Part shown: positions 1-64,000 of the stretch, in pieces
Layout of the letters: the number at the start of each line of letters is the position of its first letter
Position numbering within the stretch: the stretch's first letter is position 1
Source of the DNA: Candidatus Zhuqueibacterota bacterium
Lineage (GTDB): Bacteria; Zhuqueibacterota; Zhuqueibacteria; Thermofontimicrobiales; Thermofontimicrobiaceae
Direction: 5' to 3'
DNA: 64,000 bases
NCBI GenBank assembly: GCA_016783825.1
Contig: JADHVV010000002.1
Location: 3,259-67,258 of the forward strand
Translations under genes and position numbers: made by a program
The notes under the pieces: generated by a model
The model's database searches: none
Seen by the model: only the letters and a program-made list of their open reading frames with translations
Told to the model about the DNA's origin: nothing

Positions 1-164
1 CCTGCTTCATTCCACATTTTTTTATCTTGGCGTAATGTAGAAATTTATACCAAAACAGTCAAGACAATTTTGTTTCATTTTAATTTTATAATTCTATGAC
101 ACACTCCCAAAATACACATACATATCTATTGCCTAAATCGTTCAAACTTCAAACTTGAGTTTTA

Positions 165-3100
165 TTAAATCTTCTTAAATTTCCCAACCGGAATAATCCG
201 CTCGTATAAACTATCACCGCCATGGGTGTATCGCGGCGAATCCTTAAACGAATACCCTGTTTTTTCAACAAATCCATGATCACTGGAAAGATAGAAATTT
301 TCGTCTTTTTTTAATTGGGCGAGGATTGGGAACAGGAAAGATTTTAATCGTTCCATAAATTCAGCGAACACATCGGCGATGTTGCTTTTTTCCGCATGAA
401 TTTTTTCATCCAAAAAATTGATGATGTAAAAATGGGGTTCCTCGTTGTTGGTTAAAAAATGTTCCTTAAATTTCGATTTATTATATTCACGTTCCACACA
501 TTTCATGAATGGTATTTGTTCCTGCTCGAGAAATTGGTAGTATGTTTCGGTATCCGAGGGGATTAGCGACAGGCAAAAATTTTCTTCGACTAAAAAAAGT
601 CCGGCTTTCTCGCAAAGCTGGTCTATTAATAAATTATAAAAATCAGCACGCAGACCATCAATAATTATAAATTTTGCCGCTTCATTTTCCACGATCTTTT
701 TAACCTGGTATGAGATAAGATTGCGATCTTTTTCCCAGGTTGGTAACTTTACTAAAAAAGTATTCTCCAGTCTAATAAGGCGATCACGAATGGTTGTGTC
801 AAAAAAATGAGTAAAATCACCGGGCAAATACTGCTGCTGTTCATTGATACGAACCAGTTCCTTTGACAATAGAAAAAACCCGTTCTCTTCCACCGCAAAA
901 GGCAGAAATTGTGCATAAGATTCAGGGATTGCCAAAGCTGTTTTATATAACGCACTCAAGGTCAAAAAATTTTTCAGAAAAACTGATTCTTCGGATGAGT
1001 CCGTAAGCTTTTTGACCACTTCCATCTCGTCAAACGTGTTCATCTTTTTATAAACTGCAGCAATTGCCTGTTTCCGAATTTGAGGGAATCGATGCATGCT
1101 GCAAAATAATTGGATAATCAAATCGATTGGTAAATTTTCCAATTTTAAAAATTCAAACAGCAAAAGGATATTCTTCTGCGACAAGCAATCGAATAAATCC
1201 TTTTCCCTGGGTAATTGTTCGACGATGTTTTTTATCCCTTTTTCATCCAGCGAATCCTGTTTAAATCCGGGGATACTCACATTTACCTCTTTTAACAACA
1301 TGTACAAATATCCGGCGATAATTTTATCAATCGCCCTTTCGATAGTCTCGCCAGGAAATAATTTTTCGATTTCGCTTTTTACAAAAGTTGGCAATTCCAA
1401 AGATGGTTTTGATTGAACATTCTCAACAGGATTTTTAATTGAAATATAAACTTCACCCGAAGGCAGTGAGGCTTCATCCAGCCAGCCATAAAAAATCTGT
1501 TTTAGCTGGGCTGGCTGGAATTTTCGTCCATAGAGCATTTCGGTTAAATCATCTAAATTTTTATCCACAAAAATAATATCACCGGAAAGCGCTTCATTCA
1601 GTCCCGAAATTGTGTGCGGATTAATATTTTTTTCCAATTCAGTAATGGAAGGAAACGATGATAAATCCATGTTAAGAAAATATTCAAACTGATCGCTGCT
1701 TTTTACATCCCGCACCTGGTTAGCCGCTACTTTGTATTCGATGATCTTATTATGGTTTTCCTTTGATTTAATCGCGGTTAAATATTCTGTTATGCCCGAA
1801 TTGATCCGCTCCACCAGTTCATCCCTGGTATATTTTTTTTCCAAATTCCCGGTCTTTAATTGACAGGAACACACTGGTTTTGATTGCAGCTCGCGGGAAA
1901 GATCACGAAAACAGTTTACTGCCAGAATTGAATTGAAAATATTTTCAATTCGGATAAAGTCGTTTTTCACCGAGATCAATTCGATCTCCGAAAGATTTTT
2001 AAGGATTTTAAATTCGCTTGAATTTTTTAGGCTGTTAATTTCCTCATAATAATTTTTAGGATATAATTTTTCATGATATTCAGAATAAAGTTCCCGGTAA
2101 GACATTTTAAATTGTTCAAAATCAGAGAACAATGTTTCCAGTCCAAATCCTCCAAAACCGGATTCAAAAGATTGAAGTTTTTCAAGGAGTTGCTCAAAGG
2201 AGTCAGACAATCCCCTATTTTCTATTACTTGTGGAATTAATGGATGATTCGCATATTCATAAATAAAAACAATATGCTGTAAATTCGCGTTGTCGATGTC
2301 GTTAATTTTTTCAAAGGAAATCACTGCCCCTTGTAAGACAACTTCCGATTCAAAAAAATTCAGTAGCGATTCAATCCCCTTTCCTGAAGGCAGGGATCGT
2401 TTGATGTAGCTCATAACTTCTTTGAGATAGTTTAGGGACTCCAGGTAGTTTTCAAAAGTCCGGTTAGAAAAGGGCAATGTATTGCTGAACCGTTCCAGCA
2501 GTATGATTTTATTAGGTACAATATCTTCGTTTCTCTCTTTAAACTCCACCAGGTTTTCCCACACCTTTTCTTGTCCTTTTAAATGGAGTTCACTGTTTTT
2601 GATACTACCAACCAACGGCGTTAGTTTGAAATATTCTTTCAAAAACAATTTGGAAACCTGTTCCCCCGGGGTAAACAAATCCGCGTTCTCAATGACAGTT
2701 ACCGTAACCTGGTTCTGTTTTATCGCCCTGTTTTTATAATAAACCTGGATAAATCCGGCTGCAGATAACAGGTACAACACGAAAACAAATTGCGGCTTTG
2801 TGCAGCCAAAAACTGACTTGCGATATTTATCAAATAAATGGTTGTAACCCGGATTCTCATCCTCAATCGTTTTTAGCAAGTCACGAACAAAAACAGATTG
2901 TTCAGGATGCGGTTCAATAATTATTTCAAAGCCGACAATTTTTATCAAATGTAACTTTTCCACCAAATTTTTTATCAAAGATTTCATTGATTCCGATGAC
3001 ACAGCAAAATGGCGCCCGGTTAAATTTTCATTGATGTAATTGATGACCTCGTTAATTGAAGTTAGCGGCGGCTCCGAAATAATGGGTTTAATTTTTTTAT

Positions 3101-5366
3101 GTTCTTCGTATAATTGAGAAAGTATTCTGTCAGTCAATCGTTGTTTGAGTTGATTGAAATCAATGATGATCCGGGCAACCTCTCCAAAAAGGTCTTCATT
3201 TTCATACACCAGCAGAGATGGAGAAAAAAAGGATTCAATAAGAATGTTAAACGCCTCGTCCTTAAGATCACTTATGCGCTGGCAAATCGCAGACTGCATG
3301 TCGCCCAAAAAATCCAGATTCTCGTTTTGAATATTCTGATAAGTATATTGTTCCGCATAATATTGGCTTATTAATTTGAGATTTTTCTCGCTAATAATAG
3401 TTGGCTGCCAATAAACAAAGGACTGTTTGAATCGATCAGAAAGCGCAGCAACCTGCTGCCACAAGTTTTCTGTTTTTTCTGATCCAAACACGGGGTAACC
3501 AAGAACAATAACATATTCAACATCGCCTTGATTTATTTTTTGTTCCCACGATTGAAGCATGTCCGTTGTGATTCTTTCCGGCAAAGCAAGCGTGATTAAA
3601 AATTTTCGGGGCGTCTCCTGCCAGGGACAAAAATCTACTACCTGGTTATCGTAAAAATTTTGCAGCGGCAATCGGTTATTTGTACAGCGCTGGATCAAAT
3701 GGCTGATCGCCTTTTTTTCAATATTGACAATTCGACCGAAATTTTTATTGACTTCTTCTTGAAAGCGATCTAAAACAGATTTTTCAGGGGAAATAAGATA
3801 AATATCATTATAACGTCCATCAACATCTTCTTTTTTGATGTAAGTGAAGGAACTCATTAATTTATTCAGGATGTGCCGAATGAAATTAATATTCGCCTCC
3901 TGCTCAAGCTGGGAGATGCCCTTGCCTGTTAGCTCGGCAAGTTTACCAATGGTGAGTTTTTTTAATCCCGGCGCGATTTCAGTTAAAATCAAAATCTTCA
4001 CAAGGGCATACGCCACCTGTTTTTCTTCATGAATTTCTACGCTTTCCTGTTCCTCACTCTCCTGAAAAATGAGCGGAACTTCTTTAACAAAATTTTTATA
4101 AACCTGGTCAACAAAATCGTGCGTCGCCTGGTTTTCCTGAATCTTATCAAAGAAATTATCAAACACTTTATCCGGGGTAATTAAAACATTGGCATTTTCC
4201 TCGATGTAGGGAACATGAGTTTCAGGATCGACGGCGTGTAAACTATTATAAAAGAATTCCACCATGCCCCGCGCTTTTGAGAACAGGTTGGAAATACTTT
4301 CCAGGTAGTAAACCGTTGCCGGGTGCACAGGATAAATATTGTAGAATTCTTCAAAGTTTAATTTCCAGGTTGGAAAATAATCTTTAAACTCGGAATACAC
4401 ATTGTTTATTTCCTGGCGGCTGTTCTCTTTTTTGATGGAAAGCCGTTTTTCGAGCAGCTCTTTGATATGGGTGGTGGACAAATAAATGCGGTTATTGAAA
4501 CGATCCCTGATCTTATTCAACGACAGTTCCGAAGCGCTGGATATTTCTTCGATGTCTTCCTGCATGCTCAAAACCGTCCAACAGTTCAGTGGTAAATTCC
4601 ATTCCCCGAGAAACTGTAAAAACCGGACATCTTCGCTATTAACATCAAGCTCTGATCTTGACCGCAAAAATTCAGAAACTTCATCAATGAGCAGTAAAAC
4701 CCCGCCCGGGAAATGCTGTTGTATTGATTTTTGTATGATGATATAAAAATCTTCCCGTGAAAAGACAGGTGTAAAGGATAAATTTTTATTTATCAAAAAT
4801 TCCCGTAAACAAACAGCTTGTTCGTCTGCTGATTTATTTTTATATATTTCAAAAAATTCATCAACTAAATCTTCAGATACAAACGTTTTAAAATCTTCAA
4901 TAATTTTATGGCTGATGGATGATGGAAAACCAATTCCTTTATTCAAGAGTTTTTTTCGTATCGAATCAAAGACAGCGTTTTCAAGCGAAATATCCTGGGT
5001 ATAACTCGTTAATGAAACCGGCACAGCTAAAATCTCACCGGGGAAAAAATCTTTTTCAAAAGGAGAAATTTCTGCTGAGATGGAAGTCAAATTTTTAAAC
5101 AATTTGATGTTTTCTGAAATCGCTGCCAAATAAGCCAATAAATGACTTTTCCCCGAACCATAACTGCCTTTAACAATGAATCCGGCGTTTTGTTTTTGAG
5201 CGATTTTTTTAATAATAAGAGAAATACCAAACAGCACCTCTTCCGTCAGGATGAATGTGTCATAAATTTTATCCTGCAAACTTTTCTGATCATAATTATA
5301 TAATTCATTGATTTTAATGACTGTTTCAATTTCCGGTATTTGGATCAGGTCTTTGATTTTTTTCAT
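165..5366 (-). CDS. Giant 1733-aa fusion protein: N-terminal BrxC/PglY-like P-loop ATPase, long uncharacterised middle region, C-terminal PglZ (alkaline-phosphatase superfamily) domain
   Basis: Uninterrupted 5.2-kb ORF. Walker A is GSYGSGKSH (aa 67-75, nt 5142-5168) and Walker B is LLLIDE (aa 224-229, nt 4680-4697), in the GxxGSGKSH form I recall for BrxC/PglY-type ATPases. A YPVHP motif follows the ATPase core. The last ~170 aa (nt 168-668) carry four PglZ/alkaline-phosphatase signatures: IIIDGLRAD, LIPSDTET, SSDHGF, YTHGGDSLYERIIPV. Confidence 0.85.
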   Translation of the reverse strand: MKKIKDLIQIPEIETVIKINELYNYDQKSLQDKIYDTFILTEEVLFGISLIIKKIAQKQNAGFIVKGSYGSGKSHLLAYLAAISENIKLFKNLTSISAEISPFEKDFFPGEILAVPVSLTSYTQDISLENAVFDSIRKKLLNKGIGFPSSISHKIIEDFKTFVSEDLVDEFFEIYKNKSADEQAVCLREFLINKNLSFTPVFSREDFYIIIQKSIQQHFPGGVLLLIDEVSEFLRSRSELDVNSEDVRFLQFLGEWNLPLNCWTVLSMQEDIEEISSASELSLNKIRDRFNNRIYLSTTHIKELLEKRLSIKKENSRQEINNVYSEFKDYFPTWKLNFEEFYNIYPVHPATVYYLESISNLFSKARGMVEFFYNSLHAVDPETHVPYIEENANVLITPDKVFDNFFDKIQENQATHDFVDQVYKNFVKEVPLIFQESEEQESVEIHEEKQVAYALVKILILTEIAPGLKKLTIGKLAELTGKGISQLEQEANINFIRHILNKLMSSFTYIKKEDVDGRYNDIYLISPEKSVLDRFQEEVNKNFGRIVNIEKKAISHLIQRCTNNRLPLQNFYDNQVVDFCPWQETPRKFLITLALPERITTDMLQSWEQKINQGDVEYVIVLGYPVFGSEKTENLWQQVAALSDRFKQSFVYWQPTIISEKNLKLISQYYAEQYTYQNIQNENLDFLGDMQSAICQRISDLKDEAFNILIESFFSPSLLVYENEDLFGEVARIIIDFNQLKQRLTDRILSQLYEEHKKIKPIISEPPLTSINEVINYINENLTGRHFAVSSESMKSLIKNLVEKLHLIKIVGFEIIIEPHPEQSVFVRDLLKTIEDENPGYNHLFDKYRKSVFGCTKPQFVFVLYLLSAAGFIQVYYKNRAIKQNQVTVTVIENADLFTPGEQVSKLFLKEYFKLTPLVGSIKNSELHLKGQEKVWENLVEFKERNEDIVPNKIILLERFSNTLPFSNRTFENYLESLNYLKEVMSYIKRSLPSGKGIESLLNFFESEVVLQGAVISFEKINDIDNANLQHIVFIYEYANHPLIPQVIENRGLSDSFEQLLEKLQSFESGFGGFGLETLFSDFEQFKMSYRELYSEYHEKLYPKNYYEEINSLKNSSEFKILKNLSEIELISVKNDFIRIENIFNSILAVNCFRDLSRELQSKPVCSCQLKTGNLEKKYTRDELVERINSGITEYLTAIKSKENHNKIIEYKVAANQVRDVKSSDQFEYFLNMDLSSFPSITELEKNINPHTISGLNEALSGDIIFVDKNLDDLTEMLYGRKFQPAQLKQIFYGWLDEASLPSGEVYISIKNPVENVQSKPSLELPTFVKSEIEKLFPGETIERAIDKIIAGYLYMLLKEVNVSIPGFKQDSLDEKGIKNIVEQLPREKDLFDCLSQKNILLLFEFLKLENLPIDLIIQLFCSMHRFPQIRKQAIAAVYKKMNTFDEMEVVKKLTDSSEESVFLKNFLTLSALYKTALAIPESYAQFLPFAVEENGFFLLSKELVRINEQQQYLPGDFTHFFDTTIRDRLIRLENTFLVKLPTWEKDRNLISYQVKKIVENEAAKFIIIDGLRADFYNLLIDQLCEKAGLFLVEENFCLSLIPSDTETYYQFLEQEQIPFMKCVEREYNKSKFKEHFLTNNEEPHFYIINFLDEKIHAEKSNIADVFAEFMERLKSFLFPILAQLKKDENFYLSSDHGFVEKTGYSFKDSPRYTHGGDSLYERIIPVGKFKKI

Positions 5367-5494
5367 TGTTTTATATTCGTGTTGGGATTAAATTATTTAG
5401 CTTGATTTTCCACATGTTTTATTTTTGTAAATATATTAAAAATAAGAATATTCTGCAATAGTAATTTTGAATCTTTTCATAGAAGCAATGTAAA

Positions 5495-5573
5495 AGATGC
5501 GACGCACTTACAACCGTAATAAACCTAATTTTAAAATTAAGAGTAATTGACAGGACTAAAGTGCGTCGCATCT
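5495..5573. repeat. Perfect 15-bp inverted repeat (agatgcgacgcactt / aagtgcgtcgcatct) with a 49-nt loop, in the 443-bp spacer upstream of the giant gene
   Basis: Arms at 5495-5509 and 5559-5573 are exact reverse complements. The right arm contains the actaaagtgc motif that recurs at 12.2 kb and, as a shorter core, at 42.4 kb. Confidence 0.5.
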
Positions 5574-5809
5574 CTCTTATTATAAATACAATCGAACTTT
5601 GCGAACCTGCTGTTTAACCTAATTCCTTAAATTTCAGCCTTTTGTATTTTCGAACTTCCTGTTGGGTTCGGAAAATATCGCCAAATATCATTATTAAAAT
5701 TTTCCGAATTGAGATCAGTTTATCGCATTTAATGAAAATAGCTTGTTGTTATTTTTTTCCGCGTGGTTTTTTGATCCGTGTGGGAAAGTTTGTTTTTGTT
5801 AAATTCGTA

Positions 5810-6772
5810 TTAGCTTTTCGACAATCTCTTAATCGCCCCCCAAAGTTGTTTCGCATCAGGATTTCTTTCTAACAAGTCCAAAAAATGCTCAACGACTTTT
5901 TGCTCCTGGTTGGTTTCCCGGGCGGATTTTATGACCATTGTAATGAAACTGGGAATAAGAAAATTTTTCAGTGGCATTTCAAGAAAAATGGTTAATGCCA
6001 AATCATATTTTTTCCATTTGTAATAGACATACCCCAATCGGCTTTTGTGAAATAAATTGTTTTCTTGTTTTAGAATTTCTTTGTAATATTTTTCTGCCTT
6101 GTCAAATTTATTTTCTTTCAAAAACTTTTCAGCCAATTCTTTCAACACGAACGGTTCATTTTTGGATGTTGAATATTTTATGGACTTTTCCCACTGCTGC
6201 GCTGAAATGTCTTTTAATTCGGTTTGAAATTGTTTCTTCTTGGAAATGTATTGTTGGGGCTGGTTACTATGATTTATTGCGTAGTCGATTAAATCGAGAG
6301 CTTTATCATTTTGTTTTAAAGCTTTTTTGATCAAAAATCCCAGGTAATTCAATTTAGGATTATCATATAATTTGATTATTGTCTGGTCGAAAAAATAATT
6401 TGCTTTGTCATACTGTTTTAACCGATAATACTCATTGGCAAGCCGCCAACCAACATGGGGATCTTTTTTGGTAAAATAGAGGTTGTTAAAAATCTTGAGG
6501 GCTTCTTTATTCTTTTTCATTGCCACTAACAAATCACCTTTACGACTCAAGAAAAAGAAATTTTGCGGATCCTTTTGAAGAATTTTATCTAAAACTTTTT
6601 GAGCTTTATCATAAGCGCCTTTTTTTAAATAAACATCAAACAGGGCGCCACAAACGTACTCGTCATCCGGATGTTGTGTTATTAACTCTTGCAGTAATTT
6701 TTCTGCTTCGTCATATTTTTTTAACCAACTAAGCTCTCGAATTTTCCGAAGATCTAAAAATGATTTTTTCAT
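5810..6772 (-). CDS. TPR-repeat protein (320 aa)
   Basis: At least seven repeats of the ~34-aa TPR-like pattern, e.g. KKYDEAEKLLQELI, GAYDKAQKVLDKILQKDPQN, KQYDKANYFFDQTI, NKFDKAEKYYKEILKQ, KKYDLALTIFLEM. Same strand as the giant ATPase-PglZ gene and directly upstream of it. Confidence 0.8.
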   Translation of the reverse strand: MKKSFLDLRKIRELSWLKKYDEAEKLLQELITQHPDDEYVCGALFDVYLKKGAYDKAQKVLDKILQKDPQNFFFLSRKGDLLVAMKKNKEALKIFNNLYFTKKDPHVGWRLANEYYRLKQYDKANYFFDQTIIKLYDNPKLNYLGFLIKKALKQNDKALDLIDYAINHSNQPQQYISKKKQFQTELKDISAQQWEKSIKYSTSKNEPFVLKELAEKFLKENKFDKAEKYYKEILKQENNLFHKSRLGYVYYKWKKYDLALTIFLEMPLKNFLIPSFITMVIKSARETNQEQKVVEHFLDLLERNPDAKQLWGAIKRLSKS

Positions 6773-6883
6773 TTTTATTTTATTTTTATTTTGGAAGTTA
6801 TCTGAAAAGTTACATGAAAATTAATATAACTAAAATTAGATACATTTACCCAGCTTATGAGTGCAGTTGCCACGAAATATAAC

Positions 6884-7030
6884 TCATAGTGAGTACACAG
6901 GCACAAGCACTTCTCGCTCCGTTTTTCGGCGTCCTCGAATACTCTCTTCGATCGTCTTTAGCACGTTCGCCGCATAATAGCGTGTACCGCACTGAGTACA
7001 TACTCCCGCAGATACACTTTCAATCAATAC
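6884..7030 (-). pseudogene. C-terminal fragment of a YgiT/MqsA-type zinc-finger antitoxin-like gene
   Basis: The minus-strand frame between two stops reads VLIESVSAGVCTQCGTRYYAANVLKTIEESIRGRRKTEREVLVPVYSL. The CxxCG followed by Y...ie pattern matches the second zinc knuckle and tail of YgiT-type proteins as I recall them. The N-terminal half with the first CxxC and any start codon are missing. Confidence 0.35.
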
Positions 7031-7069
7031 TCATTATTTCTTTGGCTATTGTAGATAATTATTGGACTT

Positions 7070-7363
7070 TTATCTTCTATTTAGACCATAATCAGGATGT
7101 CTGCGCTGGTGCTTAACTACTGTAACTCGTAGCGTATCGTTATCCAAAACTCTGAAATAGATGACATAAGGGAAGCGTTTCATTAACGATCTCCGAACAT
7201 TGGATTCGACTGCCATCCATCGAGTTGGCATTGATGCGATTCTCAAAATCTGCCGCTCAAATTCATTGAGAAATTCCACTCCTAATCCAGGAGAACACTC
7301 GTTATAATATTTAGTGATCTCACGTAATTCACGCTCAATTGCCGGATGATATTCAATCCTCAT
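7070..7363 (-). CDS. RelE/ParE-family type II toxin (97 aa)
   Basis: Family-typical size and motifs: YHPAIERELREI, RRSLMKRFPYVIYFRV, VVKHQRRHPDY. Overlaps the upstream antitoxin gene by 4 nt. Confidence 0.8.
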   Translation of the reverse strand: MRIEYHPAIERELREITKYYNECSPGLGVEFLNEFERQILRIASMPTRWMAVESNVRRSLMKRFPYVIYFRVLDNDTLRVTVVKHQRRHPDYGLNRR

Positions 7364-7584
7364 TCTCGCAGCCTGTCCATTAATTCTTTGTGGGATAACG
7401 GTGTCACTTCACCCCTTTCAATTTCCCCATCCCGTTGTTTTGCAAGGATTATTGCATCCTCATCAGACATTTCAGAAGAAAGAATATATGGATCATCAAG
7501 GCTTTCCCATATTGTCTCGGCAAGAATTGCTCTATCGCGCGAACTAAGTCGCAAAGCTTCACTGGCTATCTGATCAATACTCAT
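7360..7584 (-). CDS. Addiction-module antitoxin component (74 aa), partner of the ParE/RelE toxin
   Basis: LSSRDRAILAETIWESLDD ... AKQRDGEIERGEVTPLSHKELMDRL matches the short 'putative addiction module component' family pattern. Translationally coupled (4-nt overlap) to the toxin. Confidence 0.7.
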   Translation of the reverse strand: MSIDQIASEALRLSSRDRAILAETIWESLDDPYILSSEMSDEDAIILAKQRDGEIERGEVTPLSHKELMDRLRE

Positions 7585-7725
7585 AAATCATCCTACATGA
7601 ATAGTTATTATTAATGGTCTAATAAACAAATTCACCTGCGCTGGTGGTAAAATTGATTTATACTTTTTCCAGTTATTCATCTCTTTTAAATGGTTTGAAA
7701 GAGGAATCACTTTATTAATTTTCAT

Positions 7726-7977
7726 TTTTTACGTGGTTTTCAGTAAAATACTTACCTTCAGCTATTTGTCGTTCGGCTATTTGTACTTTCTGTAACAGCG
7801 CAAGTTTATCAATTATTGCCTGATATTCGACAGCGTCGATTAATACAGCGGAACTTTTCCCGTGTTGGGTTAATACTAATGGTCTTTAGTTTCTTTTATT
7901 TGCTTAACAATATTGGCAGCATTTGCCCTAAACTCTGACAAAGATTTTATATCATTTTCAAGATTGTTTTGTCTCAT
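7726..7977 (-). pseudogene. Frameshifted Phd/YefM antitoxin copy, paralog of 14983-15264
   Basis: By eye the DNA is about 90 percent identical to 15010-15264. It translates MRQNNLENDIKSLSEFRANAANIVKQIKETKDH then a stop. A 1-nt loss near 7882-7886 (aaaga here, aaaaga in the intact copy) breaks the frame. The promoter region at 7978-8100 is also duplicated, matching 15265-15400. No intact partner toxin follows. Confidence 0.75.
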
Positions 7978-8301
7978 ATTCACACCCTATCTTGTATTTC
8001 AAAAAGTACGTTTAAAATACATAATATTAATCAAAATGGCAACATAAAAATTAGGTAAGCAAAAATTTAATGTTTGATTATAGCGTTCTAAATATTTCAA
8101 TCCAACAACCCAACCTGGATAAACCAGAATAGATATTTACGCCATTGCAGCCGACACTTACGCACAGAATATCGGGAATGCCCACCGCGGCAAGCCTAAA
8201 AAAAATGAATCGCTATTTACGCTAATTAAAAATCAAAATAAATTAGCATAATTTGCAGTTAAAAAAACTTTACTTGTAACACTACAGAGCATGAAAAACA
8301 A

Positions 8302-11300
8302 TTAACCCGCTATCAATTCCAACAATTCCTTGCTGGAAATTTTACCGCTCAGATCACTGCCCTGTAATAAACTATCCGCCAAATCCCGTTTTTGGTTATG
8401 CATTTCCACAATTTTTTCTTCAATCGTATCCTTTGCCACCAAACGGTAAATCGTAACAGGACGTTGTTGACCAATTCGATGCGCGCGATCCGAAGCCTGG
8501 TCTTCCACTGCCGGATTCCACCAGGGGTCCATGTGAATCACATAATCTGCAGCTGTCAGGTTCAAGCCCAATCCTCCGGCTTTTAAGCTGATAAGGAAAA
8601 CATCGCCTTTACCAGCCTGGAAAGAATCTACAGCAATTTTACGTTGTTTGACCGGGGTGCTGCCATCTAAATATTGATAATGAATATTTTGTTCGTCAAG
8701 GTAAGCGCGTATTAAACTAATCGGTATGGCAAAGTTTTTGTTGAAACTTTCCAGGGAACTCAGCAGCCCCGGGTTGATAAATCGAAATAAGTTCCACAAT
8801 TCTCCCAAGTGATTTTCAATCGGGGTTCCGGTAGTGAGCAATTTGAATTTTGCCCCTAATTTCATCGCGGCTTGTGAACGCTTGGTGAAAAAATTCTTTA
8901 TTGCCTGGGCTTCATCCAATACGACCATTTGCCAGGGGACAGGTGCCAGCATCTCACTTACCTGACTTTGTTGCAATAAACCATAACTGCATAATATGAC
9001 ATCAAATTTACCCGCTTCATCCAGAATTTTTTCCCGATTGTTGCCGCCGAACTGAACCACATTCAGCGTCGGGGCGAAACGGTTGGCTTCCGCTACCCAA
9101 TTAAAACAAACAGAAGTTGGCGCAACTACCAAACTGGGGCCATCCGGGGCATGTTTTAACAGCATTGCCAGTGCTTGTATGGTTTTGCCTAATCCCATAT
9201 CGTCGGCTAAACAAGCTCCCACACCCCAATGAGACAGGCTGGCTAACCATGAAAAACCCTGTACTTGATAATCCCGCAATTCGGCTTGAAAAGTGGAGGG
9301 CAACTGTGGTGTAAAGTCCTGCGCGCTTTGCAGATTATTAATATGAGATTTCCAGGCGATATCGGTTTTTAATTGACCGACACCATTTGTCAGACCTTCC
9401 AATGCCAAAGCTGCCAGCGGATGGAACCGTATGCCCACCCCATGTTTTTCAGAATAACGGTTTAGCTCTTGCAGGCGTTTGCGAAATTCATTGGTCAAAG
9501 CGATAAACTGACCGTCTTTCAATTCTATGAAACGGCTTTGACTTTTTTCCGTGAGCGCCAATAACTGCTGCATGTCAACAACTAACTGTTCATCAATTTG
9601 TAAATTGCCTGTAACGGCAAACCAATCTTGTTGTTGTTTAATGCTCAAATGAAACTGGTCTAACGACGCATGACCGACCAGTTTGAATTTTTCACCTTCG
9701 GGCCATTCCAGCACAATTTGTTGGCGCAGTTCATCCAATTCCAATAAAACTTCCAGACAATCTCCGATATCGTCCAACAACCATTCTCCATGATTTTCTT
9801 CGTAATGCTGCAAAGTCGGACAGTTGTCGATCAATTCTGACATTTTTTGTTTTTCCTGGGCCAGATCACGCATGGTTTTTAAATGTTTGCCATTGATCTC
9901 AGCAATTACATTCCTGCCGCCGCTGCCCGGTGAATAATAAGCGCCGCCCAAACCAAAAGGACGCACAAATACCGAAATTTTTAAACCATAGCCAAACGGT
10001 ATCAAATGCACATAATTTTGGGTGTCTGACTCGACTTCAGTAAATTGGTCGCTTTTTCCTTCAACATCCGAATGGATTGTGATATCAGAAGCAAATTTTT
10101 CAACAATTTGGTTGACTTTATTTTTTGCCGAAGCCGGAACGCTGATCCCTTTTCCCAGTATCTTGGCAATGCGCAGATACTCTTCATCGATGCTTACAAT
10201 TTTTATTCGCGTCTTTGTTTCTTTGACTGCCTGGTAATTTCCCTCATAATTTGCTGGTTTCGGGAAAAGCTCCAAAAAAATCTCGCCATCCTTTTGTTTC
10301 GTAATCCGCAATTCCGGCTTACCTTTAACCAGTTCAACCCGGCTTACCCCATCCGGCATAAAAATGAACGGATGTCCGATCACTGCAAACAAATATTTGT
10401 CATCGAAGAGATATTCATAATTTGTGTACCAACCATCTTTATATTCATTGCAATATATATGGCTGCAAATTTGTTTATCTTGCCGGCTTAAATAGCGGAT
10501 GGTTTTCAATTCTTCGTGCAAACGTTTCATTGCAATTGGGCGTCCTTTTGTCCAATTGCCATCCGGTTTTCGTTTTTGCTCCCGGGGACTGACATGGCAA
10601 TAACCACTTTCTTCGTAATCAAGAAACCAGACCAAACGAAAATCTTTGTTTACCGTTTCTGATTTTTTTTTGCTTTTATCTTTTATCGCTAACAAAGCAT
10701 TTAATGTATGCTCCCAAATGTTGGTTTGTTTTACGATGTCGATTAAATACTTTGATTGAGGTTTATAAGTTGTCTTTTTTCCATTGCCGGACAATTTATT
10801 GATCAAACCAGCCAATTCATGCTTGAACCATGGATAAATATTTATTTCTGCCGATTTGTATATTTCCTTGATCTCATCTAAATTTTCTTTTGCTTTATCT
10901 TTATCAATCCAATAGTAGGTAAAAATTTTGAAAAACGATTCAGTTAAATTTGCTTTTTCCCAATAATAGGAACTGATATCAGTATGCCTAAATACATCGT
11001 TAGCTGCCTTAGAATTGCCGGTCAGAAATTCCAATGAATAATTTAATAAGCTGTAAATATCAGAATACAAATTATATCCTGTGCCGATGTCAGAAAGAAA
11101 GGTTCGCGCCTCATTTAGTCGCTGGTCGCTATTATCCTTCATTAACGCTAAAATAAAAAAACCACCCATAAAATTGTCGAAATAAACAATGCGTTGATTT
11201 GAATTCTTTTTCAGAATTTCATAAGCAGCCTTATAATATTGAATCGCCGCTTCATTTTCTCCCTGTAAAAAAGCCAGCCAGCCCTGCAAGCATAAACTGT

Positions 11301-12090
11301 TCTCCGTAATATCGGTTTGATGTTTTTTTAGCCAATTTTCTATTTTCTGACTTTCTCCGCTTAACAGCCATTTTTCCAAAACGCTCGATAGTAAACCGCC
11401 CGAACATCTATCCGAATCTGATAATACCAATTGCTCGACATAATCGTAGTGTTCAGCTTTGTTTTTCCAATAGCGCAAGTCATTTACCAATGACTGTCTG
11501 AACAGGTCAGTATGAATATCCGCGGGTAATAGTTTAACCCAGTTTGGATCAAACGGATTACAACTGATTTTACCCAAAATATCGGATAAAGAATTGCCGT
11601 AGTCTATTTTGCTTTTATATTTGTGATAGAGGCTTTTTATTTGATCCATTTTATTTTGATAAAATAAAATACGAATAGCGGCGACTATATGATGATGTTC
11701 AAGATACGAATACATGTCCAGTGTATCTTCGGTCAAATTGAGGACAGTTTGAATCGTTTGCAGATAATGGATAGACTTTTTCTCCGTGATTATCTGACGC
11801 ATGATGGTTTCCACAATTCGACGATCAACGAGGAGATAACTGCGACTTTTGCCTTCCAATAAATGCTGTGCCAATAAAGAATCCAGCGCCGGACGCAGCA
11901 GCTTGAAACCCTCATTCTTTGTTACCGAATCGAATCCTTGACCATTGGCTGCTCTAATATCTGTCTTTATCAAACATTCTTTTAACTGGGTTTGATTTAA
12001 TGGAAAATATGCAATGGAGAGAATTTGCATAATGCTTTTTTCCAATGCGGGCTGTTTTTCATAACTTGAGATTGACTTATTGACGATCAT
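8302..12090 (-). CDS. SNF2-family helicase (1262 aa) with a long helical-repeat N-terminal region; helicase motif-IV segment apparently missing
   Basis: Motifs present: LRDYQVQGFSWL, DDMGLGKTIQ (motif I), VVLDEAQAIKN (II), LLTGTPIENHLGELWNLF (III), FLISLKAGGLGLNLTAADYVIHMDPWWNPAVEDQASDRAHRIGQ (V/VI). NFAIPI is followed directly by SLIRAYLDEQNIHYQYLDGST (junction near nt 8718/8719). Confidence 0.85.
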   Translation of the reverse strand: MIVNKSISSYEKQPALEKSIMQILSIAYFPLNQTQLKECLIKTDIRAANGQGFDSVTKNEGFKLLRPALDSLLAQHLLEGKSRSYLLVDRRIVETIMRQIITEKKSIHYLQTIQTVLNLTEDTLDMYSYLEHHHIVAAIRILFYQNKMDQIKSLYHKYKSKIDYGNSLSDILGKISCNPFDPNWVKLLPADIHTDLFRQSLVNDLRYWKNKAEHYDYVEQLVLSDSDRCSGGLLSSVLEKWLLSGESQKIENWLKKHQTDITENSLCLQGWLAFLQGENEAAIQYYKAAYEILKKNSNQRIVYFDNFMGGFFILALMKDNSDQRLNEARTFLSDIGTGYNLYSDIYSLLNYSLEFLTGNSKAANDVFRHTDISSYYWEKANLTESFFKIFTYYWIDKDKAKENLDEIKEIYKSAEINIYPWFKHELAGLINKLSGNGKKTTYKPQSKYLIDIVKQTNIWEHTLNALLAIKDKSKKKSETVNKDFRLVWFLDYEESGYCHVSPREQKRKPDGNWTKGRPIAMKRLHEELKTIRYLSRQDKQICSHIYCNEYKDGWYTNYEYLFDDKYLFAVIGHPFIFMPDGVSRVELVKGKPELRITKQKDGEIFLELFPKPANYEGNYQAVKETKTRIKIVSIDEEYLRIAKILGKGISVPASAKNKVNQIVEKFASDITIHSDVEGKSDQFTEVESDTQNYVHLIPFGYGLKISVFVRPFGLGGAYYSPGSGGRNVIAEINGKHLKTMRDLAQEKQKMSELIDNCPTLQHYEENHGEWLLDDIGDCLEVLLELDELRQQIVLEWPEGEKFKLVGHASLDQFHLSIKQQQDWFAVTGNLQIDEQLVVDMQQLLALTEKSQSRFIELKDGQFIALTNEFRKRLQELNRYSEKHGVGIRFHPLAALALEGLTNGVGQLKTDIAWKSHINNLQSAQDFTPQLPSTFQAELRDYQVQGFSWLASLSHWGVGACLADDMGLGKTIQALAMLLKHAPDGPSLVVAPTSVCFNWVAEANRFAPTLNVVQFGGNNREKILDEAGKFDVILCSYGLLQQSQVSEMLAPVPWQMVVLDEAQAIKNFFTKRSQAAMKLGAKFKLLTTGTPIENHLGELWNLFRFINPGLLSSLESFNKNFAIPISLIRAYLDEQNIHYQYLDGSTPVKQRKIAVDSFQAGKGDVFLISLKAGGLGLNLTAADYVIHMDPWWNPAVEDQASDRAHRIGQQRPVTIYRLVAKDTIEEKIVEMHNQKRDLADSLLQGSDLSGKISSKELLELIAG

Positions 12091-12201
12091 ATTTTTTTCT
12101 GGGATTAATGATTTGAGGATTTCAATCGATTTAAACTTTATTGTTTAGCGGGGTGAATCTTTTACGCCAGTGATAAAACACAGTTCCGTGTAAGCAGTTA
12201 T

Positions 12202-12299
12202 AAGTCCCAGCTCACTAAAGTGCATTGGTAACCTTAAGAAACCTCCTCGGAGCTAGGCTTCGTACCTGAAGTCCCAGCTCACTAAAGTGCATTGGTAAC
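12202..12299. repeat. Two identical 31-bp direct repeats (aagtcccagctcactaaagtgcattggtaac) separated by a 36-bp spacer
   Basis: Copies at 12202-12232 and 12269-12299 are identical. They lie in a 420-bp ORF-free gap between the SNF2 gene and putP. That gap also carries a ~45-bp segment (12362-12406) shared with MITE copy B at 48990-49035. Confidence 0.7.
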
Positions 12300-12508
12300 T
12301 GGTGAATTGTTATTGGTGATTAGTCCCTTCCCATCCACCAAATTGCTGAATATTTCAAAACTTTTGCACAGTCTGTATTTCATTTAAAAATAATAAGGTA
12401 ACTGTTCAGGTTTTAATACTTTAGTGCAAAAAAAACGCCTGTATAGTTTTCCTTTTAAAATTATTAAACAGGAACTATGAAGACTTAACTGATAATACTA
12501 TAACTATC

Positions 12509-13939
12509 TTATGCTGAAATATTTATATTATTTGATTCATCAAATTTTTGCAGCGTTTTTTCACTTGGTTTGGTAGTTTTCAGGCTTACAATTACGATTG
12601 CCAAAAAAGCTAAAATGAAACCTGGCAATAGCTCGTAAAAATACTCACCTTCAATTTTGATATAGTTTTTCACGATAAAAATCGTGACTGCGCCTACGAT
12701 CATTCCGGCAAGCGCACCGTACTTAGTCGTGCCTCTCCAACATACCGAGAGAATTATCAAGGGCCCAAAAGCCGCTCCAAACCCTCCCCAGGCATATCCC
12801 ACCATCGCCAGGATCGTACCTCCACTGGCGTGTGCAATTAAAAAGGCGATTAATGCAAATCCCACAACGCCGAATCTGCTTATCCACGCTTTTTGTTTGT
12901 CGTCGAACTTTTTGAAGAAGGAAAGGTCTTCTGTTAATGATGAAGTTAAGACTAATAGCTGTGAATCGGCTGTTGACATAACCGCGGCTAATACTGCTGC
13001 CAGGATAAAGCCGGAGAAGACCGGATGAAACAAAGCAGTCGTTAGGGCAAGGAATATCCTTTCCTTGTTGCCATCCGGGCCCGCAACGCCAGTTAGAGGC
13101 GCTATTTCATTGTAACCGATCCCGATTAGGCCAATTGAAGTGGACAACACAAGACAGATAATCATCCATGTGATACCGATACGTCTTGCTCTTGGAACGT
13201 CCTCGACGCTCCTGATACCGATAAACCTGGCTAAAATGTGAGGCTGCCCAAAATAACCAAAGCCCCAAGCCATGAGTGACGCTCCTGTGATCAATGTCGT
13301 CGAAAAATTAAACGCCTTCGGATTTGTTGCCGTTATATCAACGCCTGATCCGGATATTGCCGCGTATGCCAGAATTGAACAGAAAACCAAAGCGCATAGC
13401 ATGAGAATACCCTGGATCAAGTCTGTCCAACAAACAGCCCTGTAGCCGCCCAAAAAGGTATAGGAGACCACCACTATCGTCGTAATTAATAGAGCCGTTT
13501 GTTCAGAGGAGCCAAAGCTGTGCGCAAAGAGCAGTGTGCCGCCTTTGAGACCGGAAGCGACATACAAGGTAAAAAAGAAAAGGATCACCACCGTTGATAC
13601 GATCTTAAGCATTCCTGCGGTGTCATCAAACCGATTGGACAAAAAAGTGGGTATGGTAACAGCATTTAGTTTTTTACTATATGCCCTGAGCCGCGGCGCC
13701 ACGATGTACCAATTTGCATAGGCGCCCAGGGTCAGTCCGAGTGATATCCAAACGCCATCAACCAGACCGGCGGCGAAAACGGCACCAGGCAACCCTAACA
13801 GCAGCCAGCTACTCATGTCAGATGCCCCGGCGCTGATAGCCGACGTCACGGGACCCAATGAGCGACCGCCAATAATAAAATCATGGTTGTTTTGGGTTTT
13901 TCTCATGGAGTAGTAACCAATACCCAGCATGAGCAACAA
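12509..13939 (-). CDS. putP: Sodium/proline symporter (SSF family)
   Basis: GGRSLGPVTSAISAGASDMSSWLLLGLPGAVF and the multi-TM profile match PutP. The listed TTG start gives a short TM1. The frame stays open and hydrophobic for 18 more codons upstream (to 13993) with no ATG, GTG or TTG. AGGAGA at 13977-13982 sits 7 nt before an ATA codon. Confidence 0.85.
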   Translation of the reverse strand: MLLMLGIGYYSMRKTQNNHDFIIGGRSLGPVTSAISAGASDMSSWLLLGLPGAVFAAGLVDGVWISLGLTLGAYANWYIVAPRLRAYSKKLNAVTIPTFLSNRFDDTAGMLKIVSTVVILFFFTLYVASGLKGGTLLFAHSFGSSEQTALLITTIVVVSYTFLGGYRAVCWTDLIQGILMLCALVFCSILAYAAISGSGVDITATNPKAFNFSTTLITGASLMAWGFGYFGQPHILARFIGIRSVEDVPRARRIGITWMIICLVLSTSIGLIGIGYNEIAPLTGVAGPDGNKERIFLALTTALFHPVFSGFILAAVLAAVMSTADSQLLVLTSSLTEDLSFFKKFDDKQKAWISRFGVVGFALIAFLIAHASGGTILAMVGYAWGGFGAAFGPLIILSVCWRGTTKYGALAGMIVGAVTIFIVKNYIKIEGEYFYELLPGFILAFLAIVIVSLKTTKPSEKTLQKFDESNNINISA

Positions 13940-13946
13940 ATAAAGA

Positions 13947-14330
13947 CTAAACTGAATTGCAATCCCTATAACGTATTCTCCTGTTTTGAGTTTTCAAAAA
14001 CAAAAACCAGCCGCTTGCCGGTTTATTAGTTGAAAGTGATTCTTTGATATGCCTTCGGATCCGGGAATACTCACCATACTCAGGCATATCACCTGCTTTA
14101 AATGATCTTACATCTTTGCCTACTGCCTCAATTTCCCCGGCTAACTCCCGCCCTATTATTTTTACTCTTGTTGGTCTTCTGAAACCCGCATATATTCGCA
14201 TGGGGAGACTCAACAAGAAAGGGAATTTTAAACTTCGCATTTCACAGTCCCCTGCTGTGACTGTTGTCGCAAATATCTTTATCAGAACTTCATTGTCCCT
14301 GGGAGTAGGCTTTTCTACCTCTTTGAGTTG
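13947..14330 (-). pseudogene. Remnant of a zinc-type/MDR alcohol dehydrogenase-quinone oxidoreductase gene
   Basis: Reads QLKEVEKPTPRDNEVLIKIFATTVTAGDCEMRSLKFPFLLSLPMRIYAGFRRPTRVKIIGRELAGEIEAVGKDVRSFKAGD, the N-terminal GroES-like fold of MDR enzymes, then degenerates and stops. It lacks its first ~15 codons and starts in frame right after the stop of the upstream deaminase gene. Confidence 0.6.
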
Positions 14331-14693
14331 TCATATTCTCTTATATTTCTTCGGTAATAATTCACTAATAGCGACAATTTCGTGCTTGTTGTTTTCTTTG
14401 ATTATCACCTTTGCCTCCGGGGAATAATCTGAGATCAACTCTCTACACATGCCGCACGGTGAAACGACTTCACCCTGCGAATTAACAGCAACAATAGTAT
14501 CAATTTCCGTATCACCTTCAGCCGCAGCCATGCCGATGGCGATCGCTTCTGCACAAATCGCTATGTGAACCGCAGAGAATTCATTGCCGGATTTCGTTCG
14601 CAAGGCTGCACCTACCTCATGAAATCCTTCCTTATAGCGTTTCCTGATTATTGAACCGGCTTTCGTTATGAGCTTTTCATCTGACTCTACCAA
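14331..14693 (-). CDS. Cytidine/blasticidin-S deaminase-like zinc deaminase (120 aa)
   Basis: CAE zinc/catalytic motif (AICAEAIAIG) and SPCGMCRELISDY (PCxxC). Size and C-terminal ELLPKKY resemble small tetrameric CDA/BSD enzymes. Confidence 0.75.
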   Translation of the reverse strand: MVESDEKLITKAGSIIRKRYKEGFHEVGAALRTKSGNEFSAVHIAICAEAIAIGMAAAEGDTEIDTIVAVNSQGEVVSPCGMCRELISDYSPEAKVIIKENNKHEIVAISELLPKKYKRI

Positions 14694-14986
14694 TTGTTTT
14701 TATCCTTTTCATTTAAAAGCTGTTTACAATGCCGGATTGTCAATATTGAAATACGTTCCGATTCAATTCGGTAAATGATTCGGTAATTACCTTCAAAAAT
14801 TTCCAGGATATCAACTCTTTTAATTTCCGGGACCTCACGCCCAATTCGCGGAAACCTTTTAAGTTTTCTTACAGATTTCTGAATTGTTTCTGTCCATTTT
14901 AAAGCAGCAAGAGGTTTATCAAGAGCAATATAATCAGCATATTCTTCAAGTTTTTCAATAGCTAATTCAGTCCAGGTTAATTTCAT
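14687..14986 (-). CDS. ParE/RelE-family type II toxin (99 aa)
   Basis: KRFPRIGREVPEI ... NYRIIYRIESERISILTIRH is the typical ParE pattern. 4-nt overlap with the upstream Phd/YefM gene. Confidence 0.8.
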   Translation of the reverse strand: MKLTWTELAIEKLEEYADYIALDKPLAALKWTETIQKSVRKLKRFPRIGREVPEIKRVDILEIFEGNYRIIYRIESERISILTIRHCKQLLNEKDKNNW

Positions 14987-15264
14987 TTTTTATACTTTGC
15001 AATTAATCGTTTTTTTACCTGGTTTTCAGTAAAATACTTACCTTCAGCTATTTGTCGTTCGGCTGCGTGTACTTCCTGTAACAGCTCAAGCTTATCAATT
15101 ATAGCCTGATATTCGGCAACGTCAACTAATACAGCGGAACTTTTACCGTGTTGGGTTAACACTAATGGTCTTTTTGTTTCTTTTATTTGCTTAACAATAT
15201 TAGCAGCATTTGCCCTAAACTCCGACAAAGGTTTAATATCATTTTCAAGATCAATTTGTCTCAT
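14983..15264 (-). CDS. Phd/YefM-family antitoxin (93 aa)
   Basis: SEFRANAANIVKQIKETKRPLVLTQHGKSSAVLVDVAEYQAI is the canonical Phd/YefM N-terminal fold sequence. A GTAC-N8-GTAC element at 15293-15308 lies in the presumed promoter. Confidence 0.85.
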   Translation of the reverse strand: MRQIDLENDIKPLSEFRANAANIVKQIKETKRPLVLTQHGKSSAVLVDVAEYQAIIDKLELLQEVHAAERQIAEGKYFTENQVKKRLIAKYKK

Positions 15265-15632
15265 AAACTCACCATATTTTGTATTTTATTAAGTACGTTT
15301 TAAAGTACATAATATTTATCAAAATAGCAATATAAAAAATTAGCTGATCCAATTTTAAATCTTTGATTATAAAATTAGTATATTTTCAATCAAACAGGAT
15401 TCCTCTGATTTCACCAGATTGTACAGAGCGTAAAGCATCAATATTATTGCGTAACGATTTCATTATTTAGTGATTATTTTTTTTAAAAGACTTCACTAAA
15501 AAAAATGGAGTGATGTAGCATTGGATTTTTGAAAATCCATTACTCCAACACTCCAATACTCCATTAAACCAATCATCGACGATGAAAATAAAACATCGAT
15601 AAAATCTAGTAAATAATAGCCTAATTTACCCT

Positions 15633-18600
15633 TTAAACATATTCACTCCACCGTTTAGTTTTCAATTTACCAGCCGGCGTCCTTAAAACAGCCTCAGTAA
15701 ATCTTTTTGCCAGTTGCAAATTTGTGATCAAAGGAATGTCCGAATCAACTGCTTTTCTCCTGATCAGGTAGTCATTATCCAATTCTTCTTTATCAATATT
15801 TTTGGGAATATTAATTACCAAATCGATTTTGCCTTCTGACAAATAAGTCAAAATATTGGGTTCTTTATTTTCCAGGGGCCAGTACAGCACTTCTGCTTCT
15901 ACTTTGTGTGATTTCATAAAATCAGCCGTGCCTTTTGTGGCATAAAATTTAAATCCTAAATCTGCCAAAATTTTGGAACTCTTTATAAAATCAGCTTTAT
16001 TTTCTATTGGACCGGTTGAAAGCAAAATGTTTTTTTCAGGCATCTTAAATCCCACTGAAAGCAAACTCTTCAGAAAAGCCTCGTTAAAATCATCTCCGAT
16101 GCAGGCAACTTCGCCGGTGGAAACCATTTCCACGCCCAACACCGGGTCAGATCCTTTTAAGCGTGTAAATGAAAACTGCGGAGCTTTCACTCCCACATAA
16201 TCCAGGTCGAACGATGTGCTTTCTACTATGGGCAATTCTTCTCCCATAATGAGCTTTGTTGCTCTATCAATAAAATTTAATTTGCTGACTTTTGAAACAA
16301 ATGGGAAACTTCTCGATGCCCGCAAATTACATTCGATCACCATCACATCATTGTCTTTAGCTAAAAACTGAATGTTAAACGGACCGGTTATTTTCAAAGA
16401 TTTGGCAATTTTCCGGGCGATCTTTTTAATCCGTCTCATCGTTTCCAGGTAAGTTCTCTGCGGCGGCAGAACGATTGTCGCATCCCCGGAATGGACACCC
16501 GCATTTTCCACGTGTTCGGATATGGCGTAACAGAAAAGTTCACCTTCAACAGCAACAGCGTCGATATCCAATTCCTTGGCGCCGGTAACGAATTTACTGA
16601 TCACAACCGGATGATCTTTGCTCACATCCGATGCTTTAGCCAGGTAATCATGCAACTCTGTTTTGCTGAGCGCCACACTCATGGCAGCGCCGCTAAGAAC
16701 GTAGCTCGGTCGGATTAAGACAGGGTAGCCTACTTTGTCAGCAAACTTTTCCGCTTCCGGAATGCTGGTCAACTCTTCCCACGGGGGCTGATCAATATTT
16801 TGCTCATCGAGTAAGTTTGAAAATTTATGCCTGTTTTCCGCCATATCAATCTGGTTGGGGTGTGTCCCCAATATTGGCACGTTTGCTGCTGTTAATGGCA
16901 TTGCCAAACTATTTGGTACCTGACCTCCCATAGAAACAATGAGTCCAATGGGATTTTCTTTTTCGTAGATATCCATAACACGCTCAAAAGTGAGCTCTTC
17001 AAAATATAATTTATTGCAGATGTCATAATCGGTACTGACTGTTTCCGGGTTGCAATTTATCATTATTGTGTCATAATTTAAATTATTCAACGTCAGGATT
17101 GAATTCACACAACACCAATCAAATTCAACAGAGGAGCCAATGCTGTACGGACCGCTACCCAGAACGACGACCTGGTTTTTATAAAAGAAACTGACATCAT
17201 CTTCGTTCCCATTATAAGTTAAGTAGAGGTAGTTTGTTTTTGCCGGGTACTCTGCAGCCAAAGTATCGATCTGTTTCACTGAAGGTACTATGCCCAATTT
17301 TATTCGTTTCTCCCGAACAGTCAATTCATTTGTGCGTGTGAAATGAGCAATTTGTTTATCGGAAAATCCCTTCTGTTTTGCCTCTCTTAATTTGAATTCT
17401 GAGACAGCATCAAGTTTTTTGCCTTTGATTGTTTTTGACAATTCAACAATATTCCTAATTTTATAAAGAAACCATAAATTAATTTTCGTGAGTTGATGAA
17501 TTTCTTCTATCGAAATATCTTGTAACAAAGCTTCGGCAATGGCAAACATTCGCTTGTCAGTTGGTTGGGAGAGTTCCTTTTTAATATCTTTGAATTCCAG
17601 GTCATTGCCAACTAAACCGTCCGCGCCGACATTCAGCATACGAATTGCTTTTTGTAAAGCTTCTTCGAACGTCCTTCCTATTGCCATCACTTCACCGACA
17701 GATTTCATTTCAGAGCCGATGTTGTAACGTACGTTGCGGAATTTCTGCAAATCCCAGCGAGGGAATTTGAGCACGATATAATCCAAAGCCGGTTCAAAAC
17801 AGGCAGATGTTTCTTCAGTAACCATATTTTTAAGTTCGGTTAAACTGTAACCAAGAACCAATTTTGAGGCAACAAAAGCCAATGGATAACCGGTTGCTTT
17901 TGAAGCCAGCGCCGAACTTCGGCTCAACCTTGCATTTACTTCAATTATGCGGTAGTCTTCGGAGAACGGATCAAATCCGAACTGTATATTGCACTCACCA
18001 ATGATTCCGAGATGGCGGATCGCTTCGATGGAAATACTTCTTAATTTAAAATTTTCCGAAGCCGTTAATGTTTGCACAGGCGCCACGACAATGCTCTCCC
18101 CGGTATGAATGCCCATGGGATCAACATTTTCCATGGAACAAACAACGATGCAGTTATCATACCTGTCCCTGACCACCTCGTATTCCAGTTCTTTCCATCC
18201 TTCCAAATATTCTTCGATCAGAATCTGATCGGCAAAAGAAAAAGCCTTTTCTGCCAAAGTAACCAGTTCATCTTTGCTGCGGGCAACGCCTGAGCCCAAA
18301 CCGCCAAGCGCATAGGCAATCCTTAACATTACCGGATAACCAAGTTTTTCAGCAATGGCAACAGCTTCTTCCACATCATTGACTGCTTTGCTTTCCGGTA
18401 TTTTCAAATTGGCTTCCCGCATCTCTTTAGCAAATAAAGCCCTGTCTTCGGTCTTTAAAATTGCTTCAACCGGTGTACCTAAAACGCTGACATCATACTT
18501 GTCCAACACGCCACTTTCAAAAAGCGCCACACCGGTGTTCAAAGCCGTTTGTCCGCCAAAGCTTAATAAAATGCCATCTGGTTCTTCTTTTTGAATTACC

Positions 18601-18824
18601 TGCTCAACAAAGTATGGCTCGATCGGTATGAAGTAAATTTCATCAGCCAAATAATCCGAAGTCTGAATGGTTGCAATATTCGGATTGATAAGAATTGTTT
18701 TTATGCCTTCTTCTTTTAATGCTTTTATTGCCTGGCTTCCTGAATAATCAAACTCGCCAGCCTGGCCGATGCGGATAGCGCCCGAGCCTAAAATCAAAAC
18801 TTTTTTAATATTTTTATTCATCAT
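15633..18824 (-). CDS. carB: Carbamoyl-phosphate synthase large subunit
   Basis: 1063 aa with two ATP-grasp halves and an MGS-like C-terminus. The family-typical sequence starts KKVLILGSGAIRIGQAGEFDYSGSQA. 4-nt overlap with carA. Confidence 0.97.
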   Translation of the reverse strand: MMNKNIKKVLILGSGAIRIGQAGEFDYSGSQAIKALKEEGIKTILINPNIATIQTSDYLADEIYFIPIEPYFVEQVIQKEEPDGILLSFGGQTALNTGVALFESGVLDKYDVSVLGTPVEAILKTEDRALFAKEMREANLKIPESKAVNDVEEAVAIAEKLGYPVMLRIAYALGGLGSGVARSKDELVTLAEKAFSFADQILIEEYLEGWKELEYEVVRDRYDNCIVVCSMENVDPMGIHTGESIVVAPVQTLTASENFKLRSISIEAIRHLGIIGECNIQFGFDPFSEDYRIIEVNARLSRSSALASKATGYPLAFVASKLVLGYSLTELKNMVTEETSACFEPALDYIVLKFPRWDLQKFRNVRYNIGSEMKSVGEVMAIGRTFEEALQKAIRMLNVGADGLVGNDLEFKDIKKELSQPTDKRMFAIAEALLQDISIEEIHQLTKINLWFLYKIRNIVELSKTIKGKKLDAVSEFKLREAKQKGFSDKQIAHFTRTNELTVREKRIKLGIVPSVKQIDTLAAEYPAKTNYLYLTYNGNEDDVSFFYKNQVVVLGSGPYSIGSSVEFDWCCVNSILTLNNLNYDTIMINCNPETVSTDYDICNKLYFEELTFERVMDIYEKENPIGLIVSMGGQVPNSLAMPLTAANVPILGTHPNQIDMAENRHKFSNLLDEQNIDQPPWEELTSIPEAEKFADKVGYPVLIRPSYVLSGAAMSVALSKTELHDYLAKASDVSKDHPVVISKFVTGAKELDIDAVAVEGELFCYAISEHVENAGVHSGDATIVLPPQRTYLETMRRIKKIARKIAKSLKITGPFNIQFLAKDNDVMVIECNLRASRSFPFVSKVSKLNFIDRATKLIMGEELPIVESTSFDLDYVGVKAPQFSFTRLKGSDPVLGVEMVSTGEVACIGDDFNEAFLKSLLSVGFKMPEKNILLSTGPIENKADFIKSSKILADLGFKFYATKGTADFMKSHKVEAEVLYWPLENKEPNILTYLSEGKIDLVINIPKNIDKEELDNDYLIRRKAVDSDIPLITNLQLAKRFTEAVLRTPAGKLKTKRWSEYV

Positions 18825-19897
18825 TCTACTGCCCTCAAAAACATGTCAAAAATAAATTCAGTATCGTCTGGTCCGGGTGAAGCTTCCGGGTGAAATTGTG
18901 CGCCAAAAAATGGTTTGGAAATGTGAATGATGCCTTCATTAGTATCATCATTATTGTTAAAAAACCACTCCCGCCAATCCTGGGGAAGCGAATCCCCATC
19001 GATTGCATAACCATGATTTTGCGATGTGATGTAACATCTTTTTGTCCCTGATTCCATGCATGGTTGATTTTGACTGCGATGACCATATTTTAATTTATAT
19101 GTATCCGCACCGGCTGCCAGACCCAAAATTTGAGAACCAAGACAGATGCCCAAAATCGGGATATTTTTTGTAAACGCCTTTTTTACATTCTCAATCGTCT
19201 CTGCGCACATCTTCGGATCACCAGGGCCATTTGATATTAAAATTCCATCAAATTTTTCATTTAAAAAATCATAGTTCCAGGGAAACCTTAGCACGGTAAT
19301 ATCTCTTCTTAAAAACGCGCGAATGATATTATTTTTAACCCCGCAATCAATTAACGCAATTCGTTTCAGACCTTTTTCATAAACAACCGGTTGATCGATG
19401 CTCACTTCTTTCACCAAATTGCTCGCGTTCGGATCAATCAAAGGTTGAGGCTCGGCATCTCCAAAAACTATCTGCCCGAGCATGGTTCCCTGCTCCCGCA
19501 AAATCTTTGTCAACTTTCGCGTATCGATTCCATATATCCCCGGAATTTTGTTCTCCTCTAACCATGAAGAAAGCGACCTTTTTGCATTCCAATGAGAATA
19601 CTCGTTTGAGTAATCGGAAATGATCAATCCCTGAACATGTATTTTCTCTGATTCGAAATACTTAAAAAATCCATCTTCTCTTTCATCTCCGGGCACGCCA
19701 TAATTCCCAATCAACGGGTAGGTAAACACAAGTATCTGTCCTTTGTATGAGGGGTCAGTTAAAGTTTCAGGATAACCCACCATGCCGGTATTAAAGACTA
19801 CTTCCCCGGTTGTTTGTTTTTCATCTCCGAATGAGAACCCGGTAAAGACGGATCCATCTTCTAAAATAAATTTAACTTTTCTTTTTTCAAGCGTCAT
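18821..19897 (-). CDS. carA: Carbamoyl-phosphate synthase small (glutaminase) subunit
   Basis: 358 aa. Class-I amidotransferase motifs GICLGSQIL (nucleophile Cys) and FGAQFHPE. Confidence 0.95.
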   Translation of the reverse strand: MTLEKRKVKFILEDGSVFTGFSFGDEKQTTGEVVFNTGMVGYPETLTDPSYKGQILVFTYPLIGNYGVPGDEREDGFFKYFESEKIHVQGLIISDYSNEYSHWNAKRSLSSWLEENKIPGIYGIDTRKLTKILREQGTMLGQIVFGDAEPQPLIDPNASNLVKEVSIDQPVVYEKGLKRIALIDCGVKNNIIRAFLRRDITVLRFPWNYDFLNEKFDGILISNGPGDPKMCAETIENVKKAFTKNIPILGICLGSQILGLAAGADTYKLKYGHRSQNQPCMESGTKRCYITSQNHGYAIDGDSLPQDWREWFFNNNDDTNEGIIHISKPFFGAQFHPEASPGPDDTEFIFDMFLRAVE

Positions 19898-19930
19898 TTT
19901 TGTTTCCTGTAATTAATATGGATGAAGTTA

Positions 19931-20295
19931 ATCACGAATTTCACGAATTACACTAATATAAAAAATAATTAGTGTCTGTCCGAGCAGTTAGTAATCTTCT
20001 GAATTATAATAAGTTAATGGTGTTGAAAATTGTGCTTATTTAACTCATCCCCCCGGCCCCCTTCTCTTAAAAAGAGAAGGGGGAGATCAAATATACAATA
20101 GTTAACTAATTGTAATTTAGAATGTTACTCCCCCTCTCTTTTTAAGAGAGGGGGCCGGGGGGTGAGTTCGATAATTACAAAACTAATCATTACTAATCTA
20201 TTAAAAATAAAGTATTAAGCTAATTTCGGACAGACACTAATTACACTAATATAATAGAAAAAAAAATTAGTGTAATTCGTGCAATTAGTGGTTGA
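19931..20295. repeat. Nested palindromic repeat complex between carA and the hydrolase gene
   Basis: Outer arms are cacgaatt/cactaat motifs (19931-19959 and 20255-20295). Middle arms are aattagtgtctgtccg (19967-19982) against cggacagacactaatt (20227-20242). Two G/C-rich self-hairpins, ccccggcccccttctcttaaaaagagaaggggg (20044-20085) and its inverted copy (20128-20166), sit inside. Confidence 0.7.
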
Positions 20296-20314
20296 TTTTT
20301 TTCAAATATAATTA

Positions 20315-21754
20315 TTAATTCTTCACTATTTCCAAAATCCAATCACCAATAACTTTCAAAACTGTTGGCGAAATAGTTTCTTCGATCTTTGCATATTCTT
20401 TTACTGCCCCGGTTTTTGCAGTCTGAAATAAGTGATTCAGCCCTGGTAATTCCTTTATTGAATAATTTTGGTTTCCGCCTGACTTTAATGCTTCTTCAAT
20501 AGCAGTTAGGTTTTCTTTGGGCGGTACCTGCAAATCTTTTTCACCATTGATTGCCAGAACAGGACATGTTACTTTTTTTAAAACAATTTCCGGATCATAA
20601 GTCAAAAAGAAACGAAACCATTTTGAAGTGAGCGGTTTTAACTGAACCTCAATTTTTGAGCCCTGATTAGCTAATTTTTCTTTTTCTGCTTCATCCAATG
20701 ATTCCAGTGAAGCTTGTTTCATTTTTTGAATGGCTTTCAGGTTATCTGTTTCCTGCTTTAATATCAAATATAACTTTTCCTGACGAGCACGATTTTTTGC
20801 CAGTGTCTCTTCATTTGCGCCATTCGCTCTCGCAATGAGTGCGCCCTGCAAATAAAGAATTTCTTCCCCGGTTAATCCTGAACCTGCCATTAAAACAATA
20901 AAAGAAACATCATCGGAATTAGCTGCTACCATTGGAGCGACAATACCTCCTTCGCTATGTCCGATCAATCCAATTTTTGTGGAATCGATTTTTTCCCGGC
21001 TTTTTAAGAAATTGATACCTGAGCGCACATCTGCGGCGAAATCCGCTGTTGTTGATTTTGAAACTGATCCCCCGGAACCACCAACGCCGCGATCATCAAC
21101 ACGAAGAACAGCGATCCCCTGCATTGTGAGATAATCTGCCAGCACGAGAAATGGACGATGACCAAATATTTCTTCATCCCGATTTTGTGCGCCGGATCCG
21201 GTAATTAAAATAACTGCAGGGAACGGAGCGCCGGATTTTGGCGTGGTCAGGGTTCCGGCTAATTTTATTCCTGCTTTTTCGTTTAAATATTCAACTTCTT
21301 CTTCATTATAAGAGTATGGCTTTTTGGGCGTTTGGGGACGAATCATTTCCGGTTCCTTTTCAACTTGTTTTAATTCAAGAGGCAAAGTCATGCCACTCTG
21401 ATACCAATTTCCGGTAATTGTATTTTTTTCTTTATTAAAAGAGCCGAGGTATTTTCCCATTGCCACCTTCACTTCGATTCGCAATGAATCATTTTCAAAA
21501 ACCACTTCACTCACCGGGATGTCCTTAGCGCTCTGATCCGGGCTATCCATTTTCGCTGATAATGTTCCGCCTTCTTCCTTTTTGATTTTAAACAGAATCC
21601 GTAATTCAATACCGGAAATTTTTAGTGTTCCCTGCCAGATTCCTTCGATTCCTTTTTCAGCATTTTGATTGATCTGAAAATTGGAGTTAACTGAGTAGCT
21701 ATTGATTGCTAATATTAACAAAATAATTAAAGTGAAAATTATTTTAAATTTCAT
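20315..21754 (-). CDS. Secreted alpha/beta-fold serine hydrolase (479 aa)
   Basis: N-terminal signal peptide MKFKIIFTLIILLILAINSYS. Nucleophile elbow GHSEGG. Hydrolase core from about aa 160. Confidence 0.75.
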   Translation of the reverse strand: MKFKIIFTLIILLILAINSYSVNSNFQINQNAEKGIEGIWQGTLKISGIELRILFKIKKEEGGTLSAKMDSPDQSAKDIPVSEVVFENDSLRIEVKVAMGKYLGSFNKEKNTITGNWYQSGMTLPLELKQVEKEPEMIRPQTPKKPYSYNEEEVEYLNEKAGIKLAGTLTTPKSGAPFPAVILITGSGAQNRDEEIFGHRPFLVLADYLTMQGIAVLRVDDRGVGGSGGSVSKSTTADFAADVRSGINFLKSREKIDSTKIGLIGHSEGGIVAPMVAANSDDVSFIVLMAGSGLTGEEILYLQGALIARANGANEETLAKNRARQEKLYLILKQETDNLKAIQKMKQASLESLDEAEKEKLANQGSKIEVQLKPLTSKWFRFFLTYDPEIVLKKVTCPVLAINGEKDLQVPPKENLTAIEEALKSGGNQNYSIKELPGLNHLFQTAKTGAVKEYAKIEETISPTVLKVIGDWILEIVKN

Positions 21755-21899
21755 GATGTTATTTCATTTCATATTTTATTTTTAGTACATTTTGGGGAAC
21801 TACTCCAATTTAGTCTTACTATTTTGGAGTACACTCCGAAAAAGTTCAAATTACAATATTTAAATTAGAATTTAATCCTATTGTCAATACTAAATTTCC

Positions 21900-24800
21900 T
21901 TATTCAATCAGCACCATCTTTTTACTGATTTTATTTTCACCAATCCTTATTTGATAATAATAGACGCCGCTGCTCACCCGGTTTTCCAAATCATCAGTCC
22001 CATTCCAAATAACTTGATAATCACCAGCGTTCTGAATTTCTTTTTCAACTAATTGTTTTATCAAATTACCTCTCAGGTTAAAAATCCTAACGTTAACCTC
22101 TTTGCCATCTTCAGGTAATTCATAGGAAATAATTGTCGAAGAATTGAATGGATTTGGGTAATTCTGATGAAGTGCAAATGTGGTGGTAAAAAACACATTC
22201 ACTTCGATTGCATGCGAAAATAAATTTGATCCGTCCAAATCCATTTGATTCAATCGGTATTGCCAGGTTCCGGTTTTTATCTCGTGATCAACAAACCGGT
22301 AAGACTGAGGAATAGTCGTTGTCCCGGCTCCTTTTAAAAATCCGGTTGTTTCCCACTCCGCACTATTTTTCTCTTTGCGCTGAATGTAGAAGCCGTAATT
22401 GTTGCTTTCGGTCTCTGTGATCCAATCCAAAATTACAGACTTGGTTTTGTTTTCTGCTGTGAAAGAGGATAATTCTACTGGTATTGCTCCTTCAATTTGT
22501 ACGGTACCATCACTGCTGGAAATTATAACTTCTGATGAACTGACGGTCAAACTCTCAAAATGAATTAAAGAGTAAGTTCCCGTACCTCCCACCACATCAA
22601 ATTCAAGAAAGATCAAATTCCCTTGTCCTTGAAGAGGAATGCTTCCGGACGCTGTTATTTCAAAACTATCTCCAAAATCATCTAGAACCGGGTCATCCCA
22701 GACTGCACTTAAAGAACCGGAAATATCAGCCCCTATAAAATTCAATAAATTATTGTCAAAAGAAATATTCATTTCATAATTAAGGATATTCAAACCAGTT
22801 AAGGAGGAAACTTCGACCGGTAATCGGAGAAGACCACCCTGTACTGATGTATCCGGCAGTGAAACAAGGATTTCCGGTGGTGGAATATAAATTGCAGTAA
22901 CCTGTCCATCCTGTGGACCAAGTATGGGTATTCCATCATTGAAAGTTGCTCCTTTAAAATGAAGGTCTGATATTTGACCGGATGACCCTAAAACATTGAA
23001 ATAGATATTTATCAACGATCCTTTGCCCGTCAAAGGCGTTTCACCAAATAAATTCAAGGTTACCATTCCAATTTTATAATTCACATTTATTTGCCATCCT
23101 TCTGATTTTGTGCCCATGTCAGACACAGCATAGGCAGATAAAATGAATGGATTGAATTGAATTTCCAGAAAACAAGATTTAACATTCATATCCGTTACAT
23201 CACTAATTTTTACCGGAATTTTTATACTTGTGTTGACTAATCCTGTTGTATCTGGCATACTGATTGTTACTTCAGGAGGAGCAGTAATCGTGCAGCTGCC
23301 ATTCGTGGACAAGGCAATCGGATCTCCCTGGTTGAACCTGGTTTGATCAAAATTTAAAAAACTTTGTTCACCTTCTTCTCCAACCGCAGTCGCAATTAAA
23401 TAAATAAGCACACCACTGTCCTGAAGCGCTGTAGTATTTTGCAAGTAAACATTTATCGAATCAGCTGTTACATCGATTGCGGAATTATCCCAACCAGCGG
23501 TTAATGTATTTATTGTTGAAACACTATCAATTGATAGAATGAGTGAATCATATTTAATAATAAATTGACATGTTGAAATTTCCTGTTCTTTTAAATCACC
23601 GATTTTTACCGGGATATTCATTGTTTTTCCCTGCGGACATATCGTATCCGGGATTGAAACAACGATTTCCACCGGTGGTGTGTAATCCTGGGAGGTGCTT
23701 GAATGCGTCAACGGATTTTGATATAAATCGACAACTATTGGCCCAACTTCCCGTGATAAATCTGCCGGTAAAAAATAGGTAACGTAGGGGATACTAAATT
23801 TTCCCTGAATTTTGCTGCCTTTAAACAGAATACCGGTATCGCCATAACTTTTCCCATCCCCTGTATCACCCGTGTCATCAAATGTGCCACCGCCCGATTT
23901 ATCCCAATAATAAAATGAAGCAGTACTGTTGGTTAATGTTTCAAATTCATTTATCATTACGATTGTCCCGGGAGAGCCGGAAATCATATACCAGTTTAAA
24001 TCGGGCAAAGGATAAACAGGTTTGCCAATATTCTCTTTTACACCATCGATATTAATGTTAATATTTGTCGGATCATTAAATTTCATACCAATCGCATTGG
24101 CGTTGAGATCAAAAGATTGCCTAATGAGTTTTATGCCATAATCCGATCCCAGGGATTTGTTCGTACCATAAGCCACCATGTGATAAGGAAAATACTGATA
24201 TTTGAATGTTCCCACAGTAACGTTCATTAGTCCCATAAAATTCATCTCATATTTTATATCGCGAATTGTACGAATAGCACCTGTCTTATATTTTATATTA
24301 CCAACACCTTCCATAGAATTTTCATTCTCATCGTAATCGATTGTTAAGAAAGAATATTTGTATGTACCTTTAATTCGAGCTTTCTGCCTGTCAAGAAAAT
24401 CAATCCCACTTCCTCCAGCAGAAACCGGTACTTTCCATGTATTAGGAATTCCCCGACTATTATGACCTAAAACATAACCTGCTGTTTTTACAGTATCAGA
24501 ATACCCTGAATTATCCGGGACATAAGTCATATAAACCGGCAGTTCTGCATCGGTGATTAGTGTACCGGAGCGATAAATGTAAATATATTTTTTATTTCCC
24601 GGATCGTTTGGATCACTTACTTCAATCTCATACCGGGTGAATTGGCGGGAGTCTTCGTCTTCAATCCATTTTTTATTTGGCGATTTGTCACCAGCATCTT
24701 TTGCCATGACTAGAATTTCATCATTGGAATCTATTACTTGATTTGGTGTAATAAAATAATCCGATCCATCATCTTTTTCGTCAATTTGGTGAGTAATTTG

Positions 24801-24998
24801 TTGCCACTCATTTTCAGTCAGATTATAGGAATAGATAAAAATCTGATCAACTGAAACTGTTAAAAATCCGGGAATTGTTTGACCGGTGATTATAATTGTT
24901 TCATAATCCCGGAAATTATTCCAGTCCGCTTTTACATTAGAAAATAAGATAAGTAGAATTATAATAGGAGTGAATATTATTTTAAAAATATTTTTCAT
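21900..24998 (-). CDS. Large secreted protein (1032 aa): conserved N-terminal domain, three tandem cohesin-like modules, Fn3-like module, T9SS-type C-terminal sorting domain
   Basis: Signal peptide present. Three ~135-aa repeats begin VVSIPDTICPQGKTMNIPVKIGDL, VTISMPDTTGLVNTSIKIPVKISDV and ILVSLPDTSVQGGLLRLPVEVSSL. The C-terminus NYPNPFNSSTIISYELP...GVYYYQIRIG...KKMVLIE is the T9SS type-A CTD pattern. Confidence 0.85.
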   Translation of the reverse strand: MKNIFKIIFTPIIILLILFSNVKADWNNFRDYETIIITGQTIPGFLTVSVDQIFIYSYNLTENEWQQITHQIDEKDDGSDYFITPNQVIDSNDEILVMAKDAGDKSPNKKWIEDEDSRQFTRYEIEVSDPNDPGNKKYIYIYRSGTLITDAELPVYMTYVPDNSGYSDTVKTAGYVLGHNSRGIPNTWKVPVSAGGSGIDFLDRQKARIKGTYKYSFLTIDYDENENSMEGVGNIKYKTGAIRTIRDIKYEMNFMGLMNVTVGTFKYQYFPYHMVAYGTNKSLGSDYGIKLIRQSFDLNANAIGMKFNDPTNININIDGVKENIGKPVYPLPDLNWYMISGSPGTIVMINEFETLTNSTASFYYWDKSGGGTFDDTGDTGDGKSYGDTGILFKGSKIQGKFSIPYVTYFLPADLSREVGPIVVDLYQNPLTHSSTSQDYTPPVEIVVSIPDTICPQGKTMNIPVKIGDLKEQEISTCQFIIKYDSLILSIDSVSTINTLTAGWDNSAIDVTADSINVYLQNTTALQDSGVLIYLIATAVGEEGEQSFLNFDQTRFNQGDPIALSTNGSCTITAPPEVTISMPDTTGLVNTSIKIPVKISDVTDMNVKSCFLEIQFNPFILSAYAVSDMGTKSEGWQINVNYKIGMVTLNLFGETPLTGKGSLINIYFNVLGSSGQISDLHFKGATFNDGIPILGPQDGQVTAIYIPPPEILVSLPDTSVQGGLLRLPVEVSSLTGLNILNYEMNISFDNNLLNFIGADISGSLSAVWDDPVLDDFGDSFEITASGSIPLQGQGNLIFLEFDVVGGTGTYSLIHFESLTVSSSEVIISSSDGTVQIEGAIPVELSSFTAENKTKSVILDWITETESNNYGFYIQRKEKNSAEWETTGFLKGAGTTTIPQSYRFVDHEIKTGTWQYRLNQMDLDGSNLFSHAIEVNVFFTTTFALHQNYPNPFNSSTIISYELPEDGKEVNVRIFNLRGNLIKQLVEKEIQNAGDYQVIWNGTDDLENRVSSGVYYYQIRIGENKISKKMVLIE

Positions 24999-25038
24999 TT
25001 TAATTTTTTTTTTGTTAGTTTTTTTTTAAAATCAAGTT

Positions 25039-27045
25039 TTATCTGAGCAAAGTCATCTTTTTAGATTGAATAAATTTTCCAGCTTTTATTTGATAAACAT
25101 AAGTTCCAGCCGATACAGTCATTCCTGAATTATCCCTGCCATCCCAAATTATATTATAATATCCAGCAGCTTGATTTTTTCGCACAAGTGTTCTCACTTC
25201 ATCTCCCAATAAATTAAAAATCACTAATTCAACTTCAACTGATTCACCATTTAAATCGGGAATTTGATAACTGATTACCGTTTCCGGGTTAAATGGATTC
25301 GGGTAATTCTGGATGAGAACAAATCTTTTTGGAGATTGAAGCAATACTTCAATTGTTGAAGAATATTCAAAGCTGCCGTCAAAATCGATTTGTTTCAGCC
25401 GATAAAAATAATGGTTTTCTGAAATATCTTTATCAACGTAACTGTAAGAGGTCGGAGAATTACTCGTTCCCTGTCCGTTAATAAATCCCAAATTTTTCCA
25501 TAATTCATCCGTTTCACTTCTTCTTTGTAATTCAAAACCATAATTATTTGACTCGGAGAGCGTTGTCCAATTTAAGATTACCCTATTTTTTGAAATTGAG
25601 GCATTAAACGAAGCCATTTCAACCGGAACAAAATTGGTTGAATTTATATTAAGCTGCAATGGACTGGAAAAATTTCCTGCTAATTCTTCGCCAAGAGCGT
25701 ATTGTTCATTCGCACTCAGAAAATAGGATTCGTATGTTATACTGATATCACCAACGATATATGTTTCTGTTCCATCAATTTGAATGCCGGAATCACCGTA
25801 AGATTTCTCATCACCTGTATCATAATCATCAATGGTAGAATCATCTTTATAGTAAATAGTTTGCTCATCTCCCAAAGGACTGATATTGAACAACACAACA
25901 ATTGCTCCCGGTTCACCAGTAATCATAAACCAGTTTGTTGTATCGACTTCTAAGGTGTTGTAATAGGCATCAGGATTACCATCAATAGTTAATCCTGATG
26001 GATTATACGGATTATAAAAATTCATTTCCACAGCATCGGAATTGAAATCAAACGATTGCCTGATCAAATCAACTTTATCTTCAGTTTTTAATATACCGGA
26101 TATCCCCCCTGATTCAATTGAATATGGATAATACATGAGATTCAATGAAAATACCTTTACCATACCATATAATTCAATTGTCCACTGTGCTCCTCTTATA
26201 ACTCTGACTGGCCCATCTTTATATTTTATAGTTGGAGGGAATGTTTCTAACAACTCTTCGGTTAACATCACATTAGGGATCTCGAAAGGGATATCTCCAA
26301 AATAAATAGTTACAGTTAGTATAAGACGAAATTTTTGACGATCTAAAAAATCGATATTACCTCCCCCCACAGAACCCGGAATAAGCCAATAGTCAGCCAA
26401 TCCCCCGATATGATGACCTTCAATATAATTTATCGCTTCTATAGTATCCGCACCTGCACTATCAGGGTTCGGAATATAATAGACGTAATCAGCCATATTT
26501 GCATCCAACAATTCCGAGGTTGATCGATAAATATATACCCAGCCTTGCCTGTCATTATCAGTCGTATCGGTAACTGAAATTTCTACTCGATCGAATTGTT
26601 TTGAAGTCTCATCATCGATCCAACTTTCAGGAGGTGCTTTATCTCCCATGTCTTTAGCCATAAAAATAAGTTCATCATTAAAATTAAACAAACCATTTTT
26701 TTTTTCATCCAAAAAGTCATTCGACTGATCCTTTTCATCAAACTGAAAAGGGATTTGATTCCACGCTGATTCTGAAGCATTATACGAATAAACATAGAGA
26801 TCACTAATGTTAGTATGAACGAATTCTGGCATGTCATTTCCGGTAATCACAATGGGTTCATAATCACGGGCATTGTTCCAATATTGGGCAAATGCATTTG
26901 AAAATATCAAACAACTTGAGATTATGGCTATTACCATAATTTCAATTTTATGGAGCGATTTAATTCTACTCATGGATTCTTCCTCCAAATTATCTCGTTT
27001 ATTTTTGAATTGTTGTTGCCAATTCCGGTATTTTTGTAATTGCAA
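25039..27045 (-). CDS. Paralogous secreted protein (668 aa as listed) lacking the cohesin modules; T9SS-type C-terminal sorting domain
   Basis: Its N-terminal ~450 aa is collinear with the neighbour (WNNARDYEPIVITGN here, WNNFRDYETIIITGQ there; FMAKDMGDKAP here, VMAKDAGDKSP there). It ends NYPNPFNPETVISYQIP...GTYVYQIKAG...KKMTLLR. The real start is probably the MSRIKSL signal peptide at nt 26973. Confidence 0.85.
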   Translation of the reverse strand: MQLQKYRNWQQQFKNKRDNLEEESMSRIKSLHKIEIMVIAIISSCLIFSNAFAQYWNNARDYEPIVITGNDMPEFVHTNISDLYVYSYNASESAWNQIPFQFDEKDQSNDFLDEKKNGLFNFNDELIFMAKDMGDKAPPESWIDDETSKQFDRVEISVTDTTDNDRQGWVYIYRSTSELLDANMADYVYYIPNPDSAGADTIEAINYIEGHHIGGLADYWLIPGSVGGGNIDFLDRQKFRLILTVTIYFGDIPFEIPNVMLTEELLETFPPTIKYKDGPVRVIRGAQWTIELYGMVKVFSLNLMYYPYSIESGGISGILKTEDKVDLIRQSFDFNSDAVEMNFYNPYNPSGLTIDGNPDAYYNTLEVDTTNWFMITGEPGAIVVLFNISPLGDEQTIYYKDDSTIDDYDTGDEKSYGDSGIQIDGTETYIVGDISITYESYFLSANEQYALGEELAGNFSSPLQLNINSTNFVPVEMASFNASISKNRVILNWTTLSESNNYGFELQRRSETDELWKNLGFINGQGTSNSPTSYSYVDKDISENHYFYRLKQIDFDGSFEYSSTIEVLLQSPKRFVLIQNYPNPFNPETVISYQIPDLNGESVEVELVIFNLLGDEVRTLVRKNQAAGYYNIIWDGRDNSGMTVSAGTYVYQIKAGKFIQSKKMTLLR

Positions 27046-27241
27046 CTTAATTTTTTAAAAAAGATCAAATATAAATTAACTGATTTTTTTTTAAATAGCA
27101 ACAATTTTTTCTTGAATATTTTTTTTTACTTGCTTGTTTGTATTTTTTTAGACAATGAAAAAAAACAATATTTGAATTGACATTTAAAAAATTTTTATTT
27201 ATTTTAAGTCGGGAATTATCAAAAAAACAGGAATAATTATT

Positions 27242-27442
27242 ATGGAAGCAATTAAGGGAATTTATAAAAACGGAAAGATACCAATAAAACAAAAACCTTT
27301 ATTTTTTGACCCAGTTGAAGTTTTAATCATTTTTCCTGAAAAGAAAAAAAAGCCACAAAAAATTGGCGGACTTTTCAAAGATAGTAATTTAGATTATGAA
27401 AAAATAGAGAAGGATTTAAAAAAATTGTATAACCATTATTAA
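27242..27442 (+). CDS. Small protein (66 aa) with an AF2212/DUF104-like antitoxin-type N-terminus; no partner toxin
   Basis: MEAIKGIYKNGKIPIKQKP...VEVLIIFPE resembles the MxxIxaxYxnGvl...v.v.f pattern of DUF104-type small proteins. The assignment is weak. Confidence 0.4.
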   Translation: MEAIKGIYKNGKIPIKQKPLFFDPVEVLIIFPEKKKKPQKIGGLFKDSNLDYEKIEKDLKKLYNHY

Positions 27443-27512
27443 CAAATGATCCAATTGTAATAAACAGCAAATTTGTAAATTGCATTAAATAAAATATTTT
27501 TGGAGAAATAAA

Positions 27513-30500
27513 TTGTCGCGAATAACTTTTTGTTCTGCACCCTCCTGGGCAACACTGTTGGAAAAAAGCGATGAGTGGTTAAATGAAAAAAACAAACCAA
27601 CTTTGTTTCTAATCCCACAAAACTGGCAATCTCAAAATCTTCAACAATCTTTTCCGGGCAGCCAAACGCTTACGACAACTCAATTGCTACAACGGTACAT
27701 CAACAAGAAATTTGATGAGAAGCAGTTACTCTCAAAGCAATCGGTTGAATATTTGCTCCTGTCTGTTATTTTTAAAACATCACCCGGAGATGAACAGACA
27801 GTGGCGCGGTATTTAAATATTGAAACTTATTACCAGGGATATGCCCGGGCGCTGACCGAGTTCATTCTTGATTTCCGGGAAAACGGTCAGGAAAATTTAT
27901 TAACCGCTTTGAATGCTTTTAAACGGGATGTACTCACTGCAAAAGAACATGATTTAGTCGATATTCATGATGAACTGGAAAATCTGCTTAAAGAAAATGA
28001 TTTATTTGATTATCGCAGGGCAGTTTTCGACTTTTTGGAAGATAAAGAAACAGGCAAGCCCGAAGTTTTTTTGCCGGAATTATCAGATGCGAAACTGGTC
28101 ATTGCCGGTTTTAACCATATCAATTTCCTTGAATCAAAACTGATTGGTTGGCTGATGTACCGGTTTAGGATGAGCATTTTTACTTTTTGTGAAAATTCAA
28201 ATGCTGCGGAAGCCACTTTTAAATCCCAGAATTCGATTCAGGATTTTATTAATAAAGCGAAACAGGTATTTAAGGAAAACTTTGAAGATGTTAAAATCCT
28301 TTCGCCGGCAAAAACACCTTTACAACCATTGGCAGAACTACTTTTCGTTGATGATAAAAAGGAGCTCCTGCCAGGTTCAACCACCAATGTTTTTATTAAA
28401 TCATCAAACGACCGCTACAACGAAGTTACACTTATTGCACGACAGATTCGACAGTTGCTGTCCGAAGGTGTGCCACACCAACATATCCGTGTTATATTTC
28501 CAAATTATGAAACTTATGTTTCGCTTCTGCGGGAGGTGTTTCCGCGCTATGAAATTCCTTTTAAATTATCTTCGGGAACTCCACTACCATTTTTTCCATT
28601 GGCGCAGCTTCTTTCCAATATGATCAACCAGGCGGTGGTTGCCAGTCCGTTTGCTTTGCGTGAGCACATTTTTTCTTCTCCTTATATAACATTTTCACTC
28701 GAAGTTACTGCTGATGTTTTGATCAAATTTGTAACAAACATTTCTGTTGAGCTATCGGCTATTCAAGAAACTATTGACAAATTCCTGTCAAATCCAACAT
28801 CATTTACTTTGAATTATTCATGGCTGCAAGCGGTACAAAAGAAGGCTGCGCAAACCATTCGTTCATCAGAAAAATTACACCCATTACAACTGGTCGTGCG
28901 CTATTTTAACAAACTTTATGAAAATAATCGAGAGAAAAATTTGCAGCAGATTTTTAAAGCTGTTATAAATTATTTTTTGTTAGCTCGTGCTGAAAGAGCG
29001 CTTTATGTCTGGCGCAATGAAATGGAAGTCCCTGCCTTTACTGCTGCGTTTGAAAGATTAGTGCAGCGTTTTCAAATTGAGAAAAATATGAATGAGTCTG
29101 GCAGGCAAAATAATGATACTTTGAAAACTGTAATCGAACAGGACAAGCTTGTACTGGAAACAATTCGAAAAATAATCAAACACCTTGAGCAGCAGTTATC
29201 AACCCTGGCAGTGAAATCAGAACAAAAATTTCCATTAACAGACCTGGCTCGATCTTTTTCCAGTTTAATGTCTGACCCTGAATTTTATTTGTCGGATGGA
29301 GGGACAGAAGGTGTGGCGATTTTCACTCAGGATGAGGCATCCCTTAAATTTATGCCGGTAACTTTTATCGGTGGGCTTATCGATGGCGAATTTCCAGCCA
29401 AAGAGCCGTTCAATTTTTTGCAGCCTAAAAAAGAAGGCGAGGTGCTCTCTGACAGCCTGTCTTTTGTGGACAGGGATCGGCAAATATTTTATCAACTTAT
29501 TGCAGCGACGACAGAGAAACTTTATATTTCCAACCCTGTTTCTGATAATGGCAAAAAGCTATTGGTTTCCCCATTTGTTACTGAAATTCAAAAATGTTTT
29601 TCTGAAGGAGAAAATCTCACAGCCACGATAAACGAAAAACTTTACACATCCCGTGAAAAACTCGCTTACCTGGGGCAGCATGTTGATCGCTCCTTTGAGA
29701 GTACGATGCCCCTGCTGAAAGAATTTCAGGAAAATTCCCCGGAATTTTTCAATCAGATAATTTCAATATTCCAGTGCGATGGCTTGCGCGGCAGTGTAAA
29801 AAGTTTCTCTTTATTCGATGGTCTGTTTTATTCCCCGGTTGCTATTGCAGCAATCCGGGAGCAAATAGATGATTCATTTGTTTTCAACGTAGAAAAGTTA
29901 GAGCGGTTTGCCGGCTGCCCATTACGATTTTTATTTGATGACCTTTTGCAGTTAAAACCGGATTTTCTTTACGACTATCATCCTGATCGAACTGAACGCG
30001 GTATTTTAATAAAGAAAATTTTAACCGATTACACCAAGGTCGCTTCTACGGAAGGAAGAGTGCCGGGTAACGCTGCCGAAATTTTACAGCAGTCCGCTGC
30101 TTCTGCATTAGAAGAAATTCTGAATGAGAAAGAAGATTTGTTTAACATTCGTTTCAAACGCGGGCTGACAGTCGGTCTCGATCAAGACGAGAAAACAAAG
30201 CGTAAGCGTCCCGGTTTATTGGCTGCGTTTTTAAAAAATGAAAAGACAGCTAAAGATTTAATTGAACCGTATTTTGCAGATATTGTTTTTGAAAATGAAA
30301 ACGGTAATCGTTTCCTGCTGGATAATATTCCCATAAACATAAAAATTGAACGGGTTGATAAAACCAAAGATGGCAAGTTCCTTCTTATTTATAATTACAG
30401 TATTGCTGATTTCGGTAACGTTGAGGGAATTGGCAAAGGGCTCCGTTTTAATTTGCCTCTACAAATTATTGCTTTGCGTGATTATTTAAGACGGCTTAAA

Positions 30501-30896
30501 AAAGAGGATAAAGTAGCCGGCGCTGGAATTTATTTGGTGAGAAATTATCGAAATATTAAGCACGGTGGTTATTTTGCTATCAAAGATTTACAGGCAACTC
30601 GCGAGGAAAAAGTAACTGAAGAAACTCCGATTATTTCCGGTCAGCGAAAATTCGGATTTTTACCAGCGGCAAATTTTGAAGAAGAATTAGACAATGTAAA
30701 AAAACGGGTAGTCCATATAAAAAATTTGATTCAAAGAGGTCGTTTCCATTTGCCGATTTGTACTGTAAAAGATCAAACATGCGCTAACTGTTACTTCACT
30801 CGCATTTGTCGAAAAGAACAATTGCGGTTGGATAATCTTTATCTTCAGTTGGATGAGAAAGATGTTTATAAACCAAAGAGGAGGTTGGTTGATTGA
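27513..30896 (+). CDS. AddB-like PD-(D/E)XK-superfamily subunit with Fe-S cluster cysteines (1127 aa)
   Basis: C-terminal domain has LERFAGCPLRFLFDDLL plus CTVKDQTCANCYFTRIC (Cys ... Cx2Cx5C, the AddB iron-staple arrangement) and ERVD ... LLIYNYS ... PLQIIALRDYL. The N-terminus lacks a Walker A. TTG start preceded by GGAGA. Confidence 0.75.
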   Translation: MSRITFCSAPSWATLLEKSDEWLNEKNKPTLFLIPQNWQSQNLQQSFPGSQTLTTTQLLQRYINKKFDEKQLLSKQSVEYLLLSVIFKTSPGDEQTVARYLNIETYYQGYARALTEFILDFRENGQENLLTALNAFKRDVLTAKEHDLVDIHDELENLLKENDLFDYRRAVFDFLEDKETGKPEVFLPELSDAKLVIAGFNHINFLESKLIGWLMYRFRMSIFTFCENSNAAEATFKSQNSIQDFINKAKQVFKENFEDVKILSPAKTPLQPLAELLFVDDKKELLPGSTTNVFIKSSNDRYNEVTLIARQIRQLLSEGVPHQHIRVIFPNYETYVSLLREVFPRYEIPFKLSSGTPLPFFPLAQLLSNMINQAVVASPFALREHIFSSPYITFSLEVTADVLIKFVTNISVELSAIQETIDKFLSNPTSFTLNYSWLQAVQKKAAQTIRSSEKLHPLQLVVRYFNKLYENNREKNLQQIFKAVINYFLLARAERALYVWRNEMEVPAFTAAFERLVQRFQIEKNMNESGRQNNDTLKTVIEQDKLVLETIRKIIKHLEQQLSTLAVKSEQKFPLTDLARSFSSLMSDPEFYLSDGGTEGVAIFTQDEASLKFMPVTFIGGLIDGEFPAKEPFNFLQPKKEGEVLSDSLSFVDRDRQIFYQLIAATTEKLYISNPVSDNGKKLLVSPFVTEIQKCFSEGENLTATINEKLYTSREKLAYLGQHVDRSFESTMPLLKEFQENSPEFFNQIISIFQCDGLRGSVKSFSLFDGLFYSPVAIAAIREQIDDSFVFNVEKLERFAGCPLRFLFDDLLQLKPDFLYDYHPDRTERGILIKKILTDYTKVASTEGRVPGNAAEILQQSAASALEEILNEKEDLFNIRFKRGLTVGLDQDEKTKRKRPGLLAAFLKNEKTAKDLIEPYFADIVFENENGNRFLLDNIPINIKIERVDKTKDGKFLLIYNYSIADFGNVEGIGKGLRFNLPLQIIALRDYLRRLKKEDKVAGAGIYLVRNYRNIKHGGYFAIKDLQATREEKVTEETPIISGQRKFGFLPAANFEEELDNVKKRVVHIKNLIQRGRFHLPICTVKDQTCANCYFTRICRKEQLRLDNLYLQLDEKDVYKPKRRLVD

Positions 30897-30920
30897 ACTT
30901 TTGGGTTTTGAAGTATTTTT

Positions 30921-31260
30921 GTAACTATTCAGTGTGGTTACAAAAGTCATTCTGAGGGAGCTTGCGACCGAAGAATCTCTCTAAATTCTGCACTTTTTTA
31001 AAAATAATACGAGATTCTTCACTTCCCAACATCACCATCCCCCCCAGGGCTGTTCAGTTCTAATAAAAAATGACACAAAGTCATGTCATTCCGGCTGGAG
31101 CGAAGCGGAATGCCGGAATCTTGTGGTTGAAATCAGGAGATTCCGGCTAAAAACATGCCGGAATGACAGTTCTTAACAAAACTATATTAGAATTGAACAG
31201 CCCTGACCATCCCCCTCCCTCGTTCAGAATGACTTTAATACAACGAAACTGAATAGTTAC
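30921..31260. mobile_element. MITE-like palindromic element, copy A (carries a nested second element)
   Basis: Terminal inverted repeats gtaactattcagt / actgaatagttac. Subterminal IR gtcattctgagggag / ctccctcgttcagaatgac. Inner IR gaagaatctc / gagattcttc. Collinear with copies at 48939-49141 and 50866-51030 (the latter inverted). Confidence 0.8.
31045..31205. mobile_element. Second MITE-like element nested inside copy A
   Basis: IR cagggctgttcagttctaat / attagaattgaacagccctg. Flanked by duplicated accatcccc(c), a 9-10 bp duplication that looks like a target-site duplication. That stretch occurs only once, in a slightly diverged form, in the uninterrupted copy C. The core hairpin gtcattccggc...gccggaatgac is related to the elements at 40087-40181 and 57481-57560. 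Confidence 0.7.
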
Positions 31261-31295
31261 ATAATTTTTTAAAAAAGTAAGATAATAGGGTTATA

Positions 31296-31865
31296 ATGAC
31301 AGCGAAAGAAATCATAAATATCTTGAAAAAAGGTGAAGGATACACCTCTGAATTCAAAGAATCGAGAAATGCTTTGCCTGCCAACATATTTGAAACGGTA
31401 TGTGCTTTTTTAAATAGATTTTCTCCGCACCCTAAAAATCCGGCTATTGTTAAATTCTTTCAGCAAATGGGGCGGGCGGAAGAGTTGGGTTCGGGAATCA
31501 GAAATATAAAGCAGTATCTTCCGCTTTATTCGAAACAATCAAAATTTGAGTTTATTGAAGGGGACACCTTTAAGACAATTATTACATACGAAGAACCCGA
31601 TGCGACCATGCAAGAAACCATGCAAGAAACCATGCAAGTTAACCACCTGATTTTAAAATGCGTAGGCGAAATATCAGTAAATCAATTGATGAAAGTTTTA
31701 AAATTAAAAAACAGAGATAACTTTCGCAAAATATACATGAAGCCGGCGATTGAAAATGGATTAATAGAAATGACTATTCCCGATCAGCCAAAAAATAGAA
31801 ATCAGAAATATCGGCTGACAAAAAAAGGTGAAATGTTTAGAAAAACGATAGGACAGCAAAAATGA
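31296..31865 (+). CDS. Internally deleted paralog of the neighbouring AlbA_2/HATPase_c_4 protein (189 aa), possibly a decaying gene
   Basis: Aa 1-41 (KKGEGYTSEFKESRNALPANIFETVCAFLNR) align to the AlbA_2 start of the next gene. The sequence then jumps (near nt 31416-31420) to PKNPAIVKFFQQMGRAEELGSGIRNIKQYLPLYSKQSKFEFIEGD, which matches the end of the neighbour's ATPase-like domain. About 330 aa are absent. The C-terminal wHTH-like tail is retained. Confidence 0.7.
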   Translation: MTAKEIINILKKGEGYTSEFKESRNALPANIFETVCAFLNRFSPHPKNPAIVKFFQQMGRAEELGSGIRNIKQYLPLYSKQSKFEFIEGDTFKTIITYEEPDATMQETMQETMQVNHLILKCVGEISVNQLMKVLKLKNRDNFRKIYMKPAIENGLIEMTIPDQPKNRNQKYRLTKKGEMFRKTIGQQK

Positions 31866-31894
31866 ATTTTTCCAGGAAAGTATTTCTGTGAAAG

Positions 31895-33682
31895 ATGTAT
31901 CAAAATCAAGTCCCAATAAGTTCATTTTATCGAAGTGTTTTAAAAAAGAATGAGAATAGCATGACAAATGAAGAACTAAAAAATATTATAAAATCCGGCG
32001 AAAACATTTCCGTAGAATTTAAAGAAGCAAAACGCCAGCTGCCTGAAAACTTGTTTGAAACCATCTGTGCTTTTCTTAATATGGAAGGCGGGAAAATATT
32101 ATTGGGAGTTCGTGATGATGGGGCAATTTTAGGTGTTGATCCTGAAAGCATCGCCAGGCTAAAAAATGACATTGCCAATCTCTCAAATAATCATCAGAAA
32201 TTGGATCCTGTTTTTATGCTTTCTGCTCATGAAATAAAATATAAAGGGAAAACCGTATTATTAATAGATGTGCCGGTTAGTTCACTGGTACATAAGTGTA
32301 ATGGTGTTGTCTATGCCCGAAATGAAGAAGGTGATTATAGAATAACGCGGCTTGAAGCCATAGCAGGACTTGTCAATCGCAAACAAAGTTATTTTACAGA
32401 ACAGAGAGTTTATCCTTACATCACGATTGATGATTTGAATACAAAATTATTAAACCGGGCAAAAAGGCTTATTCAGGGAAATTCACCGGGACATCCCTGG
32501 ATTGAATTGCCAACCGACGAACTGCTGCACCGGGCAGGATTTTACCGTAAAGCATCGGATGGAGCAGAAGGATTTACCCTGGCAGCAATTCTTTTCTTTG
32601 GCAAAGATGAAACCATCCAGTCAGTTGCTCCAGCCTACAAATTTGACGCCCTGTTGAGAAAGCACAATCTTGATCGTTATGACGACCGCTTGATTGTACG
32701 AACAAATTTATTAGATGCTTACGATTTACTGATGGAATTTATTGCCAAACATTTGAACGATCCATTTTACCTGGAAGGTGATCTTCGTATTAGCTTACGG
32801 GACAAAATATTTCGGGAGTTGGTAGCCAATATCATTGCTCATCGAGAATACTTGGACGGTCGTCCGGCAACATTGATTATCTACAAAGACAAAGTGGTTT
32901 TTACAAATCCAAATATACCACACGGTAGAGGCGTCATCGATCCGAAACATTTCACACCTTTTTCAAAGAATCCAACAATTTGTAAATTTATGCTGCAAAC
33001 CGGTCGAATCGAAGAAGTGGGGTCAGGTATCAGGAATGTCAGTAAATATCTGCCGCTGTATTCAAAACAGGGTAAGTTCGAATTTATTGAAAGTGATATG
33101 TTTGAGACAAATATTTTTTTGGGTGAACTTACCCTACAAACTGCACAGAAAAGTTCCCCTGTAAGTTCCCAGATAAGTTCACAGAAAAGTACCCACGAAA
33201 CTACCCAGAAAACTACCCAGAAAATGATTGAACTTATTAAGGAAAATCCACACATAACGCGTAAAGAAATGGCTGTGAAAATAGGAATCACAGAAGATGG
33301 TATTAAATATAATTTGCGCAAAATGCAAAATAATAAAATTATAAAACGAATCGGTCCCGATAAAGGCGGATTTTGGAAAATAATCAATCAAAAAACTTTT
33401 AAATCTCATCAACAATCCATTGGGGAAAGTTCCCATATAAGTTCACAGAGAATTACCCAGAAAACTACCCACGAAACTACCCAGAAAACTACCCAAAAAA
33501 TGATTGAACTTATTAAGAAAAATCCATACATCACGCGTAAAGAAATGGCTGTGAAAGTAGGAATCACAGAAGATGGTGTTAAATATAATTTGCTCAAAAT
33601 GCAAAATAATAAAATTATAAAACGAATCGGTCCCGACAAAGGAGGATATTGGAAGGTAAATAAATCTAAAATGCAGGAATAA
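31895..33682 (+). CDS. AlbA_2 (Schlafen-like) + HATPase_c_4 ('RecG-like' putative ATP-binding regulator) protein with two tandem C-terminal wHTH modules
   Basis: ISVEFKEAKRQLPENLFETICAFLNMEGGKILLGVRDDGAILGV is the AlbA_2 motif. RELVANIIAHREY...VVFTNPN is HATPase_c_4-like. A 92-aa C-terminal module is duplicated. The likely true start is MTNEELKN at nt 31961. Confidence 0.8.
   Translation: MYQNQVPISSFYRSVLKKNENSMTNEELKNIIKSGENISVEFKEAKRQLPENLFETICAFLNMEGGKILLGVRDDGAILGVDPESIARLKNDIANLSNNHQKLDPVFMLSAHEIKYKGKTVLLIDVPVSSLVHKCNGVVYARNEEGDYRITRLEAIAGLVNRKQSYFTEQRVYPYITIDDLNTKLLNRAKRLIQGNSPGHPWIELPTDELLHRAGFYRKASDGAEGFTLAAILFFGKDETIQSVAPAYKFDALLRKHNLDRYDDRLIVRTNLLDAYDLLMEFIAKHLNDPFYLEGDLRISLRDKIFRELVANIIAHREYLDGRPATLIIYKDKVVFTNPNIPHGRGVIDPKHFTPFSKNPTICKFMLQTGRIEEVGSGIRNVSKYLPLYSKQGKFEFIESDMFETNIFLGELTLQTAQKSSPVSSQISSQKSTHETTQKTTQKMIELIKENPHITRKEMAVKIGITEDGIKYNLRKMQNNKIIKRIGPDKGGFWKIINQKTFKSHQQSIGESSHISSQRITQKTTHETTQKTTQKMIELIKKNPYITRKEMAVKVGITEDGVKYNLLKMQNNKIIKRIGPDKGGYWKVNKSKMQE
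33164..33665 (+). repeat. Tandem in-frame duplication (264/276-bp unit) encoding the wHTH module, preceded by 12-nt micro-repeats
   Basis: atgattgaacttattaag starts at 33224 and again at 33500 (offset 276). Unit 2 has one extra 12-nt actacccagaaa-type repeat (TTQK/THET). The truncated paralog has accatgcaagaa x2.5 at 31604-31640 (TMQETMQETMQ). Confidence 0.85.
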
Positions 33683-33783
33683 ATAATGAAACGCTCCGAA
33701 GCCAAACAAATAATTGGGAAAAGTATTTGAATGTACAGTTTTTCTCATAATCGATCCATAAAAAATCAAAAGGAAAAAACCAA

Positions 33784-36700
33784 ATGCCCAAAAACAAATT
33801 CTTCCCAACACTTTTTCAACATTTAGCCACGGATACGACACGGAACCTGGTTGTTTCGGCTGGCGCCGGCGCTGGAAAAACTGCGGTGCTCACACGACGC
33901 ATCATTAAAATTATCCGGGAAGAAAAACTTTCGCTCAACCGGCTGATGGTGGTTACCTTTACCGATAAAGCTGCAGTGGAAATGAAAGAACGGGTTTATG
34001 CAGCAATCGACAGCCAAATCGGAAAAGGTGGAGATGAACATTTTAAAAAGTTACGGGATGATTTTCTGAAAAACCGGATCAGCACTTTTCATGCGTTCTG
34101 TGCCGCGCTGCTGCGTGAATATCCCATTGAAGCCCAGATCGATCCCTATTTCAGGGTGATGGATGAAACCGATAAAATTTTCTTTCTCCGCCGCATTATC
34201 GATCGTTGTATTAATGAATTAGCCGAACAAAAAGATCAGCCTGATTTATCGATCCTTAACCAGGAGTGGCAAAAGGGCGCTATTATCAATTCAATATATT
34301 CCATGATACAAAAACGGGAAGACACTGGCCCCTGGCTTCGGGATTTTCAAAATATTGAATGGGAAGAATACTATGAGCGGCTGGAGCAATACAGGATAAA
34401 TATGCTGCGGGAAATCTGTATTAAACTTGCTGCTAAAAATACGCTTAGCGATATATGGGAGAAGCTGAAGCTTGCTCAGCCAGATCCACCGGACGATGAC
34501 TCCAAATTGAGCCAGCGAAGACAGGAATTGCTGCGTTTACTCCCCGAATTACAATCTTTGCTGTTGATGACTGCCAGGGAAGAAGAAGATTTTGATCTCG
34601 AAGCAATTATCGATTGTACCGGACAAGTGCTTGATGAATGCAGCCTGGTTGGTTGGAAAGCCAGGGCATGGACCGCGGTTCCCGATAATCTTGACCTGTT
34701 GAGATGGTGTTTTAAGACACTCCGTAATACGCTTCAAAATTCTCAAATTGATCAGTTTGAAATTAGTCAGGTAGTTGAAGAAGAAGGATTTAAAATTAAA
34801 AAAGCGTTGGCACGCGTGGCTATTTATTGCCTGGATGCTTACCGGGAAGAAAAAGAAAAGGAACACTATCTTGATTTTCAGGATTTGCAGCTCAAAGTTC
34901 TCACTTTACTCAGGTCTCCCAAACACGCTCATATCCTGACAGAATTGCGCGAGAATTATTTGTACATTATGGTGGACGAATTTCAGGATACAAATTCCCT
35001 GCAATGGGAGATTGTCAAATTGATTGCTTCGGATGAAAGCGGAAAACTTTTCGGCGACAGGTTGTTCATTGTTGGCGATGAAAAGCAGGCGATCTATTCA
35101 TTTCGCGGCGGCGATGTAACCTTGTTCGGTAAAGTAACAAGGGAACTCATTTCTTCAAACCAAGAACGCGGCACACACCAGGCTTCATTTTCATTGGCGC
35201 CAAGCGAAGAGGTTGAAAAGGATTATCATCAAGAGTACTCGGAAAAATTACCTGAGGACGGAAATATAAAATCCGGGGAAATTATTTTCAGCGATAATTT
35301 TCGTTCAGCAGCCAAACCGATTGCCTTTTTCAATTTATTTTTCCAAGAATTAATGGGCAAACCATTTTATGAAGATTATGAAGCGCGCCCGCAGCAGCTT
35401 ATTTGTTCGGGCAATAAGCGTGAGGGCAGCGTTGAATTATTGTTAGTTGATCGCGATACGAATAGTCCTGACGATGCCTTGCAAATGAATTCGGAAATGG
35501 AAGACATCGATGTTTACACCAAAGAGGCGCACCTGATCGCTGCTAAAATTAAAGAAGTGCTTACTGGCGAAGATGTCCTTTATGAACATATCCGTGAGCA
35601 GGCGGCAGCCAAACAACCGGCTATTGCTATCTTGCTGAATCGCCGCACAAAATTAAAGGTTTATGAAGAAGCATTGCGCAGGGAAAATATCGATTTTATT
35701 GTTGTGCGCGGCAGGGGATTTTATCAACGACAGGAAATCGTTGACCTGGGAAACCTGGTTGGATTTTTAGTTGATACAACGAACTCGATTTATTTAGCTG
35801 GATTTTTACGTTCTCCGGTTGCTCATGTATCGGATGAGGGATTATATCAACTTTCAAAAATAATCACTGGTGAATCGCTATGGGAAAAACTCTGTTTTAT
35901 GGGTGAAACGAAAAACAGCAAATACAAGGCGAGTTTTTCAAAAGAAGATTTTACAGCGTTGATAAATGCTAATCAATTACTTTTGCGTTGGCATCAGCTA
36001 AGTCGTCGCATGATATTGGTTGATTTTCTGCGAATGGTATTGGATGAAGGCGGGTATTTTGCCAGCCTATCCCGCGGTAACCGGGGAGAACAGGCAATAT
36101 CAAATATTGAAAAATTATTGGATCGGGCGCGTGAGGCAACGTTGAGTGACCAGGAAGATCTGCTTACATTATCGGATTGGCTTAACGAACGCATAAACTA
36201 CGTTGATGAAGAAGGCGAGGCAGATGTGGATATTGTTCTCGGCGGAGCAGTACAATTAATGACGGTGCATCAATCCAAAGGTCTCGAATTCCCCATGGTG
36301 TTTGTGCCGGATCTAACTGCTTTTTTTAATTTTGGCGACCGTGAGTCGCTGCGTTTCGATGATGTTACTGCTTCATTAAATATTGAAGAAGACGGCAGCC
36401 TGATTCGGGAAAAATATTTTGAAGTTGGTGTCGATGCCGTGGATCCTGAAAATGATTTTGAGCCAACGCCAACACTGATCAAACTCATTATTGAAAAACG
36501 CAATCGTGAAAAAACAATCGCTGAAAGAAAACGATTATTTTACGTTGCTGCCACTCGAGCGATGGATCACCTGGTGTTAGTCGGACAACTTAAAAAACGC
36601 AGCACTCGTTCAACCCAGGAATTAGAAGCAACAGAGATAGATCAATTAACCTGCTGGATGGACTGGCTCAACAAAATATTAAATTTGAATGAAAAAATTG

Positions 36701-36831
36701 AAGGTCAGACAGGTAGGATTAAGTTAGGTGAAAAACAGGGCGAGCATATTTCCATTCCTTATCGGCTGTTTGATGAAAACCAGGCGGTGTTGAGTTTTGA
36801 GGAGACGTTGAGGACGGAATTTTTGGTTTAG
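33784..36831 (+). CDS. UvrD/Rep-family helicase, AddA-like but without a C-terminal nuclease domain (1015 aa)
   Basis: SAGAGAGKTAVL (Walker A), IMVDEFQDTNSLQW (II), FIVGDEKQAIYSFRGGD (III), TVHQSKGLEFPMVFV (V), RLFYVAATRAMDHLVL (VI). Only ~95 aa follow motif VI and no D...(D/E)xK motif is seen there. Confidence 0.85.
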   Translation: MPKNKFFPTLFQHLATDTTRNLVVSAGAGAGKTAVLTRRIIKIIREEKLSLNRLMVVTFTDKAAVEMKERVYAAIDSQIGKGGDEHFKKLRDDFLKNRISTFHAFCAALLREYPIEAQIDPYFRVMDETDKIFFLRRIIDRCINELAEQKDQPDLSILNQEWQKGAIINSIYSMIQKREDTGPWLRDFQNIEWEEYYERLEQYRINMLREICIKLAAKNTLSDIWEKLKLAQPDPPDDDSKLSQRRQELLRLLPELQSLLLMTAREEEDFDLEAIIDCTGQVLDECSLVGWKARAWTAVPDNLDLLRWCFKTLRNTLQNSQIDQFEISQVVEEEGFKIKKALARVAIYCLDAYREEKEKEHYLDFQDLQLKVLTLLRSPKHAHILTELRENYLYIMVDEFQDTNSLQWEIVKLIASDESGKLFGDRLFIVGDEKQAIYSFRGGDVTLFGKVTRELISSNQERGTHQASFSLAPSEEVEKDYHQEYSEKLPEDGNIKSGEIIFSDNFRSAAKPIAFFNLFFQELMGKPFYEDYEARPQQLICSGNKREGSVELLLVDRDTNSPDDALQMNSEMEDIDVYTKEAHLIAAKIKEVLTGEDVLYEHIREQAAAKQPAIAILLNRRTKLKVYEEALRRENIDFIVVRGRGFYQRQEIVDLGNLVGFLVDTTNSIYLAGFLRSPVAHVSDEGLYQLSKIITGESLWEKLCFMGETKNSKYKASFSKEDFTALINANQLLLRWHQLSRRMILVDFLRMVLDEGGYFASLSRGNRGEQAISNIEKLLDRAREATLSDQEDLLTLSDWLNERINYVDEEGEADVDIVLGGAVQLMTVHQSKGLEFPMVFVPDLTAFFNFGDRESLRFDDVTASLNIEEDGSLIREKYFEVGVDAVDPENDFEPTPTLIKLIIEKRNREKTIAERKRLFYVAATRAMDHLVLVGQLKKRSTRSTQELEATEIDQLTCWMDWLNKILNLNEKIEGQTGRIKLGEKQGEHISIPYRLFDENQAVLSFEETLRTEFLV

Positions 36832-37635
36832 GTTCTGCCTGGGAATGAGCTTATAATACTATTAACAAAATGATTTTAAGATTTACATTCACCGAATTCT
36901 GAACATCAAACGGGAATTATGTAAAATCCATGTTCTGCATTCATAATTCGGTATTCGACATTTGTTATTTCTTTTTTTGAATATCGAATAATGAATACTG
37001 AACACCGAATATCGAACAAAATAAAATATAAAAATGTAATTAATTTATTTGTTACAAAGCCAATTTTATTAATTCAACCTTTTGGTTCTAGCTGTCCTGG
37101 TTAGGATTTAGAACCCTAAATGGAGCGACTGGCACGTATGTATTTTTTTCTGCGCTGCATGAAGGCAGCGCACTCTGAATGTTTATCTAAAACCAGTAGA
37201 AAAAAATTACCTCATTAACGCCTATTTCTAATCTTAATGTGTTCACCGATCTGCAATTTGTAAATTTTAATACTAACGCTTATATTTCTCCTAAAAGTAT
37301 TTTTCATCCCAAATTAATCCGTAATTCATACCTGCACGGAAATTTATAACCCACTCTCCCCCACATTTATTACCCCTTTGAATTAAAACAATTTATCCTT
37401 TTGAATATAAATGTGTTATCAATACTTATTGATGACAAATCACTTATTTATCACAGAAACAAATATTAAGTTAATTTAATTAATAACAATTAGTAAACAG
37501 TAAAATGCTGATAAATATTGAAAATAAATATTTACAATACACATTTAATTTAAATATAATCATTATGATACAAATATTAATATTCATAACAATAGTAAAA
37601 AAATCAAAAATATTTCATATTTTTTCACTTTTTGC

Positions 37636-37664
37636 TTGACTTATTCAAAAAAATGTGTTATATA
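37636..37664 (+). promoter_or_regulatory. Strong sigma70-type promoter (candidate Pmra)
   Basis: TTGACT (37636-37641), a 17-bp spacer ending in TGt (extended -10), then TATATA (37659-37664). Confidence 0.6.
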
Positions 37665-37666
37665 TA

Positions 37667-37691
37667 GTAGGAGAAAGTGGGTTATGGTGGT
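37667..37691 (+). promoter_or_regulatory. Three MraZ-box-like direct repeats at 10-bp periodicity
   Basis: GTAGG (37667), GTGGG (37677) and GTGGT (37687), each followed by a 5-nt spacer, immediately downstream of the -10. This resembles the E. coli MraZ operator, described as TGGGN direct repeats with 5-nt spacers. Confidence 0.5.
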
Positions 37692-38252
37692 TGAGCGAAC
37701 CTATATTACTTTACTAGAATTATCATTTCCCATTTTCCACCAATGGCTTAACATCATACTATCACATAAACTTAACGAATTATTGTAAGCAGCCGTGAGA
37801 CTTCACATCGGCTGAGGACTCCATTGGTCGCATTCTACTTTTTTATGATGCAGATGCGTCCTGGCGTTCAGGAATGACGCTTACCTTTTTTAGATGAGAA
37901 GTCATTCCTGCAATTACGATTTATGGAATGTTTTACGCACAGGGATTCTATTGCCAGGCTGTATTGAAGAATCGCTCAATTTGGGTACCGGTTTTTCATC
38001 ATTACGATCACAATGGTTTTGGGGGCTGGATTTATCAGCCTACTGGCAATTGGTGTCAACCTAACGTTTCAGACATATCTCACAAATCGTTATTTTGACA
38101 ATTAACAGGAACTTTAAAGAAACTTAAAATTTTCCTGTTGATCCAAAAATATCCTGTAATCCTGTCAAATTATTTTTTTTAGGTTGGCGCTAATTACCGG
38201 TTGGCGGATCAATCCAGCCCCCTAACATCAAACTTCAATTCATGGTGAATTC

Positions 38253-38720
38253 ATGCCATTTTTCTTTGGTGAATATAATTATACATTGGATGCAAAAGGC
38301 AGGGTGAATATCCCTGCCACATTCCGTAAAGCTGACCCAAGATTAGAGCAAAGTAAAAATTACATTTTCTTTGACGAAGAAGATATTTGCCTGCATGTTT
38401 ATACAGCCCATGAATTTGAAACTAATGTTGTTGACTATTTGAAAAAGCTACCCACTCGGAATAAAGATGGACGCGCCTATGCTTCTATTATAGGAGAAAA
38501 TGTTAGGGAAGTATCTTTGGACAAACAGGGAAGAATTACAATTCCAAATAATTTTTTAGAAAAGGCGAAAATTAAAAAGGATGCTAAGATCATAGGCGCT
38601 ATCAGCAGAATAGAAATATGGGATCCGGAAGTCAGGAAAAAATATAAAGACGATTTAGGTGGAGCCCAAGCGAAAGCAAAATTGGAAAAAAAATTTTTAA
38701 CCCAAAAGGAAAGTGAATAA
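38253..38720 (+). CDS. mraZ: Transcriptional regulator MraZ
   Basis: FFGEYNYTLDAKGRVNIPATFRK and a second SpoVT/AbrB-like half (LDKQGRITIPNNF). First gene of the dcw cluster. Confidence 0.93.
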   Translation: MPFFFGEYNYTLDAKGRVNIPATFRKADPRLEQSKNYIFFDEEDICLHVYTAHEFETNVVDYLKKLPTRNKDGRAYASIIGENVREVSLDKQGRITIPNNFLEKAKIKKDAKIIGAISRIEIWDPEVRKKYKDDLGGAQAKAKLEKKFLTQKESE

Positions 38721-39645
38721 AAACCTTTTACACATACCTGTTCTAGTTGATCAGGTTTTAAAATATTTGGAAATCAATCCATCCGGCACTTACGTGGACT
38801 GTACTCTCGGAGGAGGCAGCCATAGTTATCAAATTTTGTCGCGATTAGGAAAAGATGGAAAAATAATTGGTTTAGATTGGGATGATCAGGCAATTGAAAT
38901 TGCAGGACAAAAATTACAATCTTTTGGGGATAAGTATAAAATAATCAAGAGTAATTTCGCTTCTGTTAAGGATGTATTATTAGCTGAAGGAATTAGTGGA
39001 GTAAATGGAATATTACTTGATTTAGGAACCAGTTCATTTCAAATAGATATTCATGATCGCGGATTTAGTTACCTTGCAGAGGGCCCGTTAGATATGAGAA
39101 TGTCCAGGGAGACCAAGCGAACTGCGGCAGATATTTTGAATGCTGAGTCACAATCCCAGCTCTCCTGGATTTTTAAAAATTATGGTGAAGAAAGACGGTC
39201 GAATGCAATTGCCAGGGCAGTTGTAAAAAAAAGACAGCAAAAAGTAATTGAGACGACAAAACAATTTACAAATATAATCGAATCAGTTACTCCTTTTGTT
39301 AAGCGAATAAAAACATTAGCAAGATGCTACCAGGCAGTGAGGATTGCTACAAATTTTGAATTGGAAAATCTACAGTGCTTTCTCGACCAATCAATTGATC
39401 TTCTTCTTCCTGGTGGCAGGTTGGTTATAATATCATTCCATTCTTTGGAGGACAGACTCGTTAAAAATTTCCTGAACCGGCAGGCAAATCCTTGTGAGTG
39501 CCCATCTGAGCTTCCTTATTGTGTCTGCAATAAAAAACCAACCATAAAAATATTAACGCGAAAAGTGGTTACGCCATCGAATGAAGAGATTCAACATAAT
39601 TCACGGAGCCGGTCATCTAAACTAAGATCTTGCGAAAAATTTTAA
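38713..39645 (+). CDS. rsmH: 16S rRNA (cytosine1402-N4)-methyltransferase
   Basis: HIPVLVDQVLKYL...YVDCTLGGGSHS...DLGTSSFQID...ISFHSLEDRLVK. Confidence 0.95.
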   Translation: MNKNLLHIPVLVDQVLKYLEINPSGTYVDCTLGGGSHSYQILSRLGKDGKIIGLDWDDQAIEIAGQKLQSFGDKYKIIKSNFASVKDVLLAEGISGVNGILLDLGTSSFQIDIHDRGFSYLAEGPLDMRMSRETKRTAADILNAESQSQLSWIFKNYGEERRSNAIARAVVKKRQQKVIETTKQFTNIIESVTPFVKRIKTLARCYQAVRIATNFELENLQCFLDQSIDLLLPGGRLVIISFHSLEDRLVKNFLNRQANPCECPSELPYCVCNKKPTIKILTRKVVTPSNEEIQHNSRSRSSKLRSCEKF

Positions 39646-40031
39646 GTGAAATTATGCCGCGAAAAATAAAAAAACGAAAAAAAAATAAAAAGCTTTTTAA
39701 TCAAATTGATCTCGAACAACTGGAAGAAGGGCTTTACCAACCGATAACGAGTTTCCGTGTTTTAATAGGGATTCTCGTTATTGCATTTATTTTAATTGGG
39801 AGTGTGTGGCAGAAAGTAAATGTGACACAATTAGCCCAGGACATTGAACAGCTCAATACTCAAAAACAATTGATTGAAGAAAAGAATTCTGAATTAAGAT
39901 CAAGAATTTTGAAGCTTGCGGATGGTAAGAGAGTTATTAAAATTGCCGAAGATAGATTGAAATTAAATTTTCCTGATTCCGAACTCATCCCGTTGGAAAA
40001 GAGGTTTCAAGAATCAGATATTGATGATTAA
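39630..40031 (+). CDS. ftsL: FtsL-like cell-division protein (single TM plus coiled coil)
   Basis: Position between rsmH and ftsI. TM segment VLIGILVIAFILIGSVW followed by a heptad-rich region. The start may be the internal MPRKIKK at 39654. Confidence 0.55.
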   Translation: MRKILSEIMPRKIKKRKKNKKLFNQIDLEQLEEGLYQPITSFRVLIGILVIAFILIGSVWQKVNVTQLAQDIEQLNTQKQLIEEKNSELRSRILKLADGKRVIKIAEDRLKLNFPDSELIPLEKRFQESDIDD

Positions 40032-40086
40032 AACAATTGAAGTTAATTTTTGTTTGAACGAAAACTGGCGAAATTTAAAAAAGCAC

Positions 40087-40181
40087 CTGTCATTGCGAGC
40101 GACGAAGGAGCGAAGCAATCTCCTGAATATTAAGCACTTATTAATGGGATTGCTTCGTCGCTTCGCTCCTCGCAATGACAG
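40087..40181. repeat. Palindromic REP/MITE-like hairpin (ctgtcattgcgag...ctcgcaatgacag) between ftsL and ftsI
   Basis: The 34-nt arms at 40087-40120 and 40148-40181 pair over their outer 12 and inner 10 nt. The listed ORF 40021-40248 is just the translation of this element. Confidence 0.75.
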
Positions 40182-40255
40182 AACATCACTAAAATTAGGG
40201 CTTTTCGTTCAGGCACCAATTAATCGAAACACTTTGACCTCAAATTGATTTTACC

Positions 40256-42400
40256 ATGGTTGGAAGAAAAAAAATAATACATGATGATTTTTTCAAACGA
40301 CTCCCAGTATTGTTAGTCTTATGCCTGATTTTTTGGCTTGTGCTTGTTGGAAGGTTATTTCAAATTCAAATAGTCGACAGGGCAAAGTATGTAGAGAAAG
40401 CGAAAAAACAATATATCGCTGAGGCAGAGCTTTCATCCGATCGAGGCATTATTTATGACCGCATGTTAGAACCTTTAGCTGTGAATCGGCAAACCCACTC
40501 AATTGGACTCGATTGTCGAAAAGTAAAAGATCCTGGTTTTGCTGCTACTCATTTTTCTGTGCTTTTTGGAAATAGCAAAGAAAGTTATTTGAGCAAGCTG
40601 GAAAGCCATAAAACTTTTTTTTGGCTTTCGAGAAGGGTAAATCAAGAAAAAGCAAATATACTTGATAGCCTTACTATTCCCGGTATAATAATAAGGAAAG
40701 AACCAATAAGATTTTATCCAAAAGGCGACCTTGCAGCCCACACAATTGGATTTACTAATATTGATTTAAAGGGATTGAATGGGATAGAGTCTGTTAAAAA
40801 TTGGGACTTGACCGGTAATAATGGACTTGTTTTTTATACCAAAGATGCACGTGGAAACAGAATAATTGACATGACAAAGCCGGTGAAAAAACCTAAAAAA
40901 GGAAAAAATGTAATTTTAACAATCAACAACACTGTTCAATGGATTGTTGAGGAAGAGTTAAAATATGCAGTTGATAAATTTGATGCGGATGCAGGCGTTG
41001 TTTTGGTTACAAATCCAAAAACCGCGGAAATATTAGCTTCCGCAGTAGTTCCAACATTTAATCCAAATAACGCCGGAGCTTCGTCTGTAAGAAATCGAAG
41101 AAATAGAGCAATAACAGATGTTCACGAGCCTGGATCAACCTTTAAGGCATTTTACATGGCAACTGTTATTGAAAAAGGATTAAAAAAACCCGATGATATT
41201 GTATTTTGTGAAAATGGTGAATATACAATATATGATCAAACTGTTAAAGATGAAGCTCCTTATGGATGGTTAAGCGTAGCAAAAGTATTAAAAAAATCGA
41301 GTAATATTGGAATGGCTAAAATCGCCTTGGAAATAGCGCCTAAAACAATTTACAGTGTTGTGCGCGATTTTGGTTTTGGATTAGAAACCGGTATTGCTTT
41401 ACCCGGAGAGGCTTCAGGAGAATTGAAAAATTATATTAACTGGTCTAAACATACTCCCATTGCCATGTCGAGGGGGTATGAAATTTCAGTTACGCCGCTT
41501 CAAATGGTTATGGCTTATGGCGCAATTGCAAATGGCGGATTGCTATTAAAACCAAAAATATGCCTTGATGTGGTGGATAAAATTGAAAAGAAGAAATATT
41601 CAGTGAAACCTGATGTGATCAGGCGAGTAATTACTGAATCCACCGCGAAAACTTTGACAACCATGCTTGAAGAAGTAGTCTATGACGGAACCGGCAAACG
41701 TGCGTACATTAAGGGGCTAAGGATCGCAGGAAAAACCGGGACAGCGATGAAGTATGATACGGAATTAAAAAGATATTCAGAAGATAAATTTGTCAGCTCA
41801 TTTATTGGTTTCTTCCCTGCTGAATCCCCGCAGATGCTGATTTATGTTATGATAGATAATCCCAAGGTTGATCATCTCGGCGGGAAAGTAGCAGCGCCAA
41901 CATTCAAAAAAATACTGCAGCGTGTTTTACATTTTGTGGATATTGTACCAAAATCTGATATTTATTATGTAAATAATAAAAATGAAATTAAGAAGGAAAA
42001 ACATTTCTCAATTCCGGATTTGACAAACAAAAAAGTAGAAGCTGCAAAGGAGATCGCTGAACAATTCGGAATAGAATTGGTTGCCGAAAATCCCGGTGAT
42101 ATAATTTCAAGTCAGGAATTGGTATTAAATAAAAAAACTGGCACTCGCCCACAACTACGAGTGAAACTGAAAAAGTTAGATATCAGCAAAGGAGATTATA
42201 CATTAGTTCCTTCAGTAAAAGGTTTGGGACTCCGGGAAGCTATTGTGAGAATGTCAAAAGAAAAGTTGCGGGTTATTGTGGAAGGCAGTGGAAGGGTTGT
42301 CAGACAAAATCCTGAACCCGGTAAAAAAATTCGAGTGGGCGCTCGCTGTGTGATTGAATGTCAACCTTCAATAGACTTGGCTCAGTTTGAAAGCTGGTAA
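40256..42400 (+). CDS. ftsI: Division-specific class B penicillin-binding protein with C-terminal PASTA domains
   Basis: N-terminal TM segment. STFK, SSN and KTGT transpeptidase motifs. Two PASTA-like segments at the C-terminus (IPDLTNKKVEAAKEI..., VPSVKGLGLREAIVRM...). Confidence 0.9.
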   Translation: MVGRKKIIHDDFFKRLPVLLVLCLIFWLVLVGRLFQIQIVDRAKYVEKAKKQYIAEAELSSDRGIIYDRMLEPLAVNRQTHSIGLDCRKVKDPGFAATHFSVLFGNSKESYLSKLESHKTFFWLSRRVNQEKANILDSLTIPGIIIRKEPIRFYPKGDLAAHTIGFTNIDLKGLNGIESVKNWDLTGNNGLVFYTKDARGNRIIDMTKPVKKPKKGKNVILTINNTVQWIVEEELKYAVDKFDADAGVVLVTNPKTAEILASAVVPTFNPNNAGASSVRNRRNRAITDVHEPGSTFKAFYMATVIEKGLKKPDDIVFCENGEYTIYDQTVKDEAPYGWLSVAKVLKKSSNIGMAKIALEIAPKTIYSVVRDFGFGLETGIALPGEASGELKNYINWSKHTPIAMSRGYEISVTPLQMVMAYGAIANGGLLLKPKICLDVVDKIEKKKYSVKPDVIRRVITESTAKTLTTMLEEVVYDGTGKRAYIKGLRIAGKTGTAMKYDTELKRYSEDKFVSSFIGFFPAESPQMLIYVMIDNPKVDHLGGKVAAPTFKKILQRVLHFVDIVPKSDIYYVNNKNEIKKEKHFSIPDLTNKKVEAAKEIAEQFGIELVAENPGDIISSQELVLNKKTGTRPQLRVKLKKLDISKGDYTLVPSVKGLGLREAIVRMSKEKLRVIVEGSGRVVRQNPEPGKKIRVGARCVIECQPSIDLAQFESW

Positions 42401-42416
42401 ATTCGCACTAAAGTAC

Positions 42417-42500
42417 AGGCGAAGGCTGAGGCAAAGGCGAAGGAAGAAAGAAAATCTTTAATCCTTTAATCTTTTACTTGCTTCGCCTCAGCCTTTCGTT
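42417..42500. repeat. aggcgaagg-type palindromic element between ftsI and murF
   Basis: aggcgaaggctgaggcaaaggcgaagg ... cttgcttcgcctcagcctttcg. A homologous ~100-bp element lies at 62821-62935. Confidence 0.7.
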
Positions 42501-42550
42501 GTAACAAGTAATTGATTTTGGGAAAAAACTTTTGCACAAAAAAAATTGTC

Positions 42551-43936
42551 ATGAATTTATTATACCGTGAACTATTACAAATCAAAAATCTTGAGATTGA
42601 ATTTATTGGTGATCTGGCAATATTGGATAAAAAAATTCAGAATTTTTCAATTAATTCAAGAATAATTGGGCAGAATGAAGTTTTTTTCGCGATCAAAGGT
42701 GAACAGTTTGATGGACATGATTTTGTCTTCGATGTTTTAAAAAAAGGACTTTCAACATGTGTTGTCTCAAAATCCTGGTTTCAAAGAAAGGATAAAGCTG
42801 AACTTGACGGTAATTTTTTTTTAGTTTCAGATACATTAATAGCGCTGCAGGAAATCAGCCGCTATTACCGACTCAAGTTTGATATTCCTGTTTTTGCTTT
42901 GACGGGAAGTAATGGGAAAACAACCACAAAGGAAATGATTGCTGCTGTTCTTGGCAAAAAGTTCAATATTTTGAAGACAGAAGGAAATTTAAATAATCAC
43001 ATTGGCGTGCCATTAACTTTATTCGATTTAAATGCAGAGCACGAAATCGCCATCATTGAGATGGGTGCAAACGACTGGGGCGAAATTGCAAGATTATCGG
43101 AAATATCCTGTCCTTCGCACGGATTAATAACAAATATCGGCCCGGCGCATCTTGAATTTTTTGGGTCGCTCGCAGGTGTTTTTAAAGCAAAAAATGAACT
43201 GTGGCAATATTTAGAGAAGAACGAAGGAATAGCATTTATAAATATTGATGATAATTATTTAAGCAAAAATATTCCACGGGCAAATAAAGTTATCACTTAT
43301 GGATTTGAAAATCAAGCAGATGTTTTGGGAAAATTTATTTCAATTAACCAAAAAGGACAGCCCCTTATTTCCATTGAAGATCAGGAAATAAATTTAAAAA
43401 TTGCCGGAATTCACAATATTTATAATGCCTTAGCGGCAGCTGCTGTAGGAGTGGAATTTGGTCTGACAATTCAGCAAATTAAATCCGCTTTAGAAAATTT
43501 TCAAGCAGCGTCAAAAAGGATGGAGATTCTTGAAAAAAAAGGAATTATTATTATCAATGATTGCTACAACTCAAATCCGGAATCAGCAAGAAAGGCGTTG
43601 CTAACATTATCCCAAATGGAGACAGAAGGCAGAAGGCTGGCAGTTCTCGGGGATATGTTTGAGCTTGGTAAACATGGTAAAAATGAACATAAATCAATTG
43701 GAGAATATTTTTCTGCGCTAAAAAATATTGATGTATTATTAGCGCATGGCCCTCTATCAGTATCAACTATTGATGGAGCGAAAAAATCAACAACAAAAAA
43801 TTGTGAGCATTTTCAAAATAAAGGTGATTTGATAGATAGTCTGTTGGCAATTATAAAAAAAGGGGATTTAATTCTCATAAAAGGTTCAAGAGGCATGGCA
43901 ATGGAAGAGGTTACTGACGCGCTGCTTGAGTCTTGA
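42551..43936 (+). CDS. murF: UDP-N-acetylmuramoyl-tripeptide--D-alanyl-D-alanine ligase
   Basis: TGSNGKTTTKEM, GNLNNHIGVPLTL, EMGANDWGEI, ITNIGPAHLEFFGS. ATG at 42551 is preferred over the listed TTG at 42512. Confidence 0.9.
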   Translation: MNLLYRELLQIKNLEIEFIGDLAILDKKIQNFSINSRIIGQNEVFFAIKGEQFDGHDFVFDVLKKGLSTCVVSKSWFQRKDKAELDGNFFLVSDTLIALQEISRYYRLKFDIPVFALTGSNGKTTTKEMIAAVLGKKFNILKTEGNLNNHIGVPLTLFDLNAEHEIAIIEMGANDWGEIARLSEISCPSHGLITNIGPAHLEFFGSLAGVFKAKNELWQYLEKNEGIAFINIDDNYLSKNIPRANKVITYGFENQADVLGKFISINQKGQPLISIEDQEINLKIAGIHNIYNALAAAAVGVEFGLTIQQIKSALENFQAASKRMEILEKKGIIIINDCYNSNPESARKALLTLSQMETEGRRLAVLGDMFELGKHGKNEHKSIGEYFSALKNIDVLLAHGPLSVSTIDGAKKSTTKNCEHFQNKGDLIDSLLAIIKKGDLILIKGSRGMAMEEVTDALLES

Positions 43937-44060
43937 TTTATCCCGCTTTGTTCATGTACTTAGAATTTTGGTGAAATGTGAAATACCCTATAGGCACTGG
44001 GCGTGAAACGAATAAAAGCTGTTTTTCACATTTGACGTTTCACTTAAAAAAGGACAAATT

Positions 44061-45149
44061 ATGTTTTATCATCTTTTTCCTCCTTTACAAGACTTGGTTT
44101 CAGGATTTCGCTTATTTTCTTACATTACTTTCAGAAGCTCGATTGCGGCTATTCTTGCATTGTTGATCAGCCTATTTATTGGACCTGTAATAATACGGTT
44201 ATTAAAGAGACATCAAATAGGTGAAGAAATAAGAAGTGATGGCCCGCAAACCCATTTGAAAAAAGTCGGCACCCCAACCATGGGGGGAATAATTATTTTG
44301 ATTTCACTAATTATTCCCACCCTATTACTTGCCAGGCTCGATAATATTTATATCTTTTTAATTCTGCTGGCAACTATCTGGGGTGGATCAATTGGCTGGC
44401 TTGATGATTATCTCAAAGTCGTTAAAAAAAAGCCAAAAGGATTAATCGCACGCTATAAAATTATCGGACAAGTTTCTTTGGGACTGGTTATCGGGAGCGT
44501 GATTTATTTTCACCCCTATTTTAGCGAGATCAAGTCGCTTTCTACTTTGCCATTTTTTAAGAACTATGAAATAGATTTTGGGATATTCTATATTCCAATG
44601 GTTATTTTTATTATTACTGCAATGTCAAATAGTGTAAATCTTACAGATGGGTTGGATGGATTAGCTATAGGCCTGGTTGGCATCACCGCGATCGCCTGGG
44701 CTGGCATCAGTTATGTGTCCGGGAGAGTGGATTTTAGTTCATATCTGAATATTCTCTACTTACCTGGGGCAGGAGAATTAACAGTTTATTCGGCTGCTTT
44801 AATTGGCGCCAGCCTGGGATTTTTATGGCACAATTCATATCCAAGCTCTGTTTTTATGGGAGATACGGGTTCTTTAGCATTAGGATCAGCAATAGGAACA
44901 TTAGCAGTCTTACTTCGCAAGGAATTGTTGCTGATTATTCTATGCGGAATTTTTGTTGCAGAATCATTGTCAGTTATTTTACAGGTTTCATATTTTAAGC
45001 GTACAGGTGGAAAACGATTATTCAAGATGGCGCCAATCCACCACCATTTCGAATTAAAAGGATGGCACGAATCAAAAGTAGTCGTCAGGTTTTGGATAAT
45101 AGGTATCTTGTTGGCTTTATTGATGTTAATTACTTTTAAAGTACGATGA
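44061..45149 (+). CDS. mraY: Phospho-N-acetylmuramoyl-pentapeptide transferase
   Basis: KKVGTPTMGG, NSVNLTDGLDGLA, MGDTGSLALG, APIHHHFELKGW. Confidence 0.96.
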   Translation: MFYHLFPPLQDLVSGFRLFSYITFRSSIAAILALLISLFIGPVIIRLLKRHQIGEEIRSDGPQTHLKKVGTPTMGGIIILISLIIPTLLLARLDNIYIFLILLATIWGGSIGWLDDYLKVVKKKPKGLIARYKIIGQVSLGLVIGSVIYFHPYFSEIKSLSTLPFFKNYEIDFGIFYIPMVIFIITAMSNSVNLTDGLDGLAIGLVGITAIAWAGISYVSGRVDFSSYLNILYLPGAGELTVYSAALIGASLGFLWHNSYPSSVFMGDTGSLALGSAIGTLAVLLRKELLLIILCGIFVAESLSVILQVSYFKRTGGKRLFKMAPIHHHFELKGWHESKVVVRFWIIGILLALLMLITFKVR

Positions 45150-45162
45150 TTATTATAATAAA

Positions 45163-45231
45163 AACCACTAATTACACGAATTTCAATAAGCACAGAATAA
45201 TAATTAGTGAAAATTCGTGAAATTAGTGGTT
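45163..45231. repeat. 21-bp inverted repeat (aaccactaattacacgaattt / aaattcgtgaaattagtggtt) between mraY and ftsW
   Basis: Arms at 45163-45183 and 45211-45231, with one mismatch. Same cacgaatt/attagtg family as at 19.9-20.3 kb. Confidence 0.75.
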
Positions 45232-45279
45232 AATATCTTTTTATAATAGACTTATAAACATATTCATATTTTTGATGTC

Positions 45280-46467
45280 ATGAAAAACCAAATAAAAAAC
45301 AAAATAAAATTTGATGTTATTTTGCTAATTATTGTGCTGTTGCTAATTGTGATCGGAACGGCTGCAATCTACAGCGCCAGTAGTTACAAAGCAAAAACAA
45401 ATGAAGAAATTAACAATAGTCAACATTATTTGATCAAGCATTTATTTCGCCTGGGTCTTGGATTAATTTTAATGATCCTTTTTATTAAGATAGATTACCA
45501 GGCATTGCAAAAAATTGCGCCAATTATTTTAGCATTTTCGTTTATTTTATTGTTATTTGTTTTAGTGGGTGGTGTAACATTAAATGGCAGCAAACGGTCG
45601 TTAATAATAAATGGAATTTTTTTTCAACCATCTGAAATGGCAAAATATGCGTTACTTATATTTCTTTCCGTTTACCTGGTGGAAAAAGAAAAAAAATTAA
45701 AGGATTTGAGAGAAGGACTTTTTCCTGTTTTAGCAATGGTGGGACTGGTTGTTTTTCCAATCGTTCTGGAACCAGATTTAGGAACAGCCGTGATCATTTT
45801 CATTTTGAGCCTAATGCTCATATTTTTAGCAGGAGCAAGTATTTATCATTTATCTGGATTAGTAATGGTTGGAATAGTCGCAGCAGCTATTGTAGTTAAG
45901 ATTTTTCAATATCAAGGGGATAGGCTAATGGCATTTATCAATGCAGTTAGAGGTGTGAGTGATCCAGCATACCAGGTATTGCAGTCGTTAATTTCATTTG
46001 GCAATGGCGGATTTGCAGGCATAGGCATCGGAAATTCTCGCCAGAAGATGCATCACCTGCCACAGCCTTTCACTGATTTTATTTACAGCATTATTGGTGA
46101 AGAGGCCGGGATAATCGGATGTTTTATTTTACTGATACTATTTTTGGGATTTTTGTGGCGCGGACTCTGGATTACAATTCATGCTCCGGATAGAAAAGGA
46201 CAATTATTAGCTTTTGGCATTACTTCTTCAATTTTAGTTTATGCATTTATTAATATTGGGATTTCGCTTAATTTATTACCCGTCACTGGCATAACTTTGC
46301 CTTTTATTTCTTATGGCGGCTCTTCGCTAATAATGAATTTAATCGCTGTTGGTATTTTATTGAATATATCCGTGCAGATAAACCAGGGTGTGAGTAAAGC
46401 CAACAAAGGCTATAAAAATTATTTAAAAGTAACATCCCGTTCAAGAATAAAAAAAAGAAAAAAATAA
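45280..46467 (+). CDS. ftsW: SEDS-family peptidoglycan polymerase / lipid II flippase FtsW
   Basis: Multi-TM protein. FQPSEMAKYALLIFLSVYL, LEPDLGTA, GNSRQK...LPQPFTDFIYSIIGEE. Confidence 0.9.
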   Translation: MKNQIKNKIKFDVILLIIVLLLIVIGTAAIYSASSYKAKTNEEINNSQHYLIKHLFRLGLGLILMILFIKIDYQALQKIAPIILAFSFILLLFVLVGGVTLNGSKRSLIINGIFFQPSEMAKYALLIFLSVYLVEKEKKLKDLREGLFPVLAMVGLVVFPIVLEPDLGTAVIIFILSLMLIFLAGASIYHLSGLVMVGIVAAAIVVKIFQYQGDRLMAFINAVRGVSDPAYQVLQSLISFGNGGFAGIGIGNSRQKMHHLPQPFTDFIYSIIGEEAGIIGCFILLILFLGFLWRGLWITIHAPDRKGQLLAFGITSSILVYAFINIGISLNLLPVTGITLPFISYGGSSLIMNLIAVGILLNISVQINQGVSKANKGYKNYLKVTSRSRIKKRKK

Positions 46468-46499
46468 AATTTTAATTTGATAGTTGAAAGGAATGAGAC

Positions 46500-46784
46500 A
46501 TGAAAACAAGACCTGCTCCTTCAATCCAAAATAATTTTCAAATTAGCGGACAACGCGATATTTCCCCAAAGAAAATCCAGCAGAAACTGGAAGTTCTTGA
46601 AATGAATTTACTCAATGTTCAGTTAACTGATCAAATATCGTTACAAAACAATTTTTACATTAGTGATGCAAAAAAGATGCTGGTTTTTGCGCGGGAAAAT
46701 TATAATAAAGGATTTTTTAATGTTTCCGATGCTTCTTTATTACTGGCAAAAACATACATTGAAAGATACAAATCAAACGCATGA
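46500..46784 (+). CDS. Hypothetical small protein (94 aa) in the dcw cluster
   Basis: GAAAGGAA upstream. The stop overlaps the ftsQ start (ATGA), suggesting translational coupling. I recognise no family. Confidence 0.4.
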   Translation: MKTRPAPSIQNNFQISGQRDISPKKIQQKLEVLEMNLLNVQLTDQISLQNNFYISDAKKMLVFARENYNKGFFNVSDASLLLAKTYIERYKSNA

Positions 46785-47518
46785 AAAATAAAATATTAAA
46801 AATCTTTCTGCTAATACTAACAAATATTCTGATTTTGTTGGTAATTTTTTTATTGCTTTGGCATAATAATATCTTTGTGTTAAAAGCAGTGAGAATTTAC
46901 AATAACCAACTTGTCACAAAAAATGAAATCCTTCGAAGGACCATGTTCGATTTTTCAGCAGATATTTTTAATATTAACATCAACAAAATTGAAAAGGATC
47001 TCCTCAAACTCCCAATGATTGAAGATGTAAGGATTAGTCGATTTTATCCATCTATATTAAAGATTCAAGTAAAAGAACATGATCTTATTGCTGGAATATC
47101 CGGCTCTGAGGTGGCTGTTGTGACAGAGAAAGGAAATCTTATTTTTAATTACAACCCGGAAGTATTATATGATTTACCCATCATTACCGGTATTCATTTT
47201 AAAACTGATACGCTGGAAAACCGAAAACCACAAAATCCTGAATTGATGAAAAAGTGCGTGAAAATTTTAAAAGCAATAAAAAAAAATGATCCCTTATTAT
47301 TTCATGAAATTTCAGAGCTAAATTTTAGTCAAAATAAAGGAATGATGTTTTTTTTAAGAAAGAATAATATTCCGGTCATTTTTGGAGAGAATAATCTCAT
47401 CAGAAAGTTGAATTATTTTTCAACCATATTCAATGAATTATTTGAAAAAAAATCATTAAATAGTGTTCTGGCTTTGGATATTCGATATGAAGGTCAGGTT
47501 GTTGTTAAACAAAAATAG
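46781..47518 (+). CDS. ftsQ: Cell division protein FtsQ (POTRA domain)
   Basis: N-terminal TM segment, a POTRA-like LKAVRIYNNQLVTKNEILR, and a position upstream of ftsA. Confidence 0.8.
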   Translation: MKNKILKIFLLILTNILILLVIFLLLWHNNIFVLKAVRIYNNQLVTKNEILRRTMFDFSADIFNININKIEKDLLKLPMIEDVRISRFYPSILKIQVKEHDLIAGISGSEVAVVTEKGNLIFNYNPEVLYDLPIITGIHFKTDTLENRKPQNPELMKKCVKILKAIKKNDPLLFHEISELNFSQNKGMMFFLRKNNIPVIFGENNLIRKLNYFSTIFNELFEKKSLNSVLALDIRYEGQVVVKQK

Positions 47519-47533
47519 AATAGGAGAAGCCCG

Positions 47534-48772
47534 ATGGCAAGTGAATATATTGCCGGTCTTGACATAGGAACAACAAAGATCGGGGTGATCATCGCAGAAG
47601 TTTCAGAAGACAATTTGCCGAAAATTGTCGGTGTCGGAATGGCTCCTTCGGATGGATTGAGAAAAGGAGTAGTCGTCAATATTGAAAGAACTGTTCGTTC
47701 CATTGAAAGCGCGGTTGAGCATGCAGAACAAATGGCTGGAATTAATATTGAAGAAGTATATGTTGGAATCGCTGGAGATCACATCCGGAGTTATAATGGA
47801 CGAGCAGTCGTTGCAGTTGCAGGCGCCAATAATGAAATTAATGAAGATGATGTAAGGCGGGTAATCGATGCAGCCAAAGCGGTTGTCATGCCAATGGATC
47901 GTGAAATATTGCACAACATCCCACAGGAATATATTGTTGACGATGAACGCGGCATTAAAGACCCACTGGGTATGACCGGCACAAGATTGGAAACAGAAGT
48001 TCACATCGTTACCGGCGCTATTACGTCGGCACAAAATATAATCCGCAGCGTTGAAAGAGCAGGAATTTATGTTAAAGATTTAGTATTAGAACCACTGGCT
48101 TCCAGTTATTCCGTGCTTGATGATGATGAGAAAAAGCTGGGTGTTGTTGTCATGGATATGGGCGGCGGTACAATTGACATTGCGCTTTTTTATGATGAAT
48201 GTATCCGCCATACGGCTGTTGTTGCATTAGGGGGTGAATATGTAACGAATGATATTGCTCATATATTACGTACTCCTGTTGAACAGGCAGAAATTGTCAA
48301 ACACCGGTACGGATGCTGTCTGTCTCACTTTATTGAGAATCCTGATGACCCCATCGAAATTCCGGGAATCGGGGGAAGAGCGCCAAGAAAAGTATCCAAA
48401 GAATTGTTGACAGAAATTATCCACCCGAGAATGGTTGAAATATTTCGTTTGGTTGCAGGTGAAATCAAAAAATCAGAGTTCGGAAAAATGATGACAGCAG
48501 GCGTTGTCCTAACAGGTGGTGGCGCTATGCTAAAAGGCGCTACAGAATTAGCTGAAGAAATTTTTGACATGCCGGTAAAGATGGGAATTCCTAAGGGTTT
48601 CAGTGGCTTAATTGATTTGGCAAGAAGTCCAATTCATGCAACGGGTGTTGGTTTGATACTATATGCCTTGAGCAATGAGCACGAGTTAGAAGATTTTCTC
48701 AGTGATGACGAAACAGGGAGATTTGAAAATATTTGGGAGAGAATGAAAAGCTGGTTTACATTTAAGAAATAA
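47534..48772 (+). CDS. ftsA: Cell division protein FtsA
   Basis: Actin-fold motifs LDIGTTKIGVII, VMDMGGGTIDIALF, VLTGGGAMLKG. AGGAGA SD upstream. Confidence 0.96.
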   Translation: MASEYIAGLDIGTTKIGVIIAEVSEDNLPKIVGVGMAPSDGLRKGVVVNIERTVRSIESAVEHAEQMAGINIEEVYVGIAGDHIRSYNGRAVVAVAGANNEINEDDVRRVIDAAKAVVMPMDREILHNIPQEYIVDDERGIKDPLGMTGTRLETEVHIVTGAITSAQNIIRSVERAGIYVKDLVLEPLASSYSVLDDDEKKLGVVVMDMGGGTIDIALFYDECIRHTAVVALGGEYVTNDIAHILRTPVEQAEIVKHRYGCCLSHFIENPDDPIEIPGIGGRAPRKVSKELLTEIIHPRMVEIFRLVAGEIKKSEFGKMMTAGVVLTGGGAMLKGATELAEEIFDMPVKMGIPKGFSGLIDLARSPIHATGVGLILYALSNEHELEDFLSDDETGRFENIWERMKSWFTFKK

Positions 48773-48938
48773 GGTGATTGGGTAATTAAGTAATAGGATA
48801 ATTTGTTAATTTAATTATTTGCGTACACAAAGTACAAGGACAATAAGAGAAACCAACGGATAGAAACAATCCAACTGATGAAAGATTTTGATTCCAACTA
48901 AAGGCTAAGATTAAAGTTAAGGTTAAGAAAAAAAATAT

Positions 48939-49141
48939 GTAACCGTTCAGCATGGTCATAAATGTCATTCTGAGGGAGCTTGCGACCGAAGCACAGTCTG
49001 TACTTCCTTAAAATAATAAGGTAACTGTACAGGAATCTCCCCAATATTCACACAATAATATGAGATTCTTCACTTCCCACTCTCCCCAATCCCTTCCCCC
49101 GTTCAGAATGACATTGGTTCGACGAATGGCTGAACTATTAC
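48939..49141. mobile_element. MITE-like element, copy B, in the ftsA-ftsZ spacer
   Basis: TIR gtaaccgttcagc / gctgaactattac. Same gtcattctgagggagcttgcgaccgaag core as copy A. It carries an extra ~45-bp insert that also occurs at 12362-12406. Confidence 0.8.
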
Positions 49142-49239
49142 AAAAATATTTATTTATTGATCATAGTCTCAACCTTTTTTTACAAATGATAAATAATGAA
49201 CAACAAAATATTAACCCATCCCAATAAGGAGGGCTAACC

Positions 49240-50481
49240 ATGAATGAATTAAGATTAAATTTCGATGACTCAGTAATCCCGACAGCAAAGATGAAGGTTA
49301 TTGGAGTCGGAGGCGCGGGAGGAAACGCTGTTAATAGAATGATTGTTTCTGGTTTAACCGGCGTTGAATTCGTTGCAGCAAATACTGATTTGCAGGCATT
49401 AAATGTGTGCAAAGCGCCGGTGCGTTTGCAAATTGGAAAAATGTTGACCAAAGGTCTGGGCGCGGGTGCAGATCCGGATGTTGGCAAAAGAGCGATTGAG
49501 GAAGACCAGGAAGCTGTTTTTAATGCACTTAAAGGCGTTGATATGGTTTTTGTGACTGCCGGTATGGGAGGCGGTACCGGGACAGGAGCTGCTCCTATTG
49601 TTGCGCAAATTGCCAAGGATCAAAAAGCGCTCACCGTTGGTATTGTTACAAAACCATTCTCATTTGAGGGACCAAAAAGAATGGCTCGGGCTGAAGAAGG
49701 AATAAAAGAATTAAAGCAATATGTTGATACGCTTATCGTTATACCCAACCAACGACTGTTGTCTATTGTATCAAAGGATACCAGGCTTAATAAAGCGTTT
49801 CAAATGGCTGACGAAGTTCTTTATAACGCAACCAAGGGAATTTCAGATTTAATCACTGTGCCCGGATTGATCAACCTGGATTTTGCAGATGTGAAAACGG
49901 TGATGTCGGAAATGGGAGATGCTTTAATGGGCTCAGCAATTGCTAAAGGCGATGATCGTGCAATTGAGGCAGCCAGGAATGCTATTTCGAGTCCACTATT
50001 GGATGATGTTTCAATTGACGGCGCCCTTGGCTTGTTAGTAAATATTACCGGCAGTGAAGATATCACATTGAATGAAGTTGAAAACGCTGCAAACTTAATC
50101 CAGGAGGCTGTCGGCGAAAAAGCAAATATTATTGTCGGAGCAGTTATTGATGACCAATTTGATGATTCCATCAGGGTAACTGTGATCGCAACCGGCTTTA
50201 ATAAGGAAGTTCGTAAGCACAAAGTTCCGCTTTCCCGGAAAAAAATGGATTTCATCCATTCAACAATTGATTACCTGGATGTTCCGACTTATCAAAGAAA
50301 TGATGAAGGCAACTTTGAAACTGAAGTTGATGAGACAGGAACAGGCACCACAATTGTACGAGGAAATCCTAACGGAAATGGACATGATCCGGAGTTCGAA
50401 TATGAAGATGAAGTTCATAAAGAATTTAAACCTGATGACTATGAGTTTCCAACTTTTCTTCGACGCCGGCATGAAATGTAG
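49240..50481 (+). CDS. ftsZ: Cell division GTPase FtsZ
   Basis: [45 protein letters not shown] upstream. Confidence 0.98.
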
Positions 50482-50865
50482 TTTTTTCTGCGTCAGCCTG
50501 CTGAGTGTTGAAACATAATTCATTGTGGTATGGTTCATGGATTCTGGATGCTTGATCCTGGTTACTGGTTACCCCCATCCCATCAAGAATCAAGTTTCCA
50601 GCATCCAGTATCCAGCATCTGGAATCCAAAGAAAAAAGAGAGTTTGTAACTGATTAATAGTTTAGCAATTTTGCATAATTCGGACAAACACAATTTATAA
50701 TCAATCCTGATACCAAGCATATAAGTCGGAAAAGAATTCGGGTCTTGTATTGATTCACATGACTTTTTTTCATGGGTTGAAGCTAACTTTTGTCATTTGA
50801 AACAATGCTTTAATTTCGCATAAATAATATGTTTTGGAATTCAGGATTGATTTTTTTTATTGCCG

Positions 50866-51030
50866 TAACTGTTCAGCTATTTATTGTATTATTGTCATTC
50901 TGAACGAGGGAGGGTGGTGATGTTGGAAAGTGAAGAATCTCATAATATTTTAAAAAAGTGGTGACGTTGGAGAAATTCTTCGGTCGCAAGCTCCCTCAGA
51001 ATGACTTTTCTATGCTGGCTGAATAGTTAC
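50866..51030. mobile_element. MITE-like element, copy C (inverted orientation, uninterrupted 165-bp form)
   Basis: TIR gtaactgttcagc / gctgaatagttac. Its reverse complement is collinear with the outer parts of copy A. Confidence 0.8.
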
Positions 51031-51033
51031 TTA

Positions 51034-52599
51034 ATGCCTATGAAAAAAACACAGGAAAATAAATTCTTCAGTTTCAGTAAAAATATACTGAACAATGAAA
51101 AGAATAGTGTTAAACAGCAGCGAGAAGGGCTGCTTTCCATAGCCCTGGTATTTCCCAATTCTTATGCTGTTGGCATGTCTAACCTGGGATTTCAGACCGT
51201 TTACAAACTTTTTAATGAATTTCCCGGAGTCAGCTGTGAGCGCGCCTTCTATTACCCATATTTTCCTACTGTTACGAAAACACTGGAATCAAACCGGGAG
51301 TTAAGAGAGTTTGATGTCATAGCGTTTTCCGTATCTTTTGAAATGGATTTCATCAACATTATCCAAATATTAATAAATGGTGGGATAACGCCTTTATCTT
51401 CAAATCGTGATTTCCGCGAGCCGCTCATTATTGCCGGAGGCGCTGTAACCTTCCTAAATCCTGCCCCGCTCACTCCTTTTGTGGATATTTTTCTAATTGG
51501 AGAGTTGGAACCGAAGCTGCACACTTTGATGGAATCATTGCTCAATTCAAAAAAACAAAATCTGTCTAAAAATGAAATATTAGAATCGTTCAACGCCTCC
51601 CCCGGGTTTTATGTGCCTGCAAAATTTGAAAATCACCAAAAAGTACAAAAAGTACATTTCCATTTGAAGAATGAGAATCCTCAATATTCACCAATTTTAA
51701 GTCCGGATAGCCATTTTAAAAATATGTTCTTAACCGAAGTCGGACGTGGTTGTGGACGTAAATGTAATTTCTGTGCAGCCAGTTTCATCTATCAACCTTT
51801 TCGTATCTTTCCGGTGGAGCGAATTCTTGAAACGATCCGGACTCATTGCCAGGAAACAAAAAGAATCGGGCTAATTGGTTCAGCAATTTCCGATTACCCG
51901 AAAATCAAAACCCTCTGTTTGCAATTGGTGAAAAAAAATTATCAATTAGGTCTTTCCTCCTTCCGTCTTGATAAAATTGATGATTCTTTTATAAATATCC
52001 TGGAACGGGGAAAAGTAAATTCGATTGCCTTTGCCCCTGAAGCAGGAACTGAAAGATTAAGAAAAACAATCAATAAAAATTTATCCCAGGAACAAATTAT
52101 TGATGCCGCTGAAGTTATTTCGCATTCATCTGTGAACCAGGTCAAACTTTATTTTCTAATCGGATTACCGGGAGAAACATGGGAAGACATTGAAGGGATT
52201 GTTACTTTAGTGGATAAAATGCAGCAAATTTTTTATAGAAGTAAAAGAACCAAAAAAATGACTATTAGTGTAAACACTTTTATCCCAAAACCATTCACAC
52301 CATTTCAATGGGCAGCAATGGAAAAAATCAGTGAGATTCAGCGGAAACGAAAACACCTTAATAAGAAATTGAAAGCTTTGACCGGAGTACAGATTTCTCC
52401 TAAAAGCGCTAAGGAAGAAATCTTGCAGGGAATTTTTTCACTCGGTGGGAAAGACATTGGGAAAGCGATTTATTTTAAAATTATTGATAATTTAGACTGG
52501 GAGCAAGCCTGGTTAAAAGCCGGGGTGAACGAACAAAAAATATTATTTTCTGAAAAACAATCTGGTGAAGTTTTTCCATGGGATTTTAATGAAGCATGA
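51034..52599 (+). CDS. B12-binding-domain-type radical SAM protein
   Basis: EVGRGCGRKCNFCAASF (CX3CX2C), preceded by a Rossmann-like N-terminal domain. The listed start at 51001 lies inside MITE copy C. ATG at 51034 or 51040 is more plausible. Confidence 0.8.
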   Translation: MPMKKTQENKFFSFSKNILNNEKNSVKQQREGLLSIALVFPNSYAVGMSNLGFQTVYKLFNEFPGVSCERAFYYPYFPTVTKTLESNRELREFDVIAFSVSFEMDFINIIQILINGGITPLSSNRDFREPLIIAGGAVTFLNPAPLTPFVDIFLIGELEPKLHTLMESLLNSKKQNLSKNEILESFNASPGFYVPAKFENHQKVQKVHFHLKNENPQYSPILSPDSHFKNMFLTEVGRGCGRKCNFCAASFIYQPFRIFPVERILETIRTHCQETKRIGLIGSAISDYPKIKTLCLQLVKKNYQLGLSSFRLDKIDDSFINILERGKVNSIAFAPEAGTERLRKTINKNLSQEQIIDAAEVISHSSVNQVKLYFLIGLPGETWEDIEGIVTLVDKMQQIFYRSKRTKKMTISVNTFIPKPFTPFQWAAMEKISEIQRKRKHLNKKLKALTGVQISPKSAKEEILQGIFSLGGKDIGKAIYFKIIDNLDWEQAWLKAGVNEQKILFSEKQSGEVFPWDFNEA

Positions 52600-52679
52600 T
52601 AAATTGGACACTCATGCACTCACATCGATCCGCAGCGGAGGATTGTCGATAATTGCTGGGTAATATTATTATTAAAAAT

Positions 52680-52768
52680 CTTTGTGTAACTTTGAGGTTC
52701 TTTGTGGTACTTTGTGGTACTTTGTGAAATAGCTATTACACAAAGAAGACACAAAGTTTCACAAAAAG
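52680..52768. repeat. ctttgtg / cacaaag repeat cluster
   Basis: Five direct ctttgtg-type units at ~10-11 bp spacing, followed by three inverted cacaaag units. Confidence 0.65.
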
Positions 52769-52972
52769 ATTAAAGCGAATAGTGCGAAAACATCGCCAAA
52801 ACTTCTACTATATTTATTTTTTATAGCTGCTCCAAAGGAACCATATTATTAAGACATAGTCCTTAAAAGTATGTAGTATCTAACCAGTATACTTCTGCAC
52901 ATTTTTTTTCATTGACATTCTGAATTTGATATTGTATATTATTTTAAAGAATATTTTAGGAGATGATTTATT

Positions 52973-53176
52973 ATGAAAATAAAAGTAATAGTCGAAAAAG
53001 GCGAGGATGGTTATTTTGTGGCTCATTGTCCTTCATTAAAAAGCTGCTGGAGTCAGGGTAGAACTCACCAGCAGGCGTTAAAGAATATCCAGGAAGCAAT
53101 AGAATTATACTTAGAGCCGGAACCTGAATATTTTGTAAAAGACAAAGACCATAAAATTTATGAATTAGTATTATGA
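52973..53176 (+). CDS. hicB: HicB-family antitoxin (short UPF0150-type, 67 aa)
   Basis: GYFVAHCPSLKSCWSQGRTHQQALKNIQEAIELYLE is the family pattern. Confidence 0.85.
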   Translation: MKIKVIVEKGEDGYFVAHCPSLKSCWSQGRTHQQALKNIQEAIELYLEPEPEYFVKDKDHKIYELVL

Positions 53177-53388
53177 AACTTCCATTATTATCAGGTCGGG
53201 ATGTATTACTAACATTAAACCGTTTGGGTTTTGAAGAACTTCACAGGAAAGGCAGCCATGTTAAAATGAAACATCCTGACGGAAGAAAAATCGTTTTTCC
53301 TTTTCACAAAGAAGTTGACCGATATACTATGAAAGGCGCTTTAAAAGATGCAGACGTTGATATTGAAGAATTTATAAACAATATTTAA
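53173..53388 (+). CDS. hicA: HicA-family mRNA interferase toxin (71 aa)
   Basis: LNRLGFEELHRKGSHVKMKHPDGRKIVFPFHKE is the YcfA/HicA motif. 4-nt overlap with hicB. Confidence 0.85.
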   Translation: MKLPLLSGRDVLLTLNRLGFEELHRKGSHVKMKHPDGRKIVFPFHKEVDRYTMKGALKDADVDIEEFINNI

Positions 53389-53403
53389 TAAACATCCCAA
53401 TAT

Positions 53404-53440
53404 AAAAATCCCCTGAAAACTCCAGGGGATTTTTTTATTT
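53404..53440. terminator. Bidirectional rho-independent terminator between hicA (+) and ntpK (-)
   Basis: 12-bp stem aaaaatcccctg / caggggattttt with a 7-nt loop. A-run on the left, T-run on the right. Confidence 0.75.
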
Positions 53441-53488
53441 AGTTCATCGACGAAAAAACGATCTTGTAACATTCTAAAATGCTCTCTA

Positions 53489-53929
53489 TCAACCTTTAGG
53501 AATCGCCGTCATGGTAAACACCATTACAAACAAAGCAACCGTTTCAACAATACCAACAACCATGATGTAATTTCCAAAACCCTTTCCGGTCTCCCCTAAC
53601 GCATCCGCTGCTTTGGCGCCGGCTTTTCCCTGCATGTAAGCTGAAAATGCCATAGCGAGTCCGGCAAAAGCGCCAAGCAACATCTGGTAATGATAGCTTT
53701 CTGCTGGCAAATTAGCGCTCTGTATTGCGTTTCTTAATATCATACCATAAATCGTTTGCGTCAAAGGTGCACCGGCAAATGCAACCAGAATGAATGGCGC
53801 AGCTTTGTTCTGTATAAATGCTCGTTTCCATGCACCTATCGCAGCCATTCCGGCAATCCCGGTTCCCAATGCAGAACCTATCGCTGCAATTGCTAACGAT
53901 AAACTCATGTCTCCTAATCCTGATACCAT
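53489..53929 (-). CDS. ntpK: V-type ATPase proteolipid subunit K
   Basis: 146 aa, four hydrophobic helices, Gly-rich AIGSALGTGIAG, and a conserved carboxylate in IVETVALF. AAGGAG SD upstream. Confidence 0.85.
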   Translation of the reverse strand: MVSGLGDMSLSLAIAAIGSALGTGIAGMAAIGAWKRAFIQNKAAPFILVAFAGAPLTQTIYGMILRNAIQSANLPAESYHYQMLLGAFAGLAMAFSAYMQGKAGAKAADALGETGKGFGNYIMVVGIVETVALFVMVFTMTAIPKG

Positions 53930-54100
53930 AATTTTACTCCTTATTATAGGATTTATTTTTTTTATTCAATTATTTTACATTTATTGGTTTATTTGGAAAA
54001 ATTCCAATTTCCAAATAACAAATTCCAAATAAATCTCAAATTCCAAATCTCAATGACCAATGTTTGAAATTTGATTCCAACTTGGCGGGACAGCTACCCT

Positions 54101-54454
54101 CTATATTGGAAGATAAAAAATCTTTCCTTCCCATTCATTAAATTTGCTACACTCATAAACTAACAGTATATCTTCTATAACTTGACTAATCAGTGTATCC
54201 TGTTTGATTATAAAAATAGCCGGGATTTTTTGACCAGCCTTTTCACGTTCGTAAGCAAACCGAGGAATCGTTTCAGCATCATGAGTTAACAGGATAAGAT
54301 TTTCTTTGAAGGCATAATCAAGAACTGTTGTATCTTCTACGCCTGAAAGACCAATATCCTGAATTCTTACAATATCCAACTCATTATTTCTTTGTCTTAA
54401 TCCACGTACAATGTGATTATTGAAGTTTTCATCAGCTAAAAAACGAATCATCAA
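54101..54454 (-). CDS. DUF5615/Mut7-C-type PIN-like putative toxin (117 aa)
   Basis: IRFLADENFNNHIVRGLRQRN...DIVRIQDIGLSGVEDTTVLDYAFKENLILLTHD is the family pattern. Directly follows a DUF433 gene. Confidence 0.7.
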   Translation of the reverse strand: MMIRFLADENFNNHIVRGLRQRNNELDIVRIQDIGLSGVEDTTVLDYAFKENLILLTHDAETIPRFAYEREKAGQKIPAIFIIKQDTLISQVIEDILLVYECSKFNEWEGKIFYLPI

Positions 54455-54457
54455 ATT

Positions 54458-54805
54458 TTATTCTTTCGCATTTTTACGCTTTAATAAACGTTCACGTATC
54501 ATCTTAGTATCAAAATGTGATTGAATATTTTCCTTAATACTTTCTGCCAAACGATCATGTTTTTCCAAATAAGATTCTACTCTGTCCTGATCATTTAAGT
54601 AATAACTTATTGCTGAATATACATCGGCAAGTTTTAAAACAGGATATTGGTAAACTATTTCTTCACATGTTGACCCATTTTTAAAAGCAGTTATCACTGT
54701 ATTTAGAGTTACACGTGTATCTCCAATTCTTATTATTCCTTCAGAGTCATTTACAAAAGGTACAGTTTTTGTAGCAATCGAAAATTCCATCACACTAAAA
54801 TCCAA
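54458..54805 (-). CDS. DUF433-domain putative antitoxin (115 aa)
   Basis: IRIGDTRVTLNTVITAFKNGSTCEEIVYQYPVLKLADVYSAISYY matches the DUF433 HTH-like core. Confidence 0.7.
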   Translation of the reverse strand: MDFSVMEFSIATKTVPFVNDSEGIIRIGDTRVTLNTVITAFKNGSTCEEIVYQYPVLKLADVYSAISYYLNDQDRVESYLEKHDRLAESIKENIQSHFDTKMIRERLLKRKNAKE

Positions 54806-54835
54806 TAATTAATTTTCTGATAATGTTTACAAATA

Positions 54836-54864
54836 AATATAACACTTTATTTCTATCTTGTCAA
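54836..54864 (-). promoter_or_regulatory. Sigma70-type promoter for the DUF433/PIN-like pair
   Basis: On the minus strand: TTGACA (54864-54859), a 17-nt spacer, then TATATT (54841-54836). The -35 lies inside a duplicated copy of the ntpI 3-prime end. Confidence 0.5.
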
Positions 54865-54945
54865 TAAAATTCTGTTCCTTAAACCATCTTAACCTTTATC
54901 TCGATCTTGACCTGCGTTCTTTATTCTTATCTTGTCAACAAAATT

Positions 54946-56718
54946 CTACTCCTTAAACGGTTGATACGGACTCCCTGTCCATTGCACCCCCACATGTCCG
55001 GAAAACTCCAATAAATTTAAACGCACGCCGTGTACCAAAATAGACATGCCACATAACGCCAGGTTAATGGAATGACCGAGCAATAATACCACCGCCGCAA
55101 TTACTCCGCTAACAACCGAATCAATTCCAGCGCCGATCGCCATAGAATTAAAATTTGTTGCAACGATGACAGTTGCTAATCCCACGGCATACAGCCGAAT
55201 ATAAGATACGATGTCAGAAAATGAACTTATTATGTCCAAAGGTAAATTTCCTAAAGTAGCCAATACACCTTTGATAATATTTTTCTGAAAATTAGCAAAT
55301 AATAAAATAAGAACAACACCGGAAATGAACAGTGGCATTGTTAATCCTGACATCTCTTTTCCCAACACAATGTTATTAGCAATAAAATATACAGCCCATA
55401 AAACAAGCACCCAACCTAATTCAGCTATTGCTGTCATTGAGTTTATCCTGCGAAATGCACTCATTAATCGACCGACACTTAATTGAACAACTCCGATTAT
55501 AAAAGTCAACTTCATGATAAAATCCGATGAATCAGGATTAAAGCTATAAATTTCATCAACAATAAAAATTTTCAAAAATGGCAACTGGGAAATTCTTTCT
55601 GCGCCAAACCAGGTGCCTGTTATTAATCCCCATAATATTGTTACTGAACTCATAAAATACATTAAATAGAAAAAATCCTTTGAGCCCTGTTTATTTTTCC
55701 TGGAAATGAAGAAAGTAGCAAAGAGAAAAACCAGACCATAACCGGCATCTCCCACAATCATTGCAAAGAAAATACTGAAAAATGCCAGAAATACAAAACT
55801 AACATCTTGTTCATTATAACCCGGCAGTGTTCCCATAAATTCGAACAATGGCTTGATAATGCGAATCCACTTTGGATTTCGGGTTAATGTGGGAACTTCG
55901 CCGGGATTTTCGGGTGTTTCAATCATGTATCCCCAGCCATCAGCTTCAGCCTGCTTCTTTATTTCCGGCACCAGATCAACCGGGCAAAAACCTGACAGGT
56001 AAGCGATCTCCCCTTCCTCGCCCATTCCATATTTAACCAGGTTCAACTGTAACCGACTTTTCAAATCTGTTTGGTATTCCAAAATTCCATTGCGAATTGA
56101 CGAGAATGACTCAATTGCATCTTCCAGTAAATTGATCTCATCATTTAATTGGGAAATTTTATTTTCCAATTCAACAAGTTCAACCGGCGGAATTGGCTCT
56201 TCTCTTAAATCCAGTTTCTCTTCCGGAGATTCTGAAAACAAAGCCAGGTAAATGACATTTTGTTTTTCTTTCGCGACATGAAAAATCTTGTCTTCAGGCA
56301 GATTTTTGAGGAAATTTTTATCAGCAATATAAAAACGAATATAAATTCCCGCGTTTTTCAATTGTTGAATTGAATTGTATGAAACAGCTCCCCATTTTTC
56401 AAACCAGCGATGGATCTCTTTTTGTTCAGCTAATTCTCGTTGTAGGTTTTCTTTATTGTGCTGATGTTCCAGTATTAAATCAATTTCCGATTGAATATTT
56501 TCTATATCCGTTAGCAGCTTTTGGTTTTCAGGGTCACCAATAATTTGTAACGTTTTTTCGACATTCTCTAACTTTGATTCTAACGATTGAATATCTTCCG
56601 AAAGCGGATTATTTATATTTTTTATATGCAGCACACCTAACTTTCGTAATTTTTCCAATGCAAAATCACGATGTTTGCCGCTCACCAAAATGGTAACCTT
56701 GTTCATTTTGACTATCAT
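54946..56718 (-). CDS. ntpI: V-type ATPase subunit I (a-subunit, membrane stator)
   Basis: 590 aa. Cytosolic coiled-coil N-terminal half and a multi-TM C-terminal half with the essential Arg in SYIRLYAVGLA. Confidence 0.9.
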   Translation of the reverse strand: MIVKMNKVTILVSGKHRDFALEKLRKLGVLHIKNINNPLSEDIQSLESKLENVEKTLQIIGDPENQKLLTDIENIQSEIDLILEHQHNKENLQRELAEQKEIHRWFEKWGAVSYNSIQQLKNAGIYIRFYIADKNFLKNLPEDKIFHVAKEKQNVIYLALFSESPEEKLDLREEPIPPVELVELENKISQLNDEINLLEDAIESFSSIRNGILEYQTDLKSRLQLNLVKYGMGEEGEIAYLSGFCPVDLVPEIKKQAEADGWGYMIETPENPGEVPTLTRNPKWIRIIKPLFEFMGTLPGYNEQDVSFVFLAFFSIFFAMIVGDAGYGLVFLFATFFISRKNKQGSKDFFYLMYFMSSVTILWGLITGTWFGAERISQLPFLKIFIVDEIYSFNPDSSDFIMKLTFIIGVVQLSVGRLMSAFRRINSMTAIAELGWVLVLWAVYFIANNIVLGKEMSGLTMPLFISGVVLILLFANFQKNIIKGVLATLGNLPLDIISSFSDIVSYIRLYAVGLATVIVATNFNSMAIGAGIDSVVSGVIAAVVLLLGHSINLALCGMSILVHGVRLNLLEFSGHVGVQWTGSPYQPFKE

Positions 56719-57326
56719 ACGGGGCTCACTTCTTTCTTCTTTTCAATCTTCCCTTTGGCAATTTTACCACGAACAACCGCCGCTGTCAGTTGATCACCTA
56801 AAAAAATTTGAATGATCCGAATACTCTCTTTAGCTTCCGGGATTTTCACTTCTTCAAATAGTTTAATTCGCTGAACAGTAATACGTAACTCTTCTGCTAT
56901 TATGTCCTGCTGTTCTTTTAAAATTTTTAATTCAGCTCTGCGTTTAATCTGGTCTTTTGTTACTTCAATTCCTTTGTCTATCCAGAGTGGCGTATTGTAA
57001 AGATCAATTTCTGCATCTTCAAAAACAACATCCAGGTAAAGCGGAATATCAATACCGGCGATATTGTCTTCATCAGTCTTTATTTCTTTCACCTGAAAAA
57101 AGTCATTCAAATCAATGTCCTCAGCAAACACATCAACCCATTTTGTCACCTGTCTGTCTGACTTTTCGATTTCACTTCGCAGTTCATCAATTTTGTTCTG
57201 AATTAGCCTGATCTCGGCTAATAACTGTTTTTTCTTCAACTCGAGGGTTGGTAAATATCTGGTGAACCGTTTCAGGTTTTCCTTCTGGACTTTCAGTTCA
57301 TTTTTTGTGAATCTTATTTTTGCCAT
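56715..57326 (-). CDS. ntpD: V-type ATPase subunit D (central stalk)
   Basis: 203 aa. IRFTKNELKVQKENLKRFTRYLPTLELKKKQLL is the typical V-type D N-terminus. 4-nt overlap with ntpI. Confidence 0.85.
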   Translation of the reverse strand: MAKIRFTKNELKVQKENLKRFTRYLPTLELKKKQLLAEIRLIQNKIDELRSEIEKSDRQVTKWVDVFAEDIDLNDFFQVKEIKTDEDNIAGIDIPLYLDVVFEDAEIDLYNTPLWIDKGIEVTKDQIKRRAELKILKEQQDIIAEELRITVQRIKLFEEVKIPEAKESIRIIQIFLGDQLTAAVVRGKIAKGKIEKKKEVSPV

Positions 57327-57384
57327 TGCAGGTCCTAATTGTTACAAATATGATCTACATTCTTTTTGCAAAGATAATAAATTC

Positions 57385-57640
57385 CAACACTGAAAACACT
57401 GATACCCACCGAAATAAATTTTTTAATTTTTTTTCTTGCTACCGGACACTTTTTTAAAAACTGTACTTTTCGATTATTTGTCATGCCCGAATGCTTCTAT
57501 CGGGTATCCATTTGATCAATACTTAGGGGATTCCCGCTGAAAACATGCGGGAATGACAGGCTCTCCATGCACAATTTAAAAAGTGTCCGGTAATGAATTT
57601 TTTTTCAGTGATATTCAGTGTTATTCGGTGTTTAATTATG
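57385..57640. repeat. Three-layer nested palindrome between the RhuM gene and ntpD
   Basis: Outer layer: cactgaaaacactga...ccgaaat against attcagtgttattcggtg. Middle layer: accggacacttttt (57441-57454) against aaaaagtgtccggt (57578-57591). Inner layer: gtcatgcccgaatgc...gcatgcgggaatgac hairpin element (57480-57560). Confidence 0.7.
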
Positions 57641-57660
57641 CGAAACACATCGCTACGTCA

Positions 57661-58524
57661 TTAATTGGAATTATCCGGCCAATCATTCATTGTCATTGGA
57701 ATACCTGTCTCTGCTTGATGTTCTGCATAATCGAGATACATTGTTACAATTCTATTCAAGAATTTAATTTCTTTTTCGCGTAAATAATTTTTGGCTATTA
57801 CTACGTCCGATTTAATAATTTTACCGTTTGGCGCTTTTTTCCAGGTAGTTAATCCCATATAATCTTTTTTATGATCCGCGCGGTTTACAATAAGTTCTGC
57901 TGCGGTTTGTCCATGAGTTGCAAAATGAAGCTTGTTCTGAACTATTGCAAAAAAGGTTTTTGTTGTGGGGGATTGCAAATCATAATCAACGGCAGTTGCA
58001 TAAATATCGGTGATTTGTTGATAAAAATTTCTTTCGCTCTCACGGATATCACGAATTTCAAGTATTAAATCCTTGAAATATTGTTTGCTCAGATATGCTC
58101 CGTTTTTAAGCCTAACATCATCAAGAACATATCCACGAATCGCGAAATCTTTTAATACTTGTGTTGCCCATCTTCTAAAATTTGTGGCTCTCTCGGAATT
58201 TATTCTATATCCGAGTGATATTATCAATTCTAAATTATAATGTTCAACTTCTCTTTTTACTTTTCTGTTTCCTTCCTTTTGAACTATTAGGAATTTCCTA
58301 ATAGTTGAATTTTTATCCAACTCCTTAATGGAAAAGATATTTTTTAAGTGTTCATTTATTGTAGGTATTTTTACATCAAATAATTTTGCTATTAGTTTTT
58401 GAGTAAGCCATACATTTTCATCTTCTACCCGCACTTCTATACCATCTTTATTAGCTTGAGATGTAAATATCAAAAACTCTGCTGTACTATTCCTTATTGT
58501 AAGTCTGTTCTCTTTCTTTTTCAT
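57661..58524 (-). CDS. RhuM-family protein (287 aa)
   Basis: IRNSTAEFLIFT...VWLTQKLIAKLFDVKIPTINEHLKNIF...YNLELIISLGYRINSERATNFRRWATQVLK is the RhuM signature. The last ~9 codons duplicate the ntpB 3-prime end. Confidence 0.8.
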   Translation of the reverse strand: MKKKENRLTIRNSTAEFLIFTSQANKDGIEVRVEDENVWLTQKLIAKLFDVKIPTINEHLKNIFSIKELDKNSTIRKFLIVQKEGNRKVKREVEHYNLELIISLGYRINSERATNFRRWATQVLKDFAIRGYVLDDVRLKNGAYLSKQYFKDLILEIRDIRESERNFYQQITDIYATAVDYDLQSPTTKTFFAIVQNKLHFATHGQTAAELIVNRADHKKDYMGLTTWKKAPNGKIIKSDVVIAKNYLREKEIKFLNRIVTMYLDYAEHQAETGIPMTMNDWPDNSN

Positions 58525-58720
58525 AATTCAATAACGGTAATTCTCTTTTCAAGTGAAAGTTAATAAAATTATATTTGCAATCTCTATATAAAAAAGACAA
58601 ATTTTTTTAATATGTGCCTAACGGTAACTATATGAAAAGTAGGCGATTTCGTGGCATTTCACTATCAAGTTATACAAAGGTTGAAGCGAGCTACAACCCT
58701 TGAATTTACTACAATCCCGC

Positions 58721-59596
58721 TTATTTTTTATATACATTGTTGTGCGGCGTACTTTGTATTAATCTGTCAAATAATTCTGTTTTGATAATGTATTTTTCTG
58801 CATTCCAGCCATTTTCACTCTCAATTTTAATTAGTCCAAAATAGTCCAAAAACCTGTCAAATGTTCGCAATGAATAACATCTTCTTGCCTGCTCCTGATT
58901 TGTCTTAAAATTTGACTCTGCGATTTCATTTATTAGTTGTGGAAACGCTTTAAAATATTTGTCCGAATAGAATTTATCGATTCTTTTTTCAGTTCCATAT
59001 TTACTAAGAAGAATCAATGAAAATCCAAATCCTAATTGTCCAATACTATTTTGTCCATAACCATCATAATAAGCCCAATTAAATTTTGTCCCGAATATTG
59101 TAAAAATCAAGAATAGTAGTTTAAAGTCGTTACCAATTATTGATTTCCCTTTTTTTGTCAGGCTTAGTTTGTTATTCCACTTTTTTGCAATTCCTGATAT
59201 TTCAATTAAAATTCTTGTCAGGTTTATTGTTGAAGAATCAGTCTCTTTATACAATTTCGAAATTCCAGAATCTATGTGTTCCTCTTTTTTTATAAATCCT
59301 TGATTGTAAATATCCGAAACAATTTTCGTTGGTAGAAATCCTTTATTTGTAAGTCTTAATTCTCCATGATTTTCAATAAGTTTTAAAAGATATTTTATTT
59401 GGTTTAGTATTGGAATTCTTTTGTAGTCTGATTCTGTCAATTTTAATAATTGAATTGGACTATTTTTTTCAAAGGTGTTACAAAGAATATATTGCATTTC
59501 AATCGGTGAATATCCATCAAAATCAGGAAGTCCTTGATTGTTCTGCTCATTCATTATTTTGTCGATATGTTTTTGCAATTTTTCTATATCTTCCAT
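58721..59596 (-). CDS. Hypothetical protein (291 aa), co-oriented with the RhuM gene
   Basis: Clean ORF with normal composition. I recognise no family motif. The N-terminal DFDGYSPIEMQYIL is reminiscent of motifs in other uncharacterised bacterial proteins. Confidence 0.6.
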   Translation of the reverse strand: MEDIEKLQKHIDKIMNEQNNQGLPDFDGYSPIEMQYILCNTFEKNSPIQLLKLTESDYKRIPILNQIKYLLKLIENHGELRLTNKGFLPTKIVSDIYNQGFIKKEEHIDSGISKLYKETDSSTINLTRILIEISGIAKKWNNKLSLTKKGKSIIGNDFKLLFLIFTIFGTKFNWAYYDGYGQNSIGQLGFGFSLILLSKYGTEKRIDKFYSDKYFKAFPQLINEIAESNFKTNQEQARRCYSLRTFDRFLDYFGLIKIESENGWNAEKYIIKTELFDRLIQSTPHNNVYKK

Positions 59597-59771
59597 TGTT
59601 CATCAGTCTGTTTAGTATGCCACACAACGTATGTGTATATTCATTGCTCTTATACCGCTAATTTGGTAGTATAAGAACAATAGATTTCTTTATTCTATCA
59701 ATATAAAAATTATAAGAAAACCTTCATCCTGACGATTCTCAAATCCACCGTAGCGTTCCGGTAATGAATTA

Positions 59772-61079
59772 CTATTTAGAATTATCCGGCCAAAATTCAT
59801 TGATCAATTCTGAACGTATTCGAGTCTCCTCAGAAGTGAAGCACTCCGATAAAATTTGCCATCCACGGTCAAGCGCTTGTTCTAACGGAATATTGACTGA
59901 CAGGTCCATCATTTGTGATCTGAACATACCACCATATTTTAAAAGCTTATTGTCCCAGCTACTCATTCGGAATCCCATGGAACGTTTTTCTTCTGTTTCT
60001 AAAAATTGTGCATACAACTGAATCATACCATCCATGATTGCCCGGTGATCTTTTCGGCTTTGTTCTGCGCTGTTCACGTTTTGCTTTAACCGGCTCAATG
60101 ATCCAAATGGATCAATAAAACCCGTGTGCAAATAGAACTGACCTTCGGTAATGTAACCGGTATTATCCGGGACCGGGTGCGTTACATCATCGCCAGGCAT
60201 GGTTGTTACTGCCAAAACAGTAATGGAACCAGCGCCTTCAAAATCCACAGCCTTTTCGTAACGAGCAGCTAACTGGCTGTAGAGATCGCCGGGGTAGCCA
60301 CGGTTTGATGGAACCTGTTCCATGGTTATTGCAATTTCTTTTAACGCATCAGCGAAGTTTGTCATATCTGTCAACAGTACAAGCACTTCTTTTCCCTTTA
60401 ATGCAAATTGCTCTGCAACTGCAAGGGCTAAATCCGGCACCATCAAACTTTCCACGATGGGATCGGCTGCGGTGTTCATAAAAAAGATAGATCGTGAAAG
60501 CGCGCCGCCCTCTTCGAGTGTATTTTTAAATTTCATGTATTCGTCATACTTCAACCCGATACCGCCCAGAATGATCATATCGACTTCCGCCTGCAACGCA
60601 ACACGGGCTAACAACTCGTTGTAAGGTTCCCCGGAAATGGAAAAGATGGGCAATTTTTGCGAAACAACCAGCGAGTTAAAAACATCGATCATGGGAATAT
60701 TTGTACGGATCATTCTTTTTGGAATAATTCTTTTTGCCGGGTTAACGCTGGGCCCTGCCACGTTGATCAAATGTTCTGTAAGCAATGGTCCTTTATCCCT
60801 GGGATTGCCGGCGCCGTCAAAAATTCGTCCAAGCATATTATCGGAAAACGTGACCTGCATGGGACGTCCAAGAAAACGGATCTCATCATTTATGGAAACA
60901 CCCCGGCTGCCGGTAAAAACCTGCAACGAAACCAGGTCATTGTCGATTTTAATTACCTGTGCCAGCGACTTTCCTCGTTTTGTAGTTATTTCAGCAAGCT
61001 CTTCATATTCAATATCCGTCGCTTTAACCGTGATAACATTTCCGCTTATTTGTAATATTTTATTATAAACTTTTCTCAT
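59772..61079 (-). CDS. ntpB: V-type ATPase subunit B
   Basis: 435 aa, non-catalytic B-type sequence ([16 protein letters not shown]...[14 protein letters not shown]...[11 protein letters not shown]). 17-nt overlap with ntpA. Confidence 0.95.
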
Positions 61080-62805
61080 TTTCCGAGTACTCCTTAATTA
61101 ATTTCTCTATCGCACCTTCCTGGCTTTTAAACTCGGTGGAATCCATTTTGATATAGTTCCAATCAATGAACAATTGCCGCAATCTATTAAAAAACTCCCT
61201 GGCTTGTTCTTTTTCTTCTAAAATGAATTCCGTTTCAAGCACTCTCTCAACAACATCAAAAACATATTTTTGTCTTTCTTCACTCGAAGCAGCGTCCACT
61301 TCGTCAAACGCATTCTGTTGAAGAAACACACTGTCCAAAAACTCGGATTTCATATAGGATTGGAAATCATCAATCGATGTTCCTTCTTCGCCAACTACCA
61401 TCATCATTTGACCAACATCATTTCCCCTTCTCAGCATATCCTTGGCATCATCAATTTTTTGCTGGGGAATGAAACTATCGTATTTGCTCCAGCTATCCAA
61501 TGGATCAATGGATGGAAAACGGCGAGCATTGGCTCGATCACGGGACAGTCCGAGAAACGCGCCAACAACCTTCAACGTAGATTGTGTAACAGGTTCTTCA
61601 AAATTACCACCGGCAGGACTAACCGTTCCACCGATTGTTAAACTCCCTGTTTCGCCTGTATTCAATTCAACCAAACCGGAGCGTTCATAAAATTCTGCAA
61701 TACGAGATTCAAGGTAAGCCGGGAATGCTTCTTCCCCGGGAATTTCTTCCAACCTGCCGGAAAGCTCGCGCATTGCCTGCGCCCATCGTGAAGTAGAATC
61801 TGCCAACATCAAAACATCCAATCCCATTTGCCGGTAATATTCGCCAAGGGTCACTGCCGTATAAACCGAAGCCTCTCGGGCAGCAACCGGCATGGAACTG
61901 GTATTACAAATAATTATCGTTCTTTCCATCAACGTTTTGCCGGTTTTCGGGTCTTCCAATTCGGGAAACTCCCGCAGCAATTCCACAACTTCTCCAGCCC
62001 GCTCACCACACGCAGCAACGATGATAATATCTGCCTCTGCATGGCGGCTCAAAATATGTTGCAGCACTGTTTTTCCGGCGCCAAATGGTCCGGGCACACA
62101 AAATGTTCCTCCTTTTGCAACCGGGAAAAATGTATCGATGATCCGTGCCTGGGTAACTATTGGTTCTTTGGGAACAATTTTATCGCGGTAAGCATTAATT
62201 GGAATTTTCACCGGCCAATTAAAATACATGGAAATCTCATGAACACCACCTTTTTCATCTTTCAATTTCGCAATAGTATCTTTAATTGTATATTCCCCGG
62301 CTTCAACAATGTGGTCAACAGTCAACTCACCCGGCAGGTCAAATGGCACCATAATGGCATGTTTAAAAATCCCTTCGGGAACAGTGCCAAGTGGGATGCC
62401 TTGGACTACCGTATCTCCTTTTTTCACAGAAGGTATAAATTCCCATTTTTTTTCGTCGTCCAATGGTTTAAGTTCCACACCGCGCGGCAGGAAAAATCCA
62501 TAATGTTCAGCAAGATCGTGCAAAGGATTTTGCAGTCCGTCATAAACCTGCCCTAAAAGTCCGGGACCTAATTGTACTGATAAAAGCTGACCGCTGAACT
62601 CAACAATGTCCCCGATTTTTAATCCCTTCGTACTTTCGAACACTTGTAAAAATGCAACACCGTCACCAATGCGGACAATTTCTGCCTTCAATCTTTCCTC
62701 ACCTTTGATGATGTATGCCACCTCGTTTTGCATGATATTTATGTCAACGGAAACCGTAACCATGTTTCCACTAATACCAATTATTTTTCCAGTATTCTGG
62801 TTCAT
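61063..62805 (-). CDS. ntpA: V-type ATPase catalytic subunit A
   Basis: 580 aa. Walker [21 protein letters not shown], and the non-homologous insert typical of A subunits. AGGAGG SD upstream. Confidence 0.96.
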
Positions 62806-62820
62806 AAAGATACCTCCTGA

Positions 62821-62935
62821 CGCGCTAAAGCGCAGGCGAAGGCAGAGGCAAAGGCGAAGGAAGATAAGAAAATCCCTAATCCCTGTTGCTTTAATCTTTT
62901 ACCTTACTTCGCCTTAGCCTTCGCCTCAGCCTTTT
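62821..62935. repeat. aggcgaagg-type palindromic element directly upstream of the ntpA RBS
   Basis: gcaggcgaaggcagaggcaaaggcgaagg ... ccttacttcgccttagccttcgcctcagcc. Homologous to 42417-42500, including the central aatc(c)tttaatctttta segment. Confidence 0.7.
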
Positions 62936-62989
62936 CAATGTAATAGTCATTAAACTTGGTTAATAATACTTTTGCGAAATAACAAATAT

Positions 62990-63487
62990 TTAAATTGTAA
63001 CACTATAGAGCTTTTGAAATTTTTCCATTCCTGCTTCTTTATTAAAAGCGAAGTACCTGCTCAATAATTGTAGTTTTAAAAAATATAAAATAAGAAATCC
63101 AATGTCAAAATGATGTTCACGTTCCATCTCATCGATGAACGTCCACTGTTTTTCCATCAGCCGAATTTCGATCTCAAGGGGATCCCCATCTTTCAACATT
63201 GAAACGGGAAAACCGGTAGGCTTAAAATCCAGGTCCCGGCGCTGCGCATCACGCCAGAGTCCGATGTCAGATCGCATTTGAGATTCAAAATCGTTATATT
63301 GTTTCAGCACGTGATCTTTGGTTTTGCTGTCTGACAAATTTGCTTTGCTGATTCTCGAAAGCGAAGTCAAATCTTTTTCACTTACCCACTTTTGCGCTTC
63401 ATCCAAAAATTTTGTGATACTCATATCTGTTTCTTTGCCAAAAACTAATGTCGGCAATTGGGAAACAAAATAGTAATATTTATCCAT
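62990..63487 (-). CDS. DUF2764-family protein (C-subunit-position protein of Bacteroidetes-type V-ATPase operons)
   Basis: 165 aa. MDKYYYFVSQLPTLVFG is the N-terminus characteristic of DUF2764. Position between ntpE and ntpA. Confidence 0.7.
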   Translation of the reverse strand: MDKYYYFVSQLPTLVFGKETDMSITKFLDEAQKWVSEKDLTSLSRISKANLSDSKTKDHVLKQYNDFESQMRSDIGLWRDAQRRDLDFKPTGFPVSMLKDGDPLEIEIRLMEKQWTFIDEMEREHHFDIGFLILYFLKLQLLSRYFAFNKEAGMEKFQKLYSVTI

Positions 63488-64000
63488 TCTGTTTCTCCAG
63501 AATTTCTTTCAACCGCGGATTGATCAATGATTTCAAAACCTCGGCAATTGCAGCATCCGAAAAATCATAATAAACCTGCTCCCCTTTTAAGCCAATGCGA
63601 AACCCGTTGCTCACATCCGGACTGACCTTGATGGTTACGGAGTCCTGTAACTCTTTTTTCAATCCACTGAATAATAAATTTTCCAGTTCCTGTTTATCCT
63701 TCTCGTTAAGGACAATTTCAGTGTCCCCGTTTTTTGCCCAATTATCTAAAATATTCGTAACCAACTCATTCAAAAAATTTGGTCTCAAAACAGCCGCCAC
63801 TTCTTTTTTGAATACATTATCGAACAGCCCGTCAATTTTTTCCTTTAACAAAAGTTCGGCATTTCGGACGGCTTGCCGCAAATCTGCTATGGCATTCTGT
63901 TGAAATTGATCTGCCTGCCGCTTTCCATCTTCCACTATTTTTGCGGACTCTTTTTTTGCGTCATCCAAAACAGTTACTGCCTGTTTTTTAGCGTCACTAA
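63480..64000 (-). CDS. ntpE: V-type ATPase subunit E (5-prime partial; runs off the window)
   Basis: Lys/Ala/Glu-rich helical N-terminus and a globular C-terminal part (FRIGLKGEQVYYDFSD). The frame stays open from the listed TTG (63968) to nt 64000 (..SDAKKQAVTVL), so the true start is outside the window. Confidence 0.75.
   Translation of the reverse strand, partial: SDAKKQAVTVLDDAKKESAKIVEDGKRQADQFQQNAIADLRQAVRNAELLLKEKIDGLFDNVFKKEVAAVLRPNFLNELVTNILDNWAKNGDTEIVLNEKDKQELENLLFSGLKKELQDSVTIKVSPDVSNGFRIGLKGEQVYYDFSDAAIAEVLKSLINPRLKEILEKQNG

Follow-up and report, generated by a model that had tools for sequence, protein, structure and literature searches.

A BrxC/PglY-type ATPase fused to a minimal PglZ core and paired with a TPR gene: a modification-free variant of BREX-related machinery

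Two universal BREX proteins, the BrxC ATPase and the PglZ phosphodiesterase/nuclease, were found joined in a single polypeptide of 1733 aa. The gene occupies 165..5366 on the minus strand (stop codon 165–167) of the window, the whole 64-kb stretch of DNA that was analysed, and ORF listing and translation gave an intact, uninterrupted frame with an ATG start. Profile searches, AlphaFold/Foldseek and hhalign confirmed a genuine fusion of a BrxC/PglY-like ATPase to PglZ, as a preliminary description of the DNA had proposed. From N- to C-terminus, the protein runs through a complete BrxC/PglY AAA+ ATPase, a predicted DNA-binding and helical body, a linker of helices and, last, a minimal PglZ core. 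With an upstream tetratricopeptide repeat (TPR) gene it forms a pair that we regard as a new, modification-free variant of BREX-related machinery. Literature searches for BrxC-PglZ, for PglZ with tetratricopeptide and for DUF6079 returned no description of the fused architecture; within the searchable literature, the earlier statement that the system is undescribed holds. We rate it an even chance that the TPR partner and the fusion protein constitute a two-gene BREX-derived module acting as an ATP-driven nucleic-acid phosphodiesterase, probably against mobile elements or phages.

The N-terminal end was assigned to the ORC/Cdc6-type AAA+ ATPase domain of BrxC/PglY (aa 1–420; 4107..5366, minus strand). 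It matched Pfam PF19557 (DUF6079, now BrxC-PglY_N) above the gathering score with an E-value of 1e-37 and the PADLOC BrxC model with 1.8e-29. The fusion-family profile matched the solved Acinetobacter BrxC (PDB 9zdx, 9zll and 9zn5) at 5e-16 to 5e-18, again supporting the BrxC/PglY assignment. The Walker A (GSYGSGKSH, aa 67–75, including K73; nt 5142–5168) and Walker B (LLLIDE, aa 224–229, including D228/E229; nt 4680–4697) motifs of the preliminary description are both present. An arginine finger, R289 (nt 4500–4502), aligned to R330 of BrxC-Aci (PMC13326643); all three features lie on the minus strand. Residues G67, G70, G72, K73, S74, H75, D228, E229 and R289 were invariant across 30 homologs of 22–77% identity. 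Because its score of 63 bits falls short of the 400-bit cut-off of the NF033441 BREX_BrxC equivalog, the protein is best classed as a distant relative of type 1 BrxC and not as an ortholog.

The region between the two ends had been thought unrecognisable over some 1100 aa. By family-HMM collinearity and a shared cysteine motif, about 900 aa of it appear to be an ordinary DUF6079 BrxC/PglY body rather than a novel element (aa 421–1310; 1437..4106, minus strand). Winged-helix-like and alpha/beta modules make up the first part of this body, and a long helical region the remainder. The family HMM was collinear over profile positions 200–1300 with unfused DUF6079 proteins of 1200–1335 aa. Individual matches ranged from L021 (E 3e-241, profile 2–1300) through L044 (E 4e-80, profile 200–1200) to L047 and L049 (E about 1e-10, profile 680–1246), and the end of the unfused sister clade corresponds to about aa 1310 of the fusion protein. 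The closest unfused relatives, L021 and L022, were considered as members of a canonical BREX operon and were not located in one. An invariant Cys3-His cluster (H1098, C1152, C1166 and C1168) may bind zinc, and the cysteine motif is common to the unfused proteins. An AF2 model of the 1020-aa middle was multi-domain (pLDDT 87.4, pTM 0.49) and gave no significant Foldseek match, BrxC included; the identity with the BrxC body is thus argued from sequence collinearity. The body is followed by an all-helical linker (aa 1311–1540; 747..1436, minus strand), supported by the AF2 model and the family-profile alignment, whose columns are poorly conserved. In canonical PglZ and PorX, its counterpart is the helical stretch ahead of the catalytic core.

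The C-terminal end carries a minimal PglZ catalytic core of alkaline-phosphatase fold (aa 1541–1733; 168..746, minus strand). The DGLR (D1570), PSDT (T1606), SDHG (D1696/H1697) and THGG (H1715) motifs are all as first described, and a fifth metal-site motif, DEKIH (D1653/H1657), had been missed. Residues D1570, T1606, D1653, H1657, D1696, H1697 and H1715 were invariant across 21–67 homologs, completing a two-metal site and the threonine nucleophile (T1606; nt 549–551, minus strand). Invariance of the ATPase and phosphodiesterase residues at 22–77% identity argues that both predicted activities are under selection. The PglZ end lies below the sensitivity of HMMER and Pfam: PF08665 scored 17.8 bits on the fusion sequence alone (threshold 25), and a whole-profile search of PDB sequences returned only BrxC, with PglZ and PorX out of reach. 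Precomputed PF08665 matches are, nevertheless, present in many fusion homologs, and the family profile matched bona fide PglZ proteins of BREX-like loci (Pfam identity of these, 1e-49 to 1e-55).

Its identity was settled by structure and hhalign, bearing out the PglZ assignment proposed earlier. An AF2 model of aa 1400–1733 (pLDDT 94.6, pTM 0.89) was helical up to about aa 1560. Foldseek returned PorX first (E 1e-9) and BREX PglZ 9zn5_B next (E 1.3e-7), with a probability of 1.00; 9zn5_B had the highest TM-score among the matches (TMq 0.60), and EptA, MCR-1 and ENPP followed. Alignment to canonical PglZ by hhalign (probability 97%, E 1.1e-10) placed the metal and nucleophile residues in line with the canonical motifs. 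The description of this PglZ as minimal was also correct: family-profile positions 1357–1741 aligned only to residues ~255–664 of the canonical 801-aa PglZ, and the protein stops 16 aa after the HGG motif.

A 320-aa TPR-repeat protein, recognised by Pfam, is encoded at 5810..6772 (minus strand). Of 33 informative fused loci, 31 have a collinear TPR gene of ~320–370 aa (range 295–402 aa) immediately before the fusion gene on its upstream side, and the two often overlap by 3–34 nt at their start and stop codons. The TPR gene is a constant neighbour of the fusion gene and is often translationally coupled to it; none of 52 canonical BrxC loci has an adjoining TPR gene. This linkage contradicts the suggestion that the fusion is self-contained and suggests that the two proteins physically interact.

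The fusion family comprises ~100 full-length clusters at 50% identity (1400–1870 aa) in at least 12 phyla, drawn from 1.84 billion representatives. Among the best 120 of 519 homologs, nearly all were full-length with the same architecture, and PglZ lay at the extreme C-terminus in 114 of the 120. Its members belong almost without exception to environmental bacteria that have not been cultured. The module is rare and patchy, with roughly 35 loci of GTDB species fetched, and no two genomes compared carry it at the same chromosomal position. Cross-phylum identity is low (22–29%), giving no sign of recent horizontal spread, a point against the proposed reading.

Canonical BREX types 1–6 share two universal components with the fusion. 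One is an ORC/Cdc6-type AAA+ ATPase with a DUF6079 body; the other is a PglZ core of alkaline-phosphatase fold whose metal and nucleophile residues are identical. The core complex that BrxC, BrxB and PglZ physically form in type 1 BREX (PMC13326643) is mirrored covalently by the fusion. The differences are considerable. BrxC/PglY and PglZ are separate proteins in canonical BREX and one polypeptide here; the PglX methyltransferase or BrxP of canonical systems is lacking; and BrxA, BrxB and BrxL were not found with the module, which has the TPR protein as partner instead. Canonical PglZ (~700–850 aa) has an N-terminal BrxB-binding domain, an inactive Snf2 domain, HTH units, a C-terminal beta-sandwich or wHTH, and a large insert between the DHGF and RYxHGG motifs, all of which are missing from the fused PglZ. 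Unlike canonical BREX, the module is not usually found in defence islands.

Related, too, are the Type-3 BREX-Related (BR) systems (Rakesh & Krishnan 2026, PMC12839542), in which a minimal stand-alone PglZ, presumed to be the nuclease effector, sits beside a BrxC-like AAA+ ATPase. There, separate genes encode a DUF499 ATPase, an N6-methyltransferase, a Snf2 helicase, the PglZ and an inactive STAND (iSTAND) protein. By comparison, the fusion has a DUF6079-type ATPase joined to PglZ, a TPR partner and neither methyltransferase nor iSTAND; an SNF2 helicase is close by in two loci only, that of this window and L030. A HerA/FtsK-centred BREX-related system also brings together a DUF6079 ATPase and a reduced PglZ outside BREX. 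It consists of seven separate components (HerA/FtsK, STAND, DUF4007, GNAT, TGT, PglZ and DUF6079; PMC12839542), its PglZ keeps an inactive Snf2 domain, and none of its partners accompanies the fusion module. PorX, a type IX secretion response regulator, matched the linker and PglZ core best in structure and has the same threonine nucleophile and two-metal site. It differs in having an N-terminal receiver domain and a signalling role, and in lacking an AAA+ ATPase, a DUF6079 body and a TPR partner.

To our knowledge, how BREX stops phage is still unresolved, and the six-protein system is hard to dissect. Recent work has implicated a BrxB:BrxC:PglZ core complex and the PglZ nuclease in BREX action. 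Assembly of the BrxC, BrxB and PglZ core complex depends on ATP, and BrxC binds DNA (PMC13326643); PglZ is a metal-dependent nuclease (PMC12205998). The PglZ domain of PorX is an oligonucleotide phosphodiesterase according to work cited in PMC12839542. By extension from published BREX biochemistry, ATP binding would cause the AAA+ domains to dimerise or oligomerise on DNA, and this assembly would bring the attached PglZ into place, or license it, for DNA nicking or cleavage. Alternatively, PglZ may hydrolyse oligonucleotides as in PorX. The covalent link would stand in for the BrxB bridge of canonical BREX, and the TPR protein would assume a regulatory or sensor role. Since no methyltransferase is present, the target would not be chosen by epigenetic self-marking, and the choice would have to fall to the TPR partner or to a DNA feature.

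The module's likeliest role would be an accessory one, directed against mobile elements or phages. More tentatively, the two proteins could be a self-sufficient, modification-independent minimal BREX in which the TPR protein senses an invader trigger, the AAA+ domain assembles on DNA and the tethered PglZ restricts the invader. If so, no natural form of the BREX core would be simpler, and this would be a Rosetta-stone fusion pointing to BrxC-controlled PglZ activity, and not methylation, as the ancestral executive step of BREX. The natural fusion and its TPR partner, free of a methyltransferase, offer a two-protein system for testing ATPase gating of the PglZ active site. They also give independent genomic support for BrxC and PglZ working as one physical unit, and would represent a BrxC-PglZ module deployed outside modification-based self/non-self discrimination.

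The surroundings of the gene were consistent with the earlier claim that no BREX genes lie nearby. No methyltransferase was found within 10 kb on either side of the fusion gene, and a scan of large ORFs elsewhere in the window found none either. Identical contigs supplied the DNA left of the window, and PglX, BrxA/B/L and PAPS reductase were not found near the fusion gene, including left of nt 1, where the preliminary description had allowed that a canonical operon might continue. No methyltransferase or BrxP was found in seven annotated homolog loci, except for one small-molecule-type SAM methyltransferase in L007, and no modification enzyme recurred among 110 neighbouring ORFs of 21 further loci. 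PADLOC and Pfam gave no BrxA or BrxB match among the neighbours or in the TPR protein, these being families that evolve fast. Across the same 110 ORFs, no family other than TPR recurred in more than three loci by Pfam and PADLOC, few ORFs matched PADLOC models, and the flanking genes were mostly unrelated and of housekeeping type, MreB, TIM and isocitrate dehydrogenase among them. The conserved housekeeping neighbourhood that had been named as an argument against defence was therefore found in part: the flanks are housekeeping in type, yet not conserved. No fused copies were found on PLSDB plasmids or in IMG/VR, where matches were only N-terminal and BrxC-like, and a phage collection gave no match to the fused gene.

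Because plasmid and phage copies were not found and the flanks are housekeeping genes, we infer the defence role by homology only. Of the "BREX-derived defence machine" first suggested, the BREX-derived domains stand; the defence element is weakened by the housekeeping flanks and by the failure to find copies on plasmids, phages and viral contigs. The accessory character of the module (its rarity, its spread over at least 12 phyla, its variable position and its surroundings in this genome) was counted in favour. In this genome, the fusion gene shares its stretch of DNA with three toxin-antitoxin pairs and a PDDEXK_9 gene. The non-coding DNA reported at the window edge, put at at least 164 bp, does exist, but spans only about 148–174 nt after the fusion gene; a DUF433/DUF5615 toxin-antitoxin pair then follows, from near nt 17 to beyond the edge.

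A cellular DNA-maintenance or repair factor is a possible, though rather unlikely, alternative. The ATPase would load on chromosomal DNA structures and PglZ would process ends, nicks or adducts with RecQ, SNF2 or AddAB, the TPR protein serving as adaptor. This would agree with the housekeeping flanks, the lack of copies on mobile elements and the deep divergence of the family, which roughly follows taxonomy. Helicase and recombination genes also adjoin the module in a few lineages: RecQ is inserted between the TPR and fusion genes in two deltaproteobacterial loci, the SNF2 helicase lies near the module independently in this window and in L030, and AddAB-like genes flank some loci. This linkage is, however, sporadic (about 4–5 of roughly 30 loci), and it fits BREX-like helicase accessories and a DNA-repair role equally well. 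The SNF2 helicase (8302..12090) was rejected as a third component, being absent from the closest KSB1 homolog locus (L006) and found elsewhere only in L030. A rare, patchy family without a conserved chromosomal position would be unusual for repair, and the characterised relatives of both domains that act together all do so in BREX-type defence. Were the module not immune, a DNA-maintenance function would be without precedent for a BrxC-PglZ module and equally informative.

An improbable alternative is a nucleotide-signal phosphodiesterase, in which the PorX-like PglZ would cut cyclic or linear oligonucleotides under regulation by the ATPase and TPR protein, with DNA not the substrate. PorX structures are the best structural matches of the C-terminal model, and in being minimal the core resembles the stand-alone PglZ domains of Type-3 BR systems (PMC12839542). 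Nonetheless, BREX PglZ 9zn5_B is nearly as good a match, PglZ is joined here to an entire BrxC body with DNA-binding relatives (PMC13326643), and no cyclase, receiver domain or other signalling gene was linked in the neighbour survey. A canonical BREX operon in decay, or two genes joined in error during assembly or annotation, might be read from the lack of BREX genes nearby and the toxin-antitoxin cassettes around the gene, but is effectively refuted and scarcely credible given the identical uninterrupted ORF on 15 independent metagenomic contigs, the same architecture in more than 100 diverged homologs with all catalytic residues invariant, and the conserved TPR partner gene.

The TPR and fusion genes of this genome are separated by a 443-nt intergenic spacer (5367..5809, minus strand). 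Its length differs between contigs L001 and L002 owing to a run of N, an assembly artefact. An Rfam search of the spacer matched no family. It contains a perfect 15-nt inverted repeat (5495–5509 and 5559–5573), for which 0.04 matches are expected by chance.

The ORF at 165..5366 (minus strand) starts with ATG and runs uninterrupted for 1733 codons. Residue for residue, the same 1733-aa protein is encoded by 15 metagenomic contigs, and a partial protein with 100% identity to it carries the label candidate division KSB1. The motifs read in the preliminary description were all found in place: Walker A (GSYGSGKSH, K73), Walker B (LLLIDE, D228/E229) and the PglZ motifs DGLR (D1570), PSDT (T1606), SDHG (D1696/H1697) and THGG (H1715), the last lying 16 residues before the protein ends. 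A fifth active-site motif, DEKIH (D1653/H1657), had been missed. The N-terminus matched Pfam DUF6079, named BrxC-PglY_N in newer Pfam releases (E 1e-37), and 13 PADLOC BrxC/SspC models (best 1.8e-29). Its match to NCBIfam BREX_BrxC (1.5e-17) fell far under the equivalog cut-off, indicating a distant relative, not an ortholog, of type 1 BrxC. A family profile (A1) built from 30 full-length homologs matched the solved Acinetobacter BrxC chains 9zdx, 9zll and 9zn5 over residues 32–323 (E 5e-16 to 5e-18). In this alignment R289 pairs with R330, the published arginine finger of BrxC-Aci (PMC13326643); R289 and the Walker residues are invariant across the family. The proposed BrxC/PglY-like N-terminus was thus upheld by Pfam, PADLOC and family-profile searches.

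PglZ model scores for the single fusion sequence were sub-threshold at the C-terminus: 17.8 bits for Pfam PglZ (threshold 25), 8.5e-5 for PADLOC PglZ and 4e-4 for NCBIfam PglZ_5. Three independent lines settled its identity as PglZ. The family profile matched separate 800–832-aa proteins encoded a few kb downstream of canonical BrxC (loci L048, L054, L057 and L073), which are PglZ by Pfam (1e-49 to 1e-55; 1.7e-12 for the contig-truncated L054 protein). Comparison of 21 fused C-termini with three canonical PglZ proteins by hhalign gave 97% probability and an E value of 1.1e-10 over 177 columns, with motifs paired as D/T/D-H/DH/H; the fusion lacks the large inserts of the canonical proteins. For an AlphaFold model of aa 1400–1733 (pLDDT 94.6, pTM 0.89) the best PDB matches were PorX structures (E about 1e-9); the model also matched the PglZ chain 9zn5_B from the BREX complex of Acinetobacter (E 1.3e-7, TMq 0.60), followed by other alkaline-phosphatase-superfamily enzymes. 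Alignments of 21, 30 and 67 homologs showed the seven metal and nucleophile residues to be invariant. Only residues ~255–664 of a canonical PglZ have a counterpart in the fusion by family profile. The BrxB-binding N-domain, inactive Snf2 domain, HTH units and C-terminal beta-sandwich described for PglZ (PMC12839542) are therefore missing, in agreement with the minimal domain without canonical extensions initially proposed.

The middle of the protein had been considered unrecognisable. This was incorrect, as the family HMM aligns collinearly to unfused DUF6079 proteins of 1200–1335 aa. E values were 3e-241 for the unfused protein of locus L021 (profile positions 2–1300), 4e-80 for that of L044 (200–1200) and about 1e-10 for those of L047 and L049 (680–1246). 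A search of aa 1101–1733 against 1.84 billion representative proteins recovered a sister clade of unfused proteins (1313–1352 aa) that ends at query ~aa 1310, placing the fusion boundary there. The AlphaFold model of aa 401–1420 was locally confident (pLDDT 87.4) and globally not confident (pTM 0.49), and gave no significant match in Foldseek; identification of the middle as a BrxC body therefore rests on sequence, not fold. An invariant cluster of one histidine and three cysteines (H1098/C1152/C1166/C1168, motif PVCxCGF; aa 1098–1168, window ~1863–2075) lies in the helical body and is common to unfused DUF6079 proteins. It may form a zinc-binding knuckle in the coiled-coil region. Members of the unfused sister clade include L021:9980-13987, L022:1025-5032 and the proteins P0092, P0108 and P0157, among others. 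No PglZ, PglX or TPR gene lies near the L021 and L022 genes. Two small uncharacterised ORFs (153 and 236 aa) precede them, and the flanking genes are of housekeeping type. These proteins resemble 'orphan' BrxC-like ATPases that belong to no BREX locus.

Among the 120 best of 519 homologs, the PglZ-like domain forms the extreme C-terminus in 114; the remaining six are either truncated or members of the unfused sister clade. Fused proteins span about 1400 to 1870 aa and come, almost without exception, from metagenome-assembled genomes. They occur in KSB1, Spirochaetota, Bacillota/Halanaerobiales, Thermodesulfobacteriota and other Deltaproteobacteria, Acidobacteriota, Fibrobacterota, Calditrichota, Nitrospirota, Actinomycetes, Gammaproteobacteria, Vulcanimicrobiota and others. 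Their database names go no further than 'DUF6079 family protein' or 'hypothetical protein'. A short subclade (1403–1441 aa; loci L030, L036, L038, L046 and L055) has a divergently oriented TPR gene, and its first PglZ motif reads LDCWG, VDCLG or LDAFA, not DGxR, with the Asp and the Thr nucleophile retained. One 1758-aa fused homolog (P0032) has a precomputed match to Pfam PF14890 (intein splicing) beside BrxC-PglY_N and PglZ.

The module had also been described as possibly self-contained, which does not hold: it has a conserved partner gene. Directly upstream of the fusion in all annotated homolog loci is a gene for a ~320–370-aa TPR protein, and these partners are mutual collinear homologs. 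Using an HMM built from them, and counting only distinct fused loci with enough upstream DNA, the TPR gene was adjacent in 31/33 fused-family loci and in 0/52 canonical BrxC loci. Overlaps of 3–34 nt between the two genes are common and suggest that their translation is coupled. A 443-nt spacer separates the TPR gene of the window (5810..6772, minus strand) from the fusion. The spacer holds a perfect 15-nt inverted repeat (5495–5509/5559–5573, AGATGCGACGCACTT) with a 49-nt loop, its sole occurrence in the window; an Rfam search of the spacer matched no family. Two deltaproteobacterial loci carry a complete RecQ helicase gene (DEAD, Helicase_C, RecQ_Zn_bind, RQC, HRDC) between the TPR and fusion genes (L009:7560-9929 and L012:7116-9494), and gaps of 27–72 nt at L009 suggest a three-gene TPR-RecQ-fusion operon.

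No DNA methyltransferase, PAPS reductase, BrxA, BrxB or BrxL gene was found here, including DNA left of the window taken from identical contigs, or in the homolog loci; the methyltransferase absence first noted thus extends past the window edge. The TPR gene is tightly linked to the fusion and a modification gene is not. BREX systems have a modification enzyme and accessory proteins, and canonical PglZ has flanking domains. None of these was found in the module, which is classed here as a new BREX-related variant outside every defined type. BREX diversity has been surveyed most completely by Rakesh & Krishnan (NAR 2026; PMC12839542), who equate BrxC with DUF6079 and describe three BR types built around DUF499, as well as a HerA/FtsK-centred system containing DUF6079 and a reduced PglZ. 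The text of that survey makes no mention of a BrxC-PglZ fusion, a TPR partner or RecQ, and full-text literature searches on the fusion and its domains returned no description of the BrxC-PglZ/TPR architecture. The preliminary interpretation accordingly keeps its fusion, minimal PglZ, missing methyltransferase and, within the searchable literature, novelty, loses the unrecognisable middle and self-containment, and has defence as a putative role.

Each half of the protein is a homolog of one of the two universal BREX proteins, and both predicted enzymatic centres are intact and evolve under purifying selection. BrxC forms ATP-dependent dimers/oligomers, binds DNA and joins BrxB and PglZ in a core complex (PMC13326643). 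PglZ acts as a metal-dependent nuclease, both nicking and cutting DNA (PMC12205998), and the PglZ domain of PorX has oligonucleotides as its substrate for hydrolysis (cited in PMC12839542). On this published biochemistry we propose that the BrxC part would act as an ATP-gated, DNA-bound scaffold carrying its own PglZ phosphodiesterase. The covalent link would make a BrxB bridge unnecessary, the TPR protein might regulate the module or sense its trigger, and target choice could not be based on methylation. As a natural two-protein BREX core, the module could make the BrxC-PglZ mechanism directly testable.

Defence against mobile elements is the most likely role, given that the protein's relatives act in defence, the family is rare with a patchy distribution, its chromosomal position is variable and the stretch here is rich in toxin-antitoxin genes. 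Upstream of the module lie an Unstab_antitox/ParE pair (~7070–7600), an SNF2 helicase, a sodium:solute symporter, a deaminase, a PhdYeFM/ParE pair (14687–15264) and carAB. Left of the window follow a DUF433/DUF5615 toxin-antitoxin pair (just left of nt 17; L001:15350-15849 on an identical contig), AAA-ATPase_like/PDDEXK_9, UPF0150, aspartate-semialdehyde dehydrogenase and aspartate kinase. Three toxin-antitoxin pairs thus ring the module, with the AAA-ATPase_like/PDDEXK_9 and HicB-like UPF0150 genes downstream, and the stretch between carAB and asd/aspartate kinase resembles accessory DNA. A role in DNA maintenance is kept alive by other observations. Of the 110 flanking ORFs at 21 further loci, most are of housekeeping type, few match PADLOC models, and no Pfam family turns up in more than three. 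Searches of PLSDB plasmids, GenBank phages and IMG/VR contigs did not find the fused gene, and any matches there were N-terminal and BrxC-like. Helicase or recombinase genes are sporadic neighbours. A conserved housekeeping setting, raised in the preliminary description, was borne out for the type of flanking gene and not for position, which varies between genomes.

The remaining window is ordinary chromosome and includes an AddAB-like pair, a V-type ATPase and the dcw cluster. Between the AddB-like PD-(D/E)XK gene (27513–30896, plus strand) and the UvrD/AddA-like helicase gene (33784–36831, plus strand) lies a gene for a 595-aa Schlafen AlbA_2 and winged-helix protein (31895–33682, plus strand). 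Schlafen-type proteins are frequently associated with defence. The SNF2 helicase (8302–12090, minus strand, 1262 aa) appears to carry an in-frame internal deletion. Pfam SNF2-rel_dom covers only profile positions 1–198 of 290 (aa 941–1125), and Helicase_C starts four residues later at profile position 32, so that the motif III–IV region is seemingly gone. The protein weakly matches NCBIfam 'sll1366 family intein-prone helicase'. An SNF2 helicase gene also sits beside the TPR gene at a second, independent fused locus (L030, Acidobacteriota).

Follow-up and report, generated by a model that had tools for sequence, protein, structure and literature searches.

Some genomic islands integrate at the 3′ end of a gene and supply it with a replacement end, which is a classic pattern. 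The locus described here, a foreign segment of about 2.1 kb between the V-type ATPase genes ntpB and ntpD, resembles such islands and prophages in that direct repeats contain a gene terminus and the upstream gene is intact, but no integrase accompanies it, the distal copy of its repeats runs into the middle of a rhuM gene, and the repeats have diverged and are of small size (about 23 + 14 nt).

Integron cassettes also occur as CALIN and SALIN elements (Cury et al., 2016, IntegronFinder 2; Loot et al., bioRxiv 10.1101/2022.09.11.507474). One unit of the insert, built around a 291-aa ORF, shares their cassette anatomy, with a G|TT start, one ORF, and a 3′ attC with complementary R''/R', imperfect L''/L', an asymmetric central loop and bulged bases; this cassette recurs in many genomes, and no integrase lies near the copy studied here. 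Unlike CALIN and SALIN, it came with leader DNA and with a piece of rhuM that is not a cassette, the foreign ends do not lie at recombination sites, and a single attC is intact, where a CALIN has at least two.

Homology-facilitated illegitimate recombination (HFIR), with joints at 3–10 bp of microhomology, was seen in laboratory transformation of three transformable bacteria, Acinetobacter, Streptococcus pneumoniae and Pseudomonas stutzeri (de Vries and Wackernagel in 2002; Prudhomme in 2002; Meier and Wackernagel in 2003; summarised in PMC6382021). The locus resembles HFIR products in its one-sided microhomology joint (TTGG), an adjoining homologous gene as possible anchor, and the lack of a mobility enzyme; it differs in being deduced from a scar in the genome of an uncultured KSB1 bacterium, where the anchor crossover is not locatable. 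RhuM-family proteins (PF13310; PADLOC candidate PDC-S05), in turn, can be encoded within restriction-modification operons (Anantharaman et al., 2013, PMC3710099). The rhuM examined here still has a relic of a mod 3′ end upstream, but ~60 residues at its C terminus are missing, as are its restriction-modification partners, and it ends in five NtpB-derived codons.

A mosaic insertion between ntpB and ntpD

Features are listed in Table 1 by their positions in the window, the whole 64-kb stretch of DNA that was analysed. The ntpB–ntpD junction is uninterrupted in 76 of 76 GTDB relatives and in two sister lineages (L199 and L200); the gap measures −4 to 376 nt in the 76 related loci and 145 and 218 nt in the sister lineages, with neither rhuM nor the 291-aa ORF in between. 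Because ntpD directly follows ntpB in all 78 genomes, the segment carrying these two genes is an insertion, as the initial annotation had proposed. Its GC content is 0.26–0.32, against 0.43–0.48 in ntpA and ntpB. The sister lineages are ~10–15% diverged in DNA (89–91% identity to the window in ntpB, 85–88% in ntpD), and the insertion could reach back to the split from them. They share the 23–48 nt upstream of ntpD, which is therefore native; the 23-nt stretch just upstream of the ntpD ATG is identical in L200.

Table 1. Features of the ntpB–ntpD locus and of the related ntpI terminus (window positions).
Feature	Position	Strand	Remark
ntpI terminus duplication, upstream of DUF433/PIN pair	54845..54958	-	live and diverged relic copies
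ntpD (V-type ATPase subunit D)	56715..57326	-	Pfam PF01813
Nested palindromic, MITE-like element, ~258 nt	57380..57637	.	inverted repeats I2 and I4
Distal 14-mer, within palindromic element	57586..57599	-	exact match
Relic ntpB terminus, TTGG-CCGGATAATTCCAATTAA-T	57660..57682	-	gives PDNSN* to truncated rhuM
rhuM codons 1–282 (846 nt, native); last ~60 codons absent	57679..58524	-	PF13310, PDC-S05
Unit after cassette, starting TTAGGCAC...; ~67 nt + ~26 nt mod relic	58525..58621	-	
attC of 291-aa ORF cassette: R'' CCGCACAAC, L'' TATATAAAAAATAAGC, L' GCCTACTTTTCATATA, then GTTACC-G	58622..58747	-	
Complete integron-type gene cassette, G|TTGTGTGG... to ...GTTACC-G	58622..59628	-	similarity limits among homologous cassettes
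291-aa ORF, PF27146 Y4jL_N family	58721..59596	-	1177 homologues at E<=0.001
Array leader (attI-like) region	59629..59742	-	homologous to DNA after recombinase genes, L131/L123
Proximal 14-mer (AATTCATTACCGGA on minus strand), 1 nt past ntpB stop	59757..59770	-	exact match
Live (proximal) ntpB terminus copy, TTGGCCGGATAATTCTAAATAG+T	59771..59793	-	contains exact 15-mer
ntpB (V-type ATPase subunit B), intact, full length	59772..61079	-	NCBIfam NF002555 1–433 of 436, 734.7 bits

The initial annotation described a two-gene cassette. Both genes did arrive by insertion, but they do not form a single unit with defined ends: the insert is a mosaic of an integron leader, one complete cassette and a 3′-truncated rhuM piece from a type III restriction-modification operon. 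The breakpoints of the foreign DNA are arbitrary at both ends, and neither falls at a G|TT cassette boundary; one lies in or beside the 3′ tip of a recombinase gene (a possible relic) and the other inside rhuM.

In L131 (score 83; shuffles 30.2 +/- 5.0, 0/500) and L123 (score 58; 0/500 shuffles), homologues of the leader separate the 3′ end of a co-directional tyrosine-recombinase gene from the first cassette, and the leader shows attC/attI-like features with a degenerate R''. Its first ~25–30 nt may belong to a relic, of perhaps 10–12 codons, of the end of the recombinase gene, for which the resemblance of the peptide FENRQDEGF to IQNPVDEFFE* of L131 is weak evidence. The earlier statement that no integrase or transposase is present thus needs this qualification, although it stands in that tblastn found no tyrosine recombinase, and no intact integrase, in the 64-kb window. 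A complete integron of IntI, attI and array is likewise absent from the window. The recombinases beside 291-aa-ORF arrays elsewhere (L136, L123, L131 and L097), in which this ORF is often the first cassette, are short and XerA-like, the L136 protein being readable at full length and the other three as C-terminal tips. The L136 recombinase passes NF040815 (231.8 bits, cutoff 220) and fails TIGR02249 (200 bits against a cutoff of 265); the IntI insertion of ~35 aa is missing from it, and it carries an in-frame stop.

The cassette does occur elsewhere. Across more than 20 unrelated contexts, similarity starts at GTTGTGTGGCATAC (59615–59628) and ends at ...ACC|GTT (58620–58622); more than 20 distinct upstream contexts diverge directly 5′ of GTTGTGTGG, and the downstream ones diverge after ...AAC(C)|GTT. 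The cassette is thus mobile with G|TT boundaries, and an identical homologue of its ORF (P0039) is found in at least four different contexts. Joined to its own cassette start, the attC folds into a hairpin with an R-box, an internal loop and a bulged L-box (z −2.7 for the top strand, −3.4 for the bottom strand). Seven attC sites reconstituted from related loci give z −2.9 to −6.5, and all eight folds share the pattern of R-box, asymmetric loop and bulged L-box; in the reconstituted sites the loop measures 2–6 nt vs 5–6 nt and the stem has single-base bulges. The window R boxes, GTTGTGTGG and CCGCACAAC, pair at 8/9 positions, R' being split so that the opening bases of the cassette pair with its own R''; R''/R' complementarity is 9/9 in three neighbouring cassettes, in 291-aa-ORF homologues (L093 among them) and in further cassettes. 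The neighbouring cassettes start with GTT+N6 and have the exact complement, N6+AAC, just past their own stop codon (GTTGTGCGG/CCGCACAAC, GTTATGGGC/GCCCATAAC and GTTGGGCGG/CCGCCCAAC). A strict search for this architecture gave 46 matches in 641 kb of 291-aa-ORF loci vs 7 in 822 kb of control loci. By anatomy and fold, the unit therefore appears to be a genuine integron cassette with an intact attC. A crude scan of the window gave no other convincing attC (19 matches vs ~11 in shuffles), and Rfam, which does not include the IntegronFinder attC covariance model, returned chance-level miRNA matches only over 52000–64000.

The 291-aa ORF belongs to a family of 1552 clusters at 50% identity and has no match in PADLOC, PHROG or NCBIfam. 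Its AlphaFold model (pLDDT 76.5) suggests a weak winged-helix resemblance, and no PDB fold match is better than E=0.07.

The rhuM ORF is 86–92% identical to its closest full-length homologues, but encodes 287 aa against their 338–350 aa. It covers positions 1–208 of 252 in Pfam PF13310 (E = 1.6e-95) and 1–279 of 342 in PADLOC PDC-S05, so that the PF13310 match is not full length. The homologous proteins continue ...DW-AEKLNAFLKFN... beyond the truncation point, and DNA homology ends after TGG. There, at codon 282, rhuM is cut and fused in frame to the ntpB-tail relic. The two sides share the 4-nt microhomology TTGG (57679–57682), rhuM reading ..GATTGG|GC in homologues and ntpB ..TTTTGG|CC, which lies within the 3–10 bp of illegitimate joints. 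Among the homologue loci retrieved, P0123–P0125 (89–91%) lie downstream of or between mod and res, and P0128 (86%) stands alone. In the window, rhuM is preceded by ~26 nt (58525–58550) that are a diverged relic of a type III mod gene's 3′ end; the start context GAAAAGAGAATTACCGTTATTGAATT-ATG has its counterpart in L105 and L192, where GAAACGAAAGTGACGGTGATATAAT(T)-ATG stands upstream of rhuM. The window rhuM derives from a type III restriction-modification operon. The R'' expected of a rhuM cassette (GCCTAAC) is absent from it.

The duplicated ntpB terminus

The initial annotation had reported two short repeats shared by the ntpB end and the rhuM end, and both are present. The 14-mer TCCGGTAATGAATT occurs exactly at both positions in Table 1, and the 15-mer GAATTATCCGGCCAA occurs exactly at 57668–57682 and 59779–59793; the blocks are 8 nt apart at the ntpB end (59771–59778) and 68 nt apart at the RhuM end (57600–57667). 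The NtpB end it gave and the RhuM end ...MNDWPDNSN* are also correct. Local alignment of the two flanks scores 41, against 20.6 +/- 2.8 (maximum 34) in shuffles, none of 500 reaching 41, and a collinear pair of exact blocks, each 14 nt or longer and both inside 150 nt, arose in 1 of 2000 dinucleotide-preserving shuffles of 57300–59900. The similarity is thus above chance, which bears out a duplicated ntpB terminus. Other near-matches to the 14-mer within the window lie in coding sequence only.

The two copies differ. The live tail, WPDNSK*, is that of the clade (L199 WPDNSK*, L200 WPDNFK*), and over its final 18 nt it agrees with the ntpB end of L199 at every position (18/18). The ntpB-derived relic comprises TTGG-CCGGATAATTC-CAATTAA-T, ~23 nt (57660–57682), plus the separate 14-mer, and its 8 bases downstream of the exact 15-mer (57660–57667) hold 3 mismatches to the live copy. 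It supplies the last five codons and stop of rhuM, so the earlier idea that this ORF borrows its end from ntpB was right. The "~32-bp block" then described holds the exact 15-mer, but its upstream part (ATGACAATGAATGATTGG) is native rhuM, conserved in rhuM homologues, so only ~23 nt trace to ntpB. The ~40 bp of duplication also proposed is no clean target-site duplication, given 3 substitutions, a 60-nt indel and partly pre-existing rhuM. The copies differ in this way while the population is 99.9–100% identical, which fits two alleles rather than a fresh duplication.

Origin of the insertion

We favour, at a probability of roughly 55%, illegitimate and possibly homology-facilitated recombination of an integron fragment, mediated by neither integrase nor transposase. 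The insert would be a fragment of an integron-type cassette array, broken off and without its own integrase, comprising an attI-like leader (possibly with the last recombinase codons), the complete 291-aa ORF cassette and the first 846 nt of rhuM. Its right-hand joint would have formed at TTGG, between rhuM codon 282 and ntpB codon 430; a joint there would leave a ~23-nt ntpB-tail relic and the 14-nt downstream piece after the truncated rhuM, and so provide the five codons and stop. In the variant we prefer, HFIR, we infer a donor DNA from a related strain in which the array already followed that strain's ntpB end. Homologous pairing within ntpB on the left and illegitimate joining in the recipient's ntpB tail on the right would then have kept ntpB intact and left the recipient's old terminus as the relic. 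Against this variant, the live ntpB tail is the clade-typical one and the relic the odd one, which obliges the model to assume decay after the event or a partner of more distant origin. No genome, donor or intermediate, was found in which the array follows an intact ntpB and has rhuM at full length, and with the closest relatives 10–15% diverged, no mosaic breakpoint is resolvable in ntpB.

A small island could instead have integrated site-specifically at an att site that overlaps the 3′ end of ntpB, the terminus copies being attL and attR and the integrase being lost later. The intact ntpB, the identical 15-nt core with imperfect similarity on its flanks, a layout seen in many att sites, and the possible recombinase relic just inside the proximal repeat would agree with this. 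We nevertheless consider it improbable: the distal "att" abuts mid-gene sequence and is fused within rhuM (cut at codon 282 of about 345), part of the distal similarity is native rhuM, the 64 kb contain no integrase, the recombinase-like relic is from an integron-type platform that uses attC/attI (G|TT) and not an ntpB tail, and none of about 100 other loci shows the 291-aa-ORF cassette flanked by ntpB-like repeats. An integron integrase acting in trans is somewhat less improbable, but still unlikely. It would have inserted one or more cassettes directly at a secondary genomic site within the ntpB–ntpD spacer by attC x attG (5′-GWT-3′) recombination, after which local deletion, duplication and MITE insertion would have truncated rhuM and duplicated the terminus. 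Single cassettes and small clusters without an integrase (SALIN, CALIN) are common, the 291-aa ORF unit looks like a bona fide cassette with an intact attC, and insertion at attG sites has been shown experimentally (bioRxiv 10.1101/2022.09.11.507474). However, on its left the cassette adjoins leader DNA with homologues in L131 and L123 instead of native spacer, and therefore more than a cassette arrived; the right end lies inside rhuM and not after an attC, with the GCCTAAC box missing, and attC x attG recombination produces no duplication.

Equally unlikely, in our estimate, is a transposition-like event with a long target-site duplication (~37–100 bp), or template switching by microhomology-mediated break-induced replication, in which foreign DNA was copied and ntpB re-entered upstream of the exit point, the copies diverging later. 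Direct repeats do flank the insert, TTGG would serve at the re-entry joint, and the insertion is possibly old enough for about 10% drift, because the sister lineages are 10–15% diverged. Against this, the repeats are diverged and unequally spaced, the insert ends lack terminal inverted repeats, there is no transposase, and a 60-nt indel and 3 substitutions would have had to accumulate within about 100 nt while the 291-aa ORF, the attC and the 287-codon rhuM frame stayed intact. Chance similarity or an assembly chimera has a negligible claim. The contigs are metagenomic and several Logan contigs break inside rhuM, but the shuffles give two collinear blocks just once in 2000, and the identical structure, junctions included, recurs across the whole segment in at least five independently assembled samples (L001, L002, L004, L010 and L109) and is thus no assembly artefact.

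Recombination elsewhere in the operon

The initial annotation suggested a recurrent mechanism in this operon. A second gene-terminus duplicate does exist, at ntpI beside a toxin-antitoxin pair: the live ntpI end with 27 nt beyond it (54919–54958) and the relic (54845–54884) are identical at 35/40 positions, and the stop TAG has become CAG in the relic. In ntpA, strain variants differ by 6 SNPs at 3-nt-multiple spacing within 44 nt; the cluster suggests a short recombination tract from a diverged allele, and its spacing, taken alone, would fit a single codon position. Elsewhere in the operon, too, there are thus signs of recombination with diverged DNA. The locus itself is a clear, fairly ordinary example of accessory gene entry into a housekeeping operon.

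From the ntpB and ntpI relics and the ntpA tract, one-sided homologous plus illegitimate recombination could be a habitual route in this uncultured lineage. Accessory genes would then find their way into a housekeeping operon that stays unbroken, and the "duplicated gene end" would be a searchable signature in metagenomes. The PF27146 arrays, with canonical-looking attC and, where one is seen beside them, an XerA-like recombinase (without the IntI-specific domain in L136), could in turn be a non-canonical integron platform, which standard detection would file as integrase-less. These two linked possibilities we regard as tentative and rather doubtful.

The 339-nt spacer 57327–57665, which contains the palindromic element, folds as single-strand DNA at −53.6 kcal/mol (z = −6.5). 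The 14-mer lies inside this element distally and alone at the proximal site, an arrangement that no model explains cleanly. Elsewhere in the window the element is represented only by a related 31-nt core, in a repeat at 31139–31169.

The segment between ntpB and ntpD

The initial annotation had read the segment between ntpB and ntpD as a two-gene cassette integrated with about 40 bp of duplication. The repeats that it described are confirmed and the insertion is real, but a more fitting description of the segment is a piece of an integron lacking an integrase, together with a truncated rhuM from a restriction-modification operon. Recombination at a microhomology probably joined them in and left behind a relic of an ntpB end. 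All components of the insert belong to known kinds, and the table gives their positions. Among 76 species representatives carrying both genes, ntpB is followed uninterrupted by ntpD in all 76, across a gap of -4 to 376 nt (mostly 13-30 nt), and neither rhuM nor the 291-aa ORF was found at the junction in any of them. The window comes from a MAG of candidate division KSB1, and a search with NtpD retrieved two sister lineages, L199 (NtpD 93% identical) and L200 (90%; from the same sample series), whose DNA is 89-91% identical to the window in ntpB and 85-88% in ntpD. Both of their sites are empty, with ntpB-ntpD spacers of 145 and 218 nt that hold other palindromic repeats. Because the 23 nt directly upstream of ntpD are identical to L200, the ntpD side of the junction is native. 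GC content is 0.26-0.32 in the insert versus 0.43-0.48 in ntpA and ntpB. The whole structure is identical in independent spanning assemblies from at least five samples (contigs L001, L002, L004, L010 and L109), and no empty-site or excised variant was found among contigs with identical NtpB, NtpD or 291-aa ORF. Promoter and terminator scans of the insert gave hits not above shuffles.

Positions of genes, boundaries and repeats in the window
Feature	Position	Strand	Remarks
ntpB	59772-61079	minus	full length; NF002555 covers 1-433 of 436
291-aa ORF	58721-59596	minus	precomputed annotation PF27146 (Y4jL_N)
RhuM ORF	57661-58524	minus	strong PF13310 match, profile positions 1-208 of 252 only; PADLOC candidate PDC-S05, 1-279 of 342
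ntpD	56715-57326	minus	PF01813 match
DUF433 + DUF5615/PIN pair	54101-54805		between ntpI and ntpK
HicB/HicA pair	52973-53388		convergent, just after ntpK
14-mer TCCGGTAATGAATT	57586-57599; 59757-59770		exact copies
15-mer GAATTATCCGGCCAA	57668-57682; 59779-59793		exact copies
ntpB relic	57660-57682		about 23 nt
Leader	~59742 to 59629		114 nt
Cassette start GTTGTGTGGCATAC	59615-59628		32 nt before ATG
Cassette 3' boundary	58620-58622		...GTTACC-G|TTAGGC
Window attC site	58622-58747
ntpI end + 27 nt downstream	54919-54958
Copy of ntpI end	54845-54884		74 nt on; 35/40 identical
Palindromic element	57380-57637		rhuM-ntpD spacer; nested, MITE-like, ~258 nt
Intergenic repeat family, motif GTCATTCTGAGGGAGCTTGCGACCGAAG	30891-31278; 48909-49126		copies 75-83% identical
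234-nt direct repeat	33150-33383; 33426-33659		276 nt apart, 91% identical
~296-nt repeat	7725-8017; 15011-15304		7.3 kb apart, 87-91% identical
31-nt repeat	12202-12232; 12269-12299		exact, 67 nt apart
CACAAAG-type short repeats	52677-52771		palindromic tract downstream of hicB; spurious Rfam miRNA hits, both strands
51-nt common stretch	42404-42454; 62821-62871		86% identical

The flank similarity holds in formal alignment, with a local score of 41 versus 20.6 +/- 2.8 for shuffles (maximum 34, 0/500 reaching it). When 57300-59900 was shuffled 2000 times with dinucleotides preserved, a collinear pair of exact blocks, each 14 nt or longer, turned up once. The 14-mer and 15-mer are spaced 8 nt apart beside ntpB versus 68 nt beside the RhuM ORF; NtpB ends in ...[10 protein letters not shown] and the RhuM ORF in ...MNDWPDNSN*. 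Of the duplicated block, put at about 32 bp, only the ntpB relic remains, since the point where rhuM DNA homology stops assigns the upstream part to native rhuM that resembles ntpB (CAATGAAT, with a one-base offset). The relic allele behind rhuM reads ...TCCAATTAA, then TGACGTAGCG, and the ntpB tails of the sister lineages read ...TGGCCGGATAATTCTAAATAG (L199) and ...TGGCCGGATAATTTTAAATAG (L200). The live ntpB tail is identical to L199 at 18/18 nt and is thus the clade-typical copy, leaving the relic as the deviant one. The remaining near-matches to the 14-mer across the window fall in coding sequence and were dismissed as chance.

An integron-type cassette and its leader

The 291-aa ORF belongs to a large family that is unusually conserved across phyla, with 1177 homologues at E <= 0.001 and 1552 clusters at 50% identity; the best 120 of the 1177 are 61-82% identical, and the few among them with a named source come from KSB1, Cloacimonadota and Bacteroidales. 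At curated thresholds, Pfam, NCBIfam, PADLOC and PHROGs yield nothing for the ORF, which also lacks a sequence match to any solved structure. Its AlphaFold model (pLDDT 76.5, pTM 0.75) has no significant structure match in the PDB (best E = 0.07), with weak hits to the winged-helix proteins PadR, MarR, MukE and ScpB. An identical protein (P0039) occurs in at least four unrelated contexts, and contig breaks are frequent just 3' of its gene. Similarity between contexts begins exactly at the cassette start and stops at ...AAC(C)|GTT, 100-190 nt beyond the stop codon. Neighbouring cassettes start with GTT+N6 and carry the exact complement, N6+AAC, directly after their own stop codons (GTTGTGCGG/CCGCACAAC, GTTATGGGC/GCCCATAAC, GTTGGGCGG/CCGCCCAAC); the pair for the 291-aa ORF is GTTGTGTGG/CC(A/G)CACAAC. 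The inner inverted repeats of each unit are imperfect and have 3-4-nt spacers on one side against 5-6 nt on the opposite one. A strict search for the whole architecture gave 46 hits in 641 kb of ORF-carrying loci; control ntp loci, 822 kb in all, gave 7.

For attC folding, the circular form that excision would produce was imitated by linking each site to the start of the cassette it belongs to. The reconstituted sites fold as an R box, an asymmetric internal loop and a stem with single-base bulges, with z from -2.9 to -6.5 in seven cassettes and, for the window site, -2.7 on the top strand and -3.4 on the bottom strand. The hairpin is visible only once the circular junction is reconstituted; the first folds of DNA 3' of the 291-aa ORF, made without the R'' box and cassette start, were no better than shuffles. 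Judged by architecture and folds, the 291-aa ORF unit with its attC anatomy is an integron-type gene cassette, and the widespread PF27146 family travels across phyla in this form. In other arrays the genes next to this ORF are frequently of defence type (AIPR, Fic, DUF262, NOV_C, DUF7149). A hidden recombinase or transposase, suggested by 14-nt terminal inverted repeats, was rejected because these repeats are the attC R''/R' boxes and the fold resembles winged-helix proteins only weakly. A crude attC scanner run over the whole window is not specific (19 hits versus about 11 in shuffles), and an Rfam scan of 52000-64000 returned chance-level miRNA and snoRNA hits only.

One Logan contig, L011, is 100% identical to the window across ntpB, the 291-aa ORF and 41 nt past its stop (down to 58680). 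Beyond window-equivalent 58679 (L011 2360-3137) it carries a diverged attC and then a DUF7149 (type IIG restriction-modification-like) gene where rhuM is expected. As a case of in-place cassette swapping it is ambiguous, since the divergence falls inside attC, not at G|TT; the contig is either a real variant from recombination between two cassette copies or an assembly jump between them.

The leader to the left of the cassette is not native spacer. Blastn-short, run with the 140 nt on the proximal side, the region upstream of rhuM and the distal spacer against all fetched loci, returned nothing at that sensitivity; it was gapped local alignment that then detected leader homology to DNA preceding the same cassette in loci L131 (score 83 versus 30.2 +/- 5.0 for shuffles, 0/500) and L123 (score 58, 0/500). 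In both, this DNA lies directly 3' of a co-directional tyrosine-recombinase gene, whose product ends ...TTEIYTHVSKNAINNIKNQMDVF in L123 and ...IQNPVDEFFE* in L131. Going by the aligned place, the window's ...GFENRQDEGF... may, rather tenuously, be a relic of the last recombinase codons.

In L123 and L131 the array opens with the 291-aa ORF cassette. Arrays carrying this ORF adjoin short XerA-like tyrosine-recombinase genes or 3' fragments of them (L136 1000-4372, L123 329-575, L131 1-136, L097 4406-4580), oriented divergently in L136 and co-directionally in the other three. In L136, 16 nt separate the recombinase from the first cassette boundary; its reading frame is interrupted by a stop, and the IntI-specific insertion is missing. 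It scores above the cutoff of NF040815 ('tyrosine recombinase/integron integrase'; 231.8 bits, cutoff 220) and below that of TIGR02249, the integron-integrase model (200 bits, cutoff 265). The window itself had been said to hold no integrase, and no tyrosine recombinase is detectable in its 64 kb, one query being an approximate IntI1 sequence.

Truncated rhuM and the origin of the insert

The unit to the right of the cassette starts TTAGGCAC... and is not a normal cassette. Just ahead of the rhuM ATG, a type III mod gene has left a diverged relic of its 3' end. The closest full-length homologues among the fetched loci (P0123-P0125; 89-91% identical, 347-350 aa) come from type III operons in which their gene follows mod and precedes res, and a further homologue, P0128 (86%), is standalone behind the same mod remnant. 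RhuM-like proteins have been noted in restriction-modification operons and proposed as toxins (Anantharaman et al., PMC3710099). All homologues read ...GIPMTM(N/D)DW-AEKLNAFLKFN..., with about 60 more residues, and the window copy turns to PDNSN* after W282. Homology at the DNA level ends after ...ATGACAATGAATGATTGG, where the homologues go on GGC... and the window goes on CCGGATAATTCC..., and the junction between rhuM and the ntpB relic has the microhomology TTGG. The R'' box expected of a rhuM cassette (GCCTAAC) is absent, so sequence once 3' of rhuM has been lost.

A 4-nt microhomology joint is characteristic of illegitimate recombination. The foreign DNA breaks off at arbitrary points, in or beside a recombinase 3' tip on one side and inside rhuM on the other, with neither at G|TT. 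We favour illegitimate or homology-facilitated recombination for the insert, at a probability of roughly 0.55; the homology-facilitated form has been described in transformable bacteria, where the joints span 3-10 bp (PMC6382021). Incoming DNA that already had the array behind its own ntpB end would have undergone a homologous crossover within ntpB, followed by illegitimate joining at TTGG inside the recipient's ntpB tail. Such a single event would account for the intact ntpB, the relic terminus and the truncated rhuM with borrowed codons, as well as for copies that differ by three substitutions and a 60-nt indel despite a 99.9-100% identical population. The allele that departs from the clade is the relic and not the live copy, so that later drift or a more distant partner has to be assumed. 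Another weak point is that the distal 14-mer lies within the palindromic element of 258 nt and the proximal one is isolated. No donor-type genome was found.

Integron insertion at genomic attG sites is real and occurs at 5'-GWT-3' (Loot et al., bioRxiv 10.1101/2022.09.11.507474), but insertion of the cassette by an integrase at such a site, with later rearrangements, is unlikely here given ends that are not G|TT and a route that makes no duplication. Duplication during the insertion itself, by template switching with drift afterwards, we consider equally unlikely; the event may date back to the split from L199 and L200. A site-specific island of the att type is still less likely in view of the missing integrase, the arbitrary ends and a distal repeat fused to the middle of a gene. 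The arbitrary ends also speak against transposition, as do the lack of terminal repeats and of a transposase. The tempting reading of the flanking repeats as a target-site duplication is thereby corrected. The locus is a natural example of how a conserved ATPase operon can take up an integron fragment and a defence-type gene in its interior with no integrase resident there, and the scar at ntpB records the joint to the base. Of some interest are this base-level scar, the further relic at ntpI, the spread of the PF27146 cassette across phyla and the short Xer-like recombinases that lie beside such arrays.

Terminus relics and other repeats

A recurrent mechanism placing accessory cassettes at junctions of this operon had also been proposed. 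In relatives ntpI is directly followed by ntpK, so the DUF433/PIN pair is a lineage-specific insertion; it is absent from all relatives checked. The crude attC scan found no attC-like site beside this toxin-antitoxin pair or the HicB/HicA one. The end of ntpI is repeated just upstream of the DUF433/PIN pair, as a relic in which the stop TAG has become CAG; the true NtpI end, ...PFKE*, is confirmed by relatives. Strain variants L002, L003, L005 and L006 have 6 mismatches each to the window, and in L002, where they were located, the six fall at 3-nt-multiple spacing within 44 nt of the 3' part of ntpA (61353-61396), a sequence pattern that suggests a short recombination tract from a diverged allele. 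Together with the ntpI and ntpB terminus relics, this tract makes relic-leaving recombination with diverged DNA seem to recur in the operon. If terminus relics prove common, they would provide a simple sequence signature of illegitimate recombination in uncultured bacteria.

The second copy of the ntpI terminus contains a perfect promoter-like site, TTGACA-N17-TATATT. The DNA fold of the 339-nt spacer containing the palindromic element has z = -6.5, and the core of the element (GTCATTCCCGCATGTTTTCAGCGGGAATCC) resembles a repeat at 31139-31169. The 51-nt stretch, rich in GCGAAGGC/GAGGCAAAGG, has one copy upstream of ntpA and the other 20 kb away.
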